This document shows, in pieces, positions 1 through 64,000 of a stretch of DNA of 64,000 nucleotides (its first letter is position 1; every line of letters begins with the position of its first letter). The notes below the pieces were generated by a model, which saw only the letters and a program-made list of their open reading frames with translations, was not told the DNA's origin and searched no databases. The DNA is taken from the NCBI GenBank assembly GCA_021296325.1, contig JAGWAR010000004.1, positions 53,126 through 117,125 on the forward strand. The letters are read 5' to 3'. The translations under genes were made by a program, and so were the position numbers. The stretch is from Alphaproteobacteria bacterium (GTDB lineage: Bacteria > Pseudomonadota > Alphaproteobacteria > GCA-2746255).

Positions 1-541
1 CGCCGCCAAAGGCTTCCCGCCAGGTCTGACCGAGCGCGAGCCGCGCCTCGATAGCGACGCGTTCGCGCCCGATCGTCGTCGCCAGCGTGTTCAGCCCCAG
101 CGCGATGCCGGTCATCGTGTTGCCGAGGATCATGCCCAGAATCGGAATCGCATAGCGCGGGTGGTACCAGGGGTCCGGCTGCAACTGGGTGGTCAGCGCC
201 AGCACGGTGACGATCATGGCCGCCATCAGCATGCTCGTCGTGCCAAGGCCGTAGGTCCACCAGCCGGCGAGGCGGCGTTCCTGGCGGGCGAGGATCTCGC
301 GTCCGGCGAACAGCACCATGGCAAGCGCGACCAGCCCCGTGAGATAGGGCGAGACGATCGCGAACAACGCCTTCAGCACCAGGCCGACCAGAAACAGCTG
401 GGCGACCATGCGCAAGGCGGCAATCAGAAGCTGGCCCTCGAGCCGCAGGCGCAAGATGAAGGAAAGCCCGGCGTTCAGGAGAATCAGCAGCGAGGCGAGA
501 ACCAGGTCGCCATAGCTAAGCGCAATTATGCCGTCTGCCAC
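1..541 (-). CDS. fetB: FetB/YbbM-family (UPF0014) ABC-type permease, N-terminal ~180 codons; gene runs off the window start
   Basis: Hand translation of the minus strand from GTG at 541 (absent from the ORF track because it has no stop in the window): MADGIIALSYGDLVLASLLILLNAGLSF...RYAIPILGMILGNTMTGIALGLNTLATTIGRERVAIEARLALGQTW. It is multi-TM and resembles E. coli FetB as I recall it. The GTG overlaps the upstream ATPase stop (GTGGCAGACGGCATAA). Confidence 0.65.
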   Translation of the reverse strand, partial: MADGIIALSYGDLVLASLLILLNAGLSFILRLRLEGQLLIAALRMVAQLFLVGLVLKALFAIVSPYLTGLVALAMVLFAGREILARQERRLAGWWTYGLGTTSMLMAAMIVTVLALTTQLQPDPWYHPRYAIPILGMILGNTMTGIALGLNTLATTIGRERVAIEARLALGQTWREAFGG

Positions 542-1134
542 GTTTCCTCGCTTTCCAGACGCCCCTGCTTGAGATGCAGGCAGCGTTTCGCAAGGCGCTT
601 GCCCTGACGTTCGTCATGGGTGACGAAAAGAATCGAAACGCCTTCGGCCAGCCGCGCCTTCAACACCTTTTCGACCGTGGCGATGCTGGTCTCGTCCAGC
701 CCCGAGGTCGGCTCGTCCAGCAGCAGGACGGCCGGGCGCAACAGCAGCGCGCGGGCCAGCGCCAGCCGCTGGCGTTCGCCGGTGGACAGCCGGGCGACGG
801 TCCAGCCAAGCGCTTCCTCGGAAAGGCCGAGCCGGTCGAGCATCTCGCCCACCGCGCCGTCCTTCGGAAAATGGTCGCTGACCCGTTCCGCCCACCAGCC
901 GGATTCGGCGGGCAGGTACGTCACCATCCGCCGCCATTTCGGGGCCGGGAATTTCCCGCGTTCGGCGCCGAACAGGGTGATGGCGCCCTCGTTGGGGTCG
1001 AGGTCGGCGATGGCGCGCAGAAAAAGCGTCTTGCCGGCGCCGCTCGGCCCCATGACGGCGACGCATTCGCCGCCGCCGATGTCCAGGTCGATCGGGGCCA
1101 TGTTCGGGGTGCGAAGCGCAGCGATTTTCAGCAT
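526..1134 (-). CDS. fetA: ABC transporter ATP-binding protein, FetA/YbbL-like
   Basis: C-terminal 202 aa of ORF 526..1797, starting at ATG 1134 (MLKIAALRTP...). Walker A GPSGAGKT, signature LSTGERQR, Walker B LLLLDEPTS. Translationally coupled to the downstream permease. Confidence 0.8.
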   Translation of the reverse strand: MLKIAALRTPNMAPIDLDIGGGECVAVMGPSGAGKTLFLRAIADLDPNEGAITLFGAERGKFPAPKWRRMVTYLPAESGWWAERVSDHFPKDGAVGEMLDRLGLSEEALGWTVARLSTGERQRLALARALLLRPAVLLLDEPTSGLDETSIATVEKVLKARLAEGVSILFVTHDERQGKRLAKRCLHLKQGRLESEETWQTA

Positions 1135-1248
1135 GCTTCCCTTGTAGCGAATTGCCCCATCCCCGTCACCGTCCTCGGGGCATGAGGCCTTTCCACGGGG
1201 TGGAAAGCCAAGTAGGTTTTTCTCCGCCCACCGCCCGCAGGAGGCCCC

Positions 1249-1956
1249 TTGGACGACTTTTCGACCGCCTTTTCCCTTGCCTTCGACATGATCGGCCGGC
1301 TCGATCCCGATCTCGTCGAGATCGTCGTCCTTTCCCTCAAGGTCAGCCTGACGGCGCTGCTGGTCGCCGCCCTGATCGCGCTGCCCTTGGGGGCGGCCGT
1401 CGCCCTCTTTCGCTTTCCGGGCGTCGGCGTCCTTACCGTGCTGCTGAACGCGATGATGGGCCTGCCGCCGGTCGTCGTCGGCCTCGTCGTCTATCTCCTG
1501 ATCTCCCGTGCCGGCCCGCTCGGCGTGCTGGGACTCCTGTTCACGCCGACGGCGATGATCATCGCCCAGACACTGCTGATCGCACCGATCATCGCGGCGC
1601 TGACGCGCCAGGTCATCCTCGATCTTTGGGAGGAATATGGCGAACTTCTGGTTTCGCTCGGCGTCCACCGGGCGCGCGCCATCGCCACGCTGCTGTGGGA
1701 CGGGCGCTTCCGGGTGCTGACGGTCGTGCTGGCGGGCTTTGGGCGCGCCATGGCGGAAGTCGGCGCGGTGATGATCGTCGGCGGCAACATCAACCACGTC
1801 ACCCGCGTCATGACGACAACGATCGCGCTGGAAACCAGCAAGGGGAATCTCTCGCTGGCGCTCGGGCTCGGCATCATTCTCCTGACGCTTTCCCTGCTGA
1901 TCAACGGAGCCATCTACGTGGTCGGCGAATGGGCAGCCCGGAGGAACGCGGCATGA
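1249..1956 (+). CDS. tupB: ABC transporter permease, TupB-like (tungstate uptake family)
   Basis: 235-aa ORF with a TTG start 4 nt after AGGAGG (1239-1244). Multi-TM. LDPDLVEIVVLSLKVS and GPLGVLGLLFTPTAMIIAQTLLIAPII resemble TupB (COG4662) permeases as I recall them. An overlapping ATPase and moaA follow. Confidence 0.6.
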   Translation: MDDFSTAFSLAFDMIGRLDPDLVEIVVLSLKVSLTALLVAALIALPLGAAVALFRFPGVGVLTVLLNAMMGLPPVVVGLVVYLLISRAGPLGVLGLLFTPTAMIIAQTLLIAPIIAALTRQVILDLWEEYGELLVSLGVHRARAIATLLWDGRFRVLTVVLAGFGRAMAEVGAVMIVGGNINHVTRVMTTTIALETSKGNLSLALGLGIILLTLSLLINGAIYVVGEWAARRNAA

Positions 1957-2672
1957 CCCCGTCGATCTTCCCGCTGAGAATCGAGAACCTCGTATACGAA
2001 GTCGGCGAACGGGCGTTGCTGCGCGGCATCACCGCCGAGATCGGCGCCACGCAGCGCACGGTGATTCTGGGTCCCAACGGCGCCGGCAAGAGCCTGCTGC
2101 TCCGGCTCTGCCACGGCCTGCTCGCGCCCACCGGCGGCCGGGTCGTCTGGCAGGGCAGGAAGGAAGGGGCGGCGATCCGCGATCAGGCGATGGTATTCCA
2201 GCGGCCGGTCACGCTGCGCCGTTCCGTTGCCGCCAACGTTGCTTACGCGCTCGCCATCCGGGGCGTGTCCCGTGGGCCGCGCCGGCTGCGCGTCGACGAA
2301 GTGCTGGCCCGCACCGGGTTGACGGCGAAGGCCAGGGTGTCGGCGCGCGTCCTTTCCGGCGGCGAACAGCAGCGCCTTGCGCTGGCCCGGGCCTGGGCGT
2401 CGCGGCCCCAGGTCCTGTTCCTGGACGAACCCACCGCCAACCTCGACCCGGCGGCGACCCGCGCCGTCGAAGAGGTCATCCTCGAGATTCAGGCAAGCGG
2501 CACGAAAATCGTCATGACAACCCACGACCTTGGCCAGGCGCGCCGCTTGGGCGAGGAAATCCTCTTCCTCTGCGACGGCCGCCTGGTCGAACGCAAACCG
2601 GCGGACCGCTTCTTCGCCGGCCCGGAAAGCCCGGAGGCCGCGGCCTTTATCGAGGGTCGGCTCACATGGTAG
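1953..2672 (+). CDS. tupC: ABC transporter ATP-binding protein, TupC-like
   Basis: 239-aa tail of ORF 1152..2672 from ATG 1953 (ATGA overlap with the tupB stop). Walker A GPNGAGKS, signature LSGGEQQR, Walker [12 protein letters not shown]. Confidence 0.65.
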
Positions 2673-2736
2673 ACTTGCCCTTGGACACGAACCGCCAGTT
2701 TCCCGTCGATGGGGAAGGAAAAGGAGCCGACGCATC

Positions 2737-3726
2737 ATGATCGATCCCTTCGGACGCGAGGTTACCTATTTGCGGGTCTCCGTCACGGATCGCTGCGACC
2801 TTCGCTGCGTCTATTGCATGTCGGAGGACATGAGCTTCCTGCCGAAGCGCGAGTTGCTGACGCTGGAGGAACTCGATCGCGTCTGCAGCGCCTTTATTTC
2901 CCTGGGCGTGCGCAAAATCCGCATCACCGGCGGCGAGCCGCTGGTGCGCCGCGGCATCCTCACGCTCTTCGAGAGCCTCGGCCGCCACCTGAAGACGGGG
3001 GCGCTCGACGAACTGGCCCTCACGACGAACGGCAACCACCTTGCGAAACACGCCGCCGCCCTTTACGCGGCCGGCGTGCGCCGCGTCAACGTCTCGCTCG
3101 ACACCCTGCAGCCGGACCGCTTCCGCGCGATCACGCGCTGGGGCAAGATCGAAACCGTGCTGGAAGGCATCCGCGCGGCAAAGAAGGCGGGGCTTCGCGT
3201 CAAGATCAACACGGTGGCGCTGAAAGGCGTCAACGAGGACGAATTCGATCGCCTGCTGGCCTGGTGCGGGGCGGAAGGATTCGACTGGACGCTCATCGAG
3301 ACGATGCCGATGGGCGAGATCGAACAGGACCGGATGGACCAGTACCTTTCCCTGAAGGACGTGCGCCGCCGACTCGAGGAACGCTGGACGCTTCGCGACA
3401 GCGCGCATCGCAGCGGCGGGCCCGCCCGCTACGTGGAGGTCGCGGAAACCGGCGGCCGCGTCGGCTTCATCACGCCGCTTTCCCACAATTTCTGCGAATC
3501 CTGCAACCGGGTACGGCTGACCTGCACCGGGCGGCTTTACATGTGCCTGGGCCAGGAAGACCAGGCCGATCTCAAGACCCCCGTGCGCACGGGCGAAAGC
3601 GACGCCCCCCTGATCGACGCCATCCATGCAGCCATCGGCCGCAAACCCGAAGGCCATGATTTCGTTATCGAACGCAGGAACGCGGCCCCCGCCCTTGGCC
3701 GCCATATGAGCGTCACCGGCGGCTAG
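2737..3726 (+). CDS. moaA: GTP 3',8-cyclase MoaA (radical SAM, molybdopterin/tungstopterin synthesis step 1)
   Basis: ATG 2737 preceded by GGAAGGAAAAGGAG. Radical-SAM CDLRCVYC, second cluster motif [19 protein letters not shown]-terminal GG. 329 aa. Confidence 0.92.
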
Positions 3727-3737
3727 CTTTCGGCCGT

Positions 3738-4055
3738 TCAGCCCCCGCCGCGCTGGGTGCGCAGCACGAAATACTTCATGAACACGTCGACGTCCTCTTC
3801 CGTATAGCCGTGGAAGGTGAAAGTGATCTCGGTGTCCTGCATCTTGATGGAAGCGCCAAGCTTGCGCGTCTTTTCCGGGGCCAGGTCGAGGGTGATCTTC
3901 TTTTCCCCGTTGTCGGCCACTAGGCGCGTGCCCTCGATCTTCACCGGAAGCGGTTCGAAGAACTTGGGAACGGCGCGAAAAATTTCCTTGTGGGAATAGG
4001 CAAGCTCAAGAACGCGGCGGTGGACGTCGCCGTCTTTGGTTGTCATTTCCGCCAT
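3738..4055 (-). CDS. Hypothetical 105-aa protein ending RGGG; last gene of the aor operon (AorE position)
   Basis: ATG at 4055 shares one nt with the upstream TAA (TAATG). MAEMTTKDGDVHRRVLELAY...FMKYFVLRTQRGGG. GC3-rich codons. I recognise no family. Confidence 0.7.
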   Translation of the reverse strand: MAEMTTKDGDVHRRVLELAYSHKEIFRAVPKFFEPLPVKIEGTRLVADNGEKKITLDLAPEKTRKLGASIKMQDTEITFTFHGYTEEDVDVFMKYFVLRTQRGGG

Positions 4056-4306
4056 TATCCGCCCGCCAGTGGTGGCCACATCGCCAGCGTATCGCCATCC
4101 TTCAATGTGTGCGAGGCGAAATCGCCCGGCGTGACGTAGGCGCCGTTGACCAGCGTCATGTGAATCATGTTCGTCGGCACCCCCTGGCGTTCGACGACGC
4201 TCTGCACGGACGCGCCGTCCTCGACTTCGATCTCGGCGGCGTTGTCCTTCGTGCCCTCGGGCAGGTAGTCCTTCAGGGTCGTGTAGAATTTCAGCGTAAT
4301 TTTCAT
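4055..4306 (-). CDS. MoaD/ThiS-family sulfur-carrier-like protein (AorD-like)
   Basis: 83 aa from ATG 4306 (ATGA overlap with the aorC stop). MKITLKFYTTLKDYLPEG...DGDTLAMWPPLAGG, with the diagnostic C-terminal Gly-Gly. Confidence 0.8.
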   Translation of the reverse strand: MKITLKFYTTLKDYLPEGTKDNAAEIEVEDGASVQSVVERQGVPTNMIHMTLVNGAYVTPGDFASHTLKDGDTLAMWPPLAGG

Positions 4307-5562
4307 GGTAGCGTCTGTGCCTGTGCCTTTGCCAGATAAGCCGACATCAACTGCGTTGGGTCGGATTTCAGTTTTTCCTTCCACGGCCCAAGATGGGTCT
4401 CCGTCTGAATGAGCCCGCGAAGCACGCCGACATGCTGGGTCAGGCCTAGCGCCTGGGCGCCGACGAGCACGTCGTCTTTGAATTCAAGGCGAAGGTAACG
4501 GAAATTCTCCTCGTCCAGAAGCTCGGCGTGATCGCCGCCCTCGACGCCCATCCACTGGCCGAAGGAGCTTGAAATCAGCCCCACCGTGTCCAGCACGTTC
4601 ATGTTCAACGAGCCCGGATGCGGGGTCTGCACGCCGGCCATGTTCTGGGCGGCGATGCGGCCATGCTCGGTGGCCGTCGGCTGGATGGCCTGGACCTCGT
4701 AGCCGCCGGTCGAAAAATCGCGCCCCTTCGCGCAGTCGCCGGCCGCGTAGATGTCAGCGACGCTCGTCTCCATGTGTTCGTTGATCAGGATGCCGCCATC
4801 CGTCTCGACGCCGCTGCCCTTAAGGTAGTCAAGCGCCGGCGCCACTCCGGTCGAAGCGATGATCAGATCCGCCTCCAGCTGCTGGCCGTCCTTCGTGTGG
4901 ATCAGGTAGCGCGGCTTCTTGTCCTTCCGCTTCTCGATCTTGGTGACCTGGGTCGAGGTGTGGACGGTGATCCCCTTCTTCTCGCACCAGCGCTTGATGA
5001 GATTCCCGCAGGTCTCGTTCATCATGCGCGGCACCATGCGGTCGCCCATCTCGACGATGGTAAGCTCGACGCCGGTCGCGGCGATCGCCTCCATGATGAT
5101 GCAACCGATGAAGCCAGCGCCCATCTGCAGGACCTTCGTGCCCTTCTTGCACCGCTTGGCAATCAGGCGCGCGTCCGCCAGCGTCCAGCAGCCGGTGATG
5201 TCGGGGTCCTCGATGCCGGGCACCGGCGGGCGGATGGGGAAAGCCCCCGTCGCCAGCAGCAGCTTGTCGTAACCGGCCGTCTTGCCGCTCTCGAGGTGCA
5301 GTTCCTTCTTCTTCGGGTCGATTTTCGTCACCTGCGCCTGCAGATAGTCGATCCGGTGCTTCTTGTAATGATCGGCGTCCGTTTTGAGATAGGTGCCCTC
5401 TTCCTTGACGTTGCCGATCAGGTAGTAGGGGATCGCCATCCGCGAATAGGGGGGCTCGGGCTCGCCGCCGATCAGCAGGATTTCATCTTCCGCCCGCAGC
5501 TTGCGCAGGATTCCGGAAGCAACCACGCCGGCCGGGCCGGCACCCACGATGACGTGTTTCAT
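4303..5562 (-). CDS. aorC: FAD/NAD(P)-binding pyridine-nucleotide-disulfide-type oxidoreductase, AorC-like subunit
   Basis: 419 aa. N-terminal VIVGAGPAGVVAS and a second Rossmann motif LQMGAGFIGCIIME. Lies directly downstream of the AOR catalytic subunit. Confidence 0.8.
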   Translation of the reverse strand: MKHVIVGAGPAGVVASGILRKLRAEDEILLIGGEPEPPYSRMAIPYYLIGNVKEEGTYLKTDADHYKKHRIDYLQAQVTKIDPKKKELHLESGKTAGYDKLLLATGAFPIRPPVPGIEDPDITGCWTLADARLIAKRCKKGTKVLQMGAGFIGCIIMEAIAATGVELTIVEMGDRMVPRMMNETCGNLIKRWCEKKGITVHTSTQVTKIEKRKDKKPRYLIHTKDGQQLEADLIIASTGVAPALDYLKGSGVETDGGILINEHMETSVADIYAAGDCAKGRDFSTGGYEVQAIQPTATEHGRIAAQNMAGVQTPHPGSLNMNVLDTVGLISSSFGQWMGVEGGDHAELLDEENFRYLRLEFKDDVLVGAQALGLTQHVGVLRGLIQTETHLGPWKEKLKSDPTQLMSAYLAKAQAQTLP

Positions 5563-5675
5563 CTTTCGGCTTCCCCCGTGATGGCCCCGGTCCGCCCTGG
5601 CCGGGAAAAAATCGGAGAAGGCACGCGTTCGCGCCTTCTCCGATGTATTGGTGATTCACCCACCTTGAAAACGGC

Positions 5676-7520
5676 TTATACGTTGAGCCGCTTAATCGTG
5701 TCGTTCGATGGCTGCCCGTCCGGCGTCCAGCCGCGCAGCTCGTAATATTCCGGAAGCATCTTGTCGAGCAGCGCCACCAGGCCCTTGCCGACCCCGGTTT
5801 CGGCCGGCGTCTCCAGAAGTCGCTTCGGCAGCGTGTCGTCGGCCGTCGTCAGGCCGGCCTTGTTGTTGAACAGGCGCTCCAGGTTCCACACCCGCTCGCC
5901 AAGTTCCATCATCTTTTCCATCGACCAGTCGCCTTCGCTGTCGGCCTGGACCAGCTGCTGGTACTGATCCAGCGTCCAGGCGAAGTTCGGGAACATGCAA
6001 AGACCGGTCGAATCGACGGCCGAGGTCGTGTCCTGGGCCAGCTTCGTGATCTCCGCTTTGCCTTCCGTCGTCAGCGGGTCGAGCTTGGTGCCGACGCCGA
6101 AGATTTCGACGGCGATCGTGTAGCCCCGCAGGTGGCAGGCGCCGCGGTTGCTGGTCGCGTAGGCTAGGGACATGCCCTGGGCGCCGCGCGGGTCGTAGGC
6201 CGCAAATTCCTGGCCCTTGACGGTCATGGCGACCTCGGGATGGCCGTATTTCTCGCAAAGCAGCTTGGAGCCAAGGCCGAGGTCCTTGCCGAAACCTTCG
6301 CCCTTGCCGGCCAGTTCGACGGCCTCGACGAGGGCTTCCGCCGACCCGAATTTCAGCTTCAGGCCGCCGGTTTCCTTGTCGGTGATGTAGCCCCGCTCGT
6401 AAAGCTCCATGGCGGCGGCCAGCGAGGCGCCGAAGGAGATCGTGTCCATCCCCTGTTCGTTGCAGATGAAGTTCGCGTAGGTCAGCGCCTCGAGATCGTC
6501 GATGCCGCAGTCGCCGCCCATCGCCCAGGAGGACTCGTATTCAAGCCCGCCGGAGGCGTTGTGGTATTGCGGCTTGTCCTTCACGGAGAAATGATTCGGG
6601 TCGATGACGCTGACCCGTCCGCAGGCGATCGTGCAGCCGAAGCAGGCGGAATTGCGCACCATGTTCGTGCGTCCGTCCGTCTCGCGCACCTCGAACATCG
6701 CCTCGCCGCCGATCTTGTCGGCGCCTTCGAACTGGACCTGCTGATGGTTGCGGGTCGGGTAGATGCCGGTGGCGTTGATGACGCTGGTCACGCCTTGGGT
6801 GCCGTACTGGGTGAGGCCGTTCGTAAAGGCGCTTTCCTTGAGGTCCGTCTTCGTGGCCTGGGCGACCTGCATGAACTCGCGGGGGTTCTCGACCTTGACG
6901 CCGGTCGTCCCGCGGACGGCCACCGCCTTCAGGTTCTTCGAGCCCATCACCGTGCCGACGCCGGAACGCCCGGCCGCCCGGTGCAAATCGTTTACGATGC
7001 AGGCGTATTTCGAGCCGGTCTCGCCGGCCACCCCGATCGAGGCGACCCGGATTAACGGGTCCTGATGGGTCTTCTTGATCCACTCCTCCGTCTCCCAGAC
7101 GCTTTTGCCCCAAAGCTTGTCGGCCGGTAGGATACGGACGTCGTCGTCGTTGATCATGAGGTAGACCGGCTCTTTCGCCCGGCCTTCCAGGATCAGCATG
7201 TCGTAGCCCGCGAATTTGAGCTCGGCGCCGAAGAAGCCGCCGGAATTCGAGCACGCGATGGCGCCGGTGAGCGCCCCTTTCGTCACCGCCACGTAGCGGC
7301 CCGAGGTGGACGCGCTGGTGCCGGTCAGCGGGCCGGTGGCCAGGATCAGCTTGTTGTCGGGCGCGATGGGATCGACCTTGGGGTCGATTTCCTCATACAG
7401 GTATTTCGACGCCAGGCCGCGCGAACCGAGGTAAAGCTTCGCCCACTCCATGTTGAGGGGCTCCGTCTCGCAGGTTCCCTTCGTCAGATTGACCCGCAAA
7501 ATCTTCCGATGCCACGTCAT
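5676..7520 (-). CDS. aorB: Tungsten-containing aldehyde:ferredoxin oxidoreductase family catalytic subunit (AorB-like)
   Basis: 614 aa. N-terminus MTWHRKILRVNLTKG...GSRGLASKYLYEE is typical of the AOR family. [4Fe-4S] motif CFGCTIAC (CxxCxxxC), plus NRGACHLRG. Confidence 0.9.
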   Translation of the reverse strand: MTWHRKILRVNLTKGTCETEPLNMEWAKLYLGSRGLASKYLYEEIDPKVDPIAPDNKLILATGPLTGTSASTSGRYVAVTKGALTGAIACSNSGGFFGAELKFAGYDMLILEGRAKEPVYLMINDDDVRILPADKLWGKSVWETEEWIKKTHQDPLIRVASIGVAGETGSKYACIVNDLHRAAGRSGVGTVMGSKNLKAVAVRGTTGVKVENPREFMQVAQATKTDLKESAFTNGLTQYGTQGVTSVINATGIYPTRNHQQVQFEGADKIGGEAMFEVRETDGRTNMVRNSACFGCTIACGRVSVIDPNHFSVKDKPQYHNASGGLEYESSWAMGGDCGIDDLEALTYANFICNEQGMDTISFGASLAAAMELYERGYITDKETGGLKLKFGSAEALVEAVELAGKGEGFGKDLGLGSKLLCEKYGHPEVAMTVKGQEFAAYDPRGAQGMSLAYATSNRGACHLRGYTIAVEIFGVGTKLDPLTTEGKAEITKLAQDTTSAVDSTGLCMFPNFAWTLDQYQQLVQADSEGDWSMEKMMELGERVWNLERLFNNKAGLTTADDTLPKRLLETPAETGVGKGLVALLDKMLPEYYELRGWTPDGQPSNDTIKRLNV

Positions 7521-7538
7521 GGTGTTCTCTCCTGAGGT

Positions 7539-8045
7539 TCAGTGCCCGGCGGGCGCGCTCGGCTTGGCCGCCGCCGTGGTCGTGCCGGTGTCCGTTTTGG
7601 CGGCCCATTCCCGCATCTTGTCCAGCCCGGTCCAGTTCGCGTCCACATAGGTGATCGCTTCCGTCGGGCAGGCCTTCGCGCAGGCCGGATCGCCGCCGCA
7701 AAGATCGCATTTGATGACTTTTCCGCTCGACTGGTTGTAGTTCACCGTGCCGAAGGGGCAGGCGATCGTGCAAACCTTGCAGCCGACGCAGGTCGCCTCG
7801 TCCACCACCTTCGCGCCCGTCGTCGCGTCCATCTTGATGGCGTCGACCGGGCAGGCGTGGAGGCACCAGGCTTCCGCGCATTGCGTGCAGGTATAGGGAA
7901 CGAAACGGCCTTGTTCTTCGAAGTGGAAAATCTTGATGCGGGAGTGGGCGGGGTTGAACGATCCCTCCAGCTCGTAAGCGCAGGCCATTTCACACTGAAG
8001 ACAGCCCGTGCATTTGTTGGGATCGATATTTAGGGATTTCTGCAT
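7539..8045 (-). CDS. aorA: 4Fe-4S polyferredoxin subunit (AorA-like)
   Basis: 168 aa from ATG 8045 (MQKSLNIDPNKCTGC), RBS GGAAGGGGAAGGA. Four cluster motifs: CTGCLQCEMAC, CTQCAEAWCLHACP, CVGCKVCTIACP, CDLCGGDPACAKACP. Confidence 0.88.
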   Translation of the reverse strand: MQKSLNIDPNKCTGCLQCEMACAYELEGSFNPAHSRIKIFHFEEQGRFVPYTCTQCAEAWCLHACPVDAIKMDATTGAKVVDEATCVGCKVCTIACPFGTVNYNQSSGKVIKCDLCGGDPACAKACPTEAITYVDANWTGLDKMREWAAKTDTGTTTAAAKPSAPAGH

Positions 8046-8097
8046 TCCGTTCCTTCCCCTTCCAGCACTTTTCTTGAAAGCATCCTGTTCTGCTAGA

Positions 8098-8126
8098 AAA
8101 CTAAGAGCCGGCCCCGGACCTGTCAA
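8098..8126 (-). promoter_or_regulatory. Candidate sigma70 promoter of the aor operon
   Basis: On the minus strand: TTGACA (8126-8121), 17 nt, TAGTTT (8103-8098), about 50 nt upstream of the aorA ATG. Sequence match only. Confidence 0.35.
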
Positions 8127-8249
8127 TCAAGGCCTTGGCGGGACCAAGCCTGCACTGCCCGGATGACCTCTTTATTATATAGAGGCGGGCACAGGGGACA
8201 GAAACACCGGCCTGCCTATGTTTTTTTATGTTTTTTTCCCCAAATTTTC

Positions 8250-8411
8250 CTAGTAGCCGGTTTCAAGGTCGGCCAGGGTCTCCGGGTCCAGTTCGAACGC
8301 CTCGCCGCAATGGGGGCAGGCAAGTTTTCCTGCCTCGTTGCGCGGCGTCTGTTGCAGAGGGTAGCGGTAGGTGCAATGCCTGCATTTATAAAGAACGTCG
8401 GGAAGCTCCAT
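8250..8411 (-). CDS. Small zinc-ribbon protein (53 aa)
   Basis: ATG 8411. MELPDVLYKCRHCTYRYPLQQTPRNEAGKLACPHCGEAFELDPETLADLETGY, with two CxxC pairs. Confidence 0.55.
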   Translation of the reverse strand: MELPDVLYKCRHCTYRYPLQQTPRNEAGKLACPHCGEAFELDPETLADLETGY

Positions 8412-8608
8412 CCCGCTTTCCGGCCCATCTTCCGCCACGGCTTGTCTCCTTGTCCCCCGTTCCCGCGAACCCAGCATAGGTTTCGGGCCACCCCCCGGCA
8501 ACGGTCCAAATTTAAGCTAAATCCGGCCGAAAAGACCGGCCCCGGCGTGCCCGCCCGCAACGAAGCATTAACCGCGGCGCATCTACACTTTCGGCTGGAA
8601 CCGCAAAT

Positions 8609-9769
8609 GTGGGCAAGAAAGTCATGTCCGCCAGGCACGCAACGCAGGGGCTTACCAACGCGGACGTCGCGCATCTCCTGAGCGACCCCTCGGAGACCAT
8701 CCGCGCGGAAACGGCGTCCAAGATCGCCGCCCAGTTCGAGTCCGGTCGCCTGAGCGACACGGAACGCGAACTGGCCGAGCAGATCTTCCGCGTCATGGTC
8801 CAGGATGCGGCGTTGCGCGTCCGCGAGGCCTTGTCCCATCACCTGAAGGCGTGTCCCTTCCTGCCGCACGACGTGGCGGTGACGCTGGCGAAGGACGTCG
8901 ATTCGGTCGCGCTTCCCATCCTCGAGGCAAGCGACGTGCTGACCGACGTCGACCTGCTCGAAATCATCTCCAGCCAGAACGTCGAAAAACAGCTCGCGAT
9001 CACGCGGCGCAAGCGCGTCTCCGAGGTGGTGTCGGAAGCGCTGGTCGAAACCGGCGAAGAAGCCGTCGTCATCAGCCTGGTCGGCAACAAGGGGGCCGAA
9101 CTTTCCGAAGGCACGCTGCACAAGGTGCTCGACACCTATGGCGAGATCGAGGCGGTCCAGGCCCCTATCGTCAAGCGCGTCAAGCTGCCGGTCGCGATCT
9201 CTGAACGCCTGGTCACCCTGGTGACCGACAATCTGCGCGAACAGCTGATCACCAAGCACGATCTGCCGGTCTCCGCCGCCAGCGACCTCGTCATGCAGGC
9301 GCGCGAGCGCGCAACCCTCGCCCTGCTTGATCCGGACGCGGGCGAATTGTCGGCCGAGACGCTTGTCTATCAGCTACACGAGCACGACCGCCTGACGCCC
9401 AGCATCATCCTGCGCGCCGCCTGCACCGGGGACATGGACTTCTTCGTGGCCAGCATGGCGATCCGGGTCGGCATCCCCATCCCGAACGCCTACCAGCTGA
9501 TCTTCGACAAGGGCTATCTGGGGCTGAAGGCGATCTACCAGCGCAGCGGGCTGCCCGAAAATCTCTACCCGGCCTTTCGCGTCGCCGTCGACGTGGCGAA
9601 CGAGACCCAGTATGACGGCGAGGATTTCGACCGGGAACGCTACAACCGGCGCATCATCGAGCGCATCCTCACCCAGTACGAGAATTTGCGCAGCGACGAC
9701 ATCGAATACCTGCTGGGCCGGCTCACCAAGATCGGCGACAAGGTCGAGGCCGTGGCAGCCGGCGCTTAA
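8609..9769 (+). CDS. DUF2336-like helical repeat protein
   Basis: 386-aa ORF with strong GC3 bias. Its size and helical-repeat character match alphaproteobacterial DUF2336 proteins as I recall them. The start may be the internal MSARH (8624). Confidence 0.6.
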   Translation: MGKKVMSARHATQGLTNADVAHLLSDPSETIRAETASKIAAQFESGRLSDTERELAEQIFRVMVQDAALRVREALSHHLKACPFLPHDVAVTLAKDVDSVALPILEASDVLTDVDLLEIISSQNVEKQLAITRRKRVSEVVSEALVETGEEAVVISLVGNKGAELSEGTLHKVLDTYGEIEAVQAPIVKRVKLPVAISERLVTLVTDNLREQLITKHDLPVSAASDLVMQARERATLALLDPDAGELSAETLVYQLHEHDRLTPSIILRAACTGDMDFFVASMAIRVGIPIPNAYQLIFDKGYLGLKAIYQRSGLPENLYPAFRVAVDVANETQYDGEDFDRERYNRRIIERILTQYENLRSDDIEYLLGRLTKIGDKVEAVAAGA

Positions 9770-11838
9770 GCTCCGTTTTCCGCCGGCTTCCGGCACCAGA
9801 AAAGATAACCCAGCATTTCCGCGAACACCCCCGGATGGGCCTCTTCGAAACGTGCCCAGCAGGCAAGGTCCGTCATGGCGGCGTCGGCAGGGTATTCCTT
9901 GCGGTAGAGATTGCGGATGCCAAGCGCATCCTCGTAGAACTGGAAGCCCAGGAATTCGAGTCCCTGATCCGCGATCATCTTTTCGATTTGCGGGATCGTG
10001 TAGCGGTGTTCCTGTACGTGGAAGATCAAATCCCGGCAGCCGCTCAACGCGAAGAAATCGTGAAAGACCATGAGGCCGGCGCACGCGTCGTGTTCGCCCG
10101 TCAGCATGGCGTGGCGGAAATCGCGGATGTCCTTCGCCACCGGTTGCAGGCCAAGCTCGGCGATGCGGGCGCGGGCCTCCACGATGTCCTTGCGGGCGGC
10201 CTCGCCGTAAAGCCCGATCAGCATCAGCCCGCCGGGCCGCAGCAGCCGCGTCAGCACCGTCCAGCCCTTTTCCGGCTCCTTCATGTGATGGAGCACGCCG
10301 GCGCATTCGATGAGGGGGAATTGCCGCTTCAGGGCGTCGAGGTCGAGGATGTCGCCCTGATGGAACGTCAGGTTCCCGATGCCGAGGGCGCGGCTCATGC
10401 GGCGCGCATAGGCGAGGCTGCTTTTGCTCAAATCGACCGCCGTGATCTTCGCATCCCCATAGGCCAGCGCGCGCAGGGCCGCGTGCTTGCCGGTGCCACA
10501 GCCGGCGATCAGCACTTCCGGCGCCTCCTCGGCCAGAAAATCCGGCAACGCCTCCCGGGGCAGAAGCTGCGCCAGCGCCTGGGCCAGCGTCGCGGGCGCC
10601 GGCCGGTCGATCGAAAGCCAGCGCGGGTAGGGATTCGCCTCGTACTGGGACTGGACGGCGCGGGAGGTGGCGTCCCGGATCTCGGTGAGGGAGGGGATCC
10701 GGGCCTTGCTCGCCTCTTCCTCCAGGGGCTCAACCAGGGCCTGCCGGAGGACCGGCCGCAGGGGCGCCGGCCAGGCGTCCAGGGGCACCTCCGTCAGCTT
10801 CCCGGCCCCGGCCAGCCGGTGCAGCGGTTCGTAAAGCGCCAGCAGAAGCAGTTTCTCGCAAAACGCCGCCTCCGGTTCCGCCTTGGCCGCCAGCGCGGCC
10901 TCGACGCCGGCTTTCAGTTCGCCAAGCCGCGCTTCCTCTTCCTCGCTTACCCAGAAGACGTATTCGTTGTTGAAGCCCTGGGCGGCTAGCGCGGCCAGAA
11001 ACGGCCACTGCGCCGCCGCAAGCGTGTCGGAGAAAAGAAACTCCCGGCGCAGGTCCGTCAGGAAAAGCTCCAACTCGCCATCCGCGTTCACCGTCTTCTT
11101 TAATAGGGCCTGCAGCAGGGCATCGGCGAAAAGCGCGTCCGCCGCCTTGGCCCCGCCGCCGATTCCGTGGCGTTGCTTCACAAGATGGGCGGCCGGCCGG
11201 GCCAGCGCCTGATGGCTCACATGGGTAAAGCCGAAGGCCCGTTCCATCAGGCTGGCGTGCCGCGCCTCATAAGTCTCCGGCGCCATACGGGCCAGCGCGT
11301 AGACGAGGCCGATCTGCAACAGCGCGTTGTCCGGGTGCTGGCGCAGCGCCGCCTCGAAATGACCGCAGGCCTCCTTGTGCAGCCCGCTATCGCTTTGGAT
11401 GGCGCCGAGCTTGGCGTGGAATTCGCTATTCCCCGGATCGGCCTCCAACAGGGTTTCGTAGTGCGGCACGGCTTCCGCGGCGCGGCCCAGCGCCAGCAGC
11501 GTATCGGCCATCTGGTGGCGGGCCGGCGCGAGCTTGGGCTCGAGCGTCAGCGCCGCCTCGTAATGGGCGATCGCGTCCGTCGGTTTTCCCGACGCCTCCA
11601 GCGCAAAACCGAGATGGGTGTGAAAGATCGGCGCCTTGGGGTCCTGCGCGACCGCCTGGCGCAGCAATTCGACGGCGGCGGCGTGTTCGCCCCGCTGCTG
11701 GGCCAACACGCCAAGCAGGTGCAGCGCGTCCGGCTGGTCCGGTTCCTCGGCCAGCACCTTGCGGTAAAGCGCCTCGGCTTCGTCCAGCCGCCCGGCCTCG
11801 TGATGGCGGACGGCTTCGGTGAGAAGTTCAACGCTCAT
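9766..11838 (-). CDS. TPR-repeat protein fused to a class I SAM-dependent methyltransferase
   Basis: 690 aa. N-terminal TPR repeats (AEALYRKVLAEEPDQPDALHLLGVLA..., four or more units). C-terminal MTase motif VLIAGCGTGKHA, DLSKSSL, LRPGGLMLIGLY. Confidence 0.8.
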   Translation of the reverse strand: MSVELLTEAVRHHEAGRLDEAEALYRKVLAEEPDQPDALHLLGVLAQQRGEHAAAVELLRQAVAQDPKAPIFHTHLGFALEASGKPTDAIAHYEAALTLEPKLAPARHQMADTLLALGRAAEAVPHYETLLEADPGNSEFHAKLGAIQSDSGLHKEACGHFEAALRQHPDNALLQIGLVYALARMAPETYEARHASLMERAFGFTHVSHQALARPAAHLVKQRHGIGGGAKAADALFADALLQALLKKTVNADGELELFLTDLRREFLFSDTLAAAQWPFLAALAAQGFNNEYVFWVSEEEEARLGELKAGVEAALAAKAEPEAAFCEKLLLLALYEPLHRLAGAGKLTEVPLDAWPAPLRPVLRQALVEPLEEEASKARIPSLTEIRDATSRAVQSQYEANPYPRWLSIDRPAPATLAQALAQLLPREALPDFLAEEAPEVLIAGCGTGKHAALRALAYGDAKITAVDLSKSSLAYARRMSRALGIGNLTFHQGDILDLDALKRQFPLIECAGVLHHMKEPEKGWTVLTRLLRPGGLMLIGLYGEAARKDIVEARARIAELGLQPVAKDIRDFRHAMLTGEHDACAGLMVFHDFFALSGCRDLIFHVQEHRYTIPQIEKMIADQGLEFLGFQFYEDALGIRNLYRKEYPADAAMTDLACWARFEEAHPGVFAEMLGYLFWCRKPAENGA

Positions 11839-11881
11839 CGCTTGCTTCGCTGGCTTGGTTCGGGAATGAAAAATACGACAT

Positions 11882-11958
11882 TGGTCGGAGTGAGAGGATT
11901 CGAACCTCCGACCCCCGCCTCCCGAAGACGGTGCTCTACCAGGCTGAGCTACACTCCG
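11882..11958 (-). tRNA. tRNA-Pro (anticodon CGG)
   Basis: Hand-folded 77-nt cloverleaf: CGGAGTG TA GCTC AGCCTGGTA GAGC A CCGTC TTCGGGA GGCGG GGGTC GGAGG TTCGAAT CCTCT CACTCCG A CCA. Confidence 0.9.
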
Positions 11959-12033
11959 ATCCCAAGGGCCGCCTTATACCCTTAAAGGCGCCCACCCGAC
12001 AAGCAATGGCAGGGTTTTGGCCGGGTCTTTGCC

Positions 12034-13053
12034 CTAATAGGCGCGGTCGATGCAGAAATCGATGAGGCCGGCCAGCGCTTCCTTCTCCGGCCGCTCCGGA
12101 AAGATGCCAAGCGCGTCCCGCGCCACCGCCCCGTAGTGACGCGCCCGCTTGATCGAATCGCCAAGCGCGTCGCGGGCCCGCATGATCGCAATCGCGCGCT
12201 CGAGATCGCCCGCCTCCTGGTCCAGGTCCTCGACGGTCCGTTGCCAGAACCGGCGTTCCTCCGCGTTCCCGCGGCGATAGGCCAGCACGACCGGCAGCGT
12301 GATCTTGCCTTCCCGAAAGTCGTCGCCGATCGTCTTGCCAAGCGTCTGTTCGTGGGCGGAATAGTCGAGCACGTCGTCGACCAGCTGGAACGCGGTGCCA
12401 AGGTTAAGGCCGTAGCTGCGCAACGCCTCGGCTTCCGTCTGCGGCCGTTCGGCCAGCACGGCGCCGACCTCGCAGGCGGCCGCAAACAGCATCGCCGTCT
12501 TTGCCTGCACGACCTCCAGATAGCTCGCCTCGCTCGTTTCCGGGTCGTTCGCCGTCGACAATTGCAACACTTCGCCCTCGGCGATCGTGCTGGCCGCTTC
12601 CGAAAGGATGGCCAGCACCCGAAGCGAGCCGTCCGCCACCATCAGCCGGAAGGCGCGCGCAAACAGAAAGTCGCCGACCAGCACGCTCGACTCGTTGCCC
12701 CAAAGCGCGTTCGCTGACGCTTCGCCGCGGCGAAGGTCGCTTTCGTCGACGACGTCGTCATGCAGAAGGGTGGCCGTGTGGATGAACTCGACGCTCGCCG
12801 CCAGGCCGACATGGCGCAACCCCTCGTAACCGCAGAGCTTCGCCGAGGCCAGCGTCAGCATCGGGCGCAGCCGTTTGCCGCCGGAAGCGATCAGGTGATT
12901 GGCCAGTTGCGGGATCAGCGGGGCGCGGCTTTGCAGATTGTCGAGGATGACCTGGTTGACGGCCTTCAGGTCCTCTTGGACCAGGGAATGAATCCGGTCG
13001 AAGGCGGCCCGCGTCTTGCGTTCGGCGCCTTCCAGATTTACGACGACTCCCAC
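12034..13053 (-). CDS. ispB: Polyprenyl (octaprenyl) diphosphate synthase
   Basis: 339 aa. FARM motif LLHDDVVDE and SARM motif QLVDDVLD. Typical IspB length. Confidence 0.88.
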   Translation of the reverse strand: MGVVVNLEGAERKTRAAFDRIHSLVQEDLKAVNQVILDNLQSRAPLIPQLANHLIASGGKRLRPMLTLASAKLCGYEGLRHVGLAASVEFIHTATLLHDDVVDESDLRRGEASANALWGNESSVLVGDFLFARAFRLMVADGSLRVLAILSEAASTIAEGEVLQLSTANDPETSEASYLEVVQAKTAMLFAAACEVGAVLAERPQTEAEALRSYGLNLGTAFQLVDDVLDYSAHEQTLGKTIGDDFREGKITLPVVLAYRRGNAEERRFWQRTVEDLDQEAGDLERAIAIMRARDALGDSIKRARHYGAVARDALGIFPERPEKEALAGLIDFCIDRAY

Positions 13054-13134
13054 CCCAACACCTTAGCGTTGCTTGACATTCAGCCGTTTCGGGGAGCATA
13101 GAAGTCCCCCTCCTTACCGGTCAAGCCGCTTCTC

Positions 13135-13344
13135 GTGATGAAGGAATTGCTGCGCACGAACGACCCGGTGTTGCTGTCCCTGCTGATGGCGCGGTTGAAG
13201 GATGCGGCCATCGAGGCCGTCGTCCTCGATTCACACATGAGCGTTCTGGAAGGCAGCGCCAACGCGATTCCCCGCCGGGTCATGGTGGCCGACGACGATC
13301 TGGCGCGGGCCGAGCGCGTGCTGGAAGAAACGGAACAAACCTAG
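13135..13344 (+). CDS. DUF2007-like small protein
   Basis: 69 aa, MMKELLRTNDPVLLSLLMARLKDAAIEAVVLDSHMSVLEGS...RVMVADDDLARAERVL. Sits in the conserved position between ispB and the methyltransferase. Confidence 0.7.
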   Translation: MMKELLRTNDPVLLSLLMARLKDAAIEAVVLDSHMSVLEGSANAIPRRVMVADDDLARAERVLEETEQT

Positions 13345-13345
13345 G

Positions 13346-14098
13346 ATGCCAACCGCCGGCACCTTCACGGAAGACACGCTGCTCGACGGCCGCGTCAAAC
13401 TGACGCAACCGCAAGACGGCTATCGTGTGGCGATCGATCCGGTGCTGCTGGCCGCCGCGGTGCCGGCGCAGGCGAACGAACGCGTGTTCGAGATCGGCGC
13501 CGGCAGTGGCGCCGCCGCCCTTTGCCTGGCGGCCCGCGTGGCCGGCGTTGCGATCGACGGCATCGAAATGCAGCCGGACCTGCTCGCCCTGGCCGAACGC
13601 AACGTGCGGCAGAACGGAGTGGCGGCCAGGCTCCGTATCCTGCCGGGCGATCTGCTCGACCCGCCGGCGGCCTTGCGGGAAGGGGCCTATGACCACGTGA
13701 TGGCGAACCCGCCCCACCTGCCGGCCTCGGGCAGCGCGCCCAGGGATGCGGAACGGCGCCTGGCCCACCGGGAAGGGACGGCGGACCTTGCCGACTGGGT
13801 CCGTTTCGCCGGCCGCATGGCGAAAGAGGGGGCCACGCTCACCTTTCTTCACCGCTTCGACCGGCTGGACGAACTGCTCGATCTTCTGGGCGCGTGCGCC
13901 GGCGATCTCCGCGTCCTGCCGCTATGCCCCATGGCGGGCAGGCCCGCCAAGCGCGTCCTCGTCCAGGGCCGCAAGGGAGCGCCGGCCGGGACGGCCCGCG
14001 CCGACGCGCGCGCCCTTCACGACGCCGCCGGTGCCTACACGCCCGAGCTGGAGGCGGTGCTTCGCAAAGGCGCGGCTCTTTCCCTCGACCGATCCTGA
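13346..14098 (+). CDS. N6-adenine-type SAM methyltransferase (tRNA1(Val) m6A37 methyltransferase-like)
   Basis: 250 aa. SAM motif VFEIGAGSGAAAL and catalytic NPPH (VMANPPHL). Confidence 0.7.
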   Translation: MPTAGTFTEDTLLDGRVKLTQPQDGYRVAIDPVLLAAAVPAQANERVFEIGAGSGAAALCLAARVAGVAIDGIEMQPDLLALAERNVRQNGVAARLRILPGDLLDPPAALREGAYDHVMANPPHLPASGSAPRDAERRLAHREGTADLADWVRFAGRMAKEGATLTFLHRFDRLDELLDLLGACAGDLRVLPLCPMAGRPAKRVLVQGRKGAPAGTARADARALHDAAGAYTPELEAVLRKGAALSLDRS

Positions 14099-14221
14099 CC
14101 GTGCCGGTTGGCAACCTGCCTTCCGCCCCGTATGGTTTGCGGAACGCGTGCTCCCGGTTCCCGATGGCAGGGCGCGGAACAGCAACGCCAGGGATTCGGA
14201 AACGGAAGGACGTAACGCGGC

Positions 14222-14434
14222 ATGTTTGCGCTTAATCTCGTTAAGCTTTTTGTTGTTGCCGTCATCGTTGCGGTTCTTTGGTACGGCTACAAATGGGTGG
14301 CAGGCTTCTTCGGCAGGACGGGATCGGACAAGGATCCGGACGCGCTCGACATGAAGGAGTGCACGGTCTGCGGTGTCTATCGCACGGCCCGGGGCCAGGC
14401 CGCCTGCGACCGGGAAGACTGTCCCTATAGGTAA
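14222..14434 (+). CDS. Small membrane protein with a Cys-rich tail
   Basis: 70 aa. One TM helix ([18 protein letters not shown]), then CTVCGVY...ACDREDCPY. Lies immediately upstream of glyQ. Confidence 0.5.
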
Positions 14435-14438
14435 AGCC

Positions 14439-15317
14439 ATGGCGAAGCCGCTTTCCTTTCAGGATCTGATCTTGAGGCTCGAGACCTTCTGGTGCGGGGA
14501 GGGCTGTGTCCTGCTCCAGCCCTACGACATGGAGATGGGCGCCGGCACCTTTCATCCGGCGACGACGCTGCGCGCCCTGGGGCCGAAACCGTGGCGCGCC
14601 GCCTATGTGCAGCCCTCGCGCCGGCCCTCGGACGGGCGCTATGGTGAGAACCCGAACCGGCTTCAGCACTACTACCAGTTCCAGGTCATCCTGAAGCCTT
14701 CGCCCGACGACGTGCAGGACGTCTATCTGGAAAGCCTGAAGGCGCTTGGCATCGATTCGACGCTCCACGACATCCGTTTCGTCGAGGACGACTGGGAAAG
14801 CCCGACGCTCGGCGCCTGGGGGTTGGGCTGGGAAGTTTGGTGCGACGGCATGGAGGTCACCCAGTTCACCTATTTCCAGCAGGTGGGCGGCATCGAATGC
14901 GATCCCGTCGCGGTGGAACTCACCTACGGGCTCGAACGGCTCGCCATGTACGTGCAGGGGGTCGAGAACGTCTACGACCTCGACTGGAACGGTGGCGAAG
15001 GCGCAACGCGCGTTACCTATGGCGACGTCTTCCTCGCCAGCGAACGCCAGTATTCGGCCTACAACTTCGAACACGCCAACACGGACCGTCTGTTGCGAAG
15101 CTTCGCCGACGTCGAAGCGGAATGTCAGGACCTGTTGCAGCACCACTTGGCGCTGCCGGCCTATGACCAGTGCATCAAGGCAAGTCACCTCTTCAACCTT
15201 CTGGATGCGCGCGGCGTCATCAGCGTGACGGAACGCGCCGCCTACATCGCCCGCGTGCGCCAGCTGGCCAAGGCGTGCTGCGAGGCGTGGCTCGCCGGCG
15301 AGGCGGACGGCGGCTGA
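14439..15317 (+). CDS. glyQ: Glycine--tRNA ligase alpha subunit
   Basis: 292 aa from ATG 14439. [12 protein letters not shown]...[30 protein letters not shown] is unmistakable GlyQ. Confidence 0.95.
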
Positions 15318-15319
15318 CG

Positions 15320-17397
15320 ATGGCGGAATTCCTGCTCGAACTCCTATCGGAAGAAATCCCGGCCCGCATGCAGACGCGCGCGGCGGACGATCTCGAACGC
15401 TTGGTCGCCGCCGGGCTGAAGGAAGCCGGGCTTCCGTTCGAGCGCATCGCGGCCTACGCGACGCCGCGGCGGCTCGCGCTTTGCGTGGACGGCCTGCCGA
15501 AGGCCCAGGCCGACCTTTCGGAAGAACGCCGGGGCCCCCGCGTCGATGCACCCGAAAAGGCGATCGAAGGCTTCCTCGCCAGCGTCGGCCTTTCCCGCGA
15601 CGCGCTCGAACACCGCCAGACGGAGAAGGGCGAGTTCTATTTCGCCACGATCGAGCGCAAGGGCCGCCCGGCGGCCGAGGTGCTGGCCGCGCTGCTGCCC
15701 GGCATCTTCCAGACCTTTCCCTGGCCGAAATCCATGCGCTGGGGGGGCGGCCGGGCGCGCTGGGTGCGCCCGCTCCACGGGCTCCTCTGCCTGTTCGACG
15801 GCAAGGTCGTGCCGGTCGCCTTCGACGGCATGGAGGCCTCCGACCGTACCCTTGGCCACCGCTTCCTTGCCCCGAAGCCCTTCCGGGTGAAGCACTTCGC
15901 CGATTACCGCGAACGCCTGCGTGCCGCCTACGTCATGCTGGAAAAGGACGCCCGCATCGAGGCGATCACCGCCGATGCGACGCTCGCCGCCAAGGACGAG
16001 AATCTGCGCCTGGCCGAGGCCGGCACCTTGCTCGAGGAAGTGGCCGGCCTCGTCGAATGGCCGGTCGTCCTGCTCGGCGACATCGATCCAAAATTCATGG
16101 CGCTGCCGTCGGAGGTGCTGACGACGGTGATGCGCGCCCACCAGAAATATTTCGCGCTCACGGATCCGGACGGCAAGCTGGCACCCCGTTTCGTGCTGGT
16201 CTCGAACGTGCAGGCGACGGATGGGGGCGGCGCCATCGTCGCCGGCAACGAGCGCGTGCTCCGCGCTCGGCTCGAGGACGCGCAGTTCTTCTGGGACCAG
16301 GACCGCAAGCGCCAGCTCGTCGATTGGTTTCCGGGCCTGCACGAGGTGGTCTTCCATGCCGGCCTCGGCTCGCTGGCCGATCGCGCCTTCCGCTTGCAGG
16401 AACTGGCCGACGGCATCGGCCAGCAGATCGGCGCCAAGGCCAAGCTTGCGCGCCGCGCCGGCCAGCTTGCGAAATGCGACCTGCTTTCCGGCATGGTCCA
16501 CGAATTCCCCGAGCTTCAGGGCGTCATGGGCCGCTACTACGCGGCCGAAGGCGGCGAGCCGCCGGAAGTGGCGGCGGCGATGGCCGAACACTACGCCCCC
16601 CAGGGCCCGAACGACGCCTGCCCGGCGGCGCCGGTCAGCGTCGCGCTGGCGCTGGCCGACAAGATCGACCAGCTCACCGGCTTCTTCGCGATCGGCGAGA
16701 AACCGACCGGCTCGAAGGACCCCTTCGCGCTTCGCCGCGCCGCCCTTGGCGTCATCCGCCTGATTTTGGAGAACAAGTTGCGCCTTCCCCTGCGCGCCCT
16801 GTTCCAGGCGGCCTTCCGCCTGCAGCCGGAGGCCGTGCGCGCCGCTCTCGGCAAGGATGCCGAGGCCGGGATCGTCGCCGACCTCCTCGACTTCTTCGCC
16901 GACCGCCTCAAGGTGCATTTGAAGGAAAAAGGTATCCGTCACGATCACATCAGCGCCGTCTTCGCGCTGACGGGCGAGGACGATTTCGTGCGCCTGCTCG
17001 AACGCGTCGCGGCGCTCCGCGAATTTCTGGCAAGCGAGGACGGCGCCAATCTGCTGGTTGCCTACCGGCGTGCCCGCAACATCGTCCACATCGAGGAAAA
17101 GAACGACGCCACCACCTATGACGGCGCCGTCAAATCCGCCGCTCTTCGCGAATCCCAGGAGCAGGCGTTGCAAACGCGCCTCGAAGAGGTGCAGAAACTT
17201 GCCGATGCCGCGTTGAAGAACGAAGAGTTCGCCACCGCCATGTCGGCGCTGGCCCGGCTGCGCCTGCCGGTGGACGCTTTCTTCGATCACGTGACCGTCA
17301 ACACCGAGGACAAGGCCCTGCGCGCGAATCGCCTTCACCTGCTTGCGAACATCCGGCGCACGCTGGAAAGCGTCGCCGACTTTTCAAAGATCGAAGG

Positions 17398-17401
<4 letters not shown>
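15320..17401 (+). CDS. glyS: Glycine--tRNA ligase beta subunit
   Basis: 693 aa from ATG 15320 (MAEFLLELLSEEIPARMQ), 2 nt after the glyQ stop. Confidence 0.93.
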
Positions 17402-20075
<2,674 letters not shown>

Positions 20076-20079
<4 letters not shown>

Positions 20080-20936
20080 CGCCGGGGGGAAAGCCGCGCC
20101 GCGCCCGCCTGCAGGGCATCGCCGGCTTCAATGGCCTCGTGCTTTAACAGGGCGAGCCCGACGTCGCCCCGCACCGAGGTCAGCATGCCCACGTCGCGCC
20201 CGCCCGCCGCGATGGCCGTGCCGGGGGCGGGGGGCGCCCCCTCGATCGTCACCGGAAAGAGGCCCTTACGGGCAAGCCCGCGGTGCTTCATGCGGGCCGT
20301 CACCTCCTGGCCCACGTAGCAGCCCTTCTCCCAGTCGATGCCGTTCAACGCGTCGAACCCGTAATCCAACAGCACGGCCTTCTCCGGCTCGAGATCGCGG
20401 CTGCCGTCGGGCAGGCCAAGGGTGATGCGAAAGCGGTCGTAATCCGCCGCGTCTGCTTTTGCGAAACCGGCGACGTCAACCGTCCCGTCGTTCGGCAAAA
20501 GCGCGCGGGTGCCGGCCTTCGCCGTCCGCGGGTCGACGTAAAGCAGGCCGTCCTCGTAAAACCGCGCCGCGCCGGCCTCTTCCGGAAGGCGAGAGGCCTC
20601 GACCGCGCCTTCCCCGAAGAAGGCGAAGACGCGGAATTTTTCCGTCGCGTCCTCGATCGAAACCTTGGCGCGCAACTTGTATAGGGAAAGCCGCTTCTTG
20701 AGTTCTTCGATTCGCGCGCCTTCGCTCTCCAGGTAGAACGCGGCGTCCATGCGCAGAAGAAAGAAATCGAACAGGAACTTCCCCTGGGGCGTCAGCAGCG
20801 CGCCATATAGGGCGCGCTCCCCGCTCGCCTTCGTCACGTCGACCGAGACCAGTCCCTGCAGGAACGTTTCCGCGTCCTCGCCCATGATCGCGAGCACGCC
20901 ACGGTCTTCAAGCAGGGCATAGGAAGCGGGCATCAA
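20076..20936 (-). CDS. ygfZ: YgfZ/CAF17-family folate-binding protein
   Basis: 286 aa. GcvT-like N-terminus (DRGVLAIMGEDAETFLQGLVS) and KGCYVGQEVTARMKHRG. Confidence 0.8.
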
Positions 20937-21026
20937 GGGTCCATCTCCGCGGCAAAGGGTGCCAGCCTAACCTGCCTTTAAGTGGGATCGCTTGGCAAGG
21001 GGCGGGGGGCTTTCTATAAATCCCCT

Positions 21027-22052
21027 ATGACCCGTGTCCTCCAGTGCATCGCCGGTGCCGAACATGGCGGCGCCGAGACGTTCTTCGTCTCCCTCGTGCT
21101 GGCCCTCCATAACGCGGGCCTCGAACAGCGCGTCGTCATGCGCCCGAACGCGCTGCGCCGCGCCCGCCTCGAGAAGGGCGGCATCGCGCCGGTCGAGCTT
21201 CCCTTCGGCGGCGTCTTCGATTTCCGGACCGGCCCGGCCCTGAAGCGCGAGGCGGAACGCTTCGGCGCCGACGTCGTGCTCTCCTGGATGAACCGCGCCT
21301 CCATCCGCTGCCCGAAGGGCCCTTACGTCCGCGCCGGGCGCCTCGGCGGCTACTACGACCTGAAATATTACCGGACCTGCGACTGGCTGATCGGCATCAC
21401 GCCGGATATTGTGGAACACATGGTGCGCAATGGCTGGCCGCGGGAACGCGCCATCTACCTTCCGAATTTCGCAACGCCCGAGGCCGCGCCGCCGGTGCCG
21501 CGCGCCTCCCTTGCCACGCCCGAGGACGTGCCGCTCATCTTCTCGCTTGGCCGCCTGCATCCGGCCAAGGGTTTCGACGTGTTGTTCGAGGCGCTCGCCG
21601 ACATCCCCGGCGCCTATCTCTGGCTGGCCGGCGAGGGACCGTCCAGGGGCGAGCTTGAAGCGCTTGCCGAACGACTCGGCGTTGCTCCGCGCGTCCGTTT
21701 CCTGGGCTGGCGCGAGGACAAGGCCGCGCTTTTCGCCGCCGCCGACGTCGCCATCTTTCCCTCGCGCTACGAGCCCTTCGGTACGGTGACGCTGGAAGCC
21801 TGGGCCTACGAAACGCCGCTGGTGGCGGCAGCCAGCGCCGGGCCCGCCGGCGTCATTGCCGACGGCGAGGACGCGCTGCTGGTGCCGGTCGAGGACGCGC
21901 CCGCCTTGGCCGCTGCGATCAACCGGCTGATCGCCGACAAGGCCTTGCGCGACGCGCTGGTCGCCAGGGGCAAGGCGAAATTCGATGCGCATTTCACCGA
22001 GGCCGCCGTTGCCCGCCGCTACCTCGACTTCTTTGAACGGATCCAGAGCTGA
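21027..22052 (+). CDS. Glycosyltransferase family 4 (GT-B)
   Basis: Starts at ATG 21027 (MTRVLQCIAGAEHGGAE). EX7E-type region SRYEPFGTVTLEAWAYETPLVA. Confidence 0.8.
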   Translation: MTRVLQCIAGAEHGGAETFFVSLVLALHNAGLEQRVVMRPNALRRARLEKGGIAPVELPFGGVFDFRTGPALKREAERFGADVVLSWMNRASIRCPKGPYVRAGRLGGYYDLKYYRTCDWLIGITPDIVEHMVRNGWPRERAIYLPNFATPEAAPPVPRASLATPEDVPLIFSLGRLHPAKGFDVLFEALADIPGAYLWLAGEGPSRGELEALAERLGVAPRVRFLGWREDKAALFAAADVAIFPSRYEPFGTVTLEAWAYETPLVAAASAGPAGVIADGEDALLVPVEDAPALAAAINRLIADKALRDALVARGKAKFDAHFTEAAVARRYLDFFERIQS

Positions 22053-23809
22053 TGTGCGGCATCGCCGGCATCATGAGCACCACGGGCACGTCGCCTTCGC
22101 CCGGCCAGCTGAAAACGCTTTCCGACGCCCTCGGCCATCGCGGGCCGGACGGGCAGGGCGTCCACGTGCAGGGCGCGACCGGCCTTGTCCATACGCGCCT
22201 CGCCATCATCGACCTTGAGACCGGCGACCAGCCGTTCGTTCATCCCGACGGCCCCGTGCTCGTCGCCAACGGCGAGATCTACAACCATGTCGAGCTCCGC
22301 AAGGCCCTCGCCGACTATTCCTTCCGCACGCGTTCCGACTGCGAGCCGCCCCTGCACCTCTATGCCCAGGCCGGCCTTCGGTTCATCGAGCGCCTGCGCG
22401 GCATGTACGGTCTGGCCCTCTACGACCCCCGCCGGGAATGCCTCGTCCTTGCCCGCGACCCCTTCGGGATCAAGCCGCTCTACTACGTGGAAACGGAAAC
22501 AAGCTTCGCCTTCGCCTCGGAACCCCAGGCCCTGATCAAGGCGGGCCTCGTGACGCCCAGTTTGCGTCCCCAAAGCCGGAACCAACTGCTCCAGCTTCAG
22601 TTCACGACCGGGCGCGAGACGATTTACGAAGGCATCCAGCGCGTGCTGCCGGGGGAAACCCTGATCGTCGAAAAGGGGCGCATCACCCACCGCGAACGCA
22701 TGCTGGCCTTGCCGGAAGGGGCGCCGGACACCCTGGACGAGGCGGACGCGCTGGTTTGGCTCGACACCATTCTTCGCGACAGCGTACGCGTCCATCAGCG
22801 CGCCGACGTGCCCTACGGGCTGTTCTTTTCCGGCGGCATCGATTCCTCCGTGCTGCTTGCTCTGATGGCGGAACTGAACGAACGGCCCGTCGCTGCCTTC
22901 ACGGCGGGCTTCCCCGGCACCGCGGCCAAGGACGAACGGGCCCATGCGCGAATGCTGGCCGAGGTGACCGGTGCCCAATATGTCGAGGTCGAATTCACCG
23001 AGGGCGACTTCTGGCAATACCTGCCGGAAATCGCCGGCGTGATGGACGACCCGGTGGCCGACTATGCGATCTTGCCGACCTGGAAACTGGCCCGCGCCGC
23101 AAGTCGCGATCTGAAGGTCGTGCTGTGTGGCGAGGGGGGCGACGAAATCTTCGGCGGCTATGGCCGCTACCGAAGCGCCATGCGCCTGCCCCTGCTGGGC
23201 CGCCGCCGGCTGCGTTCGCGTGGCATCTTCGATGGCCTGCACGTACTTCGGCAATCGCCCTCTGGCTGGCGGGAGGGAATCGCCGCGGCGGAGAAGGCAA
23301 GCAAGCGGCGTGACCGCACGCGCCTGCAGGTCGCCCAGGCGATCGATTGCGCGGACTGGTTGCCCCACGATCTGTTGACGAAGCTCGACCGTTGTCTGAT
23401 GGCGCACGGCGTCGAGGGGCGCACGCCCTTCCTCGATCGCGAGGTAGCCCGCGTCGCCTTTCGCCTGCCGGACCGGTTGAAGGTGCAGAACGGTCTGGGC
23501 AAATGGGCGCTTCGCAAATGGCTGGCCCAGAAGCTGCCGGCGTCGAAACCCTTTTCCGAGAAGCGCGGTTTCACGGTTCCGGTCATGGAGTGGATTGCGC
23601 GCAAGGGGACGACGCTGGGCCCCCTCGTCGCGCGCCAGCCGGCGGTCGAGGCAATCTGCATGCCGGGGTCCGTGGAGGCGCTGTTTCGCAGCCCCGGCAA
23701 GCGGGCGGGCTTTGCCGCCTGGTTGCTGCTTTTCTATGCGCTGTGGCACCGCCACCACCTGGAAGGCCGCCCTTCCACTGGCGATGTCTTTGAAACGCTT
23801 GACTTTTAA
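22052..23809 (+). CDS. Asparagine synthase (glutamine-hydrolysing) family protein
   Basis: 585 aa. N-terminal nucleophile MCGIAG. PP-loop FFSGGIDSS. Start overlaps the GT stop (TGATG). Confidence 0.85.
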   Translation: MCGIAGIMSTTGTSPSPGQLKTLSDALGHRGPDGQGVHVQGATGLVHTRLAIIDLETGDQPFVHPDGPVLVANGEIYNHVELRKALADYSFRTRSDCEPPLHLYAQAGLRFIERLRGMYGLALYDPRRECLVLARDPFGIKPLYYVETETSFAFASEPQALIKAGLVTPSLRPQSRNQLLQLQFTTGRETIYEGIQRVLPGETLIVEKGRITHRERMLALPEGAPDTLDEADALVWLDTILRDSVRVHQRADVPYGLFFSGGIDSSVLLALMAELNERPVAAFTAGFPGTAAKDERAHARMLAEVTGAQYVEVEFTEGDFWQYLPEIAGVMDDPVADYAILPTWKLARAASRDLKVVLCGEGGDEIFGGYGRYRSAMRLPLLGRRRLRSRGIFDGLHVLRQSPSGWREGIAAAEKASKRRDRTRLQVAQAIDCADWLPHDLLTKLDRCLMAHGVEGRTPFLDREVARVAFRLPDRLKVQNGLGKWALRKWLAQKLPASKPFSEKRGFTVPVMEWIARKGTTLGPLVARQPAVEAICMPGSVEALFRSPGKRAGFAAWLLLFYALWHRHHLEGRPSTGDVFETLDF

Positions 23810-23911
23810 GGCGTTCCCGCTTCAGGGAATGTTAAGTTTCTTAACCTAAAAATGGGCGCTGATTTGCGTCCGGGGCGTGCCTCTCGGACAGGGTGGACCT
23901 GAGAGAAAAGC

Positions 23912-25435
23912 ATGCGCCGTTTCTTCTCCCTTCATCGGCTTGCTTCCTTTTCCATGCTGCGGATCATGGTTTTCATGAATCTGGCCGCCGCCGTGGCGCT
24001 GCTTGGCGGCGTCGGGCTTCACCTTGGCTACGTCACGCCGGTTGCGCTCTTCCTCTTCGTCACGCTCTTGCTTTTGCAATTCGCCGTCTATCGCTTTCTC
24101 ATGCGTTCCCTGCATCAGCTGGATTGCACCGTGACGCGCATCCAGGACGGCAACCTGGCCGAACCGGTGCCCATGATCGAAGGCCCGCAGGAAATCGTCG
24201 TGCAGAACCGGGGCATCGTGAAAATGCGCGAATCGCTGAACCGGCTGACTTCGGAATTGCACGCGAAGGTCGCCACGCAGACCACCGCGATTGAACGGCA
24301 CAACCTTCAGCTCGGCCTTATTCTCGAGAACATGGCCCATGGCGTCATCCTGTATGAGCCGAACGGCGACCTCGCCTTTCGCAACCAAAAGGCGATGGAC
24401 CTGCTGGAGTGCGCCGGCGACGAGCTTCGCCCCGGCACGAGGATCTCGGAATGGCTGGGGCTCATCGCGGACCGTTACCAGGCGCCGCCCGACATGTCGC
24501 GTTCGGACATGATCGAATTGCTGAAAGGCGAGGGTGGCGGCATCCCCCAGGAATTCATGCTGCCTTTTCAAAGCGGGCGCACCGTCCGGGTCATCTACCG
24601 GCCGATCGAGACCGGCGGGTTTCTCCACACCTGCGAGGACATCACCGAACGCCTGCGCCACGAAGAGGAATTGGAAGTAAGCAAACGCGAAGCCGAAGAG
24701 GCCAACAAGGCGAAGTCGCAATTCCTCGCCAACATGAGTCACGAATTGCGCACGCCATTGAACGCCATCATCGGCTTCTCGGAGCTCATTCTCGACGGTT
24801 CGGTCGGCAAGATCGAGAATCCGAAAATCCGGGACTACCTCGAAGACCTGCACGAATGCGGCCGTCACCTGTTGTCGTTGATCAACGACATTCTGGACCT
24901 TAGCAAGGCGGACGCCGGCGGGCTCGACATCGAATGGCAATCCGTCAGCACGGCGAAGGTGATGGAGGAATCCGTGCGCTTCATGTCGGACACGGCGCGC
25001 CGCCAGCGCGTCGATCTGACCTGCGAGGCCGATGCAGACCTGCCGCGCATCTGGAGCAACGAACGTCGCCTGCGTCAGGTCCTGCTCAATCTGCTTTCGA
25101 ACGCAATCAAGTTCACGCCGGATGGCGGGCGGGTCACGGCGACGGCAAAGTTGCACGAATCCGGCGATATTCTGCTGACGATTACGGACACCGGGATCGG
25201 GATGACCCAGCAGGAACTCGTGCAGGCCTTTCGCCCCTTCCAGCAGATCGAATCCTCGCTTTCCCGGCGCTACCAGGGCACCGGGCTGGGATTGTCGTTG
25301 ACCCAGCGGCTGGTCGAGGTGCTGGCCGGCCAGCTGTCGGTCGAAAGCGAGCCGGGCAAGGGCACGCGCGTCACCGTTCGCTTCGTCAGCTCCGATTTCC
25401 CGGAGGCGACCGGCACGGCCAGGGAGGCCGTCTAG
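23912..25435 (+). CDS. Membrane sensor histidine kinase (TM-HAMP-PAS-HisKA-HATPase)
   Basis: 507 aa. Two N-terminal TM helices. H-box [14 protein letters not shown] boxes LLNLLSNAIKFT, DTGIGM, GTGLGLSL. Confidence 0.88.
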   Translation: MRRFFSLHRLASFSMLRIMVFMNLAAAVALLGGVGLHLGYVTPVALFLFVTLLLLQFAVYRFLMRSLHQLDCTVTRIQDGNLAEPVPMIEGPQEIVVQNRGIVKMRESLNRLTSELHAKVATQTTAIERHNLQLGLILENMAHGVILYEPNGDLAFRNQKAMDLLECAGDELRPGTRISEWLGLIADRYQAPPDMSRSDMIELLKGEGGGIPQEFMLPFQSGRTVRVIYRPIETGGFLHTCEDITERLRHEEELEVSKREAEEANKAKSQFLANMSHELRTPLNAIIGFSELILDGSVGKIENPKIRDYLEDLHECGRHLLSLINDILDLSKADAGGLDIEWQSVSTAKVMEESVRFMSDTARRQRVDLTCEADADLPRIWSNERRLRQVLLNLLSNAIKFTPDGGRVTATAKLHESGDILLTITDTGIGMTQQELVQAFRPFQQIESSLSRRYQGTGLGLSLTQRLVEVLAGQLSVESEPGKGTRVTVRFVSSDFPEATGTAREAV

Positions 25436-25527
25436 GCGCCGTTCCCCCCGTACTTTCGTTTTTGCCGGCGGGCGATCCGTCGAAAGCGCTTGCGATGTTG
25501 CCTTGAGGGCCTAGAATTTCCTCCATC

Positions 25528-26871
25528 ATGGCAGGCGGCTTCGATCTTGTGCTCAAGCGTGGAACCTGTGTCACGCCGAAGGGCACGCTGGTTGCCGACA
25601 TCGGTGTGAGGGAAGGCGTCGTCGCCGCCATCGGCGATCTGGGCCGGCAACCGGCGGCCGACACGATCGATGCCTCCCACCTGCACGTGCTTCCCGGCGT
25701 CATCGACACCCAGGTCCATTTCCGCGAACCGGGGATGGAACACAAGGAAGACATCGCAACCGGCACGCTGGCCGCCGTGAAGGGCGGGGTGACGACCGTC
25801 TTTGAAATGCCGAACACGAAGCCGCCGACGACCGGCGAGGCGGAGCTTGCCGACAAATTCGCCCGCGCCAGGGGCCGGGCCTGGACCGACATCGCCTTCT
25901 TCATTGGCGCCACGCCCGAGAACGCCGACCGGCTGGGTGCGCTGGAGCGCCTGCCGGGCGTTTCCGGCGTGAAACTCTTCATGGGCAGTTCGACCGGCAC
26001 GCTGCTGGTTGCCGAGGACGCCGCGATCGAGCGCGTGCTTCGCGCCGGGGTGCGCCGCCTGGCCGCCCATTGCGAGGACGAGACCCGGCTGAAGGCGCGC
26101 CACGCCCTCGCCGTCGAAGGCGGCACGCCCCATTTCCATCCCGTCTGGCGGGACGAGGAAACGGCCGTTAATGCGACGCGCCGCCTGATCGGGCTTGCCC
26201 GCAAGACCGGGCGCAAGGTGCACGTGCTGCACGTGACGACGGCGGGCGAAATGGCGCTTCTGGGTCAGGCCCGCGACGTCGCCAGCGTCGAGGTGACGCC
26301 GCAGCACCTGACCCTGGCCGCGCCTGACTGTTACGACGCGCTCGGCACGCTCGCCCAGATGAATCCGCCGATCCGCGATGACAGCCACCGCAAGGCGCTG
26401 TGGCAGGCGGTGGCCGACGGCATCGTCGACGTCGTCGGTTCCGACCACGCCCCCCACACGCTCGAGGAGAAGGCAAAGCCCTACCCGCAAAGCCCGGCCG
26501 GCATGCCCGGCGTGCAGACGCTGGTGCCGCTCCTGCTCAACCATCTGCACGAGGGCCGGCTGTCGCTGGAACGCCTCGTCGAGCTGACCAGCCGCCGCGC
26601 CGCCGAGCTTTACGGCATCCTTGGCAAGGGGGCGATCGAGGTGGGATTCGACGCCGACTTCACAATCGTCGACCTTTCGGCCCGGCGGCGGATCGCGAAC
26701 AGCTGGATCGCCAGCAAGGTCGGCTGGACGCCGTTCGACGGGATGGAGGTGACCGGCTGGCCGCGGATGACGCTGCTGCGGGGCGAGCTTGTCATGCGCG
26801 AGGACGAGGTTTTGGGTCAGGCCCGGGGCCGGCCCGTCCGGTTCCGGGAAACCGCCACCGAAAAGCATTGA
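25528..26871 (+). CDS. Dihydroorotase-family cyclic amidohydrolase
   Basis: 447 aa. GVIDTQVHFREPGMEHKEDIATGT, KLFMG, AHCED, HVLHVTT, GSDHAPH. No pyrB lies adjacent. Confidence 0.75.
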   Translation: MAGGFDLVLKRGTCVTPKGTLVADIGVREGVVAAIGDLGRQPAADTIDASHLHVLPGVIDTQVHFREPGMEHKEDIATGTLAAVKGGVTTVFEMPNTKPPTTGEAELADKFARARGRAWTDIAFFIGATPENADRLGALERLPGVSGVKLFMGSSTGTLLVAEDAAIERVLRAGVRRLAAHCEDETRLKARHALAVEGGTPHFHPVWRDEETAVNATRRLIGLARKTGRKVHVLHVTTAGEMALLGQARDVASVEVTPQHLTLAAPDCYDALGTLAQMNPPIRDDSHRKALWQAVADGIVDVVGSDHAPHTLEEKAKPYPQSPAGMPGVQTLVPLLLNHLHEGRLSLERLVELTSRRAAELYGILGKGAIEVGFDADFTIVDLSARRRIANSWIASKVGWTPFDGMEVTGWPRMTLLRGELVMREDEVLGQARGRPVRFRETATEKH

Positions 26872-26999
26872 TATGTCAATGATATCAAAGAGCTAGAAAG
26901 TTAATCAAAACCATACTATATTTTCCAAGACTGGGGGTGGGACCGGAAGGAGGCGGCACGAAACGCCTTTCCTTCTGCTCATAGGAACGGAGAAACGCT

Positions 27000-27581
27000 A
27001 TGCAGAAGCTGGTTACCATTGCAGCCACCCTCGCCGTCCTGGTCGCCCTGCTCGGGACCGTTTGGGTTGTTCGCGAACTCGGCAAGAAAGAAGCGCAGGA
27101 AGCCGCCCTTGCCGAAACCGTCACGCCGGGCGCTGTCGGGGAAGACGGCGAAGTCGATCATCTGAAGGCCGGCTACGACTTCTATTACGGTGGCAAGCTT
27201 GTGGAAGCCGCCGCCGAATACCATCTGGCCGCGGAGGCGGGCGATCCCGTCGCCCAACGCAATCTTGGGTTCCTGTACCAGCGTGGCCACGGGGTCGATC
27301 CGGACCCCAAGATCGCCATGCTGTGGTACCGCAAGGCGGCCGACCAGGGGCATCGTGCCGCCTATAACAACATCGGATTCCTTTACGTGGCCGGTTTGGG
27401 TGTCAAACAGGATTTCGTTCAGGCCCACTACTGGTACACGAAGGCGGTCGTCGCCGGCAGCAAGGAAGGCAAGCGTCTGCGTGAAGTGATTCTGAAGAAA
27501 ATGACGAAGGAACAGGTCGACGCGGCCATCAAGCTTGCCCGTGACAATGGCGTTGAGGAAGAGAGCCTGCTGGATTTCTGA
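27000..27581 (+). CDS. Sel1-like repeat protein with an N-terminal membrane anchor or signal peptide
   Basis: 193 aa. TM LVTIAATLAVLVALLGTVWVV. Sel1 repeats (GDPVAQRNLGFLYQRGHGV, WYRKAADQGHRAAYNNIGFLY, WYTKAV). Confidence 0.8.
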   Translation: MQKLVTIAATLAVLVALLGTVWVVRELGKKEAQEAALAETVTPGAVGEDGEVDHLKAGYDFYYGGKLVEAAAEYHLAAEAGDPVAQRNLGFLYQRGHGVDPDPKIAMLWYRKAADQGHRAAYNNIGFLYVAGLGVKQDFVQAHYWYTKAVVAGSKEGKRLREVILKKMTKEQVDAAIKLARDNGVEEESLLDF

Positions 27582-27600
27582 TCGGCGATGTGTCTTCGAG

Positions 27601-27628
27601 AAAAAAGGAGGCTTTGACCTCCTTTTTT
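27601..27628. terminator. Rho-independent, bidirectional-looking terminator
   Basis: AAAAAAGGAGG-CTTTGA-CCTCCTTTTTT, a perfect stem flanked by A and T runs, 20 nt after the Sel1 gene stop. Confidence 0.8.
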
Positions 27629-27687
27629 CATGGGCGCTCTGCTAGAGTCGTGCCGGGAAGGAAGCAAACGAAAAGGGAGAGGAATCC

Positions 27688-28314
27688 GTGACCACGGTCA
27701 CAATTTTTGGATTCCCGCAAAGCACTTACGTGCGGACCGTTCGCATGACGTGCGAGGAAAAGGGCGTCCCCTACGTCCTGGAGCCCGTCGAGTGGGGGGC
27801 GCCGTCGCACCGTGCCCGCCATCCCTTTCTTCGCATTCCCGCCTTTCAGCACGACGGTTTCACCTTGTACGAATCGCTCGCCATTGCGCGCTACGTGGAC
27901 CGGGCCTTCGCGGGCCCGCCGCTCCAGCCCCAGGAGCCGAAGGAAGCGGGGCGCATGGACCAGTGGATCAGCGCGATCGGCGACTACTTCTACCAGACGA
28001 TGATCCGCGAACTCGTCTTTCCGCGGCTGGTGGCGCCGTCCCGCGGGCAGGCGCCGGACGAGGCGGTGATCGCCAAGGCCGTGCCAAAGGCCGAAGGCCT
28101 GCTCGCCGCCACCGACGCCACCCTTGCCGAGGATGCCTATCTGGCGGGGCCGATGGTCACCCTGGCCGATCTCTACCTGGTGCCGATCCTGTTCTGGCTC
28201 TCGAAGACGCCGGAAGGCGCGCCGCTTCTCGACGCGGCCCCCGCCGTTTCCCGTTGGTACGCGGCGATGGAGCAGCGCCCGTCCTTCGCCGCCACCCTGC
28301 CGCCGGCGCCGTAA
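27688..28314 (+). CDS. Glutathione S-transferase
   Basis: 208 aa, GTG start. N-terminal thioredoxin-like fold (IFGFPQSTYVRTVRMTCEEKGVPY...ESLAIARYVD). Confidence 0.8.
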   Translation: MTTVTIFGFPQSTYVRTVRMTCEEKGVPYVLEPVEWGAPSHRARHPFLRIPAFQHDGFTLYESLAIARYVDRAFAGPPLQPQEPKEAGRMDQWISAIGDYFYQTMIRELVFPRLVAPSRGQAPDEAVIAKAVPKAEGLLAATDATLAEDAYLAGPMVTLADLYLVPILFWLSKTPEGAPLLDAAPAVSRWYAAMEQRPSFAATLPPAP

Positions 28315-28337
28315 CGCCCGTGGACGGAGAATCCCCC

Positions 28338-29591
28338 ATGAAGGAAGCTACCGCCCCCCGCCACGCAGACCTGAAGACGCGCTACCGGGCCGTGCGTGCC
28401 CGCACCGATGCGCTTGCCGCGCGCCTCTCGCCGGAGGACCAGGCCGTCCAGTCGATGCCGGACGCAAGCCCCACGAAATGGCACCTCGCCCATACGACGT
28501 GGTTCTTCGAGGCCTTCCTGCTGCACCCCTTCTTCGAAGGCTACGACGCCTTTCATCCGGACTATGGCTACCTCTTCAACTCCTATTACGAGGCGGCCGG
28601 CGATCGCCACCCGCGGTCCGAACGCGGCCTGCTCACCCGGCCCGGCCTCGACGAGGTCCTGGCCTACCGCGCCCACGTGGACCGGGCGATGGAAGGGCTG
28701 CTCGACGGGGCAGGGACAGACGCCGCCGCCCTGGCCGTGCTCGGCCTCAACCACGAGGAACAGCATCAGGAACTGATCCTCACCGATATCCTGCACCTCT
28801 TTTCCCAAAACCGGTTGAAGCCGGCCTACGCACCTTACCAGCCGGCGCCGGTGCCGGTGCCGCGCGCGCTGGCCTGGACCGATTTTCCGGGCGGCATCAC
28901 CCCCATCGGCGCGGAAGGCTCGGGCTTTGCCTATGACAACGAACGGCCTCGCCACGACGTGCTGCTGCGCCCCTATCGCCTGGCCTCCCGCGCCGTCACG
29001 AATGGCGAGTGGCAGGCCTTCCTCGCCGACGGCGGCTACGAACGGCCCGAACTCTGGCTTTCGGACGGCTGGGCCTGGGTGCGCGCGGAAGGCGTTGCCG
29101 CCCCCCTTTACTGGGAGATGCGCGAAGGCGCGTGGGGGTCGATGACGTTGGCCGGTTTCAAACCCGTCGAGGCGGCAAGCCCGGTCGTCCATGTCAGCTT
29201 CTACGAGGCCGACGCTTTCGCCCGCTGGGCCGGCAAGCGGCTGCCCTCGGAAGCGGAATGGGAGGCCGCCGCCGCCACCGTGCCGCCGCTTGGCAACACG
29301 CTGGGCACGGGCCTCCTGCGTCCCGTCGCGGCGGAGACGGAAGGCCTGGCCCAGCTTTTCGGCGACGTCTGGGAATGGACCCAAAGCGCCTACGCCCCCT
29401 ATCCGGGCTACCGTGCCCCGGCCGGCGCCCTCGGCGAATACAACGGCAAGTTCATGTGCAACCAGCTGGTGTTGCGCGGCGGCTCCTGCGTCACGCCGGA
29501 CGGCCACGTGCGGGCAAGTTACCGCAACTTCTTCTACCCGCATCAGCGCTGGCAGTTCAGCGGGCTTCGTCTCGCGGAGGACGCGGCATGA
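28338..29591 (+). CDS. egtB: Hercynine oxygenase / sulfoxide synthase EgtB
   Basis: 417 aa from ATG 28338. DinB-like N-terminus (KWHLAHTTWFFE), NHEEQHQELI, FGE-sulfatase-like C-terminus (GDVWEWTQS, RGGSC). Confidence 0.9.
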   Translation: MKEATAPRHADLKTRYRAVRARTDALAARLSPEDQAVQSMPDASPTKWHLAHTTWFFEAFLLHPFFEGYDAFHPDYGYLFNSYYEAAGDRHPRSERGLLTRPGLDEVLAYRAHVDRAMEGLLDGAGTDAAALAVLGLNHEEQHQELILTDILHLFSQNRLKPAYAPYQPAPVPVPRALAWTDFPGGITPIGAEGSGFAYDNERPRHDVLLRPYRLASRAVTNGEWQAFLADGGYERPELWLSDGWAWVRAEGVAAPLYWEMREGAWGSMTLAGFKPVEAASPVVHVSFYEADAFARWAGKRLPSEAEWEAAAATVPPLGNTLGTGLLRPVAAETEGLAQLFGDVWEWTQSAYAPYPGYRAPAGALGEYNGKFMCNQLVLRGGSCVTPDGHVRASYRNFFYPHQRWQFSGLRLAEDAA

Positions 29592-30568
29592 CGCCGGCGC
29601 AGGGCAAACTGGACTTGCGCGAAGGCTTCGACGAAGCCGGCGCCATCAAGGACGACTTCCGCCGCGCCGTTCTGGAGGGGCTTGGCCAGCGCCCGAAATG
29701 GATTCCCTGCAAATATCTCTACGACGCCCGCGGCTCGGCCCTGTTCGAGGAAATCTGCAAGCTCGACGAGTACTACCCGACCCGCACCGAACTTGCGCTT
29801 CTGCACCGCCATTCCGACGAGATCGCCTCGCTCGTCGGTCCCAACGCCAACGTCATCGAATTCGGCAGCGGCTCCTCCCGCAAGATCCGCATCCTGCTGG
29901 ATACCTTCGAAAAGCCGGCCGCCTACGTGTCGGTCGACATTTCCAGGGAACATCTGCTGCAGGAAGCGCAGCGCCTTGCGGTCGATTACGACGGCCTTTC
30001 CGTCATCCCGATTCACGCCGACTACACGCAAGGCCTCGAATTTCCCGCCAGCGTCTTCGAAAGCCCGCGCGTCGGTTTCTTTCCGGGCTCGAATATCGGC
30101 AATTTCGCGCCCGCCGACGCGTTCCGCTTCCTTCAGGAACTTTCCCGCTCGATGGGCGAAAAAAGCGGCTTTCTGGTCGGCGTCGACCTGAAGAAGGACG
30201 AACGCATCCTCGCCGCCGCCTACAACGACGCCAGGGGCATCACGGCCGCCTTCAACACGAATTTGCTGGTGCGCATCAACCGCGAGCTCGCCGGCGATTT
30301 CGACCTTGCGGGCTTCGTCCACGAGGCCCCCTACAATGCCGAGAAGGGCCGCATCGAGATGCACCTGAAAAGCGTGCGCCCCCAGACCGTCCGTGTCGAA
30401 GGCCACCGCTTTGCCTTCGCCGAAGGCGAGACGATCCACACCGAAAGTTCCTACAAATACGCCGCCGACGAATTCCAGGCCCTGGCCGAGGACGCCGGCT
30501 GGCGGCCGGTCGCCTGCTGGCAGGACCCGAACCGGCTGTTCAGCCTGCACTATCTGGAAACCGCCTGA
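29588..30568 (+). CDS. egtD: L-histidine N-alpha-methyltransferase EgtD
   Basis: 326 aa. ATGA overlap with egtB. KYLYDARGSALFEEICKLDEYYPTRTE, EFGSGSSRK, TESSYKY. Confidence 0.9.
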   Translation: MTPAQGKLDLREGFDEAGAIKDDFRRAVLEGLGQRPKWIPCKYLYDARGSALFEEICKLDEYYPTRTELALLHRHSDEIASLVGPNANVIEFGSGSSRKIRILLDTFEKPAAYVSVDISREHLLQEAQRLAVDYDGLSVIPIHADYTQGLEFPASVFESPRVGFFPGSNIGNFAPADAFRFLQELSRSMGEKSGFLVGVDLKKDERILAAAYNDARGITAAFNTNLLVRINRELAGDFDLAGFVHEAPYNAEKGRIEMHLKSVRPQTVRVEGHRFAFAEGETIHTESSYKYAADEFQALAEDAGWRPVACWQDPNRLFSLHYLETA

Positions 30569-30574
30569 GGCGGT

Positions 30575-31378
30575 TTAGCGCGCCTTCGGCCGTGCCGTTT
30601 TTTCGCCACCGATGTAAAGCGTGTCGACGCGCTCGTTGTAGAAGGCAAGCCTCCCCTTGATCTCGGGCAGGGCGTGGTGCGGGGTCTCGTAGACCCAGGC
30701 AATGTCCGGGTAGTCCTTGTCCCCGATCCGGGCCGAGTAATAGCCCGCCTCTCCCTTGTAGGGACAGTGGGTTCGCGTCGGTGACGGGCGAAGGCGCTCC
30801 ATGGCGACGTCCGCCTTCGGCAGGTAGTAGCGCACCGGCAGGGTCGTCTCGAACAGGAAGACGGCGTCCTCCGATTCGCCGACGACCTTGCCGCCAAGCT
30901 CGATCCGGACGGTTCGGCGGCTCCGCCGGACGTCGATCCGGCGATAGGGGTGGGCGGGATGCACGAAGACTTCCTCGTCCTCTTCGAACCAGTGGTCCAT
31001 CCGCTCCCAGTCGAAGGCAAGATGCCCCTTGAGGGCGCCGGCCTCCTTCGCCGGGGAGGCAAACCCGTGGGCGGTATCCTGGGCGGCCCGCCCGCCCACG
31101 TTGAGCGACCATAGCGTTACCTCCCCAAGGGAGGAGGCGCGTGTTTTCCGGGACGTTTCTTCGAGGAACTCGGTGCGGATATCCTCGATGGGAAAGTAGT
31201 AGACGGGAATCCGGTTCCCCTCCATCAACAGCAGGGCCCGTGTCGTGTCCGCGATCGTCTCGCCCCCGAAGACGACGCGCACGCGCTTCGGACTCGGCTC
31301 GACGAGAACGCGATGGGCAAGATCCGTCACGGCAGGCACCTCCCGCCCGATTCTGCGAAGAAGTCCCGCCGCAATCAA
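30575..31378 (-). CDS. Tandem DUF427 domain protein
   Basis: 267 aa with two similar halves (VRVVFGGETIADTTRALLLMEGNRIPVYYFP and VRIELGGKVVGESEDAVFLFETTLPVRYYLP). Confidence 0.7.
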   Translation of the reverse strand: MIAAGLLRRIGREVPAVTDLAHRVLVEPSPKRVRVVFGGETIADTTRALLLMEGNRIPVYYFPIEDIRTEFLEETSRKTRASSLGEVTLWSLNVGGRAAQDTAHGFASPAKEAGALKGHLAFDWERMDHWFEEDEEVFVHPAHPYRRIDVRRSRRTVRIELGGKVVGESEDAVFLFETTLPVRYYLPKADVAMERLRPSPTRTHCPYKGEAGYYSARIGDKDYPDIAWVYETPHHALPEIKGRLAFYNERVDTLYIGGEKTARPKAR

Positions 31379-31403
31379 CCCGCTTGGCCGGAAGCGCGCG
31401 GCC

Positions 31404-32099
31404 TTAAGGGTTCAGGTACAGCCACCAGTGGGTTTCGTTCACGGAATAGACCGGTTGGTAGTGCCGGACGCCGGAGGCCGGGACGACAACGTTGATCTGG
31501 TTGTCGAGAACAAACGCCTGGTCGTTTAGATAGACCGCCAGCACCGCGTGAGGGATGCGCAGGTTCAGATCCTGCAGGACGACGATCCGCAAATCCGCGT
31601 TTGAAAAACCCAGCTCGCGCAGAGACAGAAACTTCGCAATCGCGTAGTCCTCGCAATCGCCCCGCCGGTTCAGATGCTCGTCGGGCACGGCCCAGTAGTC
31701 CGGAACCCCGTAATTGATCGGATCGGTCAGGTAGGAAACGTGGTTGATGTAACGGTTGACTTCCTCAAGCTGGGTGTGCCGGCTCTTGCCGCGCAGCCCC
31801 TCGAGAAACCGGCGCCATTCCTTCAGGTGACAACGGGTGAAGAAGCTTTCCTCGCAGCCGCCCTCGGCCACGTCGCGTCCTTCGAAGTAACGGGCCAGCG
31901 TGCCCGTCCATTTCGGAAAGGCCGAAAGGTTGGACGAACCCTGGGACACCTTGCCGAAAAGTCCGCGCCCGTCCGTCAACGCCGCCATCTCTTCCGAAAG
32001 CGCCGGCGGCGCCCCAAGCGACAGCAGCAGCAACGCCCCGGCGAGGATGTAAACCCACCCGTCTTTTCTTCTCGGCCGGTCCATTTGCCACGGCGTCAT
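31404..32099 (-). CDS. Periplasmic bacterial transglutaminase-like cysteine proteinase (BTLCP, LapG family)
   Basis: 231 aa. Signal peptide (WVYILAGALLLLSLGAPPALS). Catalytic-triad contexts RRGDCEDYAIAKF (Cys), IPHAVLAV (His), FVLDN (Asp). Confidence 0.8.
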   Translation of the reverse strand: MTPWQMDRPRRKDGWVYILAGALLLLSLGAPPALSEEMAALTDGRGLFGKVSQGSSNLSAFPKWTGTLARYFEGRDVAEGGCEESFFTRCHLKEWRRFLEGLRGKSRHTQLEEVNRYINHVSYLTDPINYGVPDYWAVPDEHLNRRGDCEDYAIAKFLSLRELGFSNADLRIVVLQDLNLRIPHAVLAVYLNDQAFVLDNQINVVVPASGVRHYQPVYSVNETHWWLYLNP

Positions 32100-32171
32100 G
32101 CCTGCAACCCTTCATCCTTCCTGGATCGGCTGAAGTCTACGCGCCCGTCTTTAAGGATTTCCTAAGGGGTC

Positions 32172-34340
32172 ATGGTTAACGTCGGCCTTCGAAGGCGCGC
32201 CTTTCGGGGCGTACAGAAGGCAGGCAACCGCATGGCAAAACGCAACTGGCTCGGCTCTTTGCGCCTCGATCTGCGCGTGGCAGGCATCTGGCTCGCGCTG
32301 CTGCTGGCCGGCCTTGCCGGCACCTTCGGCATCCTGCGTTTTGCGGAAACGGCCTATGAACGCGACCTGCGGGTCTGGCAGGATCGCCTGCACCTGGTCG
32401 CCGACGGCCGTTTTACCGCCGTCAATGCGTGGCTCGACGCCAATTACGACCATCTGCGCGAGCTGGCCGACAACGCCTCCCTGCAGCTTTACCTCACCGA
32501 ACTTTCCCGTGCCGGCAGCGACCCCGAACAGAGTCGCGCCCTCGAGGCAAGCCGCGGCTACCTCTACAACCTCCTGCTCGCCACCGCCGGGCGCACGGGG
32601 TTCACGGCCCGGCCGCTGGGTCCCGAGGTGGCGGCGAACGTCCGGCGCGTCGGCGTCGCCGGCCTGGCGCTGCTCGACCGCAACGGCAACGTCCTCGTCG
32701 CCACGCCCGGCATGCCGCCCCTCGAAGGCGCGCTGGCCGCCGCCCTCGCGCGCGTGCCGGCGGGCGGGCGCGGGGTCCTCGATCTGCACCTGAACGCGGC
32801 AGGCCAGCCGGCGCTCGGCTTCGTGCTGCCGGTCTTCGCCGTGCAGGGCGATCCCGGCCCAAGCGCCGAGGTCGGCCGCATCCTGGGCCTCCGCGAAACG
32901 GGCGCGGCCTTCCAGCGCCTCCTCGAACAACCGGGTCTGGCCGAGCCAAGCCTCGAGACGCTGCTCGTGCGCGAGCAGGGGGCCGCGGTTGAATACCTTT
33001 CCGCGCTTCGCGACGGCACCACCGCCATGAAGAAGCGCCTGGCCCGGGACACGCCCGATCTGGCCGCCGCCGTTCTCGCCGCCGCACCCGGCGGCTTCGC
33101 GCTGCTGCGGGACTACCGCGACCGGGAAGTGCTGGCCACGGGGCGCGCTTTTACCGGCGTGCCCTGGACGCTGGTCACCAAGATCGACCGGGACGCGGCG
33201 ATGGCCGACAGCGACGCGCGCTCGAAACGCCTCATCACCGGCTTTTTCCTTGGCCTCGTTCTTGTGCTCGTCGCCTTCGTCGCGGTGTGGCGCCACGGCG
33301 CCTCGCGCCGGGCCGGGGCCGCCGCCCGGAAATACCGGGAACTCGCCGACCGCTTCGAACGCCAGAAGGACTTCCTCCATCTGGTGACGGACAACCAGTC
33401 CGACGCCCTTTACCTGGTGGACGAGGACAACCGTTACCGCTTCGCCAATCAGGCGGCGGCCACGGCGGCGGGCATTGCGCCGAAGGACATGGGGGGCAAG
33501 ACGCTGGCCAGCGTGCTTGGCCCCGCCACCGCCCGCAAGATCGAGGGGCTCAACCGCCACGCCCTCAAGACGGGAACGGCGGAACGCGCGCTGCACCGGA
33601 TCGAGGGGGCGGCGGGCGAAGGGCCGCGCATCTTCGAATCCGTCCACGTCCCGATGCCGGCGACCGAGGACATGGGGCGAAGCGTGCTCGTCGTCGAAAA
33701 GGACATGACGGCGACGATCCTGGCCCAGGAACGCCACGAGGCGACGCTCGGCCAGCTCGTCGCCACCCTGGTTGCGCTGGTCGACCGGCGCGACCCCTTC
33801 GCCGCCAACCATTCCGGGCGCGTCGCCGAGGTGGCCCGCGCCATCGCCGGCGAGATGGGGCTCGACGACATCTCCATCGAGACGGCCGAGACGGCGGGCA
33901 AGCTGATGAATCTCGGCAAGATCCTGGTGCCCGAGGAACTGCTCACCCGCCAGGGCCCGCTCGAGGAAGAGGAGAAGCGCAAGGTCCAGAAAAGCCTTCA
34001 GGCCAGCGCCGACCTCCTCGAAGGCATCGCCTTCGCCGGCCCGGTGACGGCGACGCTGCGCCAGTTGCAGGAACACTGGGACGGCAGCGGCGAACCGGAA
34101 GGCCTGGCCGGCGAGGCCATCCTGATCACCGCCCGCGTTGTCGCGGTGGCCAACGCCTTCGTCGCCATGGCCTCGCCACGGGCCTACCGCGAGGGCATCG
34201 GCTTCGATCAGGCGATCGAGAATTTACGGGAAGGCGAGGGCAGCCGCTTCGACCGCAAGGTCGTCGTGGCGCTGATCAACCATCTGGAAAATCACGGCGG
34301 GCGCGAGCGCTGGGGCAACTTCGCCAAGCTCGCCGGCTAG
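32172..34340 (+). CDS. Membrane receptor: TM, large periplasmic domain, TM, PAS, degenerate HD-GYP domain
   Basis: 722 aa (alternative start ATG 32232). TM1 VAGIWLALLLAGLAGTFGIL, about 290 periplasmic residues, TM2 ITGFFLGLVLVLVAFVAVW. HD-GYP-like C-terminus: NHSGRVAEVARAIAGEMGL, MNLGK in place of HDIGK, EHWDGSGEPEGL in place of HHERWDGSGYP. Confidence 0.8.
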   Translation: MVNVGLRRRAFRGVQKAGNRMAKRNWLGSLRLDLRVAGIWLALLLAGLAGTFGILRFAETAYERDLRVWQDRLHLVADGRFTAVNAWLDANYDHLRELADNASLQLYLTELSRAGSDPEQSRALEASRGYLYNLLLATAGRTGFTARPLGPEVAANVRRVGVAGLALLDRNGNVLVATPGMPPLEGALAAALARVPAGGRGVLDLHLNAAGQPALGFVLPVFAVQGDPGPSAEVGRILGLRETGAAFQRLLEQPGLAEPSLETLLVREQGAAVEYLSALRDGTTAMKKRLARDTPDLAAAVLAAAPGGFALLRDYRDREVLATGRAFTGVPWTLVTKIDRDAAMADSDARSKRLITGFFLGLVLVLVAFVAVWRHGASRRAGAAARKYRELADRFERQKDFLHLVTDNQSDALYLVDEDNRYRFANQAAATAAGIAPKDMGGKTLASVLGPATARKIEGLNRHALKTGTAERALHRIEGAAGEGPRIFESVHVPMPATEDMGRSVLVVEKDMTATILAQERHEATLGQLVATLVALVDRRDPFAANHSGRVAEVARAIAGEMGLDDISIETAETAGKLMNLGKILVPEELLTRQGPLEEEEKRKVQKSLQASADLLEGIAFAGPVTATLRQLQEHWDGSGEPEGLAGEAILITARVVAVANAFVAMASPRAYREGIGFDQAIENLREGEGSRFDRKVVVALINHLENHGGRERWGNFAKLAG

Positions 34341-34430
34341 GCCATCCCGCCCGTTCCGGCCATCTGGCCGTCACGAAGCCGTCATGGAACCGTCACGGGG
34401 CTGTCAAACGGCCCCGCTAGGGTTAGGCTC

Positions 34431-34580
34431 ATGACAGCTCTCATTTCCCATTTCGTGAACGAAGGCGGCGGCTTCTTCAAATGGCTGCTGGGCCTCCTGC
34501 GCGAGGACGCGCCAAAGACGGACCCGAAGACGAAGACGCGGCCCGACGAAGGCGTGACCATCCCGCCCGCCTATCTCTAG
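34431..34580 (+). CDS. Possible 49-aa small protein (below the ORF-track cutoff)
   Basis: Hand-translated: MTALISHFVNEGGGFFKWLLGLLREDAPKTDPKTKTRPDEGVTIPPAYL. About 40 of 48 third positions are G or C, consistent with coding in this genome. Weak RBS (AGGG). Confidence 0.35.
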   Translation: MTALISHFVNEGGGFFKWLLGLLREDAPKTDPKTKTRPDEGVTIPPAYL

Positions 34581-34656
34581 ACTTTTTATCCCTCTTCAGA
34601 CCGAAGACGCGTAAAGCCGGCTACTGCGCTCCGCATTCCTTGCAGCTGTTTATTCG

Positions 34657-34690
34657 TGGTGCTGCCGGCGTGGATTGAACGCGCGCGCGA
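34657..34690 (-). other. Degenerate duplicate of the tRNA-Thr 3-prime half (T-arm, acceptor 3-prime strand and CCA)
   Basis: Plus strand TGGTGCTGCCGGCGTGGATTGAACGCGCG against the true tRNA TGGTGCCGCCGGCGTGGATCGAACACGCG, 26 of 29 identical. Same orientation, 72 nt beyond the tRNA 3-prime end. Confidence 0.7.
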
Positions 34691-34761
34691 ACCGTCAGCA
34701 TCGATTGCGAAGATGGCTTCGCATCTAGCCGTTCCGGCTGGCGGGCTTGCGGCGAAATGGA

Positions 34762-34836
34762 TGGTGCCGCCGGCGTGGATCGAACACGCGACCTCACCCT
34801 TACCAAGGGTGCGCTCTACCACTGAGCTACGGCGGC
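34762..34836 (-). tRNA. tRNA-Thr (anticodon GGU)
   Basis: Hand-folded 75-nt cloverleaf: GCCGCCG TA GCTC AGTGGTA GAGC G CACCC TTGGTAA GGGTG AGGTC GCGTG TTCGATC CACGC CGGCGGC A CCA. Confidence 0.9.
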
Positions 34837-34867
34837 GAGGGGGCGAAGATGCCACACGCGGGTTAAT

Positions 34868-34904
34868 AAAAAAAGGCTCCCGCACATCCCGCGGGAGCCT
34901 TTTT
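34868..34904 (-). terminator. Rho-independent terminator of the monooxygenase operon (bidirectional)
   Basis: GGCTCCCGC-ACATCCC-GCGGGAGCC, a perfect 9-bp GC stem flanked by A7 and T5 runs. Lies 25 nt after the beta-subunit stop. Confidence 0.85.
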
Positions 34905-34928
34905 CGTCGTCCCTGAAACTTTCGGCCG

Positions 34929-35963
34929 TTAGCCGGAAAATCCGAGGCTTGCGCGAAACGCCTTCGCCGCCTTCTTGGCATCCTTGGCGCCGTCCGGCAG
35001 GTCGGGAAGCGCCCCGCAGAAGGCGTCGATCGCCTTGTCGGCCAGGGGCACCCATTTGTCGATCCAGCCCTGAAAAACCTTCTGGTTCGCCGGGTTGTTG
35101 AGGGCAAGCTCGACGAAGCTCGTCGACCACCGCCGGCTGCGCTCCGAATCCCTGAGCGCAGCGTCGGCCAGGAAGTGGACCAGCATGTCGTTGTTGCGCC
35201 GCGCCGAGGCGCCGAACTGGCGGAAGAAGGCCTCGTCGAAGGCCGGCTTCGCAACCAGGTTGATCGCCGTGAAGCTCTCGCCCATGTCATAGGCGACCAG
35301 CGCCTTTTCGAACAGCTCGCGGAACCCCTGCCAGGGGGCATCCCCTTCCCAATGCTTGCGCTCGTCTTGGCCGAAACCCGCGTCCTTGTGGGTCTTGGCA
35401 AGCTCGGCCGTGCGGTAGGCCACCCGCGAAACCCAGCGGAACTCGTCGGCCGTCTGGAACATGGCGCTGTTGGCAATCGTGCTGGAACCGGCCATCTGGG
35501 CGATGTAGGCCGAGCCCATCTGCAGGGCGCAAAGCGGATAGCGCCCCGGCGTATAAAGGCTGGCCAGCACCTTCACCCATTTCGGGTCCAGGTCCACGTC
35601 GTGCTCGGTCTCGCTGAACTCGTCCAGGATGCCGTCCACATAGGTTTCCTGGCCGTCCTGCATCCGGCAATAGGTGCGGTAGATGGTTTCGTCGGGGTCG
35701 CGGTAGGCTTCCCAGTTCTTGTACTGCAGCGGCGATTCGTCGCGGTACTTGTGGTACCACTTCGCCATCGGAATCTCCGACGAAATCTCGAAAGGCTCCT
35801 TCGTTTGCCGCTCGCCGGGGAAATCGTCCCCCGGCGCCAGCGAATCCATCAGCCAGTAGGCCTTCGTCGTGGTGATTTCGTATTCGCTTGGCCGCCGCCG
35901 TTCCTTCGCCAGATGGCTGAAGGTTTTTAGCGGTTTCAATACTTCCGGCGCTTCATCGCTCAT
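34929..35963 (-). CDS. Soluble diiron monooxygenase hydroxylase beta subunit (TmoE/TouE/IsoE-like)
   Basis: 344 aa from ATG 35963 (RBS GGAGGAAG). MSDEAPEVLKPLKTFSHLAKERRRPSEYE... Fifth position in the cluster. Confidence 0.85.
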   Translation of the reverse strand: MSDEAPEVLKPLKTFSHLAKERRRPSEYEITTTKAYWLMDSLAPGDDFPGERQTKEPFEISSEIPMAKWYHKYRDESPLQYKNWEAYRDPDETIYRTYCRMQDGQETYVDGILDEFSETEHDVDLDPKWVKVLASLYTPGRYPLCALQMGSAYIAQMAGSSTIANSAMFQTADEFRWVSRVAYRTAELAKTHKDAGFGQDERKHWEGDAPWQGFRELFEKALVAYDMGESFTAINLVAKPAFDEAFFRQFGASARRNNDMLVHFLADAALRDSERSRRWSTSFVELALNNPANQKVFQGWIDKWVPLADKAIDAFCGALPDLPDGAKDAKKAAKAFRASLGFSG

Positions 35964-35998
35964 CGCTGCTTCCTCCGTAGCCGCATGTGCAAGCGGCC

Positions 35999-36289
35999 TT
36001 ATCTTTTCTTCTCGAAATAGAACCGGGCGTGCTCGGACGAAAGGTCGATCCGGCCGGCGAAGGTGCTCAACACCACCTCCAGCTCCTGCATGACGAAGGG
36101 GCGTCCCAGAATTTTTTCCATCGTCGCGCGGCGGATGATGCAATCGTCGTCCGTCTGGATGCGGATATAGGCCTCGTGGTCCTCGATATCGAATTCCTTG
36201 CCGGGGTTGTCCTCGTCCAACGCCACGATTGCGGCGTCGGCGATTTCCCCCGTCATCAAAACCGGGCCGACCTTGTTGGTCCCTGCCAT
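35999..36289 (-). CDS. Monooxygenase effector/coupling protein (MmoB/DmpM family, TmoD-like)
   Basis: 96 aa, MAGTNKVGPVLMTGEIADAAIVALDEDNPGKEF...RATMEKILGRPF. Size and position fit the family. Confidence 0.8.
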   Translation of the reverse strand: MAGTNKVGPVLMTGEIADAAIVALDEDNPGKEFDIEDHEAYIRIQTDDDCIIRRATMEKILGRPFVMQELEVVLSTFAGRIDLSSEHARFYFEKKR

Positions 36290-36300
36290 CCTGCTTCCTC

Positions 36301-36663
36301 CTATTTATCCGTCGTGATGGCTTCGCCGGTTGCCGCGGCGAAGGTGGGCGTGACCCCTTCGACGTCCACATAGACGTCCTCGCCCTCGATCTTCACTTTA
36401 TATTCGGCAAGCGTGCAGCCGCCGGGGTTGATGCCCTCGCCGGTGTTGCCGTCGAAGGTCCATTCGTGCGCCTTGCAGGTCAGGGTGGTGCCTTCGAATT
36501 TCCCATCCCAAAGCGGCACCTGCTGGTGCGGGCAGATACCCTGAAAGGCGTGAATTTCACCGCCTTCCGGATAGACCAACAGCACCGGCACCTTGCCGAC
36601 GGGACGCATCTCCATGTCGCCCTCCCACAAATCGTCGAGCGAGCACACTTTCGTAAAAGCCAT
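36301..36663 (-). CDS. Rieske [2Fe-2S] ferredoxin component (TmoC-like)
   Basis: 120 aa. Rieske ligand motifs CPHQQ and CKAHEW. Confidence 0.88.
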   Translation of the reverse strand: MAFTKVCSLDDLWEGDMEMRPVGKVPVLLVYPEGGEIHAFQGICPHQQVPLWDGKFEGTTLTCKAHEWTFDGNTGEGINPGGCTLAEYKVKIEGEDVYVDVEGVTPTFAAATGEAITTDK

Positions 36664-36696
36664 GGGCCGTTTCTTCCTTCGTTTCTTTATTGAGGT

Positions 36697-36951
36697 CTAG
36701 TCTTCGTAATAGATCTGGACGGGAGTCATGGGCGCGAGCCCCGAATCCTTTACCTTTACGTCGCGGTCCAGCGGCGTGTCCTTGCCCTGCACGCGCACGC
36801 GAAGCGGCCCCTCCTTGGCAGGCACCCACTTACCGGCGGATTGTTCCGCCGCCGCCGCGGCCACCTCGTCCATCGTGTTTTCCGTGTCGACGGCGAGCAA
36901 ATAGATCAACACCTCGCCCTCGAAGCTCGAAACAAGTGGAAACAGCGCCAT
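36697..36951 (-). CDS. Hydroxylase gamma subunit (TmoB-like)
   Basis: 84 aa, MALFPLVSSFEGEVLIYLLAVDTENTMDEVA...PLRVRVQG. Closely parallels TmoB as I recall it. Confidence 0.8.
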   Translation of the reverse strand: MALFPLVSSFEGEVLIYLLAVDTENTMDEVAAAAAEQSAGKWVPAKEGPLRVRVQGKDTPLDRDVKVKDSGLAPMTPVQIYYED

Positions 36952-37032
36952 GATTGGAATTCCCCCCTCGATGTTCTTTACTTAAACGATCGGAGACCGG
37001 ACGGGTTGCCCGTCCGGTCTCTGTCGTTTTGT

Positions 37033-38538
37033 TTATTGGGCCGCCTTTACGTCGCGGTAGGCGTCGACCCAGGTGTATTTGTCCGCGTCGTCGCCCATCT
37101 CGCCCGGCGCAACCCCCATATAGGCAAGCACGCCCGGTATCGTCATCGGCTGAATCTCGCCGGCGAGGAAACGGTCGATGAGCGTCTTGTGCTCCTGGTA
37201 ACGGTCCGTTTCCGTCTCGAAGATCCACTTACAGGGCTTCGAGCAGAAGTGGTAAAGCCGCCCATTATGCTCAAGGGTGTGGTCGTGCAGCTTGAAGTCC
37301 TTCGTTTTCCGGTTGGGCGGCGCGACGAACGGCAGCTGGCAGATGTTGCAGAGCATCGGCAGCGTCAGCGGCAGCGTCTTCTCGACTTCGCCGTTCTTCA
37401 GGTTCTCGATGACGACGTCCCACGACTTGCCGAAGGTGTCGTTCCAGCCGGGGTATTTCTCCTCCAGCCACTCGCGCTCCGGCGGCGTCACGCCCGCCTT
37501 CGGGTCCCAGAACAGCGTCGGGCGATAGCGCCAAAGGCCCATGTGCAAGCCGTGATGGGCATAGTTCAGCTCATCCAGGAAGATGTCCCAATACCAGGGC
37601 TCGTCGATCCCCATGTCGTCGATCTGGCGCCGGTACTGGGCGATGATCCACTCCTCCATGAATTCCTTGAAGGACTTCTCGCGCTTCTCAAGCGGCGTGA
37701 AGTAATCGATCGCCGGCCCGGTCAGCGTCAGGAACAGCTTCCACGAACGCCAGAACGCATTGTCGAGGACGTATTGGGCCTCGTCCTTGTGGCCGGTCTC
37801 GACCAGGAAGCGGACGTTCGGTGCGCCGATCTGGGCGTGACGGGCCTCGTCCGTCTGGATGCTGGTGACGACGTTCGAAAACGTGTAGTCGCCCATCTTC
37901 GCGGCGTCGGCGGCCATGCTGATGAACTGCACGTTCGTATAGCCGGTCTCCAGGCAGAACCCGTTCATCAGCGTCGAGGAGACGGCGTCGCGGGTAACCA
38001 TGACGTCCTCGATGAAGTGACGCCCCGCAATCGCCGTCCAGTTGTCCGTGTGATAGGTCTTCACCGCCCAGTCCCACTGGCGGTCGTTCTTCAGATATTC
38101 ATGCGGGAAGATGAATTCGAGCTGGCCGTGACGGATTTCGTCGAGAATGCCGAAAGTGCCGGTGTTCCGCATGCCGCCGGCGCGGCCGAAGCGCGCATTG
38201 CGGCAGTTGTAGATGGCGGCGGTGAACTCGACGGAAGCGATGATCCCGTAATGGGATTTGAGAATGGAAAGCCAGCCCCGGGGCGCCTTCTCGACGAAGT
38301 GCGACCGGCCAAGGGCGGCGCGCACCGAATAGACGCCGATGTCCTTGTCCCGCTGGACGCGGACATAGTCCCGATAGGTTGTCTTGTAGGGTTCGTCATA
38401 GGTGTCCCAGACTTCCTGGGGCATGCCGTAAGGGTCGCTCATCTCCGGCGGAAAAAATTCCTCCTCCTTGACGTATTTCGGCGTCCAGGACGTCGTCCGC
38501 GCGAGATCGTACCATTCCGTCCGTTCCAGTTCGGCCAT
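37033..38538 (-). CDS. Soluble diiron monooxygenase hydroxylase alpha subunit (group-2 aromatic/alkene type; TmoA/TouA/IsoA-like)
   Basis: 501 aa. Diiron ligand motifs GILDEIRHGQ and IQTDEARHAQ. C-terminal DRFLAGEIQPMT. Four-Cys motif LCNICQ...HFCSKPCKW. Confidence 0.92.
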   Translation of the reverse strand: MAELERTEWYDLARTTSWTPKYVKEEEFFPPEMSDPYGMPQEVWDTYDEPYKTTYRDYVRVQRDKDIGVYSVRAALGRSHFVEKAPRGWLSILKSHYGIIASVEFTAAIYNCRNARFGRAGGMRNTGTFGILDEIRHGQLEFIFPHEYLKNDRQWDWAVKTYHTDNWTAIAGRHFIEDVMVTRDAVSSTLMNGFCLETGYTNVQFISMAADAAKMGDYTFSNVVTSIQTDEARHAQIGAPNVRFLVETGHKDEAQYVLDNAFWRSWKLFLTLTGPAIDYFTPLEKREKSFKEFMEEWIIAQYRRQIDDMGIDEPWYWDIFLDELNYAHHGLHMGLWRYRPTLFWDPKAGVTPPEREWLEEKYPGWNDTFGKSWDVVIENLKNGEVEKTLPLTLPMLCNICQLPFVAPPNRKTKDFKLHDHTLEHNGRLYHFCSKPCKWIFETETDRYQEHKTLIDRFLAGEIQPMTIPGVLAYMGVAPGEMGDDADKYTWVDAYRDVKAAQ

Positions 38539-38681
38539 CTTCCTAACTCCTTGGTATGTCCGGGGCGTCTAGGGCGAACCACCCCGGAAAACCGGTTTGT
38601 TCCGGAGGCGTGTCTCTACCTGACAGATGGGAAATTTTTGGCGAAAAACAACGCCGAAGCCTCCCCCGTTACCCCCTTGCG

Positions 38682-38720
38682 ACGTGAAAATTATTCCTGA
38701 TTAGAATGGGTTATTCACGT
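38682..38720. promoter_or_regulatory. Inverted repeat ACGTGAA-N25-TTCACGT in an AT-rich patch upstream of the monooxygenase operon
   Basis: Arms at 38682-38688 and 38714-38720, about 145-180 nt upstream of the alpha-subunit ATG. Lies in the 336-nt divergent intergenic region and is visibly AT-rich compared with its surroundings. Confidence 0.3.
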
Positions 38721-38874
38721 TGCCGCGATTTTACACAGGAACGCATCCCCTTTCCAAACGGAATCTGCCCCTTTTCGGGGGCGCGCCGGAAAGGGTTAAG
38801 GGCGCGAGAGCCTTGCCTTGACGCCTCGGGATTCGCACCGCATCCTGCGGCGTCGCAGGCAAGGGGAGTGCAAC

Positions 38875-39030
38875 ATGACGCCAAGCAACGCCCGTCCGGG
38901 AGAGCCGAAAACCAAGCGCCTTTCGCCGGTGCAAAAAGACCGCCAGGCGCGCCGCGCCGCGGCGCTGCGTGCGAACCTGCGCAAGCGCAAAGCGCAAAGC
39001 CGGGTGCGCCGCGGCCAGGAGAACGGCTGA
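38875..39030 (+). CDS. Small basic protein (51 aa)
   Basis: [51 protein letters not shown]. Its stop overlaps the dcd start (TGATG). Confidence 0.5.
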
Positions 39031-39584
39031 TGGGGATCATGCCGGACAGCTGGATTCGCGAAATGGCCCAGACCCAGGCCATGATCGAGCCCTTCGTCGA
39101 ATCCCAGAAGCGCGAGGGCGTCATCTCCTTCGGCCTTTCTTCCTACGGCTACGACGCGCGCGTCGCCGACGACTTCAAGATCTTCACGGACGTCGATTCA
39201 GCCGTCGTCGATCCGAAGTCCTTTTCGCCGCAAAGCTTCGTGAACCGCCAGGGCCCCGTCTGCATCATTCCGCCGAACAGTTTCGTGCTGGCGCGCACGG
39301 TCGAATATTTCCGCATTCCCCGCGACGTGCTGGTGATCTGCCTCGGCAAGTCCACCTATGCGCGCTGCGGCATCATCGTCAACGTCACCCCGCTGGAGCC
39401 GGAATGGGAAGGCCATGTGACGCTCGAATTCTCGAACACGACGCCGCTGCCGGCGCGGGTTTATGCGAACGAGGGGGCCTGCCAGTTCCTGTTCCTGAAG
39501 GGCGAGGGGCCCTGCGAGGTCTCCTACAAGGACCGGGGCGGCAAATACATGGGCCAGAAGGACGTGACCCTGCCCAAGCTGTAA
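39030..39584 (+). CDS. dcd: dCTP deaminase
   Basis: 184 aa from ATG 39030. [13 protein letters not shown]...SSYGYDARV...[19 protein letters not shown]. Confidence 0.9.
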
Positions 39585-39671
39585 GGCGGCTCCCTTGCCT
39601 CGGGGGCGCGTTCGGCCTATTTCTCCTTGCGGCTGCATTCCGTTTCCAACGTCAACGCGAAGGTTGAAGGC

Positions 39672-40958
39672 ATGGATCGCATTCGAATCCAGGGCGGCAA
39701 CCGGCTCGAAGGCCGGATTCCCATCGGCGGCGCCAAGAACGCGGCGCTGCCCCTGATGGCGGCCTCGCTGCTGACGGACGAGCAGCTCGCCCTTTCCAAC
39801 CTGCCGCACCTCGCCGACATCTCGACGCTCGCCAACCTGCTTTCCGGCCACGGGGTCGCCATCCACATGGTCGGCGAGGAGACGAACGAAGGCCATGTCG
39901 GCCGCGTGCTGGGGCTCCAGGCGAAGGAAATCACCTCGACGACGGCGCCCTACGAGCTCGTCCGCCGGATGCGCGCCTCCGTCCTCGTGCTGGGGGCGCT
40001 CTTGGCGCGCGCCGGCCAGGCCGAGGTTTCGCTGCCCGGCGGCTGCGCCATCGGCACGCGCCCGGTCGATCTGCACCTGAAGGGGCTGCAGCAGCTTGGC
40101 GCCGAGATCGAGCTTCGCGAAGGCTACATCCACGCCAGCGCGAAAAAGGGTCTCCATGGCGCGCGCTTCGTCTTTCCCTTCGTCTCGGTGGGGGCGACGG
40201 AGAACCTCCTGATGGCGGCGGTGCTGGCCAGGGGCGAAACGGAACTCGCCAACGCCGCCCGCGAGCCCGAGGTCGTCGATCTCGCCGCCTGCCTCGCCAC
40301 GATGGGGGCGAAGATCGAAGGGGCGGGCACGGACACGATCCGCGTCCAGGGCGTCGACCGCCTGCATGGCGGCACCCACGCCGTGATCCCGGACCGCATC
40401 GAAACCGGCACCTACGCCATGGCGGCGGCGATCACCGGCGGCGACATCGTTTTGGAAGGCGCCCGGCTGGGCCAGATCGGCGCCCTGGCCGAGATTCTCA
40501 CCGAGGCCGGCGTCACGTTGGAAGAGGTGCCCGGCGGGCTGCGCGTCCACCGGCGCAACGCCGACCTCACCGGTGTCAACGTGATGACGGAGCCCTTTCC
40601 CGGCTTTCCGACCGACATGCAGGCCCAGATGATGGCCCTCATGTCGACGGCGACGACCGCCTCGATGATCACCGAGACGATCTTCGAGAACCGCTTCATG
40701 CACGTGCCGGAGATGAACCGCATGGGCGCCGACATCGCCGTTCACGGCGCTTCCGCCATGGTGCGCGGCGTCACCGGCCTGGTCGGGGCCGAGGTGATGG
40801 CGACGGACCTTCGGGCCTCCGTCTCGCTGGTGCTGGCTGGCCTCGTCGCCGATGGCGAGACCGTCGTCCACCGGGTCTACCACCTGGACCGGGGCTACGA
40901 GCGCCTCGAGGAGAAGCTCGCCGCCTGCGGCGCCGAGATCGAGCGCCTCAAGCACTAA
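39672..40958 (+). CDS. murA: UDP-N-acetylglucosamine 1-carboxyvinyltransferase
   Basis: 428 aa from ATG 39672. [34 protein letters not shown]. Active-site region [16 protein letters not shown]. Confidence 0.95.
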
Positions 40959-41046
40959 AACCGGGGTTTTCACGGCCGCCGCCGGGGTCGTAGGCCCCGG
41001 ACGGGCCCTTGTGCTATAGCTGCGCCTTGGAAAAGGAGCGAACACC

Positions 41047-41698
41047 TTGGCGAAAGAGAAGAAAATCGTCCTGGCCTTGCCGAAGGGCCGCATCCGCGAG
41101 GAGGCGGTGCCTCTGCTCGCGCGCCTAGGCGTGGAGCCGGAGGCCGCCTTCCGGGACCCGGATACCCGCCAGCTCCGCTTCACGACCTCCGACCCCGTCC
41201 TCGACCTCATCCAGGTCCGTTCCTTCGACACCGCCACCTTCGTCGCCTTCGGCGCCGCCCAGATCGGCATCGTCGGCAACGACGTGCTGATGGAATTCGA
41301 CTATTCCGAGATTTATTCGCCGCTCGATCTCGGCATCGGGCACTGCCGGCTCGTCGTCGCCGAACCGGAGGCGCTGGGCACGCAGGACAACCCCGCCCGC
41401 TGGTCGAACGTGCGAGTCGCCACGAAATATCCATCCCTTACCCGCCGCCACTTCGCCGCCCGCGGCGTGCAGGCGGAATGCATCAAGCTCAACGGCGCGA
41501 TGGAACTGGCGCCTTCGATGGGACTGTGCGAACGCATCGTCGATCTCGTTGCGACGGGAAGAACGCTTCGCGAAAACGGCCTCGTCGAGGTCGAGAAGAT
41601 CGCCGACATCACCTCGCGCCTCGCCGTGAACCGGACGGCGCTCAAGACGCGCAGCCGCGAGATCACGGCGTGGATGGACCGGTTCCGGGAGACGGTCG

Positions 41699-41715
<17 letters not shown>
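41047..41715 (+). CDS. hisG: ATP phosphoribosyltransferase, short form
   Basis: 222 aa, TTG start. [16 protein letters not shown]...[13 protein letters not shown]...[14 protein letters not shown]. Confidence 0.9.
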
Positions 41716-42999
<1,284 letters not shown>

Positions 43000-43003
<4 letters not shown>

Positions 43004-43494
43004 GGGGCAGGCCCGTGTCCGCCGATACGCAACACATCGCTGACGTTACGCTCGACGAGCGCTCCATCGTCCGCTGGTCGCCGGAGATCGAGCACGAGCG
43101 CAACGTCGCCATCTTCGACCTCCTCGAGACGAACCATTTCGCGCCCGTCGGCCTGCCCGCCGGGCCCTACAACCTTTACATCTCGATCGTAGATGGCAGG
43201 TTGCGCTTCGACGTTCGCTCGACGGAAGGGGATGACCTTAGCTGCATCACCCTTTCGCTGTCGCCTTTCCGCAAGCTCATCCGCGACTACTTCACCGTCT
43301 GCGACAGCTACTACGCCGCGATCAAGAAGTCGGCCAGCGCCACCCAGATCGAATCGATCGACATGGGCCGGCGCGGGCTTCACGACGAAGGGGCCGAATT
43401 GCTGCGCGAACGCCTGGCCAACCAGGTCACCATCGACGAAAACACGGCGCGGCGCCTGTTCACGCTGATCTGCGTCCTGCACCTTCGCAACTAG
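43000..43494 (+). CDS. UPF0262-family protein
   Basis: 164 aa. GTG start overlaps the hisD stop; a later GTG at 43015 is possible. In the conserved alphaproteobacterial position after hisD. ERNVAIFDLLE...YNLYISIVDGRL. Confidence 0.75.
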
Positions 43495-43938
43495 ATGGGC
43501 GACCTTCCCGGCAGTGTGCTGTTTGCCTGTACGAACAACGCCATCCGTTCGCCGATGGCGGAAGGAATCTTGAAGCATCTCTTGGGAAGTCGCGTCTACG
43601 TCGATTCGGTCGGCGTGCGGGCCGGCGAGATCGATGCCTTCGCGGTCGCCGTGATGGACGAGATCGGCATCGACATCAGCCGCCACCGCTCGAAAAGCTT
43701 CGCCGACCTCGAGGACACGTCCTACGATCTTATCGTCTCGCTTTCGCCGGAGGCCCAGCACAAGGCGGTCGAGATGACCCGCACGATGGCGGCCGACGTC
43801 GAATTCTGGAAGACGCTGGACCCTTCCTTCGTGCACGGCAACCGGGAGACGCGGCTCAAGGTCTACCGCGAGGTGCGGGACGAACTGCTGGCGCGCATCA
43901 AGCTGCGCTTCGACGCGATGGTGGGGCCGGCGGTATGA
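43495..43938 (+). CDS. Low-molecular-weight phosphatase / ArsC-like family protein
   Basis: 147 aa. CX5R(S) P-loop: FACTNNAIRSPMAE. Confidence 0.8.
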   Translation: MGDLPGSVLFACTNNAIRSPMAEGILKHLLGSRVYVDSVGVRAGEIDAFAVAVMDEIGIDISRHRSKSFADLEDTSYDLIVSLSPEAQHKAVEMTRTMAADVEFWKTLDPSFVHGNRETRLKVYREVRDELLARIKLRFDAMVGPAV

Positions 43939-44026
43939 GGCTGGCGGAAAATCCAAGAAATTCCTTGACTTGTGAACGCTTGCGGCAGATTCATCGGGGG
44001 CCCCGGACGGATCGGTAAGGAGCGGT

Positions 44027-44245
44027 ATGGCGAAAGAGGAACCCCTCGAATTCACCGGCACGGTGATGGAATTGTTGCCCAACGCGATGTTTCGCGTGAA
44101 GCTGGAGAACGGCCACGAAGTGCTGGCCCACACGGCCGGCAAGATGCGCAAGCACCGCATCCGCGTGCTGGCCGGCGACAAGGTCACCGTCGAGATGACG
44201 CCATACGATCTCACGAAAGGGCGAATCACCTTCCGTTTCAAATAG
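44027..44245 (+). CDS. infA: Translation initiation factor IF-1
   Basis: 72 aa, [72 protein letters not shown]. Confidence 0.97.
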
Positions 44246-44254
44246 CCTGCCCGC

Positions 44255-44839
44255 ATGCCGGCCTTGCCCCCGCTCGTGCTTGCCTCCGCCTCGCCAAGGC
44301 GGCTTGAGCTGCTGAAGGCGGCGCAACTTCCCCCCGACCGGGTCGACCCGGCCGAAATCGACGAAACCCCCCTCCCGCGTGAAACGCCACCCGCCCTTGC
44401 CAGACGCCTGGCGGAAGCGAAGGCGCGCGCCGTCGCCGCGCGCAACGCGGACGCCTTCGTACTGGCGGCGGATACCGTCGTGGCGCTGGGCCGGCGCGCG
44501 CTGCCGAAGGCCGAAAGCCGGGAACAGGCGGAGACCTGCCTGCGGCTGCTTTCCGGGCGCAACCACCGGGTTTACGGCGGCATCTGCGCGGTGGCGCCCG
44601 ATGGGCGCCTTGGCTCCCGCCTGGTCGTGACGCGGGTCGCCTTCAAACGGTTGAGCGACCCGGAGGTCGCGGCCTATCTTGAAAGCCAGGAATGGGAGGG
44701 CAAGGCCGGCGGCTACGCCATCCAGGGCATGGCCGGGCGTTTCGCGCGCTCCCTGCAGGGTTCCTATACGAACGTCGTCGGCCTTTCCGTCCATGAGGCC
44801 GCGGCGCTGCTCGAGGGCTTGGGTTATGGCAACGGCTAA
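44255..44839 (+). CDS. maf: Maf-like nucleoside triphosphate pyrophosphatase
   Basis: 194 aa. LVLASASPRRLELL...ADTVV...GKAGGYAIQG. Confidence 0.88.
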   Translation: MPALPPLVLASASPRRLELLKAAQLPPDRVDPAEIDETPLPRETPPALARRLAEAKARAVAARNADAFVLAADTVVALGRRALPKAESREQAETCLRLLSGRNHRVYGGICAVAPDGRLGSRLVVTRVAFKRLSDPEVAAYLESQEWEGKAGGYAIQGMAGRFARSLQGSYTNVVGLSVHEAAALLEGLGYGNG

Positions 44840-45020
44840 GACGAAGGCGGCCTGCCCGGTCTGCGGCAAGCCGGTTACGAAGGCGGCCCGTCCCTTCTGC
44901 TCGAAGGCCTGCGCCGACAGGGATCTCGGCAAATGGCTCGGCGGGGAATACCGGATTCCGACCGAGGAACAGCCCGAAGTGATCGAGGGCCCGGAACGGG
45001 AGGAAGAGGAAAGGGATTAA
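44826..45020 (+). CDS. yacG: DNA gyrase inhibitor YacG (zinc finger)
   Basis: 64 aa from ATG 44826. CPVCGKPV...RPFCSKACADRDLGKWL. Confidence 0.85.
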   Translation: MATAKTKAACPVCGKPVTKAARPFCSKACADRDLGKWLGGEYRIPTEEQPEVIEGPEREEEERD

Positions 45021-45078
45021 GGCGGCGGCTGGACAGGCCCCGCCTTTTTCCCTATGAAGGCCGCCGGAAACCAAGCAT

Positions 45079-45154
<76 letters not shown>

Positions 45155-45403
45155 CTTCTTCTACTTCTTCTTCTGCTTCCTCGAATCATCGCTTTTCCGG
45201 CCCGTTCCGCGGCCCTTCCTGGCCCCGATATCTCCGGGTATGCAGGGCCATGCCCGGCCGCAAAGGGGCCGTAGCGCCCGTTCACCGGCCTTTCGGGTCA
45301 TTTTACGGATTCTTAAAGCAAGCCGCAGAGACTGGACCGGCACCTCGCCTCAAAAGGAACCGCGTCCAGGGCCTCTCTACGTCCATGGCGGCGCGGATAG
45401 TCC

Positions 45404-47779
45404 ATGGCCGTTTTGTCGATCGCTCCTGCCACTTTATTGCGCTTTGGGAATCTATCGTTCTCGATCCGTGGAAAATTCGTCGCCCTGGCCGTCGGCATCG
45501 CGCTGTTTGCCTCGCTCGCCATCGGCGGCGTTGGCTACATGCGCGTCGTCGATATTTCCCTGGACCGGGAGGTCGCCACCCTGGAAGGCCAGGCCCGCCT
45601 GGTCGTTCCGCAGATCAAGGCCGCTTACGACCTGCTTCGAAGCGATGCGCTGATCGTATCGCAAACGCCGCCATTCAAGGGACTGGCCCGTTCGATGCCG
45701 AACGGCGATGTCGATCCGAGGGACGGCTCCACGACCGAAGACTGGCGCCGGCGTCTCGCGACGATTTTCACGTCCGTCATGGCCTACCATCCCGAATTCG
45801 TTCAGATGCGCTACATCGGGATCGCCGATGGCGGAAGAGAACTGGTTCGTGTCGATCGGCGGGGGGAACAAACCTATGTGACTCCCCTCCAGGGACTGCA
45901 ACGGAAGGGCGAGGAGTCCTATTTCACCGAAGGGGTCCGGCTAAACGTAAACGAAGTCTATTTTTCTCCGATTACGCTCAATCGCGATTACGGCCGGATC
46001 GACCACAACCTTCCTGTCGTCCGGATCGTCGTGCCCGCCTTCGCACCCAATGGCCAGCTCTTCGGCTTGCTCGTGATCAACGCGCATTATGAAAAGTTTC
46101 TGAGGGGAATCCTTAACGAAATTCATCCCGACGGCGACACCTACCTGCTGAACGATACCGGCGACTACATCTCGAAATCCAGTGACGGGAAGGTGTCCGC
46201 CCTGCAATTTCGGGGCTTGGCGGAAGGGGCCTCCCCGCCCGCCACGATCCGGACGCTGCACACGGCGACGACTTTCGACACGACGGTGTTCCACAAGCTT
46301 GACAACGAAAAAGTTGCCATCCACGTGACGAAGATTGCGCTCACCGGCAGCGGCGGCGCCAGGTTTCTCAAGATTGCCCTGGTTGTTCCGGAGGTAAAGC
46401 TGCTTGCTGAGGCTTGGGATACGCGCCAGTCGTTTGCGATGGCTGGCGCGTTGCTCGTGGTCTTCGCCTTGCTGTTGGCCCTGGTCTCTGCCCGGGCGAT
46501 TTCGCAACCGCTTCGCCAGATCGTTGATGAAATTCGCGCATTCGGTGGCGGGCGAACGACCCTGAATCTTCCCTCAAACCGTGCCGACGAAATCGGCGAG
46601 CTTTCGGTCGCGTTCGAAAACATGATCCAGCGGCTTGAAGTCTCCAACAAGGCCAAACGCGAAGCTTTCGAACGGTTGGAGGCGATGCGGGACGAGGCCG
46701 TGGACGCGCTGATCACGACCGACATAAACGGCACCGTGCTCCAGTTCAACAAAAGCGCGGAGAAGCTTTTCGGCCATGCCACGGCCGATATCCTCGAAAA
46801 AAACGTTTCCGTGCTCATTCCGGAATCCCATGGCCGGCAACATAACGGCTATCTGGCGAAATATCGCGAAACGGGAGAACGCGACGTCAGGGACGAGGTC
46901 AGGATTGTCGATGGGTTGCGCAGGGACGGCTCGACCTTTCCCGCCGAACTGCGCGTCAGCGACATCCGCGTCGGCAGTGAGCGATTTTTCAATGGCATTG
47001 TCAGGGACATCAGCGCCCGGATCGAAATGGAGAAGAAGATCGACGGATATGTGGGCGAGCTTGAGCGCAGCAACCGCGACCTCGACGATTTTGCCTACAT
47101 TGCCTCCCATGACCTGAAGGAACCGTTGCGGGGCATTTCCAATCACGTCCGGTTTCTGCAGGAGGACTACGAGGATTTGCTCGGGGAAGGCGGAAAGAAG
47201 CGGGCCGACCGGATACGCCAGCTTTGCCAAAAAGCCGACAAGCTTACGACCGACCTGCTCGAATGGTCGCGCCTGGGGCGTACCGCCTACCAGTTTGAGG
47301 AGATCGACACGAAGGAGATCGTCCAGACCATTATCGAATCCCTGTCCGAGTTCCTGCAGGAAAAGAAGGCTACGGTCCAGATCGTCGAGCCGCTGCCGAC
47401 GGTGAAAGGGGACCGGGCGCGCCTTTCAAGCGTGTTCCAGAACCTGATCGTCAATGGCGTCAAATACAACGACAGCGCGGACAAGCGAATCGAGATCGGT
47501 TTTCTTACCGGCCAGCCGGCTCCCGATGGCGGTCAGGCGGATGTTTTCTACGTGCGCGACAACGGCATCGGCATCGCCGCCGAGTTTCATGACACCGTCT
47601 TTACGATCTTCAAACGGTTGAACAGCGAAAAGACCTTTGGCGCCGGTACCGGTGCCGGGTTGAGCTTCGTCAAGAAGATCGTCGAACGGCATGGCGGGCG
47701 GATATGGATCGTTTCGAAACCAGGCGAAGGGACCACGTTTTATTTCAGTCTTAAAGGAAGCGAAAATGCACATAGCTAA
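45404..47779 (+). CDS. Sensor histidine kinase (TM, Cache-like periplasmic domain, HAMP, PAS, HisKA, HATPase)
   Basis: 791 aa. TM FVALAVGIALFASLAIGGVGY and AGALLVVFALLLALVSA. H-box IASHDLKEPLRGI. DNGIGI, GTGAGLSF. Confidence 0.88.
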   Translation: MAVLSIAPATLLRFGNLSFSIRGKFVALAVGIALFASLAIGGVGYMRVVDISLDREVATLEGQARLVVPQIKAAYDLLRSDALIVSQTPPFKGLARSMPNGDVDPRDGSTTEDWRRRLATIFTSVMAYHPEFVQMRYIGIADGGRELVRVDRRGEQTYVTPLQGLQRKGEESYFTEGVRLNVNEVYFSPITLNRDYGRIDHNLPVVRIVVPAFAPNGQLFGLLVINAHYEKFLRGILNEIHPDGDTYLLNDTGDYISKSSDGKVSALQFRGLAEGASPPATIRTLHTATTFDTTVFHKLDNEKVAIHVTKIALTGSGGARFLKIALVVPEVKLLAEAWDTRQSFAMAGALLVVFALLLALVSARAISQPLRQIVDEIRAFGGGRTTLNLPSNRADEIGELSVAFENMIQRLEVSNKAKREAFERLEAMRDEAVDALITTDINGTVLQFNKSAEKLFGHATADILEKNVSVLIPESHGRQHNGYLAKYRETGERDVRDEVRIVDGLRRDGSTFPAELRVSDIRVGSERFFNGIVRDISARIEMEKKIDGYVGELERSNRDLDDFAYIASHDLKEPLRGISNHVRFLQEDYEDLLGEGGKKRADRIRQLCQKADKLTTDLLEWSRLGRTAYQFEEIDTKEIVQTIIESLSEFLQEKKATVQIVEPLPTVKGDRARLSSVFQNLIVNGVKYNDSADKRIEIGFLTGQPAPDGGQADVFYVRDNGIGIAAEFHDTVFTIFKRLNSEKTFGAGTGAGLSFVKKIVERHGGRIWIVSKPGEGTTFYFSLKGSENAHS

Positions 47780-48221
47780 TCTGCACCCAATCATGATCGT
47801 CGAGGATAGTGACGACGATTATGAAGCGACCGAGCGGGCACTGAAAAAAGACGGCCGTCTTGCCAATCCGGTGATCCGGTTTGAAAACGGCGAGGATGCG
47901 GTTCGCTACCTTCTCAATGAGGGGCCTTATGCCGACAGCAGGCAATTTCTCCAGCCCATCATCATTCTGCTGGATCTGAATCTTCCCGGCGGCGGCGGGC
48001 TCCATGCGCTCTCGCGAATCAAGGCCGTGCCCAAGCTGTCCACGATCCCGATCGTCGTGCTGACCTCCTCCGGCGACCGGCGCGACGTCGAGAAATGCTA
48101 CGAAGCTGGTGCCAACACCTACGTACAGAAGCCGGTCGAACTGGATAGCCTGTTCACGGCCGTCCAGCAGCTGAAGGATTACTGGCTTGGTCTGGCGCTT
48201 CTGCCCGGGGAAAATGCGTGA
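47766..48221 (+). CDS. Single-domain response regulator (Rcp1/CheY-like)
   Basis: 151 aa. Overlaps the kinase end by 14 nt. IMIVEDSDDD, ILLDLNLPGGGG, VVLTSS, YVQKP. Confidence 0.88.
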   Translation: MHIANLHPIMIVEDSDDDYEATERALKKDGRLANPVIRFENGEDAVRYLLNEGPYADSRQFLQPIIILLDLNLPGGGGLHALSRIKAVPKLSTIPIVVLTSSGDRRDVEKCYEAGANTYVQKPVELDSLFTAVQQLKDYWLGLALLPGENA

Positions 48222-49138
48222 CCGAATCGCCGACGGTACTGCTGATCGACGACAACCCGGACGACCGCGAGGTCGTTTCGCGGTTGCTGCGTGACTCGTT
48301 CACGCCTGCCGCGACGATCATCGAGGCGGAAGACGGCAAAAGCTGACTGGTAAAATTACGGGCCGGGAACGTTGATTGCGTCATCCTCGATTTTTCGATT
48401 CCCGGAGAGGACGGCGTCACGGTCATGCGGGAAATCGCGCTTCGCTATCCGGACATCGCGATGCTCATGATCACGGGCGAGGGAAATGAAAAAATCGCCG
48501 CCGAAGCCTTCCGCAACGGCGCGCAGGACTACGTCGTAAAATCCAGCCTGACCGGAGACACGCTTGCCGCCGCGATCAACAACGGGCTTAGCCGGAAGGC
48601 GGAAGAAGTGGAAATTCTGCGGCGGGCCAACCACGATGAACTGACAGGGCTGGGCAACCGGCGGCTGTTCAACGACCGTCTCGATCACATCCTCGATCAC
48701 ACCGACAGCCTGACGGCCTGTGCGGTCATCTTTTTCGACCTGAACGGGTTCAAACTGGTCAACGATACCCATGGCCATGGCGTGGGCGATGCGTTGTTGA
48801 AGGAAGTAGCCGAACGGGCGAAGAAGATATTGCGTCCGGGCGATACGCTGGCGCGGCTCGGCGGCGACGAATTCGTCATCTTGCTGGAAAACCTGCCGGG
48901 AGACGGTGCTAAAATGGCGCAAAGCATTGCCTCGCGCCTGACCGGCGAGATCCGCGACCGGGCCTACCACATCAAGGGCAGCGACATCACCATTGGTGCA
49001 AGCGTTGGTCTGGCCCTTTATCCCCGGATGGCCGATAACCGTCATGACCTCTTGCGCATTGCCGATCAGGCCATGTACGCGATGAAGCGAAAAGATGCGC
49101 AGGCGCGGGAAAAAAACAAGCGTGCCGCGAATGGGTGA
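48218..49138 (+). pseudogene. REC-GGDEF diguanylate cyclase gene interrupted by one in-frame TGA (48344-48346)
   Basis: GTG 48218 (GTGA overlap with the upstream stop) gives VTESPTVLLIDDNPDDREVVSRLL...EAEDGKS-stop-LVKLRAGNVDCVILDFSIPGEDG, in frame with track ORF 48425..49138. That ORF carries an intact GGDEF (RLGGDEFVILL) and no frameshift. The stop splits the receiver domain between the acidic pocket and the phospho-Asp. Confidence 0.65.
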
Positions 49139-49165
49139 AGCCTGGGATGAGCCCGGTCTTCCGCT

Positions 49166-49519
49166 TCAACCCTTCCCTTCCAGATACTCCGCCAGTGCCA
49201 CCGCTTGGTTGTGGTCGGCATCGCGCGCCGAATAAAGCAGCGTCACCCGCCGCTTCGCGGCAAGGTTTCGGATCTCGGCGACCCGCTCCGGTTGCTGGTC
49301 GAGCTCGGCGGCGTAGCGCCGCCTGAACCCGTCCCAGCGTTTCGGATCGTGGCCGAACCACTGGCGCAGCTTCGTGCTGGGTGCGATCTCTTTCATCCAG
49401 TCGTCGAGTGCCGCCTTGTCCTTCGAGATGCCGCGCGGCCACAGCCGGTCGACGAGCAGCCGATGCCCGTCCGTCTTTGCCGCGGGCTCATGGATGCGTT
49501 TGACGCGGATCTTCGGCAT
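49166..49519 (-). CDS. DUF488-family protein
   Basis: 117 aa from ATG 49519. MPKIRVKRIHEPAAKTDGHRLLVDRLWPRGISK...WMKEIAPSTKLRQWFGHD. Confidence 0.75.
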   Translation of the reverse strand: MPKIRVKRIHEPAAKTDGHRLLVDRLWPRGISKDKAALDDWMKEIAPSTKLRQWFGHDPKRWDGFRRRYAAELDQQPERVAEIRNLAAKRRVTLLYSARDADHNQAVALAEYLEGKG

Positions 49520-49547
49520 GGCGCCTTCAATCGGGCGGCTCGCGCCA

Positions 49548-50012
49548 TCAACAATGGGCGATGCCCTGCTTCTCGAAATATTGCTGGTGGTAGTCCTCGG
49601 CCATCCAGAAAGTCGGGGCGGACACGATCTCGGTGACGATCGGCCGGTCATACCGGCCATCGGCCTCGAGTTTCGCTTTCGAGGCCTTCGCCGCCGCTTC
49701 CTGCTCGGGCGAGGTGCAGAAAATCGCCGAACGGTATTGGCTTCCCCGGTCCGGCCCCTGGCGGTTGAGGCTGGTCGGGTCGTGCATCTTCCAAAACAGG
49801 TCGAGGAGCGCTTCGTAGGAAATCTTCGCCGGGTCGAAGGTCACTTCGACCGCCTCGGCGTGGCCGGTCTGGCCCGAGCACACCTCGCGGTAGGTCGGGC
49901 GCGCCGTCGTGCCGCCGGCGTAGCCCACCGCCGTTGCCGTCACGCCCTCAACTTTTCGGAACGTAGCCTCGATGCCCCAGAAGCAGCCCGCCGCAAAGAT
50001 CGCCTTCGCCAT
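49548..50012 (-). CDS. msrA: Peptide-methionine (S)-S-oxide reductase
   Basis: 154 aa from ATG 50012. Active site [32 protein letters not shown]. Confidence 0.92.
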
Positions 50013-50034
50013 CCGCTTTCCTTTTTCTTCTTGC

Positions 50035-50670
50035 TTACGCGCCCCGGCCATAGACTCGGAGGAAGCAACCGACCGCTTCGCGCACGGCGGCCTGCTTCTC
50101 CGCCGTGTCCGGTTCCTCGCCGATGCCGAGAACCAGGCGCAGATGCAGGCTCGATTTCGCGAGATCCAGGAACTGCATGGCGGCGCGCTCCGGCTCGGCC
50201 ACGGCAAGGCTGCCCTTGCGGTCCTGTTCCTTGAGATAGGTGGCGATCGAGTCGACCAGCCGTTTCGGTCCCGTCGCGTAGAACGTCGCGCCGAGTTCCG
50301 GGAAACGCGCGCTTTCGCCCACGACGATGCGGAAAAGGGCGATCCCGTTCGGCGACGTCACCAGGTTCAGGAATTTCTCCCCGACCGTCTGGAGAACCTG
50401 TTCGGGCGGGCCGTCCGGGGTTTCGGCGGGCAGGGCGCGGTCACCGAGCAAGTCGCACATCGCCGTCATGACGCCGGCGAACAGCGATTCCTTGCTCGCG
50501 AAATAGCTGTAGACGGTACGCTTCGAGACGTTGGCGTCGCGCGCGATCGCGTCCATCGTCACGGCGCCGTAGCCATATTCCAGGAACAACCGGCAGCCGG
50601 CCCGCAAGATCGCTTCCCGCTTGGGGCTGGGGGCGTCGTCGGGGTCGGGAGAGGGCAGGGGTGCCGCCAT
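50035..50670 (-). CDS. TetR/AcrR-family transcriptional regulator
   Basis: Preferred start is ATG 50670 (RBS GGAGGAA 5 nt upstream); the track ORF extends to TTG 50703. [23 protein letters not shown]. Confidence 0.85.
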
Positions 50671-50704
50671 GGGTTCCTCCAGAAGGGCCGGAAAACCGGT
50701 CAAG

Positions 50705-50769
50705 ACTACACCGTCTAGTTTACCCTTGACAGGGGAGTCGACCAGACTAAACTACACCGTCTAGTTTAC
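50705..50769. promoter_or_regulatory. Duplicated 19-nt operator-like element bracketing a sigma70-like promoter for the RND operon
   Basis: ACTACACCGTCTAGTTTAC occurs identically at 50705-50723 and 50751-50769. The second copy extends to the palindrome TAAACTA-N7-TAGTTTA. TTGACA (50726-31), 16 nt, TAAACT (50748-53) lie between and over the repeats. Confidence 0.55.
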
Positions 50770-50844
50770 ACCGAATCGATGGGCCCTGTCCAGGGCCTGC
50801 CGGTCCGCCGACGCGGTAACGAAATCCGACCCAACGGGGGCATC

Positions 50845-53199
50845 ATGTTCGCCAAATTCGGCATCACCGTCACCGGTTACACGGAATGGGTGCTGCGTTT
50901 CCGCTGGGCGGTGATCGGACTCACGCTGCTGGTTGCGTTCGCCATCGCCAGCGGCGCTGGCCGCCTCGGCTTCTCGACCGATTACCGGGTGTTCTTCAGC
51001 AAAGAAAATCCCCAGCTCACCGCGTTCGAGGATCTGCAGAACGTCTACACGAAGGACGACAACATCATCTTCGTCCTCAAGCCGGCCGAAGGCAGCGTGT
51101 TCACGAAAGAGACGCTTCGTGCCGTGCGCACGCTGACCGACGAAGGCTGGAAGATCCCCTTTGCGACCCGCGTCGACTCGCTTGCCAATTTCCAGCACAG
51201 CTACGCCGAGGGCGACGACCTGACCGTCGAGGATCTGGTGCGCGACCCGGACGCGCTTGCGCCCGAGGACCTTGAGCGTGTCCGCGACGTGGCCCTTGCG
51301 GAGCCGCTGCTGATCAACCGGCTGATCGCGCCGGACGCGCGCACGACAGCCGTCAACATCAACCTGACACTGCCGATGCAGCATGCGGGCGAGGGGCCGG
51401 AGGCGTTGGCCGCCGGCCGGGCGCTGGCCGAGCGCGTGCGGGCCGAGCATCCCGACCTCAAGATCGCCATCACCGGCATCGCGCCGCTCAACAACGCCTT
51501 CACGGAGGCCAGCCAGAACGACCTGCAGACGCTGATCCCGCTGATGTCGGTGGTGCTGTTCCTGGCCATGATCCTGCTGCTGCGTTCGATCAGCGGCACC
51601 TTCGCCACGATGCTGGTGATCGGCCTTTCCGCAGCGACCGCCATGGGGGTGGCCGGCTGGATCGGCATCGAGCTGACGCCGCCCTCCGTTTCGGCGCCGA
51701 CGATCATCCTGACCATGGCGATCGCCGACAGCGTCCATATCCTGGTGACGATGGGCCAACAGATGGCACGGGGGGCGACGAAGCGCGAAGCGATCCTCGA
51801 AAGCATGCGGATCAATTTCCACCCAGTTTTTCTCACCAGCCTGACGACGGCCATCGGCTTCTTCAGCCTGAACTTCTCGGACGCGCCGCCCTTCCGCGAC
51901 CTCGGCAACATCACCGCCTTCGGCGTCATCGCCGCCTGGGTCTATTCCGTCCTTTTCCTGCCGGCGCTCATGTCCATCCTGCCGCCCCAGCTGATCCGGC
52001 GGCGGAAGACCGGCGCCGACCGCATGGAGAGGCTGGCCAATTTCGTCATCGCCAAGCGCATCCCGTTCCTGTGGGGAGCCAGCCTCTTCGTCATCACGAT
52101 GGGCGTCCTGATCCCGCGGATCGAGTTGAACGACCAGTTCGTCAACTACTTCGACCCGTCCATTCAATTCCGCGCCGACACCGATTTCGCCATGGAGAAC
52201 CTCTCCGGCATCTATCAGATCCAGTATTCGCTGCCGGCCGGCGAAAGCGGCGGCATCAGCGAGCCGGAGTATCTGCGGCAGCTCGACGACTTCGCGAACT
52301 GGCTTCGGCAACAGCCGAGCGTCGTGCACGTCCAGACGCTGACCGATGTCATGACCCGGTTGAACAAGAACATGCACGCCGACGACCCGGCCTGGTACAA
52401 GCTGCCCGACGTTCGCGAGCTTGCCGCGCAATACCTTTTGCTGTTCGAGATGTCGCTGCCTTACGGGCTTGACCTCAACAACCAGATCAACGTCGACAAG
52501 TCCTCCGTGCGCGTGATCGCAACGCTTAAGAACATCTCGACGCGGGAGGCGCGCACGCTGAAATCGGATTCGGAAGCCTGGCTTGCGACCTACATGCCGA
52601 CGGCGGCCGAGGTGGAGGGGAGCGGGCCGTTCGTCATGTTCTCCTACATTTCCGAGCGCAACATCAAAAGCATGCTGACGGGCACTGCGCTTGCCTTCGT
52701 GCTGATCTCGCTCTCGTTGATCCTGGCGCTTCGCCACATCCGGCTTGGCCTGCTTAGCCTGGTGCCGAACATGATTCCGGCGGTGATCACCTTCGGGCTC
52801 TGGTCGATCATGGTCGGCGAGATGGGGTTGGCCGCCTCCGTCGTGGTGGCGACGAGCCTCGGCATCATCGTCGATGACACCGTGCATTTTCTTTCGAAAT
52901 ACCTCCGCGCCCGCCGGGAGCGGGGATTTGATTCGGCGGATGCCGTGCGTTATGCCTTTTCAACCGTCGGAACGGCGCTGGTCGTGACGTCCATCATTCT
53001 GGTTGCCGGCTTCGGGGTGCTGGCGTTTTCCGCCTTCGAGCTCAACCAGAGTCTGGGCCTGCTGACGGCGATCTCCATTACCGCCGCGCTGGTCGCGGAT
53101 TTCACCCTGTTGCCGGCGTTGTTGATCGTGCTTTCGCAAAAGAAACCCCCCGAGGAGAAGGCCCATGTTGTGGACCTGGCCACCGACCCCGCGAAATAG
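50845..53199 (+). CDS. RND-superfamily exporter (MMPL/HpnN-like, COG1033 type)
   Basis: 784 aa from ATG 50845. Two blocks of about 6 TM helices, each preceded by a large soluble loop. No AcrA/TolC-type partners; LolA-like and beta-barrel genes follow instead. Confidence 0.8.
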   Translation: MFAKFGITVTGYTEWVLRFRWAVIGLTLLVAFAIASGAGRLGFSTDYRVFFSKENPQLTAFEDLQNVYTKDDNIIFVLKPAEGSVFTKETLRAVRTLTDEGWKIPFATRVDSLANFQHSYAEGDDLTVEDLVRDPDALAPEDLERVRDVALAEPLLINRLIAPDARTTAVNINLTLPMQHAGEGPEALAAGRALAERVRAEHPDLKIAITGIAPLNNAFTEASQNDLQTLIPLMSVVLFLAMILLLRSISGTFATMLVIGLSAATAMGVAGWIGIELTPPSVSAPTIILTMAIADSVHILVTMGQQMARGATKREAILESMRINFHPVFLTSLTTAIGFFSLNFSDAPPFRDLGNITAFGVIAAWVYSVLFLPALMSILPPQLIRRRKTGADRMERLANFVIAKRIPFLWGASLFVITMGVLIPRIELNDQFVNYFDPSIQFRADTDFAMENLSGIYQIQYSLPAGESGGISEPEYLRQLDDFANWLRQQPSVVHVQTLTDVMTRLNKNMHADDPAWYKLPDVRELAAQYLLLFEMSLPYGLDLNNQINVDKSSVRVIATLKNISTREARTLKSDSEAWLATYMPTAAEVEGSGPFVMFSYISERNIKSMLTGTALAFVLISLSLILALRHIRLGLLSLVPNMIPAVITFGLWSIMVGEMGLAASVVVATSLGIIVDDTVHFLSKYLRARRERGFDSADAVRYAFSTVGTALVVTSIILVAGFGVLAFSAFELNQSLGLLTAISITAALVADFTLLPALLIVLSQKKPPEEKAHVVDLATDPAK

Positions 53200-53983
53200 C
53201 CTCCCTTGCCTGCTGGTTCTGCTGATCGGCCTTTGGGCCGTGCCGGCGGGCGCGGAGAGCCCCGAGGAGAAGGGGCTTGCCATCGCCAAGGAGGCCGACC
53301 GCCGCGACCTTGGCTGGCAGGACAGCGAGGTCGATCTGGACATGACGCTGCCCAACCGCAACGGGGAATCCAGTACGCGGTCCCTGCGCATCCAGTCCCT
53401 CGAGGTGCCGGACCCCAATTTCGGCGACAAGAGCCTGACCGTGTTCGACGAACCCCGCGACATCGAAGGCACGGCGTTCCTGTCCCATACGAAAATTCTG
53501 GAACCGGACGACCAGTGGCTTTACCTGCCGGCCGTCAAGCGTGTGAAGCGCATTTCGTCCGTTAACAAGTCCGGCCCCTTCGTCGGCAGCGAGTTCGCTT
53601 ATGAGGATATCGCGAGCCAGGAGGTGGGCAAGTACACCTACAAATGGCTTCGGGACGAGCCTTGCGGCAAGTTGCAGTGCTTCGTCGTCGAGCAATATCC
53701 GCGCTACGAATATTCGGGCTACACGAAACAGATCGTCTGGATCGACCAGGGCGAATACCGCGTCATGAAAGTCGAATTCTACGACCGCAAGGACGAGTTG
53801 CTGAAAGTGCTCGTGCAGTCGGAATACCAGCGCTATCTGGACCAATACTGGCGGCCCCACCGGATGCATATGGACAACGTGCAGACCGGGAAGTCGACAA
53901 CCCTGCAGTTTAAGAACTACAATTTCCGGCTTGGCGTCGATGAAGACGATTTCACGTCCAGCCGTTTGAAGCGGGCCCGTTGA
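53165..53983 (+). CDS. Outer-membrane lipoprotein-sorting (LolA-like) protein
   Basis: 272 aa. Signal peptide LPCLLVLLIGLWAVPAGA. Recalled family features WLYLPAVKRVKRIS and GSEFAYEDI. Confidence 0.7.
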   Translation: MLWTWPPTPRNSLPCLLVLLIGLWAVPAGAESPEEKGLAIAKEADRRDLGWQDSEVDLDMTLPNRNGESSTRSLRIQSLEVPDPNFGDKSLTVFDEPRDIEGTAFLSHTKILEPDDQWLYLPAVKRVKRISSVNKSGPFVGSEFAYEDIASQEVGKYTYKWLRDEPCGKLQCFVVEQYPRYEYSGYTKQIVWIDQGEYRVMKVEFYDRKDELLKVLVQSEYQRYLDQYWRPHRMHMDNVQTGKSTTLQFKNYNFRLGVDEDDFTSSRLKRAR

Positions 53984-55203
53984 CGAACGCACGCGCTTTT
54001 TTATTGCTGGTTCTGGTTTTCGCGCCGTTTTCCCTTGCCGCGCGCGACGCGGCGGCCGGCGAGTTCGATCTTTCGGGCTTCGTCGCCTTCGAGACGCGGT
54101 ATTTTCCGAACGCGCCTCTTTTTGCCGGGCAGGGCAGCGCAGAACTGTCGCCTTCCGTGGTAGCGGAACCGGAGTTCGTCTATGAGTGGAACCGGCGCAA
54201 GGACCGCCTGACCTTCGTTCCTTTTGCCCGGTTCGACGCCGACGACGACCGGCGCACCCACGCCGACATCCGCGAGGCGAACTGGCTGCACATCGGGGAC
54301 GGGTGGGATCTGGTCGTCGGTTTCGAGCGCATCTTCTGGGGGGTCACCGAATCCCGTCATCTCGTCGACATCATCAACCAGTTCGACGGCGTCGAGGACG
54401 TCGACGACGAGGACAAGCTTGGCCAGCCGATGGTGAACTTCCGCCTGCAGGAGGATTGGGGGACGCTTTCCGCCTTCGTGCTGCCCGGTTTTCGCGAGCG
54501 CACCTTCGTCGATGACGACGCGCGCCTGCGCGGTCCGTTGCCGATCGACGACGACGATCCGACCTATGATTCGGCCGCCGGGGAAGCCCATGTCGATGTC
54601 GCGCTTCGCTGGTCCCGCACCATCGGCGACTGGGACATCGGCCTTTCCCATTTTCACGGCACCAGCCGCGAGCCGCGCCTGATCCCGACGCTTCGGCCCA
54701 CCGGCGAGGTCGTGCTGGTGCCCCATTACGACCAGATCGATCAAAGCGGGCTGGATTTGCAATGGACGATGGAGGCCTGGCTCTGGAAGCTGGAGACGAT
54801 GACCCGCAGCGGCCACGGCAAGCGCTTCGTGGCCAGCGTCGCCGGGGTTGAATACACGCTCTATCAGCTCTTCGAGACGGTCTACGATCTGGGCCTCCTG
54901 GCCGAATACCAGTATGACGGCCGCGATAAGGCGAACGCCCCCTTCACGCCGGCGGACGGCGACCTTTTTCTTGGCATGCGGCTGGCGCTGAACGACGTGC
55001 AGAGCACGGAGGCGCTGGCGGGGGCGAGCTTCGACCGGACGTCGGAGGCCGTTCTCTTCTTTGTCGAGGCGGAACGGCGGATCAGCGACCACTACAAGGT
55101 CGAGCTTGAGGGCCGCTTCAATTTCAACGCAAAGAACGACGTCCTGCTCTCGAATATCCGGGAGGACGATTTTCTGACCCTGCGCCTGAGCCGCTATTTC
55201 TAG
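53980..55203 (+). CDS. Putative outer-membrane beta-barrel protein
   Basis: 407 aa, TTG start overlapping the upstream stop. Signal peptide FLLLVLVFAPFSLAA. Alternating beta-strand pattern. C-terminal LRLSRYF, an aromatic terminus typical of OMPs. Confidence 0.6.
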   Translation: MTNARAFLLLVLVFAPFSLAARDAAAGEFDLSGFVAFETRYFPNAPLFAGQGSAELSPSVVAEPEFVYEWNRRKDRLTFVPFARFDADDDRRTHADIREANWLHIGDGWDLVVGFERIFWGVTESRHLVDIINQFDGVEDVDDEDKLGQPMVNFRLQEDWGTLSAFVLPGFRERTFVDDDARLRGPLPIDDDDPTYDSAAGEAHVDVALRWSRTIGDWDIGLSHFHGTSREPRLIPTLRPTGEVVLVPHYDQIDQSGLDLQWTMEAWLWKLETMTRSGHGKRFVASVAGVEYTLYQLFETVYDLGLLAEYQYDGRDKANAPFTPADGDLFLGMRLALNDVQSTEALAGASFDRTSEAVLFFVEAERRISDHYKVELEGRFNFNAKNDVLLSNIREDDFLTLRLSRYF

Positions 55204-55278
55204 GCCCTGCGAGCATGCCTACCCTGCACCCGCCCGGGACGCGTTTAAGAAGTCTTTAAACTTTTGACCCTAGGTTTT

Positions 55279-55320
55279 AAGGGACCGTTAACCAAGGGAC
55301 CGTTAACCAAGGGACCGTTC
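55279..55320. repeat. 15-nt tandem direct repeat, 2.8 copies (AAGGGACCGTTAACC)
   Basis: Units at 55279-55293 and 55294-55308, plus a partial unit at 55309-55320. Each contains GTTAAC. Ends 20 nt before the kinase ATG at 55341. Confidence 0.9.
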
Positions 55321-55340
55321 ATCCCATTGCGTGTCGATCA

Positions 55341-56831
55341 ATGGGGGAAAGGGGCGCTTTGGCTGGGTCTTTCGTTCGAGTGCAGCAGGGGAAACGCGTG
55401 CGGAGCGAACTTGAGAAGGAGTGGGATGCCAAGGCACTGAAGCTTGGTAAGCTCAATCTTCGCTTCACAAGCGACGAGACGGAGCGACACTACCGGATCA
55501 TGCATATCCGGCAGTCGCTGCCCACCATCTGGCTTTCCATCCTGGCCGGTATGTTTCTCTATGCCGTCTTCGGCATTCTCGATCTTTACGTGGTTCCGGA
55601 CAAGCTGACGGAAATCTGGACCATCCGTTACGCTATCGTCTGCCCGATCCTGATCGGGGCTTTCCTCGTCACGCTTACGAAATATTTCATTCGCGTCTCG
55701 CAGGTTGTCCTGGCGCTTGGCATGCTGGTGCCGGGGTTGGGCATTCTGGGCATGGTGGCCGTCGCAAATACGCCGGGCAATCATCTTTATTATGCCGGCC
55801 TTATTCTCGTCATCATCTATTGCTCTTCTTTAAGCGTGCTTCGCTACGTGTACGCGGCAGCCGTCTCCGTGACGTTGCTGTTGATTTACCAATACGTCGC
55901 GCTGGTCATTAATCCGATTCCCAGCGAGACGTTGATCAACAACAATTTCTTCCTGATCGTCTCCCTGGCCGTCGGCGTGTTCACCAGCTACACCCAGGAG
56001 CTTTATATCCGGCAGAACTTCGTCAATACGCAGCTGTTGCTGAGGGAAAAGGGCCGCACCGACCAATTGCTGGACGAGGCGCGCGCCAGCAACCAGGCCA
56101 AGACGGAATTCCTTGCCGTCATGAGCCACGAGCTGCGCACTCCCTTGAATGCCATCATCGGTTTTTCCGAAGTGATCAAGCAGCAGATGTTCGGTCCCGT
56201 CGGGTCGAAGAAATACCTGACCTATATCGACGATATCTATAACAGCGGCACGCATCTCCTGGGGTTGATTACGGACATCCTCGACCTTTCGAAGGCGGAA
56301 GCCGGCCGGCTGGTGCTTCGGGACGAGGTTGTCAATCTGACGGAAGTGCTGGACGGGTGCCTGCGCATGTTCCGCGAGCGGGCGGCGGAGACCGGGGTCC
56401 GGCTGCAGTTCGACATGCCGGGCGTGGCCACCCAGGTGCGGGCGGACCCGCGTCTGTTGCGCCAAAGCTTCATTAACCTCATCTCGAACGCGGTGAAATT
56501 CACCCAGAAGGGAGGCTCGGTGCTGCTTTCCATCGGTCACGCCGAGAATGGGGGCGTCCACGTGCGGGTGGAGGACAGCGGCATCGGCATCGCGGAAGGG
56601 GACCTCAAGAAGGTCGTCGAACCCTTCGTGCAGGTGCAAAGCGCGCTTACCCGCGACCATGAGGGGACCGGCCTTGGCCTGCCGCTTGCCAAGAAGATCA
56701 TGGAATTGCACGAAGGCTCGCTCGCGATCGAAAGCGAGATCGGGACCGGCACCGTCGTCACGGCCATCCTGCCCGCTAAGCGGGTCATCCCGAAGGCAGG
56801 GCCGCCAAGCCTGTCGGGGGATGCGGCCTAG
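55341..56831 (+). CDS. Membrane sensor histidine kinase (polytopic N-terminal sensor, HisKA, HATPase)
   Basis: 496 aa. About six TM helices. H-box [36 protein letters not shown]. Visibly lower GC than its neighbours. The exact start is uncertain. Confidence 0.85.
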
Positions 56832-58282
56832 GCGTTGATTTCCGGTTTTTGCAGATAGAGAAGCTGGATGCGGTCCGTCGCATCGGCCTTGATCGTGACG
56901 TTGGCCGAGGGCAGGTCCTTGGCCAGCGCCAGCATGTCGGATTCCGACCGGTAAACGAGACTCCAGTCGCAGAGAAATTCCGCCGGCCACAACAGGCTGA
57001 CGGGGCTTTTCTTGACGTTGCCGATGACCAGGAAGCCGCCCGGCGCCAACTGTCGGTAAAGCCCGTCGATGAGGGGGCGGGCCTTGCGCGCGTCCAGATA
57101 ATCCACGAGACCGACCGTGTAGATCAGGTCCTGGGCCGGGATGTTGTCGAGGAGGCGTTCGCCTTTCAGGAGCTGGCGGAAGGAGACGTGGAGGCAATTG
57201 ACCGTGGCCTGTTCCTTCAGCCGCAGGGTTTCTGGGTAGGTGCGCTCGTACGCCTGAGTCAGGGCCTGATGGTCCTGGTCGATCAGGGTGATGTGAACGG
57301 CCTGGGGAAGCATGCCAAGGCGCAGGTAGTTGACGATTTCCTGGGCCGGGCCGCAGGCCAGATTGGTGATCTGGACGGGGCCGCCCTTTCTGGCCACGAC
57401 TTCGGCAATCGTCTGCTGCATCATCACCATGCGGTTGGCGATGCATTCCATGCCGTCCAATCCGATGCGGTGCAACAGCTTGCCGAACGCACTCGCCCCC
57501 TGGCGGCGCCAGGCGTAGACGTAATTCATGACTTCGAAGTCGCCCGGATAACCAAGCGGCTTTTCGTAACTACGCTGCCAGATCGGGCCTTCGAGAAATT
57601 CCGGCGTCAGCGCCAGTTCGGTGAATTGTTTCGTCGCCTTGCGCGCCTCCGGGTCTTCCATGACAGGCTCGACGAGGGCGTTGGCCTGGTACCAGAGGGC
57701 GCGGCACTCGGGCAGGATGCGTTCTTCACACAGGGTGAGCACGTCGGCCAGGCGGGCGTCGTCCGCCGGCGTATGGGGGTTCGACCCGCCGTCGAACTTC
57801 TCCAGCGCCGAGCGATAGCGGCGCAACAGGTACAGCACGTCGGCGACCAGTTCGCGGTAGGCGGACGGCACGCGTTCGCTGGCTACGGCGAGGCCATCTT
57901 CGAGTTCGCGCTTGAGGCAGACTGCTTCGTGGCGGGCGACGAGTTCCGGAATGTTCAAATAGCCGCTGGTCAGTTGGATGGCGACTTTCGTGCCGAAGGG
58001 GGTCGGCTCGACGCGGCAGATGCGTCCGCGGCCTTCGTGCAGGACGGAGCCGCCGAGGCGAAGCTGCACCGGCACGACTTCGCCCTGTTCGCCGGACCAG
58101 TTCATCCGGGGACTGGCAAAGACGGCAAGGCCGCTCATGCTTACGTCGTGAAGCGTCAGGGATGTGTGATCGATTTCGATGTCCGGCAGGGTCCGGCGAA
58201 ACAGATCCCGGACCTTGTAGCGATCGGCCCGGTAGTAAACCCGGCGCCCTTCCTCCCCAACCAGCTCTTCATAGGCCTTCAT
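56828..58282 (-). CDS. PilZ domain fused to a class I SAM-dependent methyltransferase
   Basis: 484 aa. PilZ motifs RRVYYR (RxxxR) and HDVSMSG (DxSxxG). C-terminal MTase motifs ITNLACGPAQE, HITLIDQD, DLIYTVGLVDYL, LAPGGFLVIGN. Confidence 0.85.
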   Translation of the reverse strand: MKAYEELVGEEGRRVYYRADRYKVRDLFRRTLPDIEIDHTSLTLHDVSMSGLAVFASPRMNWSGEQGEVVPVQLRLGGSVLHEGRGRICRVEPTPFGTKVAIQLTSGYLNIPELVARHEAVCLKRELEDGLAVASERVPSAYRELVADVLYLLRRYRSALEKFDGGSNPHTPADDARLADVLTLCEERILPECRALWYQANALVEPVMEDPEARKATKQFTELALTPEFLEGPIWQRSYEKPLGYPGDFEVMNYVYAWRRQGASAFGKLLHRIGLDGMECIANRMVMMQQTIAEVVARKGGPVQITNLACGPAQEIVNYLRLGMLPQAVHITLIDQDHQALTQAYERTYPETLRLKEQATVNCLHVSFRQLLKGERLLDNIPAQDLIYTVGLVDYLDARKARPLIDGLYRQLAPGGFLVIGNVKKSPVSLLWPAEFLCDWSLVYRSESDMLALAKDLPSANVTIKADATDRIQLLYLQKPEINA

Positions 58283-58310
58283 GGTGTGCCTCGTTTCGAG
58301 AGCGTGTTCG

Positions 58311-58334
58311 TTAATCTTTGTTAAGAAAGATTAA
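58311..58334. promoter_or_regulatory. Perfect 9-bp inverted repeat TTAATCTTT-GTTAAG-AAAGATTAA upstream of the PilZ-methyltransferase gene
   Basis: Read directly. Begins 29 nt upstream of the ATG at 58282, in the 143-nt gap after the hybrid kinase. AT-rich in a GC-rich context. Confidence 0.5.
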
Positions 58335-58425
58335 TCATAAACGCCGCCGGAAGGCAAACCGGGATCGCGCCAAAAGGTCGAGAATTTCAGGAAGTTAGGC
58401 CCATATCCCGGCCGGGGCGGCGGGT

Positions 58426-61400
58426 TCAGGCGGCGGCCAAGGTCTCGCGGATTTTCATGGCGAGCACGCGCTTGCGGTAGGGTTTTTCGACGAGGTCGGT
58501 GCCAAGGTCGCCCCAGTCGAGGGGTTCGGGGAATTCTCCCACATAACCGGACGTCAGCAGCACTTTCAGGCCTTCCCGCCGCGCCCGCGCCTTCTTGGCA
58601 AGCTCGACGCCATTGAGGCCCCGGGGTAGCACGACGTCGGTGAACAGCAGGTCGATGTTGGGCGTCGAGTCGAGCAGCTTGAGCGCGGCGAAAGCATCCT
58701 CGGCCTCGATCACCCGGTAGTTGAGGCCGGTCAGCATCCGTTTCGCCATGCTGCGCATTTCCATGTCGTCCTCGACGACCAGGATCGTCTCGCCGTTCCC
58801 TTCGAGTTCCTGCAATTCGGGCAGCGTGGTTTCAGCCGCCTCGACGCCTTCGGCCGCCGCCGGCAGGTACACCCGGATGGCCGTTCCTTCGCCGAGTGCG
58901 CTTTCGATCCGGATCTGGCCGCCGGACTGCCGGATGAACCCGTAGACCACGCTTAAGCCGAGGCCGCTTCCCTTGCCGACGCCCTTCGTCGTGAAGAAGG
59001 GATCGAAGACGCGGGCCTGGTCGTGTTTCGGAATGCCGATGCCGGTGTCGCGAACGGTCAGGAGGACGTAGCGGCCGGAGGCAGGTTTATCGTCGGGCGC
59101 ATCGGCGGCATCGATGTCGGCGTTTTCGGTCGTCAGGGTGAGCGTGCCGCCGCCCGGCATGGCGTCCTGGGCGTTGAGCGCCAGGTTCAGGATAACGCTT
59201 TCCAGCTGGTTCGGATCGACCATGGCGGGCCAGAGGTCATCGGTGAGGCGGGTTTTGATCTCGATGACCTTGCTGAGGCTGTGTTCGAAGAGTTCCGTCA
59301 TGCCCGAGACCAGCTTGTTCAAATTCGTGGGCAAGGGCTGCAGCGCCTGTTTGCGCGAGAAGGCGAGCAGGCGCTGGGTCAGCGCCGCCCCGCGGTCCGC
59401 CGCCCCGAGCGCGCGGCGCACGAAATTCCGGATGGCCTCGTCCCTGGCGGTTTCGTCCAGCAGCTCCAGATTGCCGATGACGACGCCGAGCAGGTTGTTG
59501 AAGTCATGGGCGATGCCGCCGGTCAGCTGGCCAATCGCTTCCATCTTGGTCGCCTGGCGAAGCTGTTCCTCGGCCTGCTTGAAGGCGGTGATGTCGTGGA
59601 AGCCGGAAAGCAGGGCTTCCTCACCCTCATAGACGACCTTGTGAACGGAGAGCAGGACGCTTATCGGCGTGCCGTCCGCCTTCTTCATCTCGAGCTCGTA
59701 GCCGGTCAAATTGCCGGTTTGTTCGACAAGCTCCTTGATGGTCTCGCGTTCCTTTGGGTTCTGATAGAACTCCATCGTCGGACGGCCGATCAGGCTTTCC
59801 GGGTTCGTATCGAAGGCGGTGCCGACATGGGTGTTAGCGTAGGTAATGCACCCGTCGGAGGTCCGGGCGATGATCAGCGGCAGTGGCGAGCCCTCGACGA
59901 CGGCGCGGAACCGCGCTTCGCTTTCGCGAAGGGCCTTTTCGGCCGCCTTGATCTGGGTCACGTCGTGGACGATGTTCATCACCGCGTCTTCGTTGTCGAA
60001 AGTGATGCGGGCGATCGAGACGACCGCCGAGATCGGCGTGCCGTCCACCTTCTTCAGATTCACCCCGACGTCATGAAGATGGCCTTCCCGTATCAGGCGT
60101 TTCATGATCGTGACGCGGTCGGACGGGTCCTGATAGAAGTCCGGGCTTTTCCATGCGGCGGTCAGTTTGCCGCCGGGCACGTCGTGGAGTGCGGCCACCG
60201 CCGGGTTCGCGTAGAGGAACGTGCCGTCCGAAATCCGGTTGATGGAAATGGGGACGGGGGCGCGTTCGGCGATGTTGCGAAAGCGCGCCTCGCTTTCGCG
60301 AAGCGCCTGCTCCATCTCGGCGCTTTCGGTGATGTCCATGGCGATCGAGCAGATCTCGGTCGGATTGCCGTCGCCGTCCCGAAGCGCGAATTTCGTTCTT
60401 CGGAAGTAGTGGAGTTTGCCGTCCTTCATCCGCTGCACGATGCCCTGTTCGTAGCTTGGCTCGGAGGAGCGCGCGACCTCCATGTCCCGCTCGTGGGTCC
60501 GTTTTGCCGCGTCCTGGGTCAGGGGGCCTTTCGCATAGGCCTCGACCGCCGTCTTGCCGACGAGATCCTCCGAGCGCAGGCCAAGCATGTCCTCGTAGTA
60601 GCGGTTGACCCATTTGTAGCGCCCCTCGAGGTCCTTGAGCGAGACGCAGAACGGCGCGTAATTCAGGATGCCCTGAAGCTGCAGATGGCTGGTTTGCAGG
60701 GCCTTCTCGGCCTCGCGGCGCTCGGTCACGTCGCTGAAGGTGACGACGGCGCCGACCACTTCCCCGTCCTTGCGCAACGGCGTGCTGGTGTATTCGATGG
60801 GAAAGCTGGTGCCGTTCTTGCGCCACAGCACCTCGTCCTTGCGGTGATGGACCGTGCCGTCCATGAAGGCCCGGTACATCGGGCAGGCCTCGGCGGGGTA
60901 GGGGCGGCCGTCCGGGTAGCTGTGGTGGATCAGCGGGTGCAGCTTCTGGCCGATCAGCTCCTCGATGGCGAAACCGGTCATCTCGGCGACGGCGGGGTTG
61001 ACGAAGGTGCCCTGGCCTTCGAGATCCAGTCCGTAAATCCCTTCGCCGACCGATTCGAGGATCAGACGAAACTGCTCTTCATTGGCGCGCAGCGCCTCTT
61101 CGATCTTCTGGCGGTCGGTGATGTCGTGGACGATGGAGCAAAGCTCGCTCGGCTTGCCGTTCTCGTCGAGAATCAGGAACTTCGTGCGCTGAAGGGTGCG
61201 GGTCTGGCCGTCGTGGGGGCATTTGAAGCTTTCCTGGTAGAGGGGCTTGCCGGTCCGCAGCAATTCCTTGTCCGAACTCCGGCTTTCCTCGAGGAAGGCG
61301 GTATCGATGGGGGAAGCCGAGAAGGCGTCTCCCGCTGTTTTCCCGACGATAGCGTCGGGGAGCGGTATGCCGGTCAGGCGCGCGTAGTAACGGTTGACCC

Positions 61401-63069
61401 ATTTGTAGCGCCCGTCCGTGTCCTTGAGTGCGATCCCGATCGGCGCGTAGTCGAGGATGCCCTGCAATTGCCGGTGGCTTTCCTTGAAGGCTTCCTCGGC
61501 CCGCTTGCGTTCGGTGATGTCCATGGCGATGGAGATGATCTCGTCGGGCTTGCCGTCGGTTCCCATCAGCGGAAATTTCGTCGCCAGCAGGGTGCGTTCC
61601 TCGCCCTTGAGGACGCGGACGGATTCGAAATTCTGCATCGGCTTGCCGCTTTGCAGCAGTTCCTTGTCCTCCCGCTCGATCTCGGCCAAGACCTCGGGGG
61701 ATTCGTGGAAACGGTCGACGGCCGTCTTGCCGACGACGTCTTCGCTTTTGATGCCCGAGCCCAGTTCGTACTGGCGGTTGAAGACCCGGTAGCGGCCGTC
61801 AGTCCCCTTGATGGTGATGTAGATCGGGCTGTAGTCGAGGATGCTCTGAAGGCGGCGTTGGCTTTCCTCAAGCGCCTCTTCGGCGGCGCGCCGTTCGGAG
61901 ATATCGATGGCGATGCCGCAAATCTCGTTCGGCTCGCCGTCCGGCCCGCGCAGCAGGAACTTCGTGACCAGCGCCGTTCGCTCCTTGTCGGGAAAGCCCC
62001 GCGTCGTCATGTATTTTTCAAGGGGACGGCCGGTCTTGAGAAGCGCCCGGTCCTCCCGCTTCGTCTGGGCGACGACGTCGGGCTGATCGGGGTAGCGTTC
62101 CTCGATCGTCTTGCCGATCAGCGCGGCGTTGGTCTGGCCCAAGAGCTCTTCGTAACGGCGGCTGAACAGCTTGTAATGGCCGTCGACGTCCTTGATCGAG
62201 ATCATCAGCGGGCTGTAATCGAGAATGCCCCGCAGGCGGCGGTTGCTTTCCTCAAGGGCGGCTTCCGTCTTCTTGCGCTGGGTGAGATCGTAGATCTGGC
62301 TGACGAAGTAGAGGGGGCTGCCCTCCGCGTCCCGGACCAGGCTCACGCTCAACAGGCCCCAGACGGCGTGGCCCGCCTTGTGGAGGTAGCGCTTCTCCAT
62401 CTGGTAGGTCGAGATGTCGCCGGCCAGCGTCTGGCGGAAATGGGCGAGGTCTTTCTCGAGGTCGTCCGGATGGGTAATCGCCTCAAAGTTCTTCGCCAAC
62501 AATTCCGCCTCGTCGTAGCCGGTGAACTCGCAAAGCGCACGGTTCACCTTTATGAATTTGCCTTCGGGATCGACCAGGGCAAAACCGTGGGGAGCCGCCT
62601 CGAAGGCGCTGCGGAAGCGTTCCTCGCTTTCGCGGAGCGCGCGTTCGGCGCGGGCCCGTTCCGTCAGGTTGGTGGCGGTCGAAAACAGGGCAAGGTCGTC
62701 GTTGTAGACGATGGGGTGGGTGGACAGCTGGGCGGAGAAAACCTCACCCGTGGCCGAACGGAGATCGAGGGGGAAGTCCTTGACGACGCCCTGTTTCTCG
62801 AGGGCGGCGACGAGGTGGTTCCGCCGCGCCGGGTCGACGTAGAAGTCCGTAACCTTGCGGCCGATCAGCTTTTCGACGGGCGTGGCGAAAAGCTGCCCGC
62901 CCGGTTCGTTCACGTAGAGGATCCTGCCGTCTTCGGCGCGCGAGATGAACAGCGGCACCGGCGCCGCATCGACGACGTTGCGCAAGCGCCGTTCGCTTTC
63001 GTCACGGCGACGGTCGCCCTTTCGGCGGCGCAGGTGGCTGTTCTGGAAATCCGCAGGCTGGGCTTTCAA
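58426..63069 (-). CDS. Hybrid sensor histidine kinase/response regulator with about nine PAS domains
   Basis: 1547 aa. Nine PAS cores counted by eye. H-box GGIAHDFNNLLGVV. HATPase (DTGIGI, GSGLGLS). C-terminal REC (ILVVEDDMEMR...LLFTDVVLP...LLTSGY). Confidence 0.9.
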   Translation of the reverse strand: MKAQPADFQNSHLRRRKGDRRRDESERRLRNVVDAAPVPLFISRAEDGRILYVNEPGGQLFATPVEKLIGRKVTDFYVDPARRNHLVAALEKQGVVKDFPLDLRSATGEVFSAQLSTHPIVYNDDLALFSTATNLTERARAERALRESEERFRSAFEAAPHGFALVDPEGKFIKVNRALCEFTGYDEAELLAKNFEAITHPDDLEKDLAHFRQTLAGDISTYQMEKRYLHKAGHAVWGLLSVSLVRDAEGSPLYFVSQIYDLTQRKKTEAALEESNRRLRGILDYSPLMISIKDVDGHYKLFSRRYEELLGQTNAALIGKTIEERYPDQPDVVAQTKREDRALLKTGRPLEKYMTTRGFPDKERTALVTKFLLRGPDGEPNEICGIAIDISERRAAEEALEESQRRLQSILDYSPIYITIKGTDGRYRVFNRQYELGSGIKSEDVVGKTAVDRFHESPEVLAEIEREDKELLQSGKPMQNFESVRVLKGEERTLLATKFPLMGTDGKPDEIISIAMDITERKRAEEAFKESHRQLQGILDYAPIGIALKDTDGRYKWVNRYYARLTGIPLPDAIVGKTAGDAFSASPIDTAFLEESRSSDKELLRTGKPLYQESFKCPHDGQTRTLQRTKFLILDENGKPSELCSIVHDITDRQKIEEALRANEEQFRLILESVGEGIYGLDLEGQGTFVNPAVAEMTGFAIEELIGQKLHPLIHHSYPDGRPYPAEACPMYRAFMDGTVHHRKDEVLWRKNGTSFPIEYTSTPLRKDGEVVGAVVTFSDVTERREAEKALQTSHLQLQGILNYAPFCVSLKDLEGRYKWVNRYYEDMLGLRSEDLVGKTAVEAYAKGPLTQDAAKRTHERDMEVARSSEPSYEQGIVQRMKDGKLHYFRRTKFALRDGDGNPTEICSIAMDITESAEMEQALRESEARFRNIAERAPVPISINRISDGTFLYANPAVAALHDVPGGKLTAAWKSPDFYQDPSDRVTIMKRLIREGHLHDVGVNLKKVDGTPISAVVSIARITFDNEDAVMNIVHDVTQIKAAEKALRESEARFRAVVEGSPLPLIIARTSDGCITYANTHVGTAFDTNPESLIGRPTMEFYQNPKERETIKELVEQTGNLTGYELEMKKADGTPISVLLSVHKVVYEGEEALLSGFHDITAFKQAEEQLRQATKMEAIGQLTGGIAHDFNNLLGVVIGNLELLDETARDEAIRNFVRRALGAADRGAALTQRLLAFSRKQALQPLPTNLNKLVSGMTELFEHSLSKVIEIKTRLTDDLWPAMVDPNQLESVILNLALNAQDAMPGGGTLTLTTENADIDAADAPDDKPASGRYVLLTVRDTGIGIPKHDQARVFDPFFTTKGVGKGSGLGLSVVYGFIRQSGGQIRIESALGEGTAIRVYLPAAAEGVEAAETTLPELQELEGNGETILVVEDDMEMRSMAKRMLTGLNYRVIEAEDAFAALKLLDSTPNIDLLFTDVVLPRGLNGVELAKKARARREGLKVLLTSGYVGEFPEPLDWGDLGTDLVEKPYRKRVLAMKIRETLAAA

Positions 63070-63331
63070 CGACCGCGTTCCGATGGTGGTGCAACGGCAA
63101 GGAACAAGGCCCCAGCTTGGCGCGGGGATGGCTAATTTCCCGTTAACGAAAGGGGTGGTTTTTCAACTTAAGGTTGCAATGCCGCCAGGCCGGCGGGGTC
63201 CGGACGGGCCGGCTTGGCGCATTGCGGCGCTTGGTGTAGGGTGCTCGACGCATGCGCTGAAAGACGCATTGGACGCCGCCGGCACGGGCCTTGAGGCCGG
63301 TGGCGGCGGGCCAACGTTAGGGGGAGACACC

Positions 63332-64000
63332 ATGCCGGTTCGCAAGCTCACGCACGTCCTTTATCTATTTTTCGCCTTCCTGTTCATCCTGGCCCCGACG
63401 CCGGCCCTCGCCGAAGAGGCGATGGTCAACGGTGCCAACACCGCCTGGATCCTGACAGCCACCGCGCTCGTGTTGTTCATGACGCTGCCGGGGCTTGCCC
63501 TTTTCTATGGCGGGCTGGTCCGGGCCGAGAACGTCCTTTCCGTTCTCATGCACTGTTTCGCGATCGCGTGTTTGATGTCCGTGCTCTGGGTCGTCTGCGC
63601 CTACAGCATCGCGTTCGGGGACGGGGGCGAAGCGAACGCCTGGTATGGCGGGTTCGGCAAGGCCTTCCTGGCCGGCGTGGGCCTGGAAGCCATGTCCGGG
63701 GATCTGCCGGAATCGCTGTTCATGATGTTCCAGATGACGTTTGCGATCATCACCCCGGCGCTGATCGTCGGGGCCTATGTGGAACGGATCAAGTTTTCGA
63801 CCGTGCTGGTGTTCAGCGGGATCTGGCTAGTGCTGGTCTACGCGCCGGTCGCCCATTGGATCTGGGGCGGCGGCTGGTTGGCCGAGATGGGCGTCATGGA
63901 TTTCGCCGGCGGGCTGGTCGTCCATGCGACGGCGGGCGCGACGGCGCTGGTGCTGGCGGCCATGCTGGGCGGTCGCAAGGGCTTTCCCGACGAGGTGAAG
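63332..64000 (+). CDS. amtB: Ammonium transporter (Amt family), N-terminal 223 codons; runs off the window end
   Basis: Hand-translated from ATG 63332 (RBS GGGGGAGA): MPVRKLTHVLYLFFAFLFILAPTPALAEE...NTAWILTATALVLFMTLPGLALFYGGLVR...MDFAGGLVVHATAG. Confidence 0.88.
   Translation, partial: MPVRKLTHVLYLFFAFLFILAPTPALAEEAMVNGANTAWILTATALVLFMTLPGLALFYGGLVRAENVLSVLMHCFAIACLMSVLWVVCAYSIAFGDGGEANAWYGGFGKAFLAGVGLEAMSGDLPESLFMMFQMTFAIITPALIVGAYVERIKFSTVLVFSGIWLVLVYAPVAHWIWGGGWLAEMGVMDFAGGLVVHATAGATALVLAAMLGGRKGFPDEVK

Follow-up and report, generated by a model that had tools for sequence, protein, structure and literature searches.

An AorABC-type aldehyde oxidoreductase operon converging on tupBC-moaA, with an unlinked tupA paralogue, in an uncultured alphaproteobacterium

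Gene organization of the locus

The window analyzed here, a stretch of 64,000 nucleotides, lies on contig C4 of a draft alphaproteobacterial genome that is 91.7% complete in 39 contigs. Its plus strand carries the genes for a tupB-like ABC permease (1249..1956, 235 aa), a tupC-like ABC ATPase (1953..2672, 239 aa), and the GTP 3',8-cyclase MoaA (2737..3726, 329 aa). On the minus strand follow aorE (3738..4055, 105 aa), aorD (4055..4306, 83 aa), aorC (4303..5562, 419 aa), aorB (5676..7520, 614 aa), and aorA (7539..8045, 168 aa), which are transcribed toward moaA. The junctions described in the original prediction were all found in the sequence: the ATGA at 1953-1956 joins the tupB stop to the tupC start, 64 nt separate the tupC stop at 2672 from the moaA ATG at 2737, and 11 nt lie between the moaA stop at 3726 and the aorE stop codon at 3738-3740 of the convergent operon. 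Within that operon, aorD overlaps the aorC stop by an ATGA and aorE, positioned after aorD, overlaps it by a TAATG. The layout of tupBC-moaA and aorABCDE is identical across the genus and in the contigs of a close relative.

Divergent from tupB on the minus strand are a fetA-like ABC ATPase gene (526..1134; ATG at 1134; ABC_tran 88 bits) and a gene for a fetB-like permease of the UPF0014 family (1..541; PF03649 167 bits), whose 3' part lies past the window start and whose product is 268 aa long in gene calls on a contig of the close relative. Domain searches agreed with the gene content proposed for this pair and for the minus-strand operon; an ABC ATPase and a FetB-family permease are indeed encoded beside tupB, with scores below the cut-offs of the FetA model (NF007601, 101 bits against 292) and the FetB model (TIGR00245, 53.9 bits). 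The divergent control region (1135..1248) contains blocks kept in four genus genomes and includes a conserved inverted repeat, CTTTCCAC-N3-GTGGAAAG, at 1189-1207. This hairpin is conserved, yet it contains an uncompensated mismatch in one relative, which makes a protein operator and an RNA element equally good fits. The control region had no Rfam match, and a Moco/Tuco riboswitch in the tupB leader was rejected, as the Moco RNA motif of Rfam was not matched anywhere in positions 1-9000 at E values up to 1. A regulon search revealed no other relevant copy of the inverted repeat in the genome, and a sigma-70 promoter scan of positions 1-9000 found none.

Identity of the AorABC subunits

The best match of all three enzyme subunits was PDB 8C0Z, the AorABC complex of Aromatoleum aromaticum, with 872.6 bits for AorB, 273.5 bits for AorA (chain C), and 451.1 bits for AorC (chain E), which bears out the assignment of the operon to the AorABC type by subunit set and order. 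AorB matches AFOR_N (272 bits) and AFOR_C (456 bits), its residues 293-300 read CFGCTIAC, and its gene is the sole AFOR_C gene of the genome. The class placement of AorB rests on the ranking of its scores against solved structures, in which the full-length match to 8C0Z chain A was clearly the highest, followed by archaeal AOR (1AOR, 587 bits), FOR (287 bits), BamB (180 bits), and WOR5 (162 bits). The cluster cysteines C293, C296, C300, and C508 were invariant in the five AorB sequences compared. AorC, the FAD/NAD subunit, matched chain E over residues 1-415 with the next best structure at 147 bits, and scored 201.7 bits on Pyr_redox_2.

The polyferredoxin AorA contains four [4Fe-4S] motifs and a C-terminal filament helix region, both of which can be aligned with chain C of 8C0Z as far as residue 190 of its 192. 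Its residues 1-156 align to residues 35-190 of that chain, including DANWTGLDKMREWAAK versus DADWTGLARMQAWAAK. The upper limit of the operon, originally set at 8126, has to be moved: aorA begins with the ATG at 8045, which is preceded by the ribosome-binding site GGAAGGAA and agrees with the 168-aa gene calls on the contigs of the close relative. The upstream TTG at 8126 was discarded as a start since residue 1 from 8045 aligns with the first native AorA residue in 8C0Z.

The published order of the aor operon is aorA-B-C-D-E (PMC6365974), which is also the arrangement in the window; the order aorA-B-C-D was found in most of the 80 loci examined. At least 597 related loci occur among species genomes, and the AorABC-type enzyme is a common, known kind. 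The Aromatoleum enzyme itself is assigned to the Class III WORs, clade 87 (PMC13328260).

The aorB-aorC hairpin and the small proteins AorD and AorE

Between aorB and aorC, a terminator-like hairpin (5601..5644, minus strand) combines a 15-bp stem, a 4-nt loop, and a U-tract. The spacer folds with a z value of -3.3, and the hairpin is kept in five genus genomes with three pairs changed on both sides. Structured aorB-aorC spacers were also enriched across 47 loci relative to a control region. A conserved hairpin with a U-tract separating aorB from aorC is a new observation of this work. In operons such as Rhodobacter puf, hairpins between cistrons cause the subunits of a single operon to be expressed in unequal amounts. 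We tentatively suggest, as a possibility somewhat short of an even chance, that this putative partial terminator or RNA stabilizer causes AorA and AorB to be made in excess of AorC, the operon thereby encoding an Aor(AB)n-C stoichiometry. If this is true, the operon itself would set the nanowire ratio, with one AorC capping many AorAB units, and the hairpin would offer a testable link between how the operon is built and the filament structure determined in 2023.

AorD is MoaD/ThiS-like, with scores above the cut-offs on Ub-Mut7C (45.8 bits) and ThiS (34.8 bits, cut-off 22.5). It ends with LAGG, and the C-terminal GG recurs in 61 of 64 loci. The fifth gene of the operon, originally listed as encoding an unknown protein, is assigned to aorE because the gene order equals the published one, and is therefore a described operon member (PMC6365974). 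AorE has been described as a maturation factor (PMC6365974, PMC9295118) and published expression experiments credit it with an increase in AOR activity (PMC9295118). No Pfam or NCBIfam match was obtained for AorE; its candidacy as a MoaD homologue was rejected at the sequence level, given the lack of a family match and a probability of 0.1% in the profile comparison with AorD. As a word-based search retrieved only four close relatives, an iterative search was carried out over the ORFs downstream of aorD, and an AorE homologue was located directly after aorD in 38 of the 54 loci that have a candidate ORF at that place. The C-terminus (RGGG in the window) reads (R/K)GGG in 36 of these 38 homologues.

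The structure model of AorE (pLDDT 78.7) displayed the element order beta-alpha-beta5-alpha. In a fold search, KA1 ranked best (Z 9.3, rmsd 2.2, 81 aligned), followed by CoxG/Bet v 1-like folds (Z 8.8), and 1V8C, annotated as 'MoaD related protein', reached only Z 7.4. The near-invariant (R/K)GGG tail on a protein unlike MoaD by sequence is the other new feature reported here, and it would mark an unexplained maturation factor.

Metal import, pterin synthesis and the unlinked binding protein

The tupB-like permease scored 243.5 bits on NF038017 (cut-off 100) and 154.9 bits on the TupB model NF041773, below the cut-off of 320. Among the named oxyanion permease models, TupB was nonetheless the highest, ahead of ModB (67 bits), the sulfate permease (60 bits), and WtpB (25 bits). 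The permease shares 47-62% identity with its counterparts in aor-adjacent tupB-tupC-tupA operons elsewhere, and the ATPase, in which ABC_tran alone was detected and no extra C-terminal domain was found, shares 39-57% with the ATPases encoded there. Such homologous operons lie within 10 kb of aorB at 8 of the 80 loci, and a ninth locus has tupCB at a contig end. The proposal of a Tup tungstate system thus stands as regards family, with TupB outscoring the molybdate, sulfate, and WtpB models, but both TupB and TupA equivalog cut-offs were missed (155 of 320 and 226 of 400 bits). TupBC may be selective for tungstate over molybdate.

MoaA contains radical SAM and Mob_synth_C domains and exceeded the TIGR02666 cut-off (364 versus 284 bits). 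The claim that it starts pterin synthesis for the tungsten module held in that this is a true MoaA, but failed in that the gene is not dedicated to tungsten: the genome has no second moaA (tblastn matched itself alone), and the gene has the same length of 329 aa in relatives. Since the molybdenum enzymes MsrP and a NasA-like protein are also encoded in the genome and would need the same single copy, moaA is best regarded as a housekeeping gene rather than a tungsten-specific one. The genome contains two MoeA genes, a trait given in PMC13328260 as typical of users of both tungsten and molybdenum cofactors. A 'Molybdopterin' domain match on contig C16, considered as a pterin enzyme, proved to be NuoG.

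The absence of tupA was confirmed locally, in the window and the 12 kb upstream of it, but not genome-wide, as a TupA-like gene (tupA2) was found on contig C16. Nor was the lack of tupA before tupB unusual: aor-linked tup operons elsewhere follow the order tupB-tupC-tupA, so the gene was never to be expected in front of tupB. In congeners, a linked gene (tupA1) lies about 3 kb beyond tupB and adjoins tRNA-Gly. Comparison with the congener G005 showed flanks aligning at 80-85%, with 1010 nt there replaced by 52 nt here. Read from this alignment, which on the side of the deletion rests on one assembly, the absence of the linked tupA1 is a lineage-specific deletion near tRNA-Gly, with the junction region at about -2200 to -2060 in window coordinates. 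In another congener, G001, the linked tupA was considered as a pseudogene and rejected, since the lone TGA belongs to an erroneous upstream extension that runs through the tRNA gene, and tupA itself is intact.

At least one TupA-like gene is present in every genus genome. The TupA2 protein of contig C16 carries a signal peptide and scored 226 bits on the TupA model (cut-off 400); its top PDB matches were 5MY5 and 3LR1, and the motifs STTST and SRGDDSGT, with the SRGD arginine, are kept. Its gene adjoins a porin gene and a gene for an HTH/oxyanion-binding regulator. The binding protein of TupBC would accordingly be encoded elsewhere, most likely by tupA2, and as the draft genome is incomplete, a further tupA or modBC could sit in unassembled DNA.

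Proposed function and comparison with known systems

These results suggest, with a high degree of probability, a Class III tungsten enzyme of the AorABC type encoded by aorA-E, supplied with metal and a pterin step by tupBC-moaA, with the binding protein encoded elsewhere and tupA1 deleted. The minus-strand operon aorA-aorB-aorC-aorD-aorE (8045 to 3738) would encode the oxidoreductase of the Aromatoleum kind. AorB, predicted to hold one [4Fe-4S] cluster besides a tungsten bis-pterin cofactor, would oxidize aldehydes to acids. AorA with its four [4Fe-4S] clusters would pass electrons to the FAD of AorC, which would reduce NAD+, and AorD and AorE, ending with GG and RGGG, may assist cofactor maturation. 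Metal and the initial step of pterin synthesis would come from the converging tupB-tupC-moaA unit, with TupBC as the membrane component of an oxyanion importer of the Tup type. Homology, gene order, the deletion, and the paralogue are the observed elements of this scheme; tungsten use, the coupling to NAD, and the partnership of TupA2 with TupBC are the predicted ones.

A rather unlikely alternative is that TupBC serves as a general gate for molybdate and tungstate, shared by two unlinked binding proteins, TupA2 and an orphan ModA-like protein on contig C18, so that the module would not be tungsten-specific. That ModA-like protein reached 136 bits on TIGR01256 (cut-off 62.5), and its gene is an isolated one close to znuA, flanked by hisI and a DUF6134 gene. 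None of the six genus genomes yielded a ModB equivalog, and the top match to the ModB model was in each case the counterpart of the tupB gene in the window; NF038017 matched only the tupB-like permease in this genome, which also encodes the molybdenum enzymes MsrP and a NasA-like protein. However, we know of no case of ModA docking on TupBC, molybdate may enter by other routes or through genes missing from the draft, and the association of tup with aor in many taxa suggests that supplying tungsten is the chief function.

The lack of tupA1 might also be an assembly artefact or a strain-level polymorphism in a population that keeps the linked gene. In each of two independent samples, the contig of the close relative (AorE 88% identical) stops precisely at the tRNA-Gly 3' end, which is also the deletion boundary; this could mean strain variation or a junction that is hard to assemble. 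This explanation is improbable, given that contig C4 spans the junction with both flanks well aligned, that the whole-genome search yielded no second TupA-like gene, and that genome G002 likewise has only the A2 type. The loss of the linked gene could even be taken to mean that tupBC is a decaying remnant and that the metal of the enzyme enters by another route; this is very improbable, as tupB, tupC, and moaA are intact, with the ATGA coupling kept and 82-90% identity to their congeneric counterparts, and the TupA paralogue persists with a signal peptide and intact motifs.

Under the preferred reading of an AorABC-type enzyme served by TupBC and an unlinked TupA, the tungsten enzyme, the importer, and the sole moaA constitute one conserved block in a small-genome uncultured genus. 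In a module of this sort, an unlinked paralogue can apparently take the place of the binding-protein gene quickly, and a "missing tupA" in one window should for this reason not be taken to mean that the transporter lacks a binding protein.

The closest known system is AorABC(DE) of Aromatoleum aromaticum EbN1, which shares the three subunits with equal domains, the gene order, the full-length alignments to the three chains, the cluster cysteines, AorA's C-terminal helix, and the GG end of AorD. The host here differs, being an uncultured alphaproteobacterium from a genus of small genomes (1.6-2.3 Mb); its operon faces tupBC-moaA in convergent orientation, and the metal content, substrates, and filament formation of its enzyme are predictions. 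The aorB-aorC stem-loop resembles the hairpins of the Rhodobacter puf type as a stable, conserved element between genes for abundant (aorAB) and rare (aorC) subunits. As for TupABC (TupA structures 5MY5 and 3LR1), the likeness lies in a permease that fits TupB best, a short ATPase with ABC_tran alone, and a binding protein whose nearest solved relatives are TupA and which retains the Arg/Ser/Thr anion-binding motifs. Both this protein and the permease fall below the NCBI equivalog cut-offs, and instead of the B-C-A order usual in the subfamily, the binding-protein gene is unlinked and lies on another contig beside porin and regulator genes.

Gene layout and identity of the AorABC-type enzyme

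The module was delineated from listed ORFs and domain scans, with the junctions read directly. On the plus strand, the tupB-like permease gene (1249-1956) overlaps the tupC-like ATPase gene (1953-2672) by ATGA, and moaA (2737-3726) follows after a 64-nt gap, converging on the minus-strand genes aorE (3738-4055), aorD (4055-4306), aorC (4303-5562), aorB (5676-7520), and aorA (7539-8045). A fetA-like ABC ATPase gene (526-1134, minus) and a fetB-like (UPF0014) gene (<1-541, minus) precede tupB, the latter extending past the window start. Independent gene calls on the contigs of a close relative gave the same lengths (168, 614, 419, 83, 105, 329, 239, and 235 aa). The originally predicted module was borne out, with good support for annotating it as a tungsten module of the AorABC type; the coordinates were correct except for the start of aorA, which is the ATG at 8045, equipped with a ribosome-binding site and giving a residue 1 that aligns with the first native AorA residue in the solved structure. 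Upstream of aorA by 204 nt, an 83-aa ORF on the same strand (8250-8501) with weak zinc-ribbon matches was kept in the congeners G005 (72%) and G001 (63%), and a DUF2336 gene (8609-9769, plus) lies beyond it.

The cryo-EM structure of the Aromatoleum aromaticum enzyme (AaAOR, PDB 8C0Z) was the top solved relative of all three subunits over essentially full length, with 872.6 bits for AorB, 273.5 for AorA, and 451.1 for AorC. Other AOR-type enzymes followed for AorB at 626, 587, and 559 bits, with WOR83 (378), FOR (287), BamB (180), and WOR5 (162) below them. This ranking places the catalytic subunit with AorB; a position outside that clade would have counted against the original prediction. The CFGCTIAC cysteines and a fourth cysteine, C508, were invariant among five AorB sequences of this class, and aorB is the only AFOR_C gene of the genome. 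AorA retains four Cys motifs together with the region of the C-terminal helix, and this helix mediates filament formation in A. aromaticum (PMC10413684). In a 2026 classification, AaAOR belongs to Class III (WorL, WorS, WorN), clade 87 (PMC13328260).

In a pattern scan with every prokaryote species represented by one genome, relatives were encoded in at least 597 stretches. The best 80 of these were 53-67% identical, came from Alpha-, Beta-, and Gammaproteobacteria, Holophagaceae, NC10, and other hosts, and mostly retained the aorA-B-C-D order. The cluster was also present in all six species genomes of the genus, and the window therefore holds a further example of an already known kind.

The aorB-aorC hairpin and AorE

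The 113-nt spacer between aorB and aorC contains a GC-rich 15-bp hairpin followed by a U-tract (fold z = -3.3). The hairpin occurred in all five genus sequences compared, where three pairs were altered on both sides with pairing kept. Among 47 spacers of 40-300 nt from other taxa, 25 had z below -2 and 17 below -3, compared with seven and none, respectively, of 65 control regions upstream of aorA; 12 of 59 loci had almost no spacer. The enzyme filament comprises many AorAB units and one AorC cap (PMC10413684), and the hairpin, acting as a partial terminator or stabiliser, could set the excess of AorAB over AorC that the filament needs. The words "operon" and "terminator" are absent from the text of that structure paper, and the intercistronic hairpin remains of interest.

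The published operon is aorABCDE, in which AorD and AorE are putative maturation factors, and recombinant enzyme activity was higher once aorDE was added (PMC6365974, PMC9295118). An AorE homologue directly followed aorD in 38 of the 54 loci with an ORF there, and 36 of the 38 ended in (R/K)GGG. AorE had no family match and no likeness to AorD by profile comparison; a structure model of fair confidence (pLDDT 78.7) has its closest matches, at middling scores, among KA1 and CoxG/Bet v 1-like folds rather than in a beta-grasp. The AorE tail is likewise of remaining interest, although we can only infer its role.

The Tup-like transporter and the lack of a linked tupA

The permease passed NF038017, an NCBIfam subfamily model, with 243.5 bits and scored 154.9 bits to TupB (cut-off 320), 67 to ModB, 60 to the sulfate permease, and 25 to WtpB; the ATPase is generic. 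In eight of the best 80 of the at least 597 stretches, permease homologues (39-55% identical) formed part of a tupB-tupC-tupA operon no more than 10 kb from aorB, and a ninth carried tupC and tupB (62% identical) where its contig ended. An HTH/PBP_like regulator gene accompanied the tup operon in six of the eight, divergent from tupB in five. Since the binding-protein gene comes last in this subfamily, the lack of tupA before tupB, originally regarded as unusual, is the normal state; the place after tupC is here taken by moaA.

No tupA precedes tupB, as originally noted; a whole-genome search found a sole TupA-like gene (226 bits), on contig C16. Its product has a signal peptide, its top solved relatives are the TupA structures 5MY5 and 3LR1, and it retains the STTST and SRGDDSGT motifs, the latter with the arginine that is central to selectivity in Desulfovibrio TupA. 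The congeners G003, G004, and G005 carry a copy close to the cluster (tupA1) that is 61-64% identical to the C16 protein (tupA2 type), G001 has both, and G000 and G002 showed tupA2 only. In a tree, the two types formed separate clades, and moderate support placed tupA2 nearer the operon-linked TupA sequences from Beta- and Gammaproteobacteria.

The gene row of G005 runs tupB, fetAB, an AldA-like aldehyde dehydrogenase gene, tRNA-Gly(CCC), tupA1, and genes for a response regulator and a histidine kinase. The same flanks align here at 80-85% identity, but right at the 3' end of the tRNA, 52 nt take the place of the 1010 nt bearing tupA1, an alignment that indicates deletion of the linked gene in this genome. 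Recent deletion and an unlinked paralogue thus account for the missing gene. Two different samples yielded contigs of a close relative (3' ends of L110 and L111) that stop exactly at the tRNA-Gly(CCC) 3' end (cf. L029:4985-5058), the same point as the deletion, so this junction may be variable.

On C16:1-4222 (locus L028), an RND efflux pump gene is followed by tupA2 (1050-1904, minus), from which a Porin_4 porin gene (about 2029-3285), possibly for an outer-membrane oxyanion porin, and an HTH_17 and PBP_like gene (3317-4222) diverge. The PBP_like domain of the latter product matches an oxyanion-binding domain that some MoeA proteins carry as a fusion. This layout, also found in G002, resembles one half of a split tup module, namely the half with the regulator and the binding protein.

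Cofactor supply, control signals and a second aldehyde-oxidising enzyme

The genome has a single moaA, with moaC and moeA on contig C35 and a mobB-moeA fusion, moaD, and moaE on contig C3. Besides AOR, its pterin enzymes comprise MsrP, another sulfite-oxidase-family protein, and a NasA-like protein whose coding sequence is broken into two frames, so moaA serves molybdenum and tungsten enzymes alike. The split gene, encoding a NasA/FdhA-like molybdopterin oxidoreductase in two overlapping frames (C25:43377-46032; L119:2377-5032), may be a pseudogene or reflect a frameshift or sequencing error, and adjoins ABC ATPase genes and a gene for an AorC-like flavoprotein (26% identical).

An orphan ModA-like binding protein is encoded at C18:3327-4127 (L027), between a DUF6134 gene and hisI and adjoining znuA and zur-znuC. 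No ModB equivalog was found in any of the six genus genomes. In a rival reading, TupBC might be the permease for both orphan binding proteins; such sharing is of remaining interest.

No Moco riboswitch was detected upstream of tupB. The fetA/tupB divergent region contains an inverted repeat at 1189-1207, CTTTCCAC-GGG-GTGGAAAG, kept in four genomes together with flanking blocks (TTGTAGCGAA, CGTCACCG, and GTAGGTTTTT), and this element may be an operator or attenuator. Between the stop codons of the convergent genes moaA and aorE lie just 11 nt (3727-3737), in which no terminator was found, and the first plus-strand terminator-like hairpins fall inside aorE (4014-4035); the tupBC-moaA and aor transcripts therefore probably overlap in antisense.

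Left of the window start, an AldA-like NAD(P) aldehyde dehydrogenase gene (765 bits to NF007497) adjoins fetAB at about -1946 to -456 (L029:5179-6669, minus), so the block holds two unrelated aldehyde-oxidising enzymes. A. aromaticum offers a parallel: its AOR serves as back-up to an aldehyde dehydrogenase.

Follow-up and report, generated by a model that had tools for sequence, protein, structure and literature searches.

A divergent protease-receptor gene pair in an uncultured alphaproteobacterium is probably an HD-GYP-based switch of the DvhD/DvhG type

The 64-kb stretch of DNA analyzed here, hereafter the window, carries a gene for a LapG-like BTLCP protease next to the divergently oriented gene for a membrane protein with a degenerate HD-GYP domain. 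This arrangement raised the question of whether the pair forms a Lap-like inside-out switch built on a non-catalytic HD-GYP module, as an earlier note on this DNA had proposed, and whether such an architecture had been described before. The first part of the proposal agrees with the homology to DvhD/DvhG that we found in all three modules. The claim that the architecture is undescribed is wrong as of 2024-2026, since DvhD/DvhG (DVU1020/DVU1019) of Desulfovibrio (Nitratidesulfovibrio) vulgaris Hildenborough has been published and solved (PNAS 2024, PMC10990149; Nat Commun 2026, PMC13090378; structures 9RBZ, 9RC0, and 9RC2), and the module is for this reason a new member of a known system, from which it diverges somewhat, rather than a new architecture. 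Taken together, the evidence makes it probable that the gene pair is a DvhD/DvhG-type module and an HD-GYP-based functional analogue of LapD/LapG.

The protease gene lies at 31404-32099 on the minus strand (stop codon 31404-31406) and encodes 231 aa. Its product matches Pfam Peptidase_C93/BTLCP (1.5e-19) and NCBIfam LapG (1.5e-28); with 99.5 bits against the 320-bit equivalog cut-off of NF045674, which is not reached, its sequence is that of a LapG homolog rather than of a LapG equivalog. Searches against LapG structures gave 7e-21 for 4FGO and 4.5e-17 for 4U65_E, and the best Foldseek matches of the AF2 model (pLDDT 79.8) are LapG structures as well, with E of about 1e-10. In the alignment with LapG, the motifs GDCEDYAIAKF, HAVLAV, and VLDN fall on its catalytic residues Cys, His, and Asp, placing the triad codons within 31503-31655 (minus strand) at 31653-31655 for Cys149, 31548-31550 for His184 and 31503-31505 for Asp199. 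Each of 50 homologs has the same three residues, as does each of the 22 window-type protease copies in the loci compared. Asp148 and Glu150 flank the nucleophile (D-C-E), and D148, E150, D151, and a D-Y-W / P-x-E loop are conserved in the protease copies; these are candidate ligands for the calcium-binding site reported next to the active site of LapG (Boyd et al., 2012; Chatterjee et al., 2012). A Cys82/Cys90 pair is also conserved among the homologs. The putative N-terminal export signal (residues 1-35; 31995-32099, minus strand) is made up of an n-region with basic residues (RPRRKD), a hydrophobic core at residues 15-35, which is the sole hydrophobic segment in a Kyte-Doolittle scan, and the residues PPALS followed by EE. 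By inspection it is signal-peptide-like, and we favor a putative Sec-type signal peptide, as in most DvhG orthologs, over a membrane anchor. The Pfam match, the motifs, and the alignment of the triad bear out the earlier description of a BTLCP protease with an intact Cys/His/Asp context.

The longest receptor ORF (32172-34340, plus strand) encodes 722 aa and leaves a gap of 72 nt to the protease gene, the values given before. Because receptor homologs and the database copy P0001 begin at M21, the likely start gives instead a 702-aa protein (32232-34340, plus strand) and a divergent intergenic region of 132 nt (32100-32231). The same genes are present on the 5.4-kb Logan contig that carries P0001. 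The gene arrangement suggests that promoters lie within 32100-32231; a promoter scan of this region gave no sigma-70 consensus match, and Rfam gave no match and no riboswitch. A Kyte-Doolittle scan of the receptor placed transmembrane segments at about residues 16-38 (32277-32345) and 334-358 (33231-33305) of the 702-aa protein. The periplasmic domain between them (32346-33230), about 295 aa long, is assigned to the dCache fold by the AF2 model and Foldseek. Pfam recognized a cytoplasmic PAS domain (33390-33665; PAS_4, residues 407-498, 5.6e-12), which can be aligned to the PAS domain of DvhD in 9RC0, and the degenerate HD-GYP domain (33768-34262; HD_5, residues 533-697, 3.6e-35), all on the plus strand. 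These domains and hydrophobic segments reproduce the order of transmembrane segment, periplasmic domain of about 290 aa, transmembrane segment, PAS, and HD-GYP-like domain that had been read from the sequence. No HAMP, GGDEF or EAL match was found in the receptor with Pfam and NCBIfam.

In the alignment to the catalytic proteins PmGH and V-cGAP3, the receptor keeps just one of seven HD-GYP metal ligands, the first His, and has other residues at the remaining six positions: the HD pair is replaced by M559-N560, the middle His by S588, the HH pair by L612-Q613 and the Asp by N641, and the Tyr of the GYP motif is E621. MNLGK thus stands in place of HDIGK and LQEHWDGSGEPEGL in place of HHE..DG.GYP, confirming the eroded signatures reported in the earlier note, which had also suggested an alignment to HD-GYP structures such as PmGH. 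With the catalytic HD-GYPs PmGH (4MCW/4MDZ), V-cGAP3 (5Z7C), and PA4781 (4R8Z) the receptor shares the fold and part of the nucleotide surface, namely the lysine of GK and, following the D..D helix, an R and an aromatic residue, and it differs from them in these lost His/Asp ligands and in the absent GYP tyrosine. The metal-ligand substitutions do not vary within the family, with N560 and N641 in 58 of 58 sequences, and we predict that the receptor HD-GYP domain lacks catalytic activity. If the receptor were instead an active HD-GYP phosphodiesterase, cleaving c-di-GMP upon a periplasmic signal, this would fit the strong HD_5 match and the annotation of homologs as phosphohydrolases. Against it, M, N, S, L, Q, and N at the six ligand positions are incapable of metal coordination, and DvhD, which retains more metal ligands than the window receptor, is nonetheless inactive in vitro (PMC10990149, PMC13090378), so that such an activity appears very improbable.

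The residues that would bind a nucleotide were affected differently. At the predicted cyclic-dinucleotide site the receptor retains L577, K582, M646, R650, Y652, R653, E669, R520, and P567; relative to the DvhD site, Y523 is replaced by F, Y621 by E, R569 by E and K520 by R, and E668 is kept at the equivalent position. In DvhD, mutations at R650, Y652/R653, P567, M646, and K520 impair c-di-GMP binding or response (PMC13090378), and every one of these mutation-sensitive residues is kept or conservatively replaced in the receptor, with R650, R653, and R520 invariant in its family. Conservation of the nucleotide contacts while the catalytic residues are lost is hard to explain without a bound nucleotide, and we infer that the receptor binds a cyclic dinucleotide, most likely c-di-GMP. 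The position of the GYP Tyr, in DvhD the phosphate contact Y621, is variable or deleted across the family, the bridging-site R569 of DvhD is Glu in the window receptor, and K582 and the guanine-specifying E668, both present in the window receptor, are not conserved in the family. Owing to the loss of Y621 and the lack of conservation of K582 and E668, ligand affinity and even ligand identity could differ from those of DvhD, which binds c-di-GMP with values of 322 nM (PMC10990149) and about 99 nM (PMC13090378).

Both parts of the receptor have DvhD as their best match in the PDB. For the cytoplasmic part this is the DvhD PAS/HD-GYP structure 9RC0, with E=5e-48 for the single sequence and 2.4e-72 for the family profile (residues 396-710); 9RBZ gave 6e-38 for the HD-GYP domain, and the catalytic HD-GYPs gave 1e-16 to 1e-23, or 1e-16 to 1e-35 when the single-sequence and family-profile searches are considered together. 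Identity to DvhD PAS/HD-GYP is 36.5% over 312 residues, the DvhD sequence having been rebuilt for local comparison from the HMMER alignment of 9RC0. For the periplasmic part, the AF2 model (pLDDT 90.8, pTM 0.87) matched best the DvhD dCache structure 9RC2 in Foldseek (E=5e-11, TM 0.65/0.75); the second-best match, a generic dCache domain, was about 3,000-fold weaker (1.6e-7), and other dCache domains gave 1e-7 or worse. The two dCache domains are 16% identical. The family sequence profile did not reach 9RC2, and structure comparison alone did. The comparison with the LapD output domain that had been proposed for this part gave no fold or sequence match, none being present among the 50 listed Foldseek matches, and the LapD output domain was rejected as a counterpart since the fold is dCache and not LapD/MoxY.

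In the periplasmic model the N-terminal helix is broken (H4-42, H45-56), as is helix alpha1 of DvhD (PMC10990149, PMC13090378), with the conserved motif ENASLQLY at the break; the most conserved periplasmic motif lies on the N-terminal helices, outside the usual ligand pocket. The motif at the broken helix is common to the window-type and DvhD-type families, and it may correspond to the alpha1' element that an AlphaFold 3 model of DvhD puts at the DvhG interface (PMC10990149, PMC13090378). The two families are homologous from end to end in hhalign (E=1e-72, 651 columns); a homolog search started from the Sneathiella receptor REC2 did not recover DvhD itself, a limit of word seeding.

dCache domains are usually ligand sensors. 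The receptor could accordingly work from the outside in, its dCache domain binding a periplasmic small molecule, its HD-GYP domain serving as an output or protein-interaction module, and the protease being regulated transcriptionally or making or removing the signal. Nearly all the listed fold matches besides 9RC2 are ligand-binding sensor domains of chemoreceptors or kinases, in one locus (L031) a receptor without a protease adjoins a chemotaxis cluster and an RR-EAL gene, and a dCache ligand could not be excluded for DvhD (PMC10990149, PMC13090378). We nevertheless hold this reading to be unlikely, given the conserved or invariant nucleotide contacts beside lost catalytic residues, the dCache domain of DvhD as the closest structural relative, and a conserved motif that sits on the N-terminal helices and not in the ligand pocket. 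The outside-in and inside-out modes need not be mutually exclusive, since LapD signals bidirectionally (PMC5231407).

A co-occurrence check of BTLCP genes with HD-GYP receptors had been suggested. The divergent adjacency was found in 17 of the 21 informative genomic loci, which span 38-58% receptor identity and several alphaproteobacterial orders, and also in L030 and L032. Such a recurrence argues that the pairing is not due to chance. A coincidental adjacency of functionally unrelated genes would be in line with the four relatives in which no protease lies beside the receptor (L001, L005, L026, L031); set against the recurrent divergent arrangement and the functional coupling of the homologous DvhD/DvhG pair in experiments (PMC10990149, PMC13090378), it deserves next to no credence.

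The genomic surroundings of the pair bear on its substrate. A LapB-type T1SS is encoded near the pair in 11 of 28 loci, or in 12 of 32 counting S. aquimaris (L032), and is made up of an ABC transporter with a C39-like domain and an HlyD protein, joined in most loci by an outer-membrane OEP protein. It lies 1-8 kb away in nine Sneathiella-clade loci of the genome scan, in S. aquimaris, and in L010 and L026, a linkage that relatives of the window pair share with DvhD/DvhG. An adhesin was not seen in any of the loci. In the window itself the earlier statement that T1SS and adhesin genes are lacking is correct: no T1SS, adhesin, GGDEF or EAL gene was found within the 64 kb, tblastn with the Sneathiella T1SS proteins gave generic weak ABC matches only, and a motif scan of the window ORFs for GGDEF, EAL, and PilZ returned nothing credible. 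A 1,578-aa ORF (58429-63162) was considered as an adhesin and rejected, as it encodes a multi-PAS hybrid histidine kinase.

The genes for Lap-type substrates often lie at a distance from those of their regulators. The same switch could, however, act on something other than a giant adhesin secreted by a T1SS, the module having become detached from the secretion genes and cleaving a different protein of the periplasm or envelope. L030, a close syntenic relative, resembles the window in that a T1SS is absent within 10 kb and no adhesin gene is near the pair, and Sneathiella has a window-type paralog in addition to a canonical DvhDG-type pair. We judge this reading, too, to be rather improbable: S. 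aquimaris likewise has no adhesin within 10 kb of the pair, a second DvhG substrate, DVU1545, has been named (PMC10990149, PMC13090378), and the LapB-type T1SS stands beside the window-type receptor in Sneathiella, L010, and L026.

The window pair, in our preferred reading a module of the DvhD/DvhG type, shares with that system the order of transmembrane segment, dCache, transmembrane segment, PAS, stalk and metal-ligand-deficient HD-GYP domain, those residues of the c-di-GMP site that were validated by mutation, and a BTLCP partner with a C-H-D triad. It differs in sequence, and the identities of about 36% in PAS/HD-GYP and 16% in dCache mark the window receptor as belonging to a separate paralogous subfamily. 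This subfamily is large and alphaproteobacterial and has the motif LMNLGK, with QLQEHWDGSGxP, where DvhD proper has LSQVGK and QMNEHPDGTGYP; HD and HH are replaced by MN and LQ instead of the SQ and MN of DvhD, and the middle His and the GYP Tyr are lost as well. The receptor family comprises about 400 database clusters, mostly of uncultured Alphaproteobacteria (Rhodospirillales-like, Dongiaceae, Stellaceae, Sneathiellales, Hyphomicrobiales), and the published DvhD/DvhG survey already includes homologs from Sneathiella, Kiloniella, and Fodinicurvata (PMC10990149, PMC13090378).

In Sneathiella the DvhD-type pair is co-directional and lies inside the T1SS operon, whereas the window genes are divergent and have no T1SS or adhesin gene beside them. 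In 10 of 10 genomes the BTLCP of that operon has Ser at the position of the Cys nucleophile; the MN-type pair sits next to the operon and might thus be the sole source of a competent protease in Sneathiella. It is conceivable, if doubtful, that the MN-type pair (LMNLGK, no GYP Tyr, Cys-intact BTLCP, divergent) is a functionally distinct second DvhD-like class and not a redundant copy. Alternatively, the two Sneathiella receptors could combine two signals, for instance c-di-GMP and 3'3'-cGAMP, or a dCache ligand. In the lineage of the window the module may be free-standing and control a different substrate.

Compared with LapD/LapG of Pseudomonas fluorescens and CdgS9/LapG of Legionella pneumophila (PMC3032545, PMC3032553, PMC4359373; 4FGO, 4U65), the window protease is a clear LapG homolog, with 30% identity and the same fold, triad, and D-C-E context, and the logic of a cytoplasmic nucleotide receptor governing a periplasmic protease would be the same. 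The receptor, by contrast, is unrelated to LapD: it lacks HAMP, GGDEF, and EAL domains, and where LapD has the LapD/MoxY output domain and the GWxQ tryptophan loop, the receptor has a dCache domain.

DvhD is catalytically dead, has a periplasmic dCache domain and controls DvhG (PMC10990149, PMC13090378). By analogy, the window receptor would be a dimer in the inner membrane, with its dCache domain in the periplasm, its PAS domain in the cytoplasm, and a catalytically dead HD-GYP domain acting as the cyclic-dinucleotide receptor. Nucleotide binding would change the HD-GYP/stalk dimer. The PAS domain and the membrane helices would relay this change to the dCache domain, which would then hold or inhibit the secreted Cys-His-Asp protease. 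At low nucleotide levels the freed protease would cleave a surface adhesin of the type-I-secreted kind in its N-terminal retention module and so release it. The direction of signalling, the contact between receptor and protease, and the identity of the substrate are all carried over from the known systems in this scheme.

The host being an uncultured alphaproteobacterium and not a sulfate reducer, the pair suggests that the DvhDG type of adhesin-release switch extends well beyond sulfate reducers. In public records the receptor homologs carry generic names, for the most part "HD domain-containing phosphohydrolase" or "PAS domain-containing protein"; for annotation, the proteins of this family are better regarded as probable cyclic-dinucleotide receptors than as phosphodiesterases. 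The two paralogous subtypes of degenerate HD-GYP receptor and the Cys-to-Ser protease in the Sneathiella T1SS operon offer small leads for the field.

The receptor gene lies divergent from the LapG-like protease gene, where the earlier note had placed it, on the forward strand at positions 32172-34340 when the longest open reading frame (722 aa) is taken. In the database copy and in every homolog the start is M21 (position 32232), which gives a protein of 702 aa, so that the gap between the two genes measures 72 nt from the longest-ORF start or 132 nt from the M21 start. The receptor has Pfam matches to PAS_4 and HD_5, and its periplasmic domain of about 295 aa is enclosed by hydrophobic segments at approximately residues 16-38 and 334-358. 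The HD-GYP domain was aligned with those of the catalytic proteins PmGH (4MCW) and V-cGAP3 (5Z7C). Only one of the seven metal-ligand positions, the first His, is retained; HD is changed to MN, the middle His to Ser, HH to LQ and Asp to Asn, and the Tyr of GYP is Glu. Since the alignment leaves the first His only, the description of these signatures as eroded was accurate. The loss of six ligands argues against the receptor being an active phosphodiesterase, a very improbable reading that is effectively excluded.

The architecture had been thought to be undescribed; it has, however, already been published as the DvhD/DvhG system of Desulfovibrio vulgaris. The membrane protein DvhD combines periplasmic and PAS domains with an HD-GYP domain predicted to be inactive. 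It binds c-di-GMP (322 nM), and through it the LapG-like protease DvhG became responsive to c-di-GMP on reconstitution in P. fluorescens (Karbelkar et al., PNAS 2024, PMC10990149). Three structures are available (9RBZ, HD-GYP with c-di-GMP; 9RC0, PAS/HD-GYP; 9RC2, periplasmic), in which the periplasmic domain is a dCache domain; the HD-GYP domain, with SQ for HD and MN for HH, does not hydrolyse c-di-GMP, 3'3'-cGAMP is also bound by DvhD at about 500 nM, and LapD-like inside-out signalling has been proposed (Font et al., Nat Commun 2026, PMC13090378). Alphaproteobacterial DvhDG systems are already on record, since Kiloniella, Fodinicurvata, Pelagibius, Denitrobaculum and Oceanibacterium figure among the 78 published DvhD homologs.

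The window receptor matches DvhD in every module. Against PDB sequences, residues 396-710 matched 9RC0 with E=5e-48 and 9RBZ with 6e-38, and catalytic HD-GYP proteins only with 1e-16 to 1e-23; the 9RC0 match improved to 2.4e-72 with a profile of the receptor family (58 sequences), and 36.5% of 312 aligned residues in the cytoplasmic module are identical to DvhD. For the periplasmic domain, similarity to 9RC2 was undetectable with the family sequence profile. In a fold comparison with the PDB, its high-confidence AF2 model (pLDDT 90.8, pTM 0.87) came closest to 9RC2 (E=5.1e-11, TM 0.65/0.75), followed by a generic dCache sensor (1.6e-7). The LapD output domain, with which a comparison had been proposed, was absent among the 50 fold matches listed, so that the resemblance is to the DvhD dCache domain and not to LapD. 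The model also shows a broken N-terminal helix (H4-42, H45-56), as highlighted for DvhD in the paper on that protein. That the receptor works as an outside-in dCache sensor appears unlikely, and such a function could coexist with a DvhDG-type switch.

The residue numbers of the DvhD paper correspond one-to-one to those of the 702-aa receptor. At the canonical nucleotide site, the equivalents of L577, K582, M646, R650, Y652 and E668 are retained, and Y523 is changed to Phe and Y621 (the GYP Tyr, a phosphate contact) to Glu; at the bridging site, K520 is Arg, P567 is retained and R569 is Glu. All the residues whose mutation impairs the c-di-GMP response of DvhD (R650A, Y652A/R653A, P567T, M646A, K520E; PMC13090378) are kept or conservatively swapped. 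R650, R653 and R520 do not vary among the 58 family members, nor do N560 and N641 at the former metal-ligand Asp positions; L577 is found in 54 and an aromatic residue at position 652 in 57, and K582, E668 and position 621 are variable. This pattern of conservation indicates a predicted nucleotide-binding site that is under selection and non-catalytic.

The protease gene (31404-32099, reverse strand, 231 aa) was likewise found in its place with an intact catalytic context. It matches Pfam Peptidase_C93/BTLCP (1.5e-19) and the NCBIfam LapG model (1.5e-28), the latter with 99.5 bits, far below the equivalog cut-off of 320 bits. In alignments with the LapG crystal sequences of Legionella (4FGO, E=7e-21) and P. 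fluorescens (4U65_E, 4.5e-17), GDCEDYA, PHAVLAV and VLDN fall on the catalytic Cys, His and Asp, and the triad Cys149/His184/Asp199 is invariant in 50 of 50 homologs. The six best PDB fold matches of the AF2 model (pLDDT 79.8) are all LapG structures (E about 1e-10). The single hydrophobic segment (residues 15-35), preceded by a basic n-region and ending PPALS|EE, is by inspection a predicted Sec signal peptide.

A genome scan with one genome per species yielded 28 loci with full-length or partial receptor relatives (38-63% identical in the segment that aligns best), most of them labelled Alphaproteobacteria, and 21 had enough upstream sequence for protease adjacency to be judged. In 17 of these 21, the receptor is accompanied by a BTLCP gene on the other strand at a distance of some 140-560 bp; in one (L003), two BTLCP genes are found about 3 kb off, and three (L001, L005, L026) have none by the receptor. 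Chance adjacency, against which this conserved pairing speaks, is excluded. In a closer relative, L030 (70% identity), Sel1, the divergent pair, and a diiron monooxygenase cluster with dCTP deaminase are syntenic with the window; in another, L031 (67% identity), the receptor stands without a protease beside a chemotaxis cluster and an RR-EAL gene. In a Dongiaceae MAG (L003:5685-7014) and another alphaproteobacterial MAG (L020:7927-9439), the region upstream of the receptor holds two BTLCP genes in tandem, and all four copies have intact C-H-D triads.

Upstream of the protease, the window carries a tandem DUF427 protein gene (30575-31378, reverse strand), which shares the strand of the protease gene and stops 25 nt short of it, and a likely ergothioneine pair (27630-30568, forward strand), in which the EgtD-like part is supported by a Methyltransf_33 (PF10017) match on an identical gene in locus L029 and the EgtB-like part is assigned from sequence motifs only; L030 does not share these neighbours. 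Some 420 nt downstream of the receptor there is a tRNA-Thr (GGT) gene (34762-34836, reverse strand; ARAGORN; Rfam tRNA, 71.7 bits). Judging from L030 synteny and ORF sizes, positions 34929-38538 (reverse strand) probably hold a soluble diiron monooxygenase cluster with a phenol/toluene hydroxylase-like alpha subunit, Rieske ferredoxin, MmoB/DmpM-like and TmoB-like genes (Pfam tags in L030: Phenol_Hydrox, Rieske, MmoB_DmpM, TmoB). The gene at 5679-7538 (reverse strand) encodes an aldehyde:ferredoxin oxidoreductase with very strong AFOR_N and AFOR_C matches, a member of a tungsten-dependent family; this enzyme is unusual in an aerobic-looking alphaproteobacterial gene set. The largest window ORF (58429-63162, reverse strand, 1,578 aa) was ruled out as an adhesin, being a multi-PAS hybrid histidine kinase in which six or more PAS domains are combined with HisKA/HATPase and a receiver domain; its N-terminus also gives a 'diguanylate cyclase-like sensor' match below threshold, with no stretch passing alone.

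As had been stated, the 64-kb window contains no type I secretion (T1SS) or adhesin genes, and no T1SS lies within 10 kb of the pair in L030. In nine Sneathiella-clade scan loci and in S. aquimaris (L032), the orthologous pair directly adjoins a secretion cluster encoding an outer-membrane OEP protein, an ABC transporter with an N-terminal C39-like domain and an HlyD-family fusion protein, together with a second, co-directional BTLCP-plus-receptor pair. In two loci of another clade (L010, L026), a similar ABC/HlyD(/OEP) cluster lies some 3 kb away from the receptor; putative 2OG-Fe(II) oxygenase and gamma-glutamyltranspeptidase genes stand in between (L010:5747-8296, L026:12108-14624), an insertion conserved in these two unrelated MAGs. 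The fetched flanks, among them the 10 kb past the S. aquimaris operon, revealed no giant adhesin. The same switch acting on a substrate other than an adhesin is favoured only by the missing T1SS in the window's lineage, and we consider it quite unlikely.

The two Sneathiella receptors differ in type. The one inside the T1SS operon (REC2) has DvhD's own signature (LSQIGK, QMYE..DGTGYP, middle His retained), and bit scores against DvhD are 186 for REC2, 154 for the window-type REC1 and 136 for the window receptor. The published DvhD list has one entry per Sneathiella species, most probably of the REC2 type. Profile-profile comparison of the window-type and REC2-type families gave end-to-end homology (651 columns, 24% identity, E=1e-72), and both have the periplasmic motif N..(L/F)QL(Y/F).TE. 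Because this motif sits at the N-terminal helix break of the receptor model, and helix alpha1', the second part of the broken helix of DvhD, is at the DvhG interface in an AlphaFold 3 model (PMC13090378), motif and helix may correspond to each other. The BTLCP partner of REC2 reads GGDSEDF, with the nucleophilic Cys changed to Ser in 10 of 10 genomes and His and Asp kept (L008:2120-2833, reverse strand; equivalents in L009, L011, L012, L013, L017, L018, L021, L022 and L032), and might act with a Ser nucleophile or be a pseudo-protease; the neighbouring window-type BTLCP retains Cys.

The strong homology to the characterised DvhD/DvhG lends support to the Lap-like inside-out switch on a non-catalytic HD-GYP module suggested by the earlier note, and a DvhDG-type model is the best-supported for the window pair. 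We infer that a cyclic dinucleotide, probably c-di-GMP, would bind the dead HD-GYP dimer, that the change would be relayed by the stalk, PAS and TM helices to the dCache domain, and that this domain would restrain the secreted BTLCP; at low nucleotide, the protease would free a T1SS adhesin from the cell surface. By sequence, the pair belongs to the 'MN-type', a paralogous and further eroded branch within the DvhD family that comprises about 400 database clusters; our literature search turned up no account devoted to this branch. The window pair is thus a new representative of the DvhD/DvhG kind, in a distinct paralogous subfamily.

Follow-up and report, generated by a model that had tools for sequence, protein, structure and literature searches.

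What does a bacterial protein do that carries a PilZ domain and a SAM methyltransferase in a single chain, and which neighbouring gene is its partner? The question is raised by a gene in the window, the whole 64-kb stretch of DNA that was analysed, whose product consists of an intact PilZ domain and a SAM methyltransferase of the PhcB family. The gene and its parts are as follows, with the basis of each assignment in brackets.

56828..58282, minus strand: whole gene, 484 aa; PilZ domain, helical lid and class I SAM methyltransferase (ORF, AF2, homologues)
57872..58282, minus strand: PilZ domain, residues 1-137 (N-terminal AF2 model, Foldseek, Pfam)
58220..58246, minus strand: Arg-rich loop R13-R14-V-Y-Y-R18-A-D-R21 (alignment)
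58130..58147, minus strand: D46-V-S48-M-S-G51, the [D/N]hSxxG c-di-GMP motif (alignment)
57389..57865, minus strand: helical lid, residues 140-298 (helices in the AF2 model)
57536-57562, minus strand: family signature KPLGYPGDF, residues 241-249, within the lid (common to Ralstonia PhcB)
56849..57376, minus strand: Rossmann-fold SAM-binding core, residues 303-478 (AF2, Foldseek, conservation)

The extent of the ORF agrees with the first-pass annotation, and its start codon is supported by a GAGG sequence 8 nt 5' of the ORF and by the N-terminus MKxYEEL, which is conserved in homologues. The motifs previously read from the sequence were located at the claimed places: RRVYYR at residues 13-18 and DVSMSG at 46-51, followed in the methyltransferase half by LACGPAQE (308-315), LIDQD (333-337), VGLVDYL (390-396) and PGGFLVIGN (414-422). 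The AF2 model of the full-length protein had a pLDDT of 87.4. All Pfam matches of the full-length sequence (PilZ, Methyltransf_12/20 and CheR) fell below the gathering score.

The N-terminus was modelled by AF2 (residues 1-140, pLDDT 86) as a disordered loop (1-18), a six-stranded barrel (34-104, with DSSP strands at 34-37, 40-48, 51-56, 69-76, 79-94 and 97-104) and a C-terminal helix (111-137). A Foldseek search of the PDB with this model was led by PilZ domains with a probability of 1.0, the leading matches being MotI, BcsA, Alg44, YcgR, VCA0042, PlzA and MapZ. The Pfam PilZ profile (PF07238), whose cut-off is 22.5 bits, gave 19.5 bits for the full protein and 22.7 bits once the N-terminal 140 aa were scored by themselves; of 30 diverse N-termini from the family, 25 matched at E<=0.01, the best of them at 1e-8. 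The Pfam score for this copy is marginal, and it is because of the structure prediction that the fold of the N-terminus may be regarded as settled; predicted fold and motifs together bear out the earlier reading of this region as a PilZ domain.

Conservation of the c-di-GMP motifs was assessed in 118 close homologues, 127 representatives at 50% identity and 117 distant homologues. D/N46, S48 and G51 were kept in 118/118 close and 117/117 distant homologues, and in 113, 98 and 115 of the 127 representatives, respectively. R18 and R21 occurred jointly with [DN]xSxxG in 115/118 close homologues, 93/127 representatives and 117/117 distant homologues. Position 14 was Arg or Lys in 29/127 representatives and in three of the 117 distant members; what the family keeps is [RK]13, R18 and R21, the last two nearly invariant and spaced as RxxR. 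The description of the motifs as canonical therefore suits this copy, which contains RRxxxR, but not the family, in which R14 is poorly conserved. R21-Y-K-V fits the 'Rhxh' pattern, which puts F/Y17 at the position expected for the first Arg, and we know of no c-di-GMP binding data for the R18-x-x-R21 spacing. The N-terminal segment Y4-E5-L7-G9-G12 is conserved to a degree unusual for a PilZ loop. PilZ domains within fusion proteins are reported to keep c-di-GMP binding (10.1101/814665). From the conserved residues we infer that the 484-aa protein may bind c-di-GMP and be gated by it.

The C-terminal half was found to be a class I methyltransferase of the small-molecule type, as had been proposed. 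Strands and helices alternate in the modelled core (303-478), giving a Rossmann-like fold with a conserved motif I (LACGPAQE) and an acidic residue after strand 2 (LIDQD); the core also holds EFLCDW (435-440). The SAM residues G311, E315, D335 and D394 are intact on alignment and conserved across homologue groups in nearly all sequences aligned. The top Foldseek match was 3ocj (E 4.5e-11), and the best matches were small-molecule methyltransferases. A total of 929 PDB matches were obtained at E<=0.001, and almost all among the matches listed are methyltransferases; small-molecule, tRNA (CmoA) and polyketide methyltransferases make up most of the best 50 of the 929, and CheR does not occur in these 50. 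The CheR profile (PF01739; cut-off 27 bits) scored 16.3 bits (E 0.0066), over residues 385-422 only.

A resemblance to Ralstonia PhcB, which the first-pass annotation had brought up, proved to be real. PhcB synthesises the quorum-sensing signal 3-OH MAME/PAME (methyl 3-hydroxymyristate/palmitate) and PhcS senses it (PMC8578825, PMC11960443). A genuine Ralstonia phcBSR operon was recovered as a reference (PhcS with His230, PhcR of 368 aa). In the catalytic half, the 484-aa protein is 30% identical to R. pseudosolanacearum PhcB (P0395, E 1e-26) and 31% identical to PhcB of a Ralstonia sp. (L098, E 1e-30), and hhalign aligned it with PhcB at a probability of 99.9% (E 1.2e-34, 394 columns). Many homologues bear the PhcB KEGG name in their JGI labels. 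Both proteins contain KPLGY[PA]GD[FY] (KPLGYPGDF here, KPLGYAGDY in Ralstonia PhcB) and the signatures GCGPAxE and E..L.W.L.YR, and both are built, from N- to C-terminus, of a barrel, a helical domain and a Rossmann domain over similar lengths (464-470 aa in Ralstonia PhcB). As catalytic identity is only about 30%, the substrate may differ.

The N-termini differ. The Arg loop and [DN]xSxxG were present in 0/116 Burkholderiales PhcB sequences, Pfam PilZ matched none of 25 PhcB proteins, and the N-terminal 100 aa of PhcB gave no more than a weak alignment to the PilZ-type barrel (E 0.0067, probability 5.7%). Since PhcB works without PilZ motifs, the N-terminal domain may have another role. Among the Ralstonia sequences compared, this domain of PhcB is nearly invariant.

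The fusion is not a local accident: hundreds of homologues have the same full-length architecture, with the motif residues conserved. Clustering at 50% identity gave more than 1,100 clusters that carry it, from Alphaproteobacteria, Myxococcota and Acidobacteriota, and about 500 relatives were found among 185,579 species-representative genomes scanned. The PilZ-methyltransferase fusion is ancient and widespread. The phc cluster, in contrast, is regarded as restricted to Betaproteobacteria, mainly Ralstonia/Cupriavidus (PMC10653808), and no description of a PilZ-tagged PhcB-like methyltransferase was found in the literature searched.

The gene is flanked by two kinases, among the following features.

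55341..56831, plus strand: convergent PhcS-like sensor histidine kinase, HisKA with H263, HATPase (Pfam, TM prediction)
55515-55988, plus strand: about six TM helices of this kinase, residues 59-216
50779..55203, plus strand: transporter-type block directly upstream of the PhcS-like kinase
50779-53199, plus strand: MMPL transporter
53165-53983, plus strand: LolA-like/DUF1329 protein
53980-55203, plus strand: 407-aa protein without a Pfam match
58283..58425, minus strand: 143-nt upstream region (shares conserved blocks with the two closest relatives)
58311-58334: 12-nt inverted repeat in the upstream region
58426..63069, minus strand: nine-PAS hybrid histidine kinase, 1547 aa, with HisKA, HATPase and receiver (Pfam, TIGR00229)

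The first-pass annotation had suggested that the methyltransferase may be wired to the large multi-input kinase and had assigned no role to the convergent membrane kinase; comparison of loci reversed these roles. The nine-PAS kinase does lie on the same strand at a gap of exactly 143 nt, and its nine PAS stretches (TIGR00229) were confirmed. Because L001 and L019, the two closest relatives, are alone in having it next to the gene, the proposed wiring is unsupported, and this kinase is a lineage-specific neighbour outside the conserved module. The gap is probably the methyltransferase gene's own regulatory region; neither a sigma-70 consensus nor a convincing terminator was found in 58283..58425.

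The convergent kinase is the conserved partner. Its TAG stop and that of the methyltransferase gene do overlap as described, both lying within the palindrome CTAG at 56828-56831, and a PhcS-like kinase adjoins the methyltransferase gene in 78/80 related loci. It is a homologue of Ralstonia PhcS, with 26% identity over its full length (454 aligned positions). The homology includes the six-TM sensor, which is also homologous to that of kinases beside distant family members: a profile of the sensor domain scored 34-40 bits on Ralstonia PhcS and, on three kinases beside distant family members, 46-51 bits in two cases and 15 bits in the third. In Myxococcota-type loci the kinase gene is co-directional with the methyltransferase gene, overlaps it by 4 nt and has a PhcR-like REC-kinase gene after it; this third gene, which gives a phcB-phcS-phcR-like order as in Ralstonia, was found only in the distant PilZ-type members L083 and L084. 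The locus studied here lacks the phcBSRQ operon organisation of Ralstonia, its methyltransferase and kinase genes being convergent with overlapping stops. No PhcR, PhcQ or PhcX lies near the 484-aa gene, and in the 64-kb window no PhcQ- or PhcA-like gene and, beyond generic kinase similarity, no PhcR-like gene was found. In the 80 related loci, a tblastn search found no GGDEF domain at distances of up to about 10 kb.

Next to the methyltransferase-kinase pair, 55/80 related loci have MMPL or FadL/TodX genes, so a hydrophobic product fits, and the MMPL/LolA-like block of the window is a possible export route for it. A second methyltransferase lies within the cluster in the Parvibaculum clade.

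We give an even chance to the explanation that the pair is a c-di-GMP-gated signal synthase of the PhcB type with its cognate PhcS-like receptor kinase. By this mechanism, c-di-GMP would bind between the disordered Arg loop (R13/R14/R18/R21) and the D46-x-S48-x-x-G51 strand, and ordering of the loop would shift the PilZ C-terminal helix (111-137). In the model this helix continues into the helical lid (140-298), which covers the SAM/substrate pocket of the core (303-478), and its shift would switch methyl transfer to a hydrophobic carboxylate on or off. The product would leave through lipid-type transporters, here MMPL/LolA-like, and the six-TM kinase encoded convergently would sense it in the membrane. 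What is observed are the domain identities, the homology to PhcB and PhcS, the conserved gene pair and its association with transporters; c-di-GMP binding, direction of gating, substrate, export and the synthase-receptor relationship are what we infer. It is also possible, though less likely, that the family is a large, undescribed PhcB/PhcS branch outside Betaproteobacteria with a PilZ-gated synthase, and that Ralstonia PhcB is a derivative in which the gate was lost.

Related arrangements are known. The first-pass annotation knew of no characterised PilZ-gated methyltransferase; PilZ control in trans has in fact been characterised, in MapZ-CheR1 (PDB 5xly, 5y4r). MapZ (PA4608) of Pseudomonas aeruginosa likewise couples a c-di-GMP-bound PilZ domain to a SAM methyltransferase, and its structures (5xly, 5y4r, 1ywu) were among the Foldseek matches of the N-terminal domain; its PilZ C-terminal helix is the interface, and the same helix here is predicted by AF2 to connect to the methyltransferase lid. 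MapZ differs in being a stand-alone adaptor that controls a protein (chemoreceptor) methyltransferase in trans, whereas the 484-aa protein has its PilZ domain in cis with a PhcB-type small-molecule methyltransferase whose CheR similarity is sub-threshold. Receptor and output are also joined in cis in the PilZ fusions BcsA cellulose synthase, Alg44, YcgR/MotI, MCPs (Tlp1) and the kinase Pkn1, of which BcsA, Alg44, YcgR and MotI were the best structural matches; the N-terminal position of PilZ is that of Alg44. The family departs from these fusions in its atypical Arg motif spacing, and the literature searched discusses no architecture with a methyltransferase as output. CqsA/CqsS and LqsA/LqsS likewise combine the gene of an autoinducer synthase with that of a membrane-embedded kinase for a hydrophobic, lipid-like signal; the kinase has about six TM helices but lacks a periplasmic domain. 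There the synthase chemistry is unrelated, being PLP-dependent acyl transfer, not SAM methyl transfer, and a PilZ domain is absent.

The barrel could instead be a PilZ-like module that does not bind c-di-GMP and serves in structure, dimerisation, substrate delivery or partner binding, a role that the N-terminal domain of Ralstonia PhcB presumably has too; its conserved Arg, Asp, Ser and Gly would then hold another ligand or make an intramolecular contact. The family's RxxR in place of a conserved RxxxR, with F/Y at the first-Arg position, would agree with such a role, as would the unusual conservation of Y4-E5-L7-G9-G12, the marginal Pfam score and the activity of Burkholderiales PhcB without any motif (PMC8578825). 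We nevertheless consider it unlikely, if far from negligible: [DN]hSxxG and two arginines occur jointly in most representatives (93/127) and all distant members (117/117), RRxxxR is satisfied in this copy, the predicted fold resembles c-di-GMP-bound PilZ structures, the predicted disorder of the loop matches apo PilZ, and fused PilZ domains reportedly still bind the nucleotide (10.1101/814665).

Two further explanations concern the methyl acceptor. The enzyme might methylate a lipid or metabolite outside signalling (envelope lipid modification, detoxification or storage) under a kinase that regulates the pathway and does not sense the product as an autoinducer, and the MMPL, LolA-like and FadL neighbours are indeed lipid-transport rather than signalling genes, PhcR/PhcQ/PhcA are missing from the 64-kb window, identity to PhcB is about 30%, and the Parvibaculum-clade cluster has its second methyltransferase. 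This is nonetheless improbable, as the six-TM sensor is homologous to that of PhcS, which is known to receive the PhcB product, the kinase and methyltransferase co-occur across phyla irrespective of other neighbours, and the phcB-phcS-phcR-like gene order is kept in distant members. A CheR-like protein methyltransferase modifying the kinase or another signalling protein, with PilZ acting on it in cis as MapZ acts on CheR1 in trans, is very improbable. The weak PF01739 matches that point to it, in the 484-aa protein (E 0.0066), a number of distant homologues and 7/25 PhcB proteins, are all sub-threshold and limited to the generic SAM-binding region, and CheR is absent from the best 50 of 929 fold matches; one NCBI record of a PhcB homologue is named 'MCP methyltransferase, CheR-type', but the literature describes PhcB as a small-molecule signal synthase. 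Strict pairing with a kinase would suit a protein methyltransferase, whereas the transporter neighbours suggest a lipid-like product.

c-di-GMP signalling and quorum sensing influence each other, mostly via transcription. If c-di-GMP is not bound, what remains is a pair remotely like PhcB/PhcS, one protein of which has a PilZ-derived domain, with a modest value for annotation. The evidence as a whole suggests that c-di-GMP may directly control the making of a lipid-like signal. If this is true, the family would add a methyltransferase to the enzyme outputs under PilZ control in cis and would extend phc-type signalling to many environmental Alphaproteobacteria and Myxococcota, and it offers a testable idea on the unexplained N-terminal domain of PhcB. 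An autoinducer synthase would itself be a c-di-GMP receptor, a direct post-translational junction of the two signalling systems, and an intracellular lifestyle messenger would decide whether the cell emits a diffusible lipid-type signal.

The gene for the PilZ-methyltransferase and its two neighbours are as follows.

56828..58282, minus strand: PilZ-methyltransferase, 484 aa
58426..63069, minus strand: nine-PAS hybrid kinase, 1547 aa, with nine PAS (TIGR00229) stretches, HisKA, HATPase and a receiver domain
55341..56831, plus strand: membrane kinase convergent with the 484-aa gene, with about six transmembrane helices followed by HisKA (H263) and HATPase

The 1547-aa ORF lies upstream of the 484-aa gene on the same strand, with 143 nt between them. 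The methyltransferase and membrane kinase genes meet tail to tail and share their ends on a CTAG palindrome (56828-56831), so that the two TAG stops overlap. The motifs reported for the 484-aa protein in the first-pass annotation were all found in place: RRVYYR at residues 13-18, DVSMSG at 46-51, LACGPAQE at 308-315, LIDQD at 333-337, VGLVDYL at 390-396 and PGGFLVIGN at 414-422.

The HMM scan that had been suggested as a check gave a divided answer: Pfam PilZ scored 19.5 bits on the full protein, below the cut-off of 22.5 bits, but passed narrowly (22.7 bits) on the isolated N-terminal domain. Other Pfam matches to the full 484-aa sequence (Methyltransf_12/20 and CheR) were all sub-threshold, and the NCBIfam models gave no match. 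Among 30 diverse N-termini of the family, 25 matched Pfam PilZ. Searches of PDB sequences, whether by single protein or by profile, returned only marginal matches (NodS, PfPMT and YcgR at E 0.2), and a fold search was therefore needed. An AlphaFold2 model of the whole protein, built with 36 homologues, was confident (pLDDT 87.4, pTM 0.71) and comprised a disordered segment (residues 1-18), a beta-barrel (34-104), a long helix (111-137), a helical bundle (140-298) and a Rossmann domain (303-478). When residues 1-140 were modelled separately (pLDDT 86) and compared with the PDB, PilZ domains ranked first with a probability of 1.0, the matched structures being those of MotI, BcsA, Alg44, YcgR, VCA0042, PlzA, PA0012 and MapZ. 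The full model matched class I small-molecule methyltransferases, 3ocj best, with no CheR among the best 50 fold matches.

The fusion of the two domains is that of a family and not an accident. The possibility of a chance local fusion, raised in the first-pass annotation, is answered by the abundance of homologues spanning 99-100% of the 484-aa length. With sequences clustered at 50% identity, an exhaustive profile search returned 5,525 clusters with E<=1e-3, of which 1,165 reached E<=1e-30; nearly all of the best 150 have the full-length architecture. Relatives are encoded on 504 stretches from a species-representative genome collection, and the best 80 of these 504 loci belong without exception to Alphaproteobacteria (Parvibaculum, Stellaceae, Rhodospirillales, Oceanibacterium and Tepidicaulis). 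Parvibaculum lavamentivorans, Oceanibacterium hippocampi and Aliidongia dinghuensis are carriers that have been cultivated. A profile built from distant members reached Myxococcota and Acidobacteriota, and did not reach Ralstonia. Many distant members have precomputed PF07238 matches, one carries the NCBI name 'PilZ domain-containing protein', and a KEGG PhcB label is attached to many family members (JGI names). A methyltransferase-only homologue, 40% identical from residue 182 on, is encoded on a plasmid of Pseudanabaena sp. PCC 7367 (NC_019690; region 3418-6315 of locus L110), where it is convergent with a HAMP kinase with a 4-nt tail-to-tail overlap, as in the window. This gene begins directly after a Tn3 transposase/recombinase and its similarity starts upstream of the annotated start; it looks 5'-truncated by the transposon, and was set aside as uninformative about a PilZ-less form.

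The motifs of the barrel were compared across the family. Positions [DN]46, S48 and G51 were retained in 118/118 close and 117/117 distant homologues; among 127 representatives (50% identity) they were present in 113, 98 and 115, respectively. R18 and R21 are near-invariant across the family. R14, the first arginine of the RxxxR motif proposed in the first-pass annotation, is kept as Arg or Lys in just 29 of the 127 representatives and in 3 of 117 distant members, so that the canonical motif, although this copy does satisfy RRxxxR, does not describe the family. Galperin and Chou give the PilZ pattern as 'RxxxRhxh'. R21-Y22-K23-V24 fits this pattern, making R21 the structural second arginine; by that alignment the first-arginine position is F/Y17, with R18 off by one residue, and the family motif becomes [RK]13-x4-R18-x2-R21. 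The strong conservation of these motifs argues for ligand binding. Because the arginine spacing is altered, c-di-GMP binding is something we infer, and the main rival explanation is that the barrel is PilZ-derived and no longer binds c-di-GMP.

The first-pass annotation had linked the protein to the nine-PAS hybrid kinase. In the 80-locus survey this kinase was the upstream gene solely in the two closest relatives of the window locus, L001 and L019, and it was rejected as the functional partner on that ground. The 143-nt gap (58283-58425) contains the blocks TAACTTCCTGAAATT, GTTTGC and TTAAC, invariant in both relatives despite 74-79% protein identity, and a 12-nt inverted repeat at 58311-58334, with a GTTAA-N6-TTAAC core common to the window and L019. 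These conserved blocks and the repeat suggest a regulatory region belonging to the gene itself, rather than mere co-transcription with the PAS kinase. A sigma-54 promoter in the gap was rejected on reading, as the GG-to-GC spacing is wrong, and sigma-70 and terminator consensus scans of the gap did no better than shuffles.

In the 80 loci, tblastn and ORF clustering identified one near-universal neighbour, and one only: the convergent membrane kinase, present in 78, with at least one of the two exceptions truncated by the end of its contig. Three distant loci, one from Myxococcaceae and two on metagenome contigs, have a same-strand membrane hybrid kinase adjoining the methyltransferase gene, with a 4-nt overlap in two of the three; a REC+HATPase protein of ~377 aa comes next in two. 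A profile of the six-TM region of the alphaproteobacterial kinases scored 50.6, 46.0 and 14.8 bits on these three kinases. MASE8 was dropped as a candidate sensor domain, its precomputed 'weak' matches in the distant loci being unconfirmed by hmmscan.

Lipid-type transporters lie beside the gene pair in 55/80 loci (MMPL in 37, a FadL/TodX outer-membrane channel in 18). The window has a lipid-export-type cluster that ends 137 nt ahead of the PhcS-like kinase.

50035-55203: TetR (minus strand); MMPL, LolA-like/DUF1329 and a 407-aa signal-peptide protein without a Pfam match (plus strand)

The 407-aa protein has counterparts in L001 and L019; those of the MMPL and LolA-like genes were recovered in L019 alone. 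In 30-odd loci of the Parvibaculum clade (L033-L079) the PilZ-methyltransferase gene is preceded, at ~130 nt and on its own strand, by an MMPL gene, and a divergent gene upstream encodes a second, unrelated methyltransferase (Methyltransf_23), as at 5997-7466 (minus) and 7512-9839 (plus) in L036; this makes a larger conserved cluster in the clade. No GGDEF or EAL gene was found by tblastn as a conserved neighbour in the 80 loci. The sole c-di-GMP-making gene seen near the PilZ protein, ~8 kb off, encodes a REC-GGDEF diguanylate cyclase (48218-49138, plus strand) with an in-frame TGA (48344-48346) within the receiver domain, which could reflect a pseudogene, a sequencing error or read-through; ahead of it are a dCache-HAMP-PAS histidine kinase and a single-domain receiver (45404-47779 and 47691-48221). 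A soluble di-iron monooxygenase alpha subunit (Phenol_Hydrox and YHS domains; 37033-38538, minus strand, ~18 kb away) and a histidinol dehydrogenase (41699-43003) have no visible connection to the PilZ-methyltransferase.

The likeness to Ralstonia PhcB, noted in the first-pass annotation, was borne out by alignment. Ralstonia phcB was retrieved from metagenome contigs with a 20-mer of the published GMI1000 primer phcB-L2 (PMC5481312), and seven of these contigs encode relatives of the window protein; the phcS start primer had 0 matches when metagenomes were scanned. One contig, L098, encodes PhcB (470 aa), PhcS (442 aa) and PhcR (368 aa; REC+HisKA+HATPase), with the PhcS histidine at position 230, as published (PMC11960443). 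Its PhcB shares 97% identity with a protein from Ralstonia sp. and 77% with 'class I SAM-dependent methyltransferase PhcB [Ralstonia pseudosolanacearum]'. A 358-aa receiver protein upstream of phcB (5949-7025, minus strand) fits the published position of PhcX (LqsR-family), further confirming a genuine phc locus. Over residues 210-469, identity between the window protein and these PhcB proteins is 30-31%, and profile-profile comparison aligned window residues 66-471 with PhcB 49-455 (99.9% probability, E 1.2e-34). The convergent kinase shares 26% identity with PhcS across its full length, and the sensor profile scored 34-40 bits on PhcS. By these homologies the methyltransferase and kinase are a remote PhcB/PhcS pair. 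The phc cluster has been described as restricted to Betaproteobacteria (PMC10653808).

The two families differ at the N-terminus. Whereas the window-type family keeps R18 and the [DN]xSxxG motif nearly throughout, each was found in 0/116 Burkholderiales PhcB proteins, none of which therefore has the full motif set. Pfam PilZ matched 0 of 25 PhcB proteins, that of L098 included, and hhalign gave only a weak alignment of the N-terminal 100 residues of PhcB with the last three PilZ-type barrel strands (E 0.0067, probability 5.7%). The first 100 residues of PhcB are near-invariant within Ralstonia: those of L098 (3881-5293, minus strand) and of a second phcB contig, L092 (2959-4350, plus strand), differ at 3 positions in lineages 74% identical overall, so the N-terminal domain is more constrained than the catalytic domain.

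A literature search found no publication linking PhcB with PilZ or describing a PilZ-methyltransferase fusion. The first-pass statement that no characterised PilZ-gated methyltransferase was known calls for amendment, MapZ-CheR1 being a known case of PilZ control over a methyltransferase in trans; in the window protein, by contrast, PilZ is fused in cis. The identity of the protein as a PilZ fold joined to a PhcB-type methyltransferase, with a PhcS-type partner, is solid. We give about even chances to a model in which c-di-GMP would gate the methyltransferase through PilZ, the substrate would be of fatty-acid type, and the product would be exported through the neighbouring transporters and sensed by the PhcS-like kinase.
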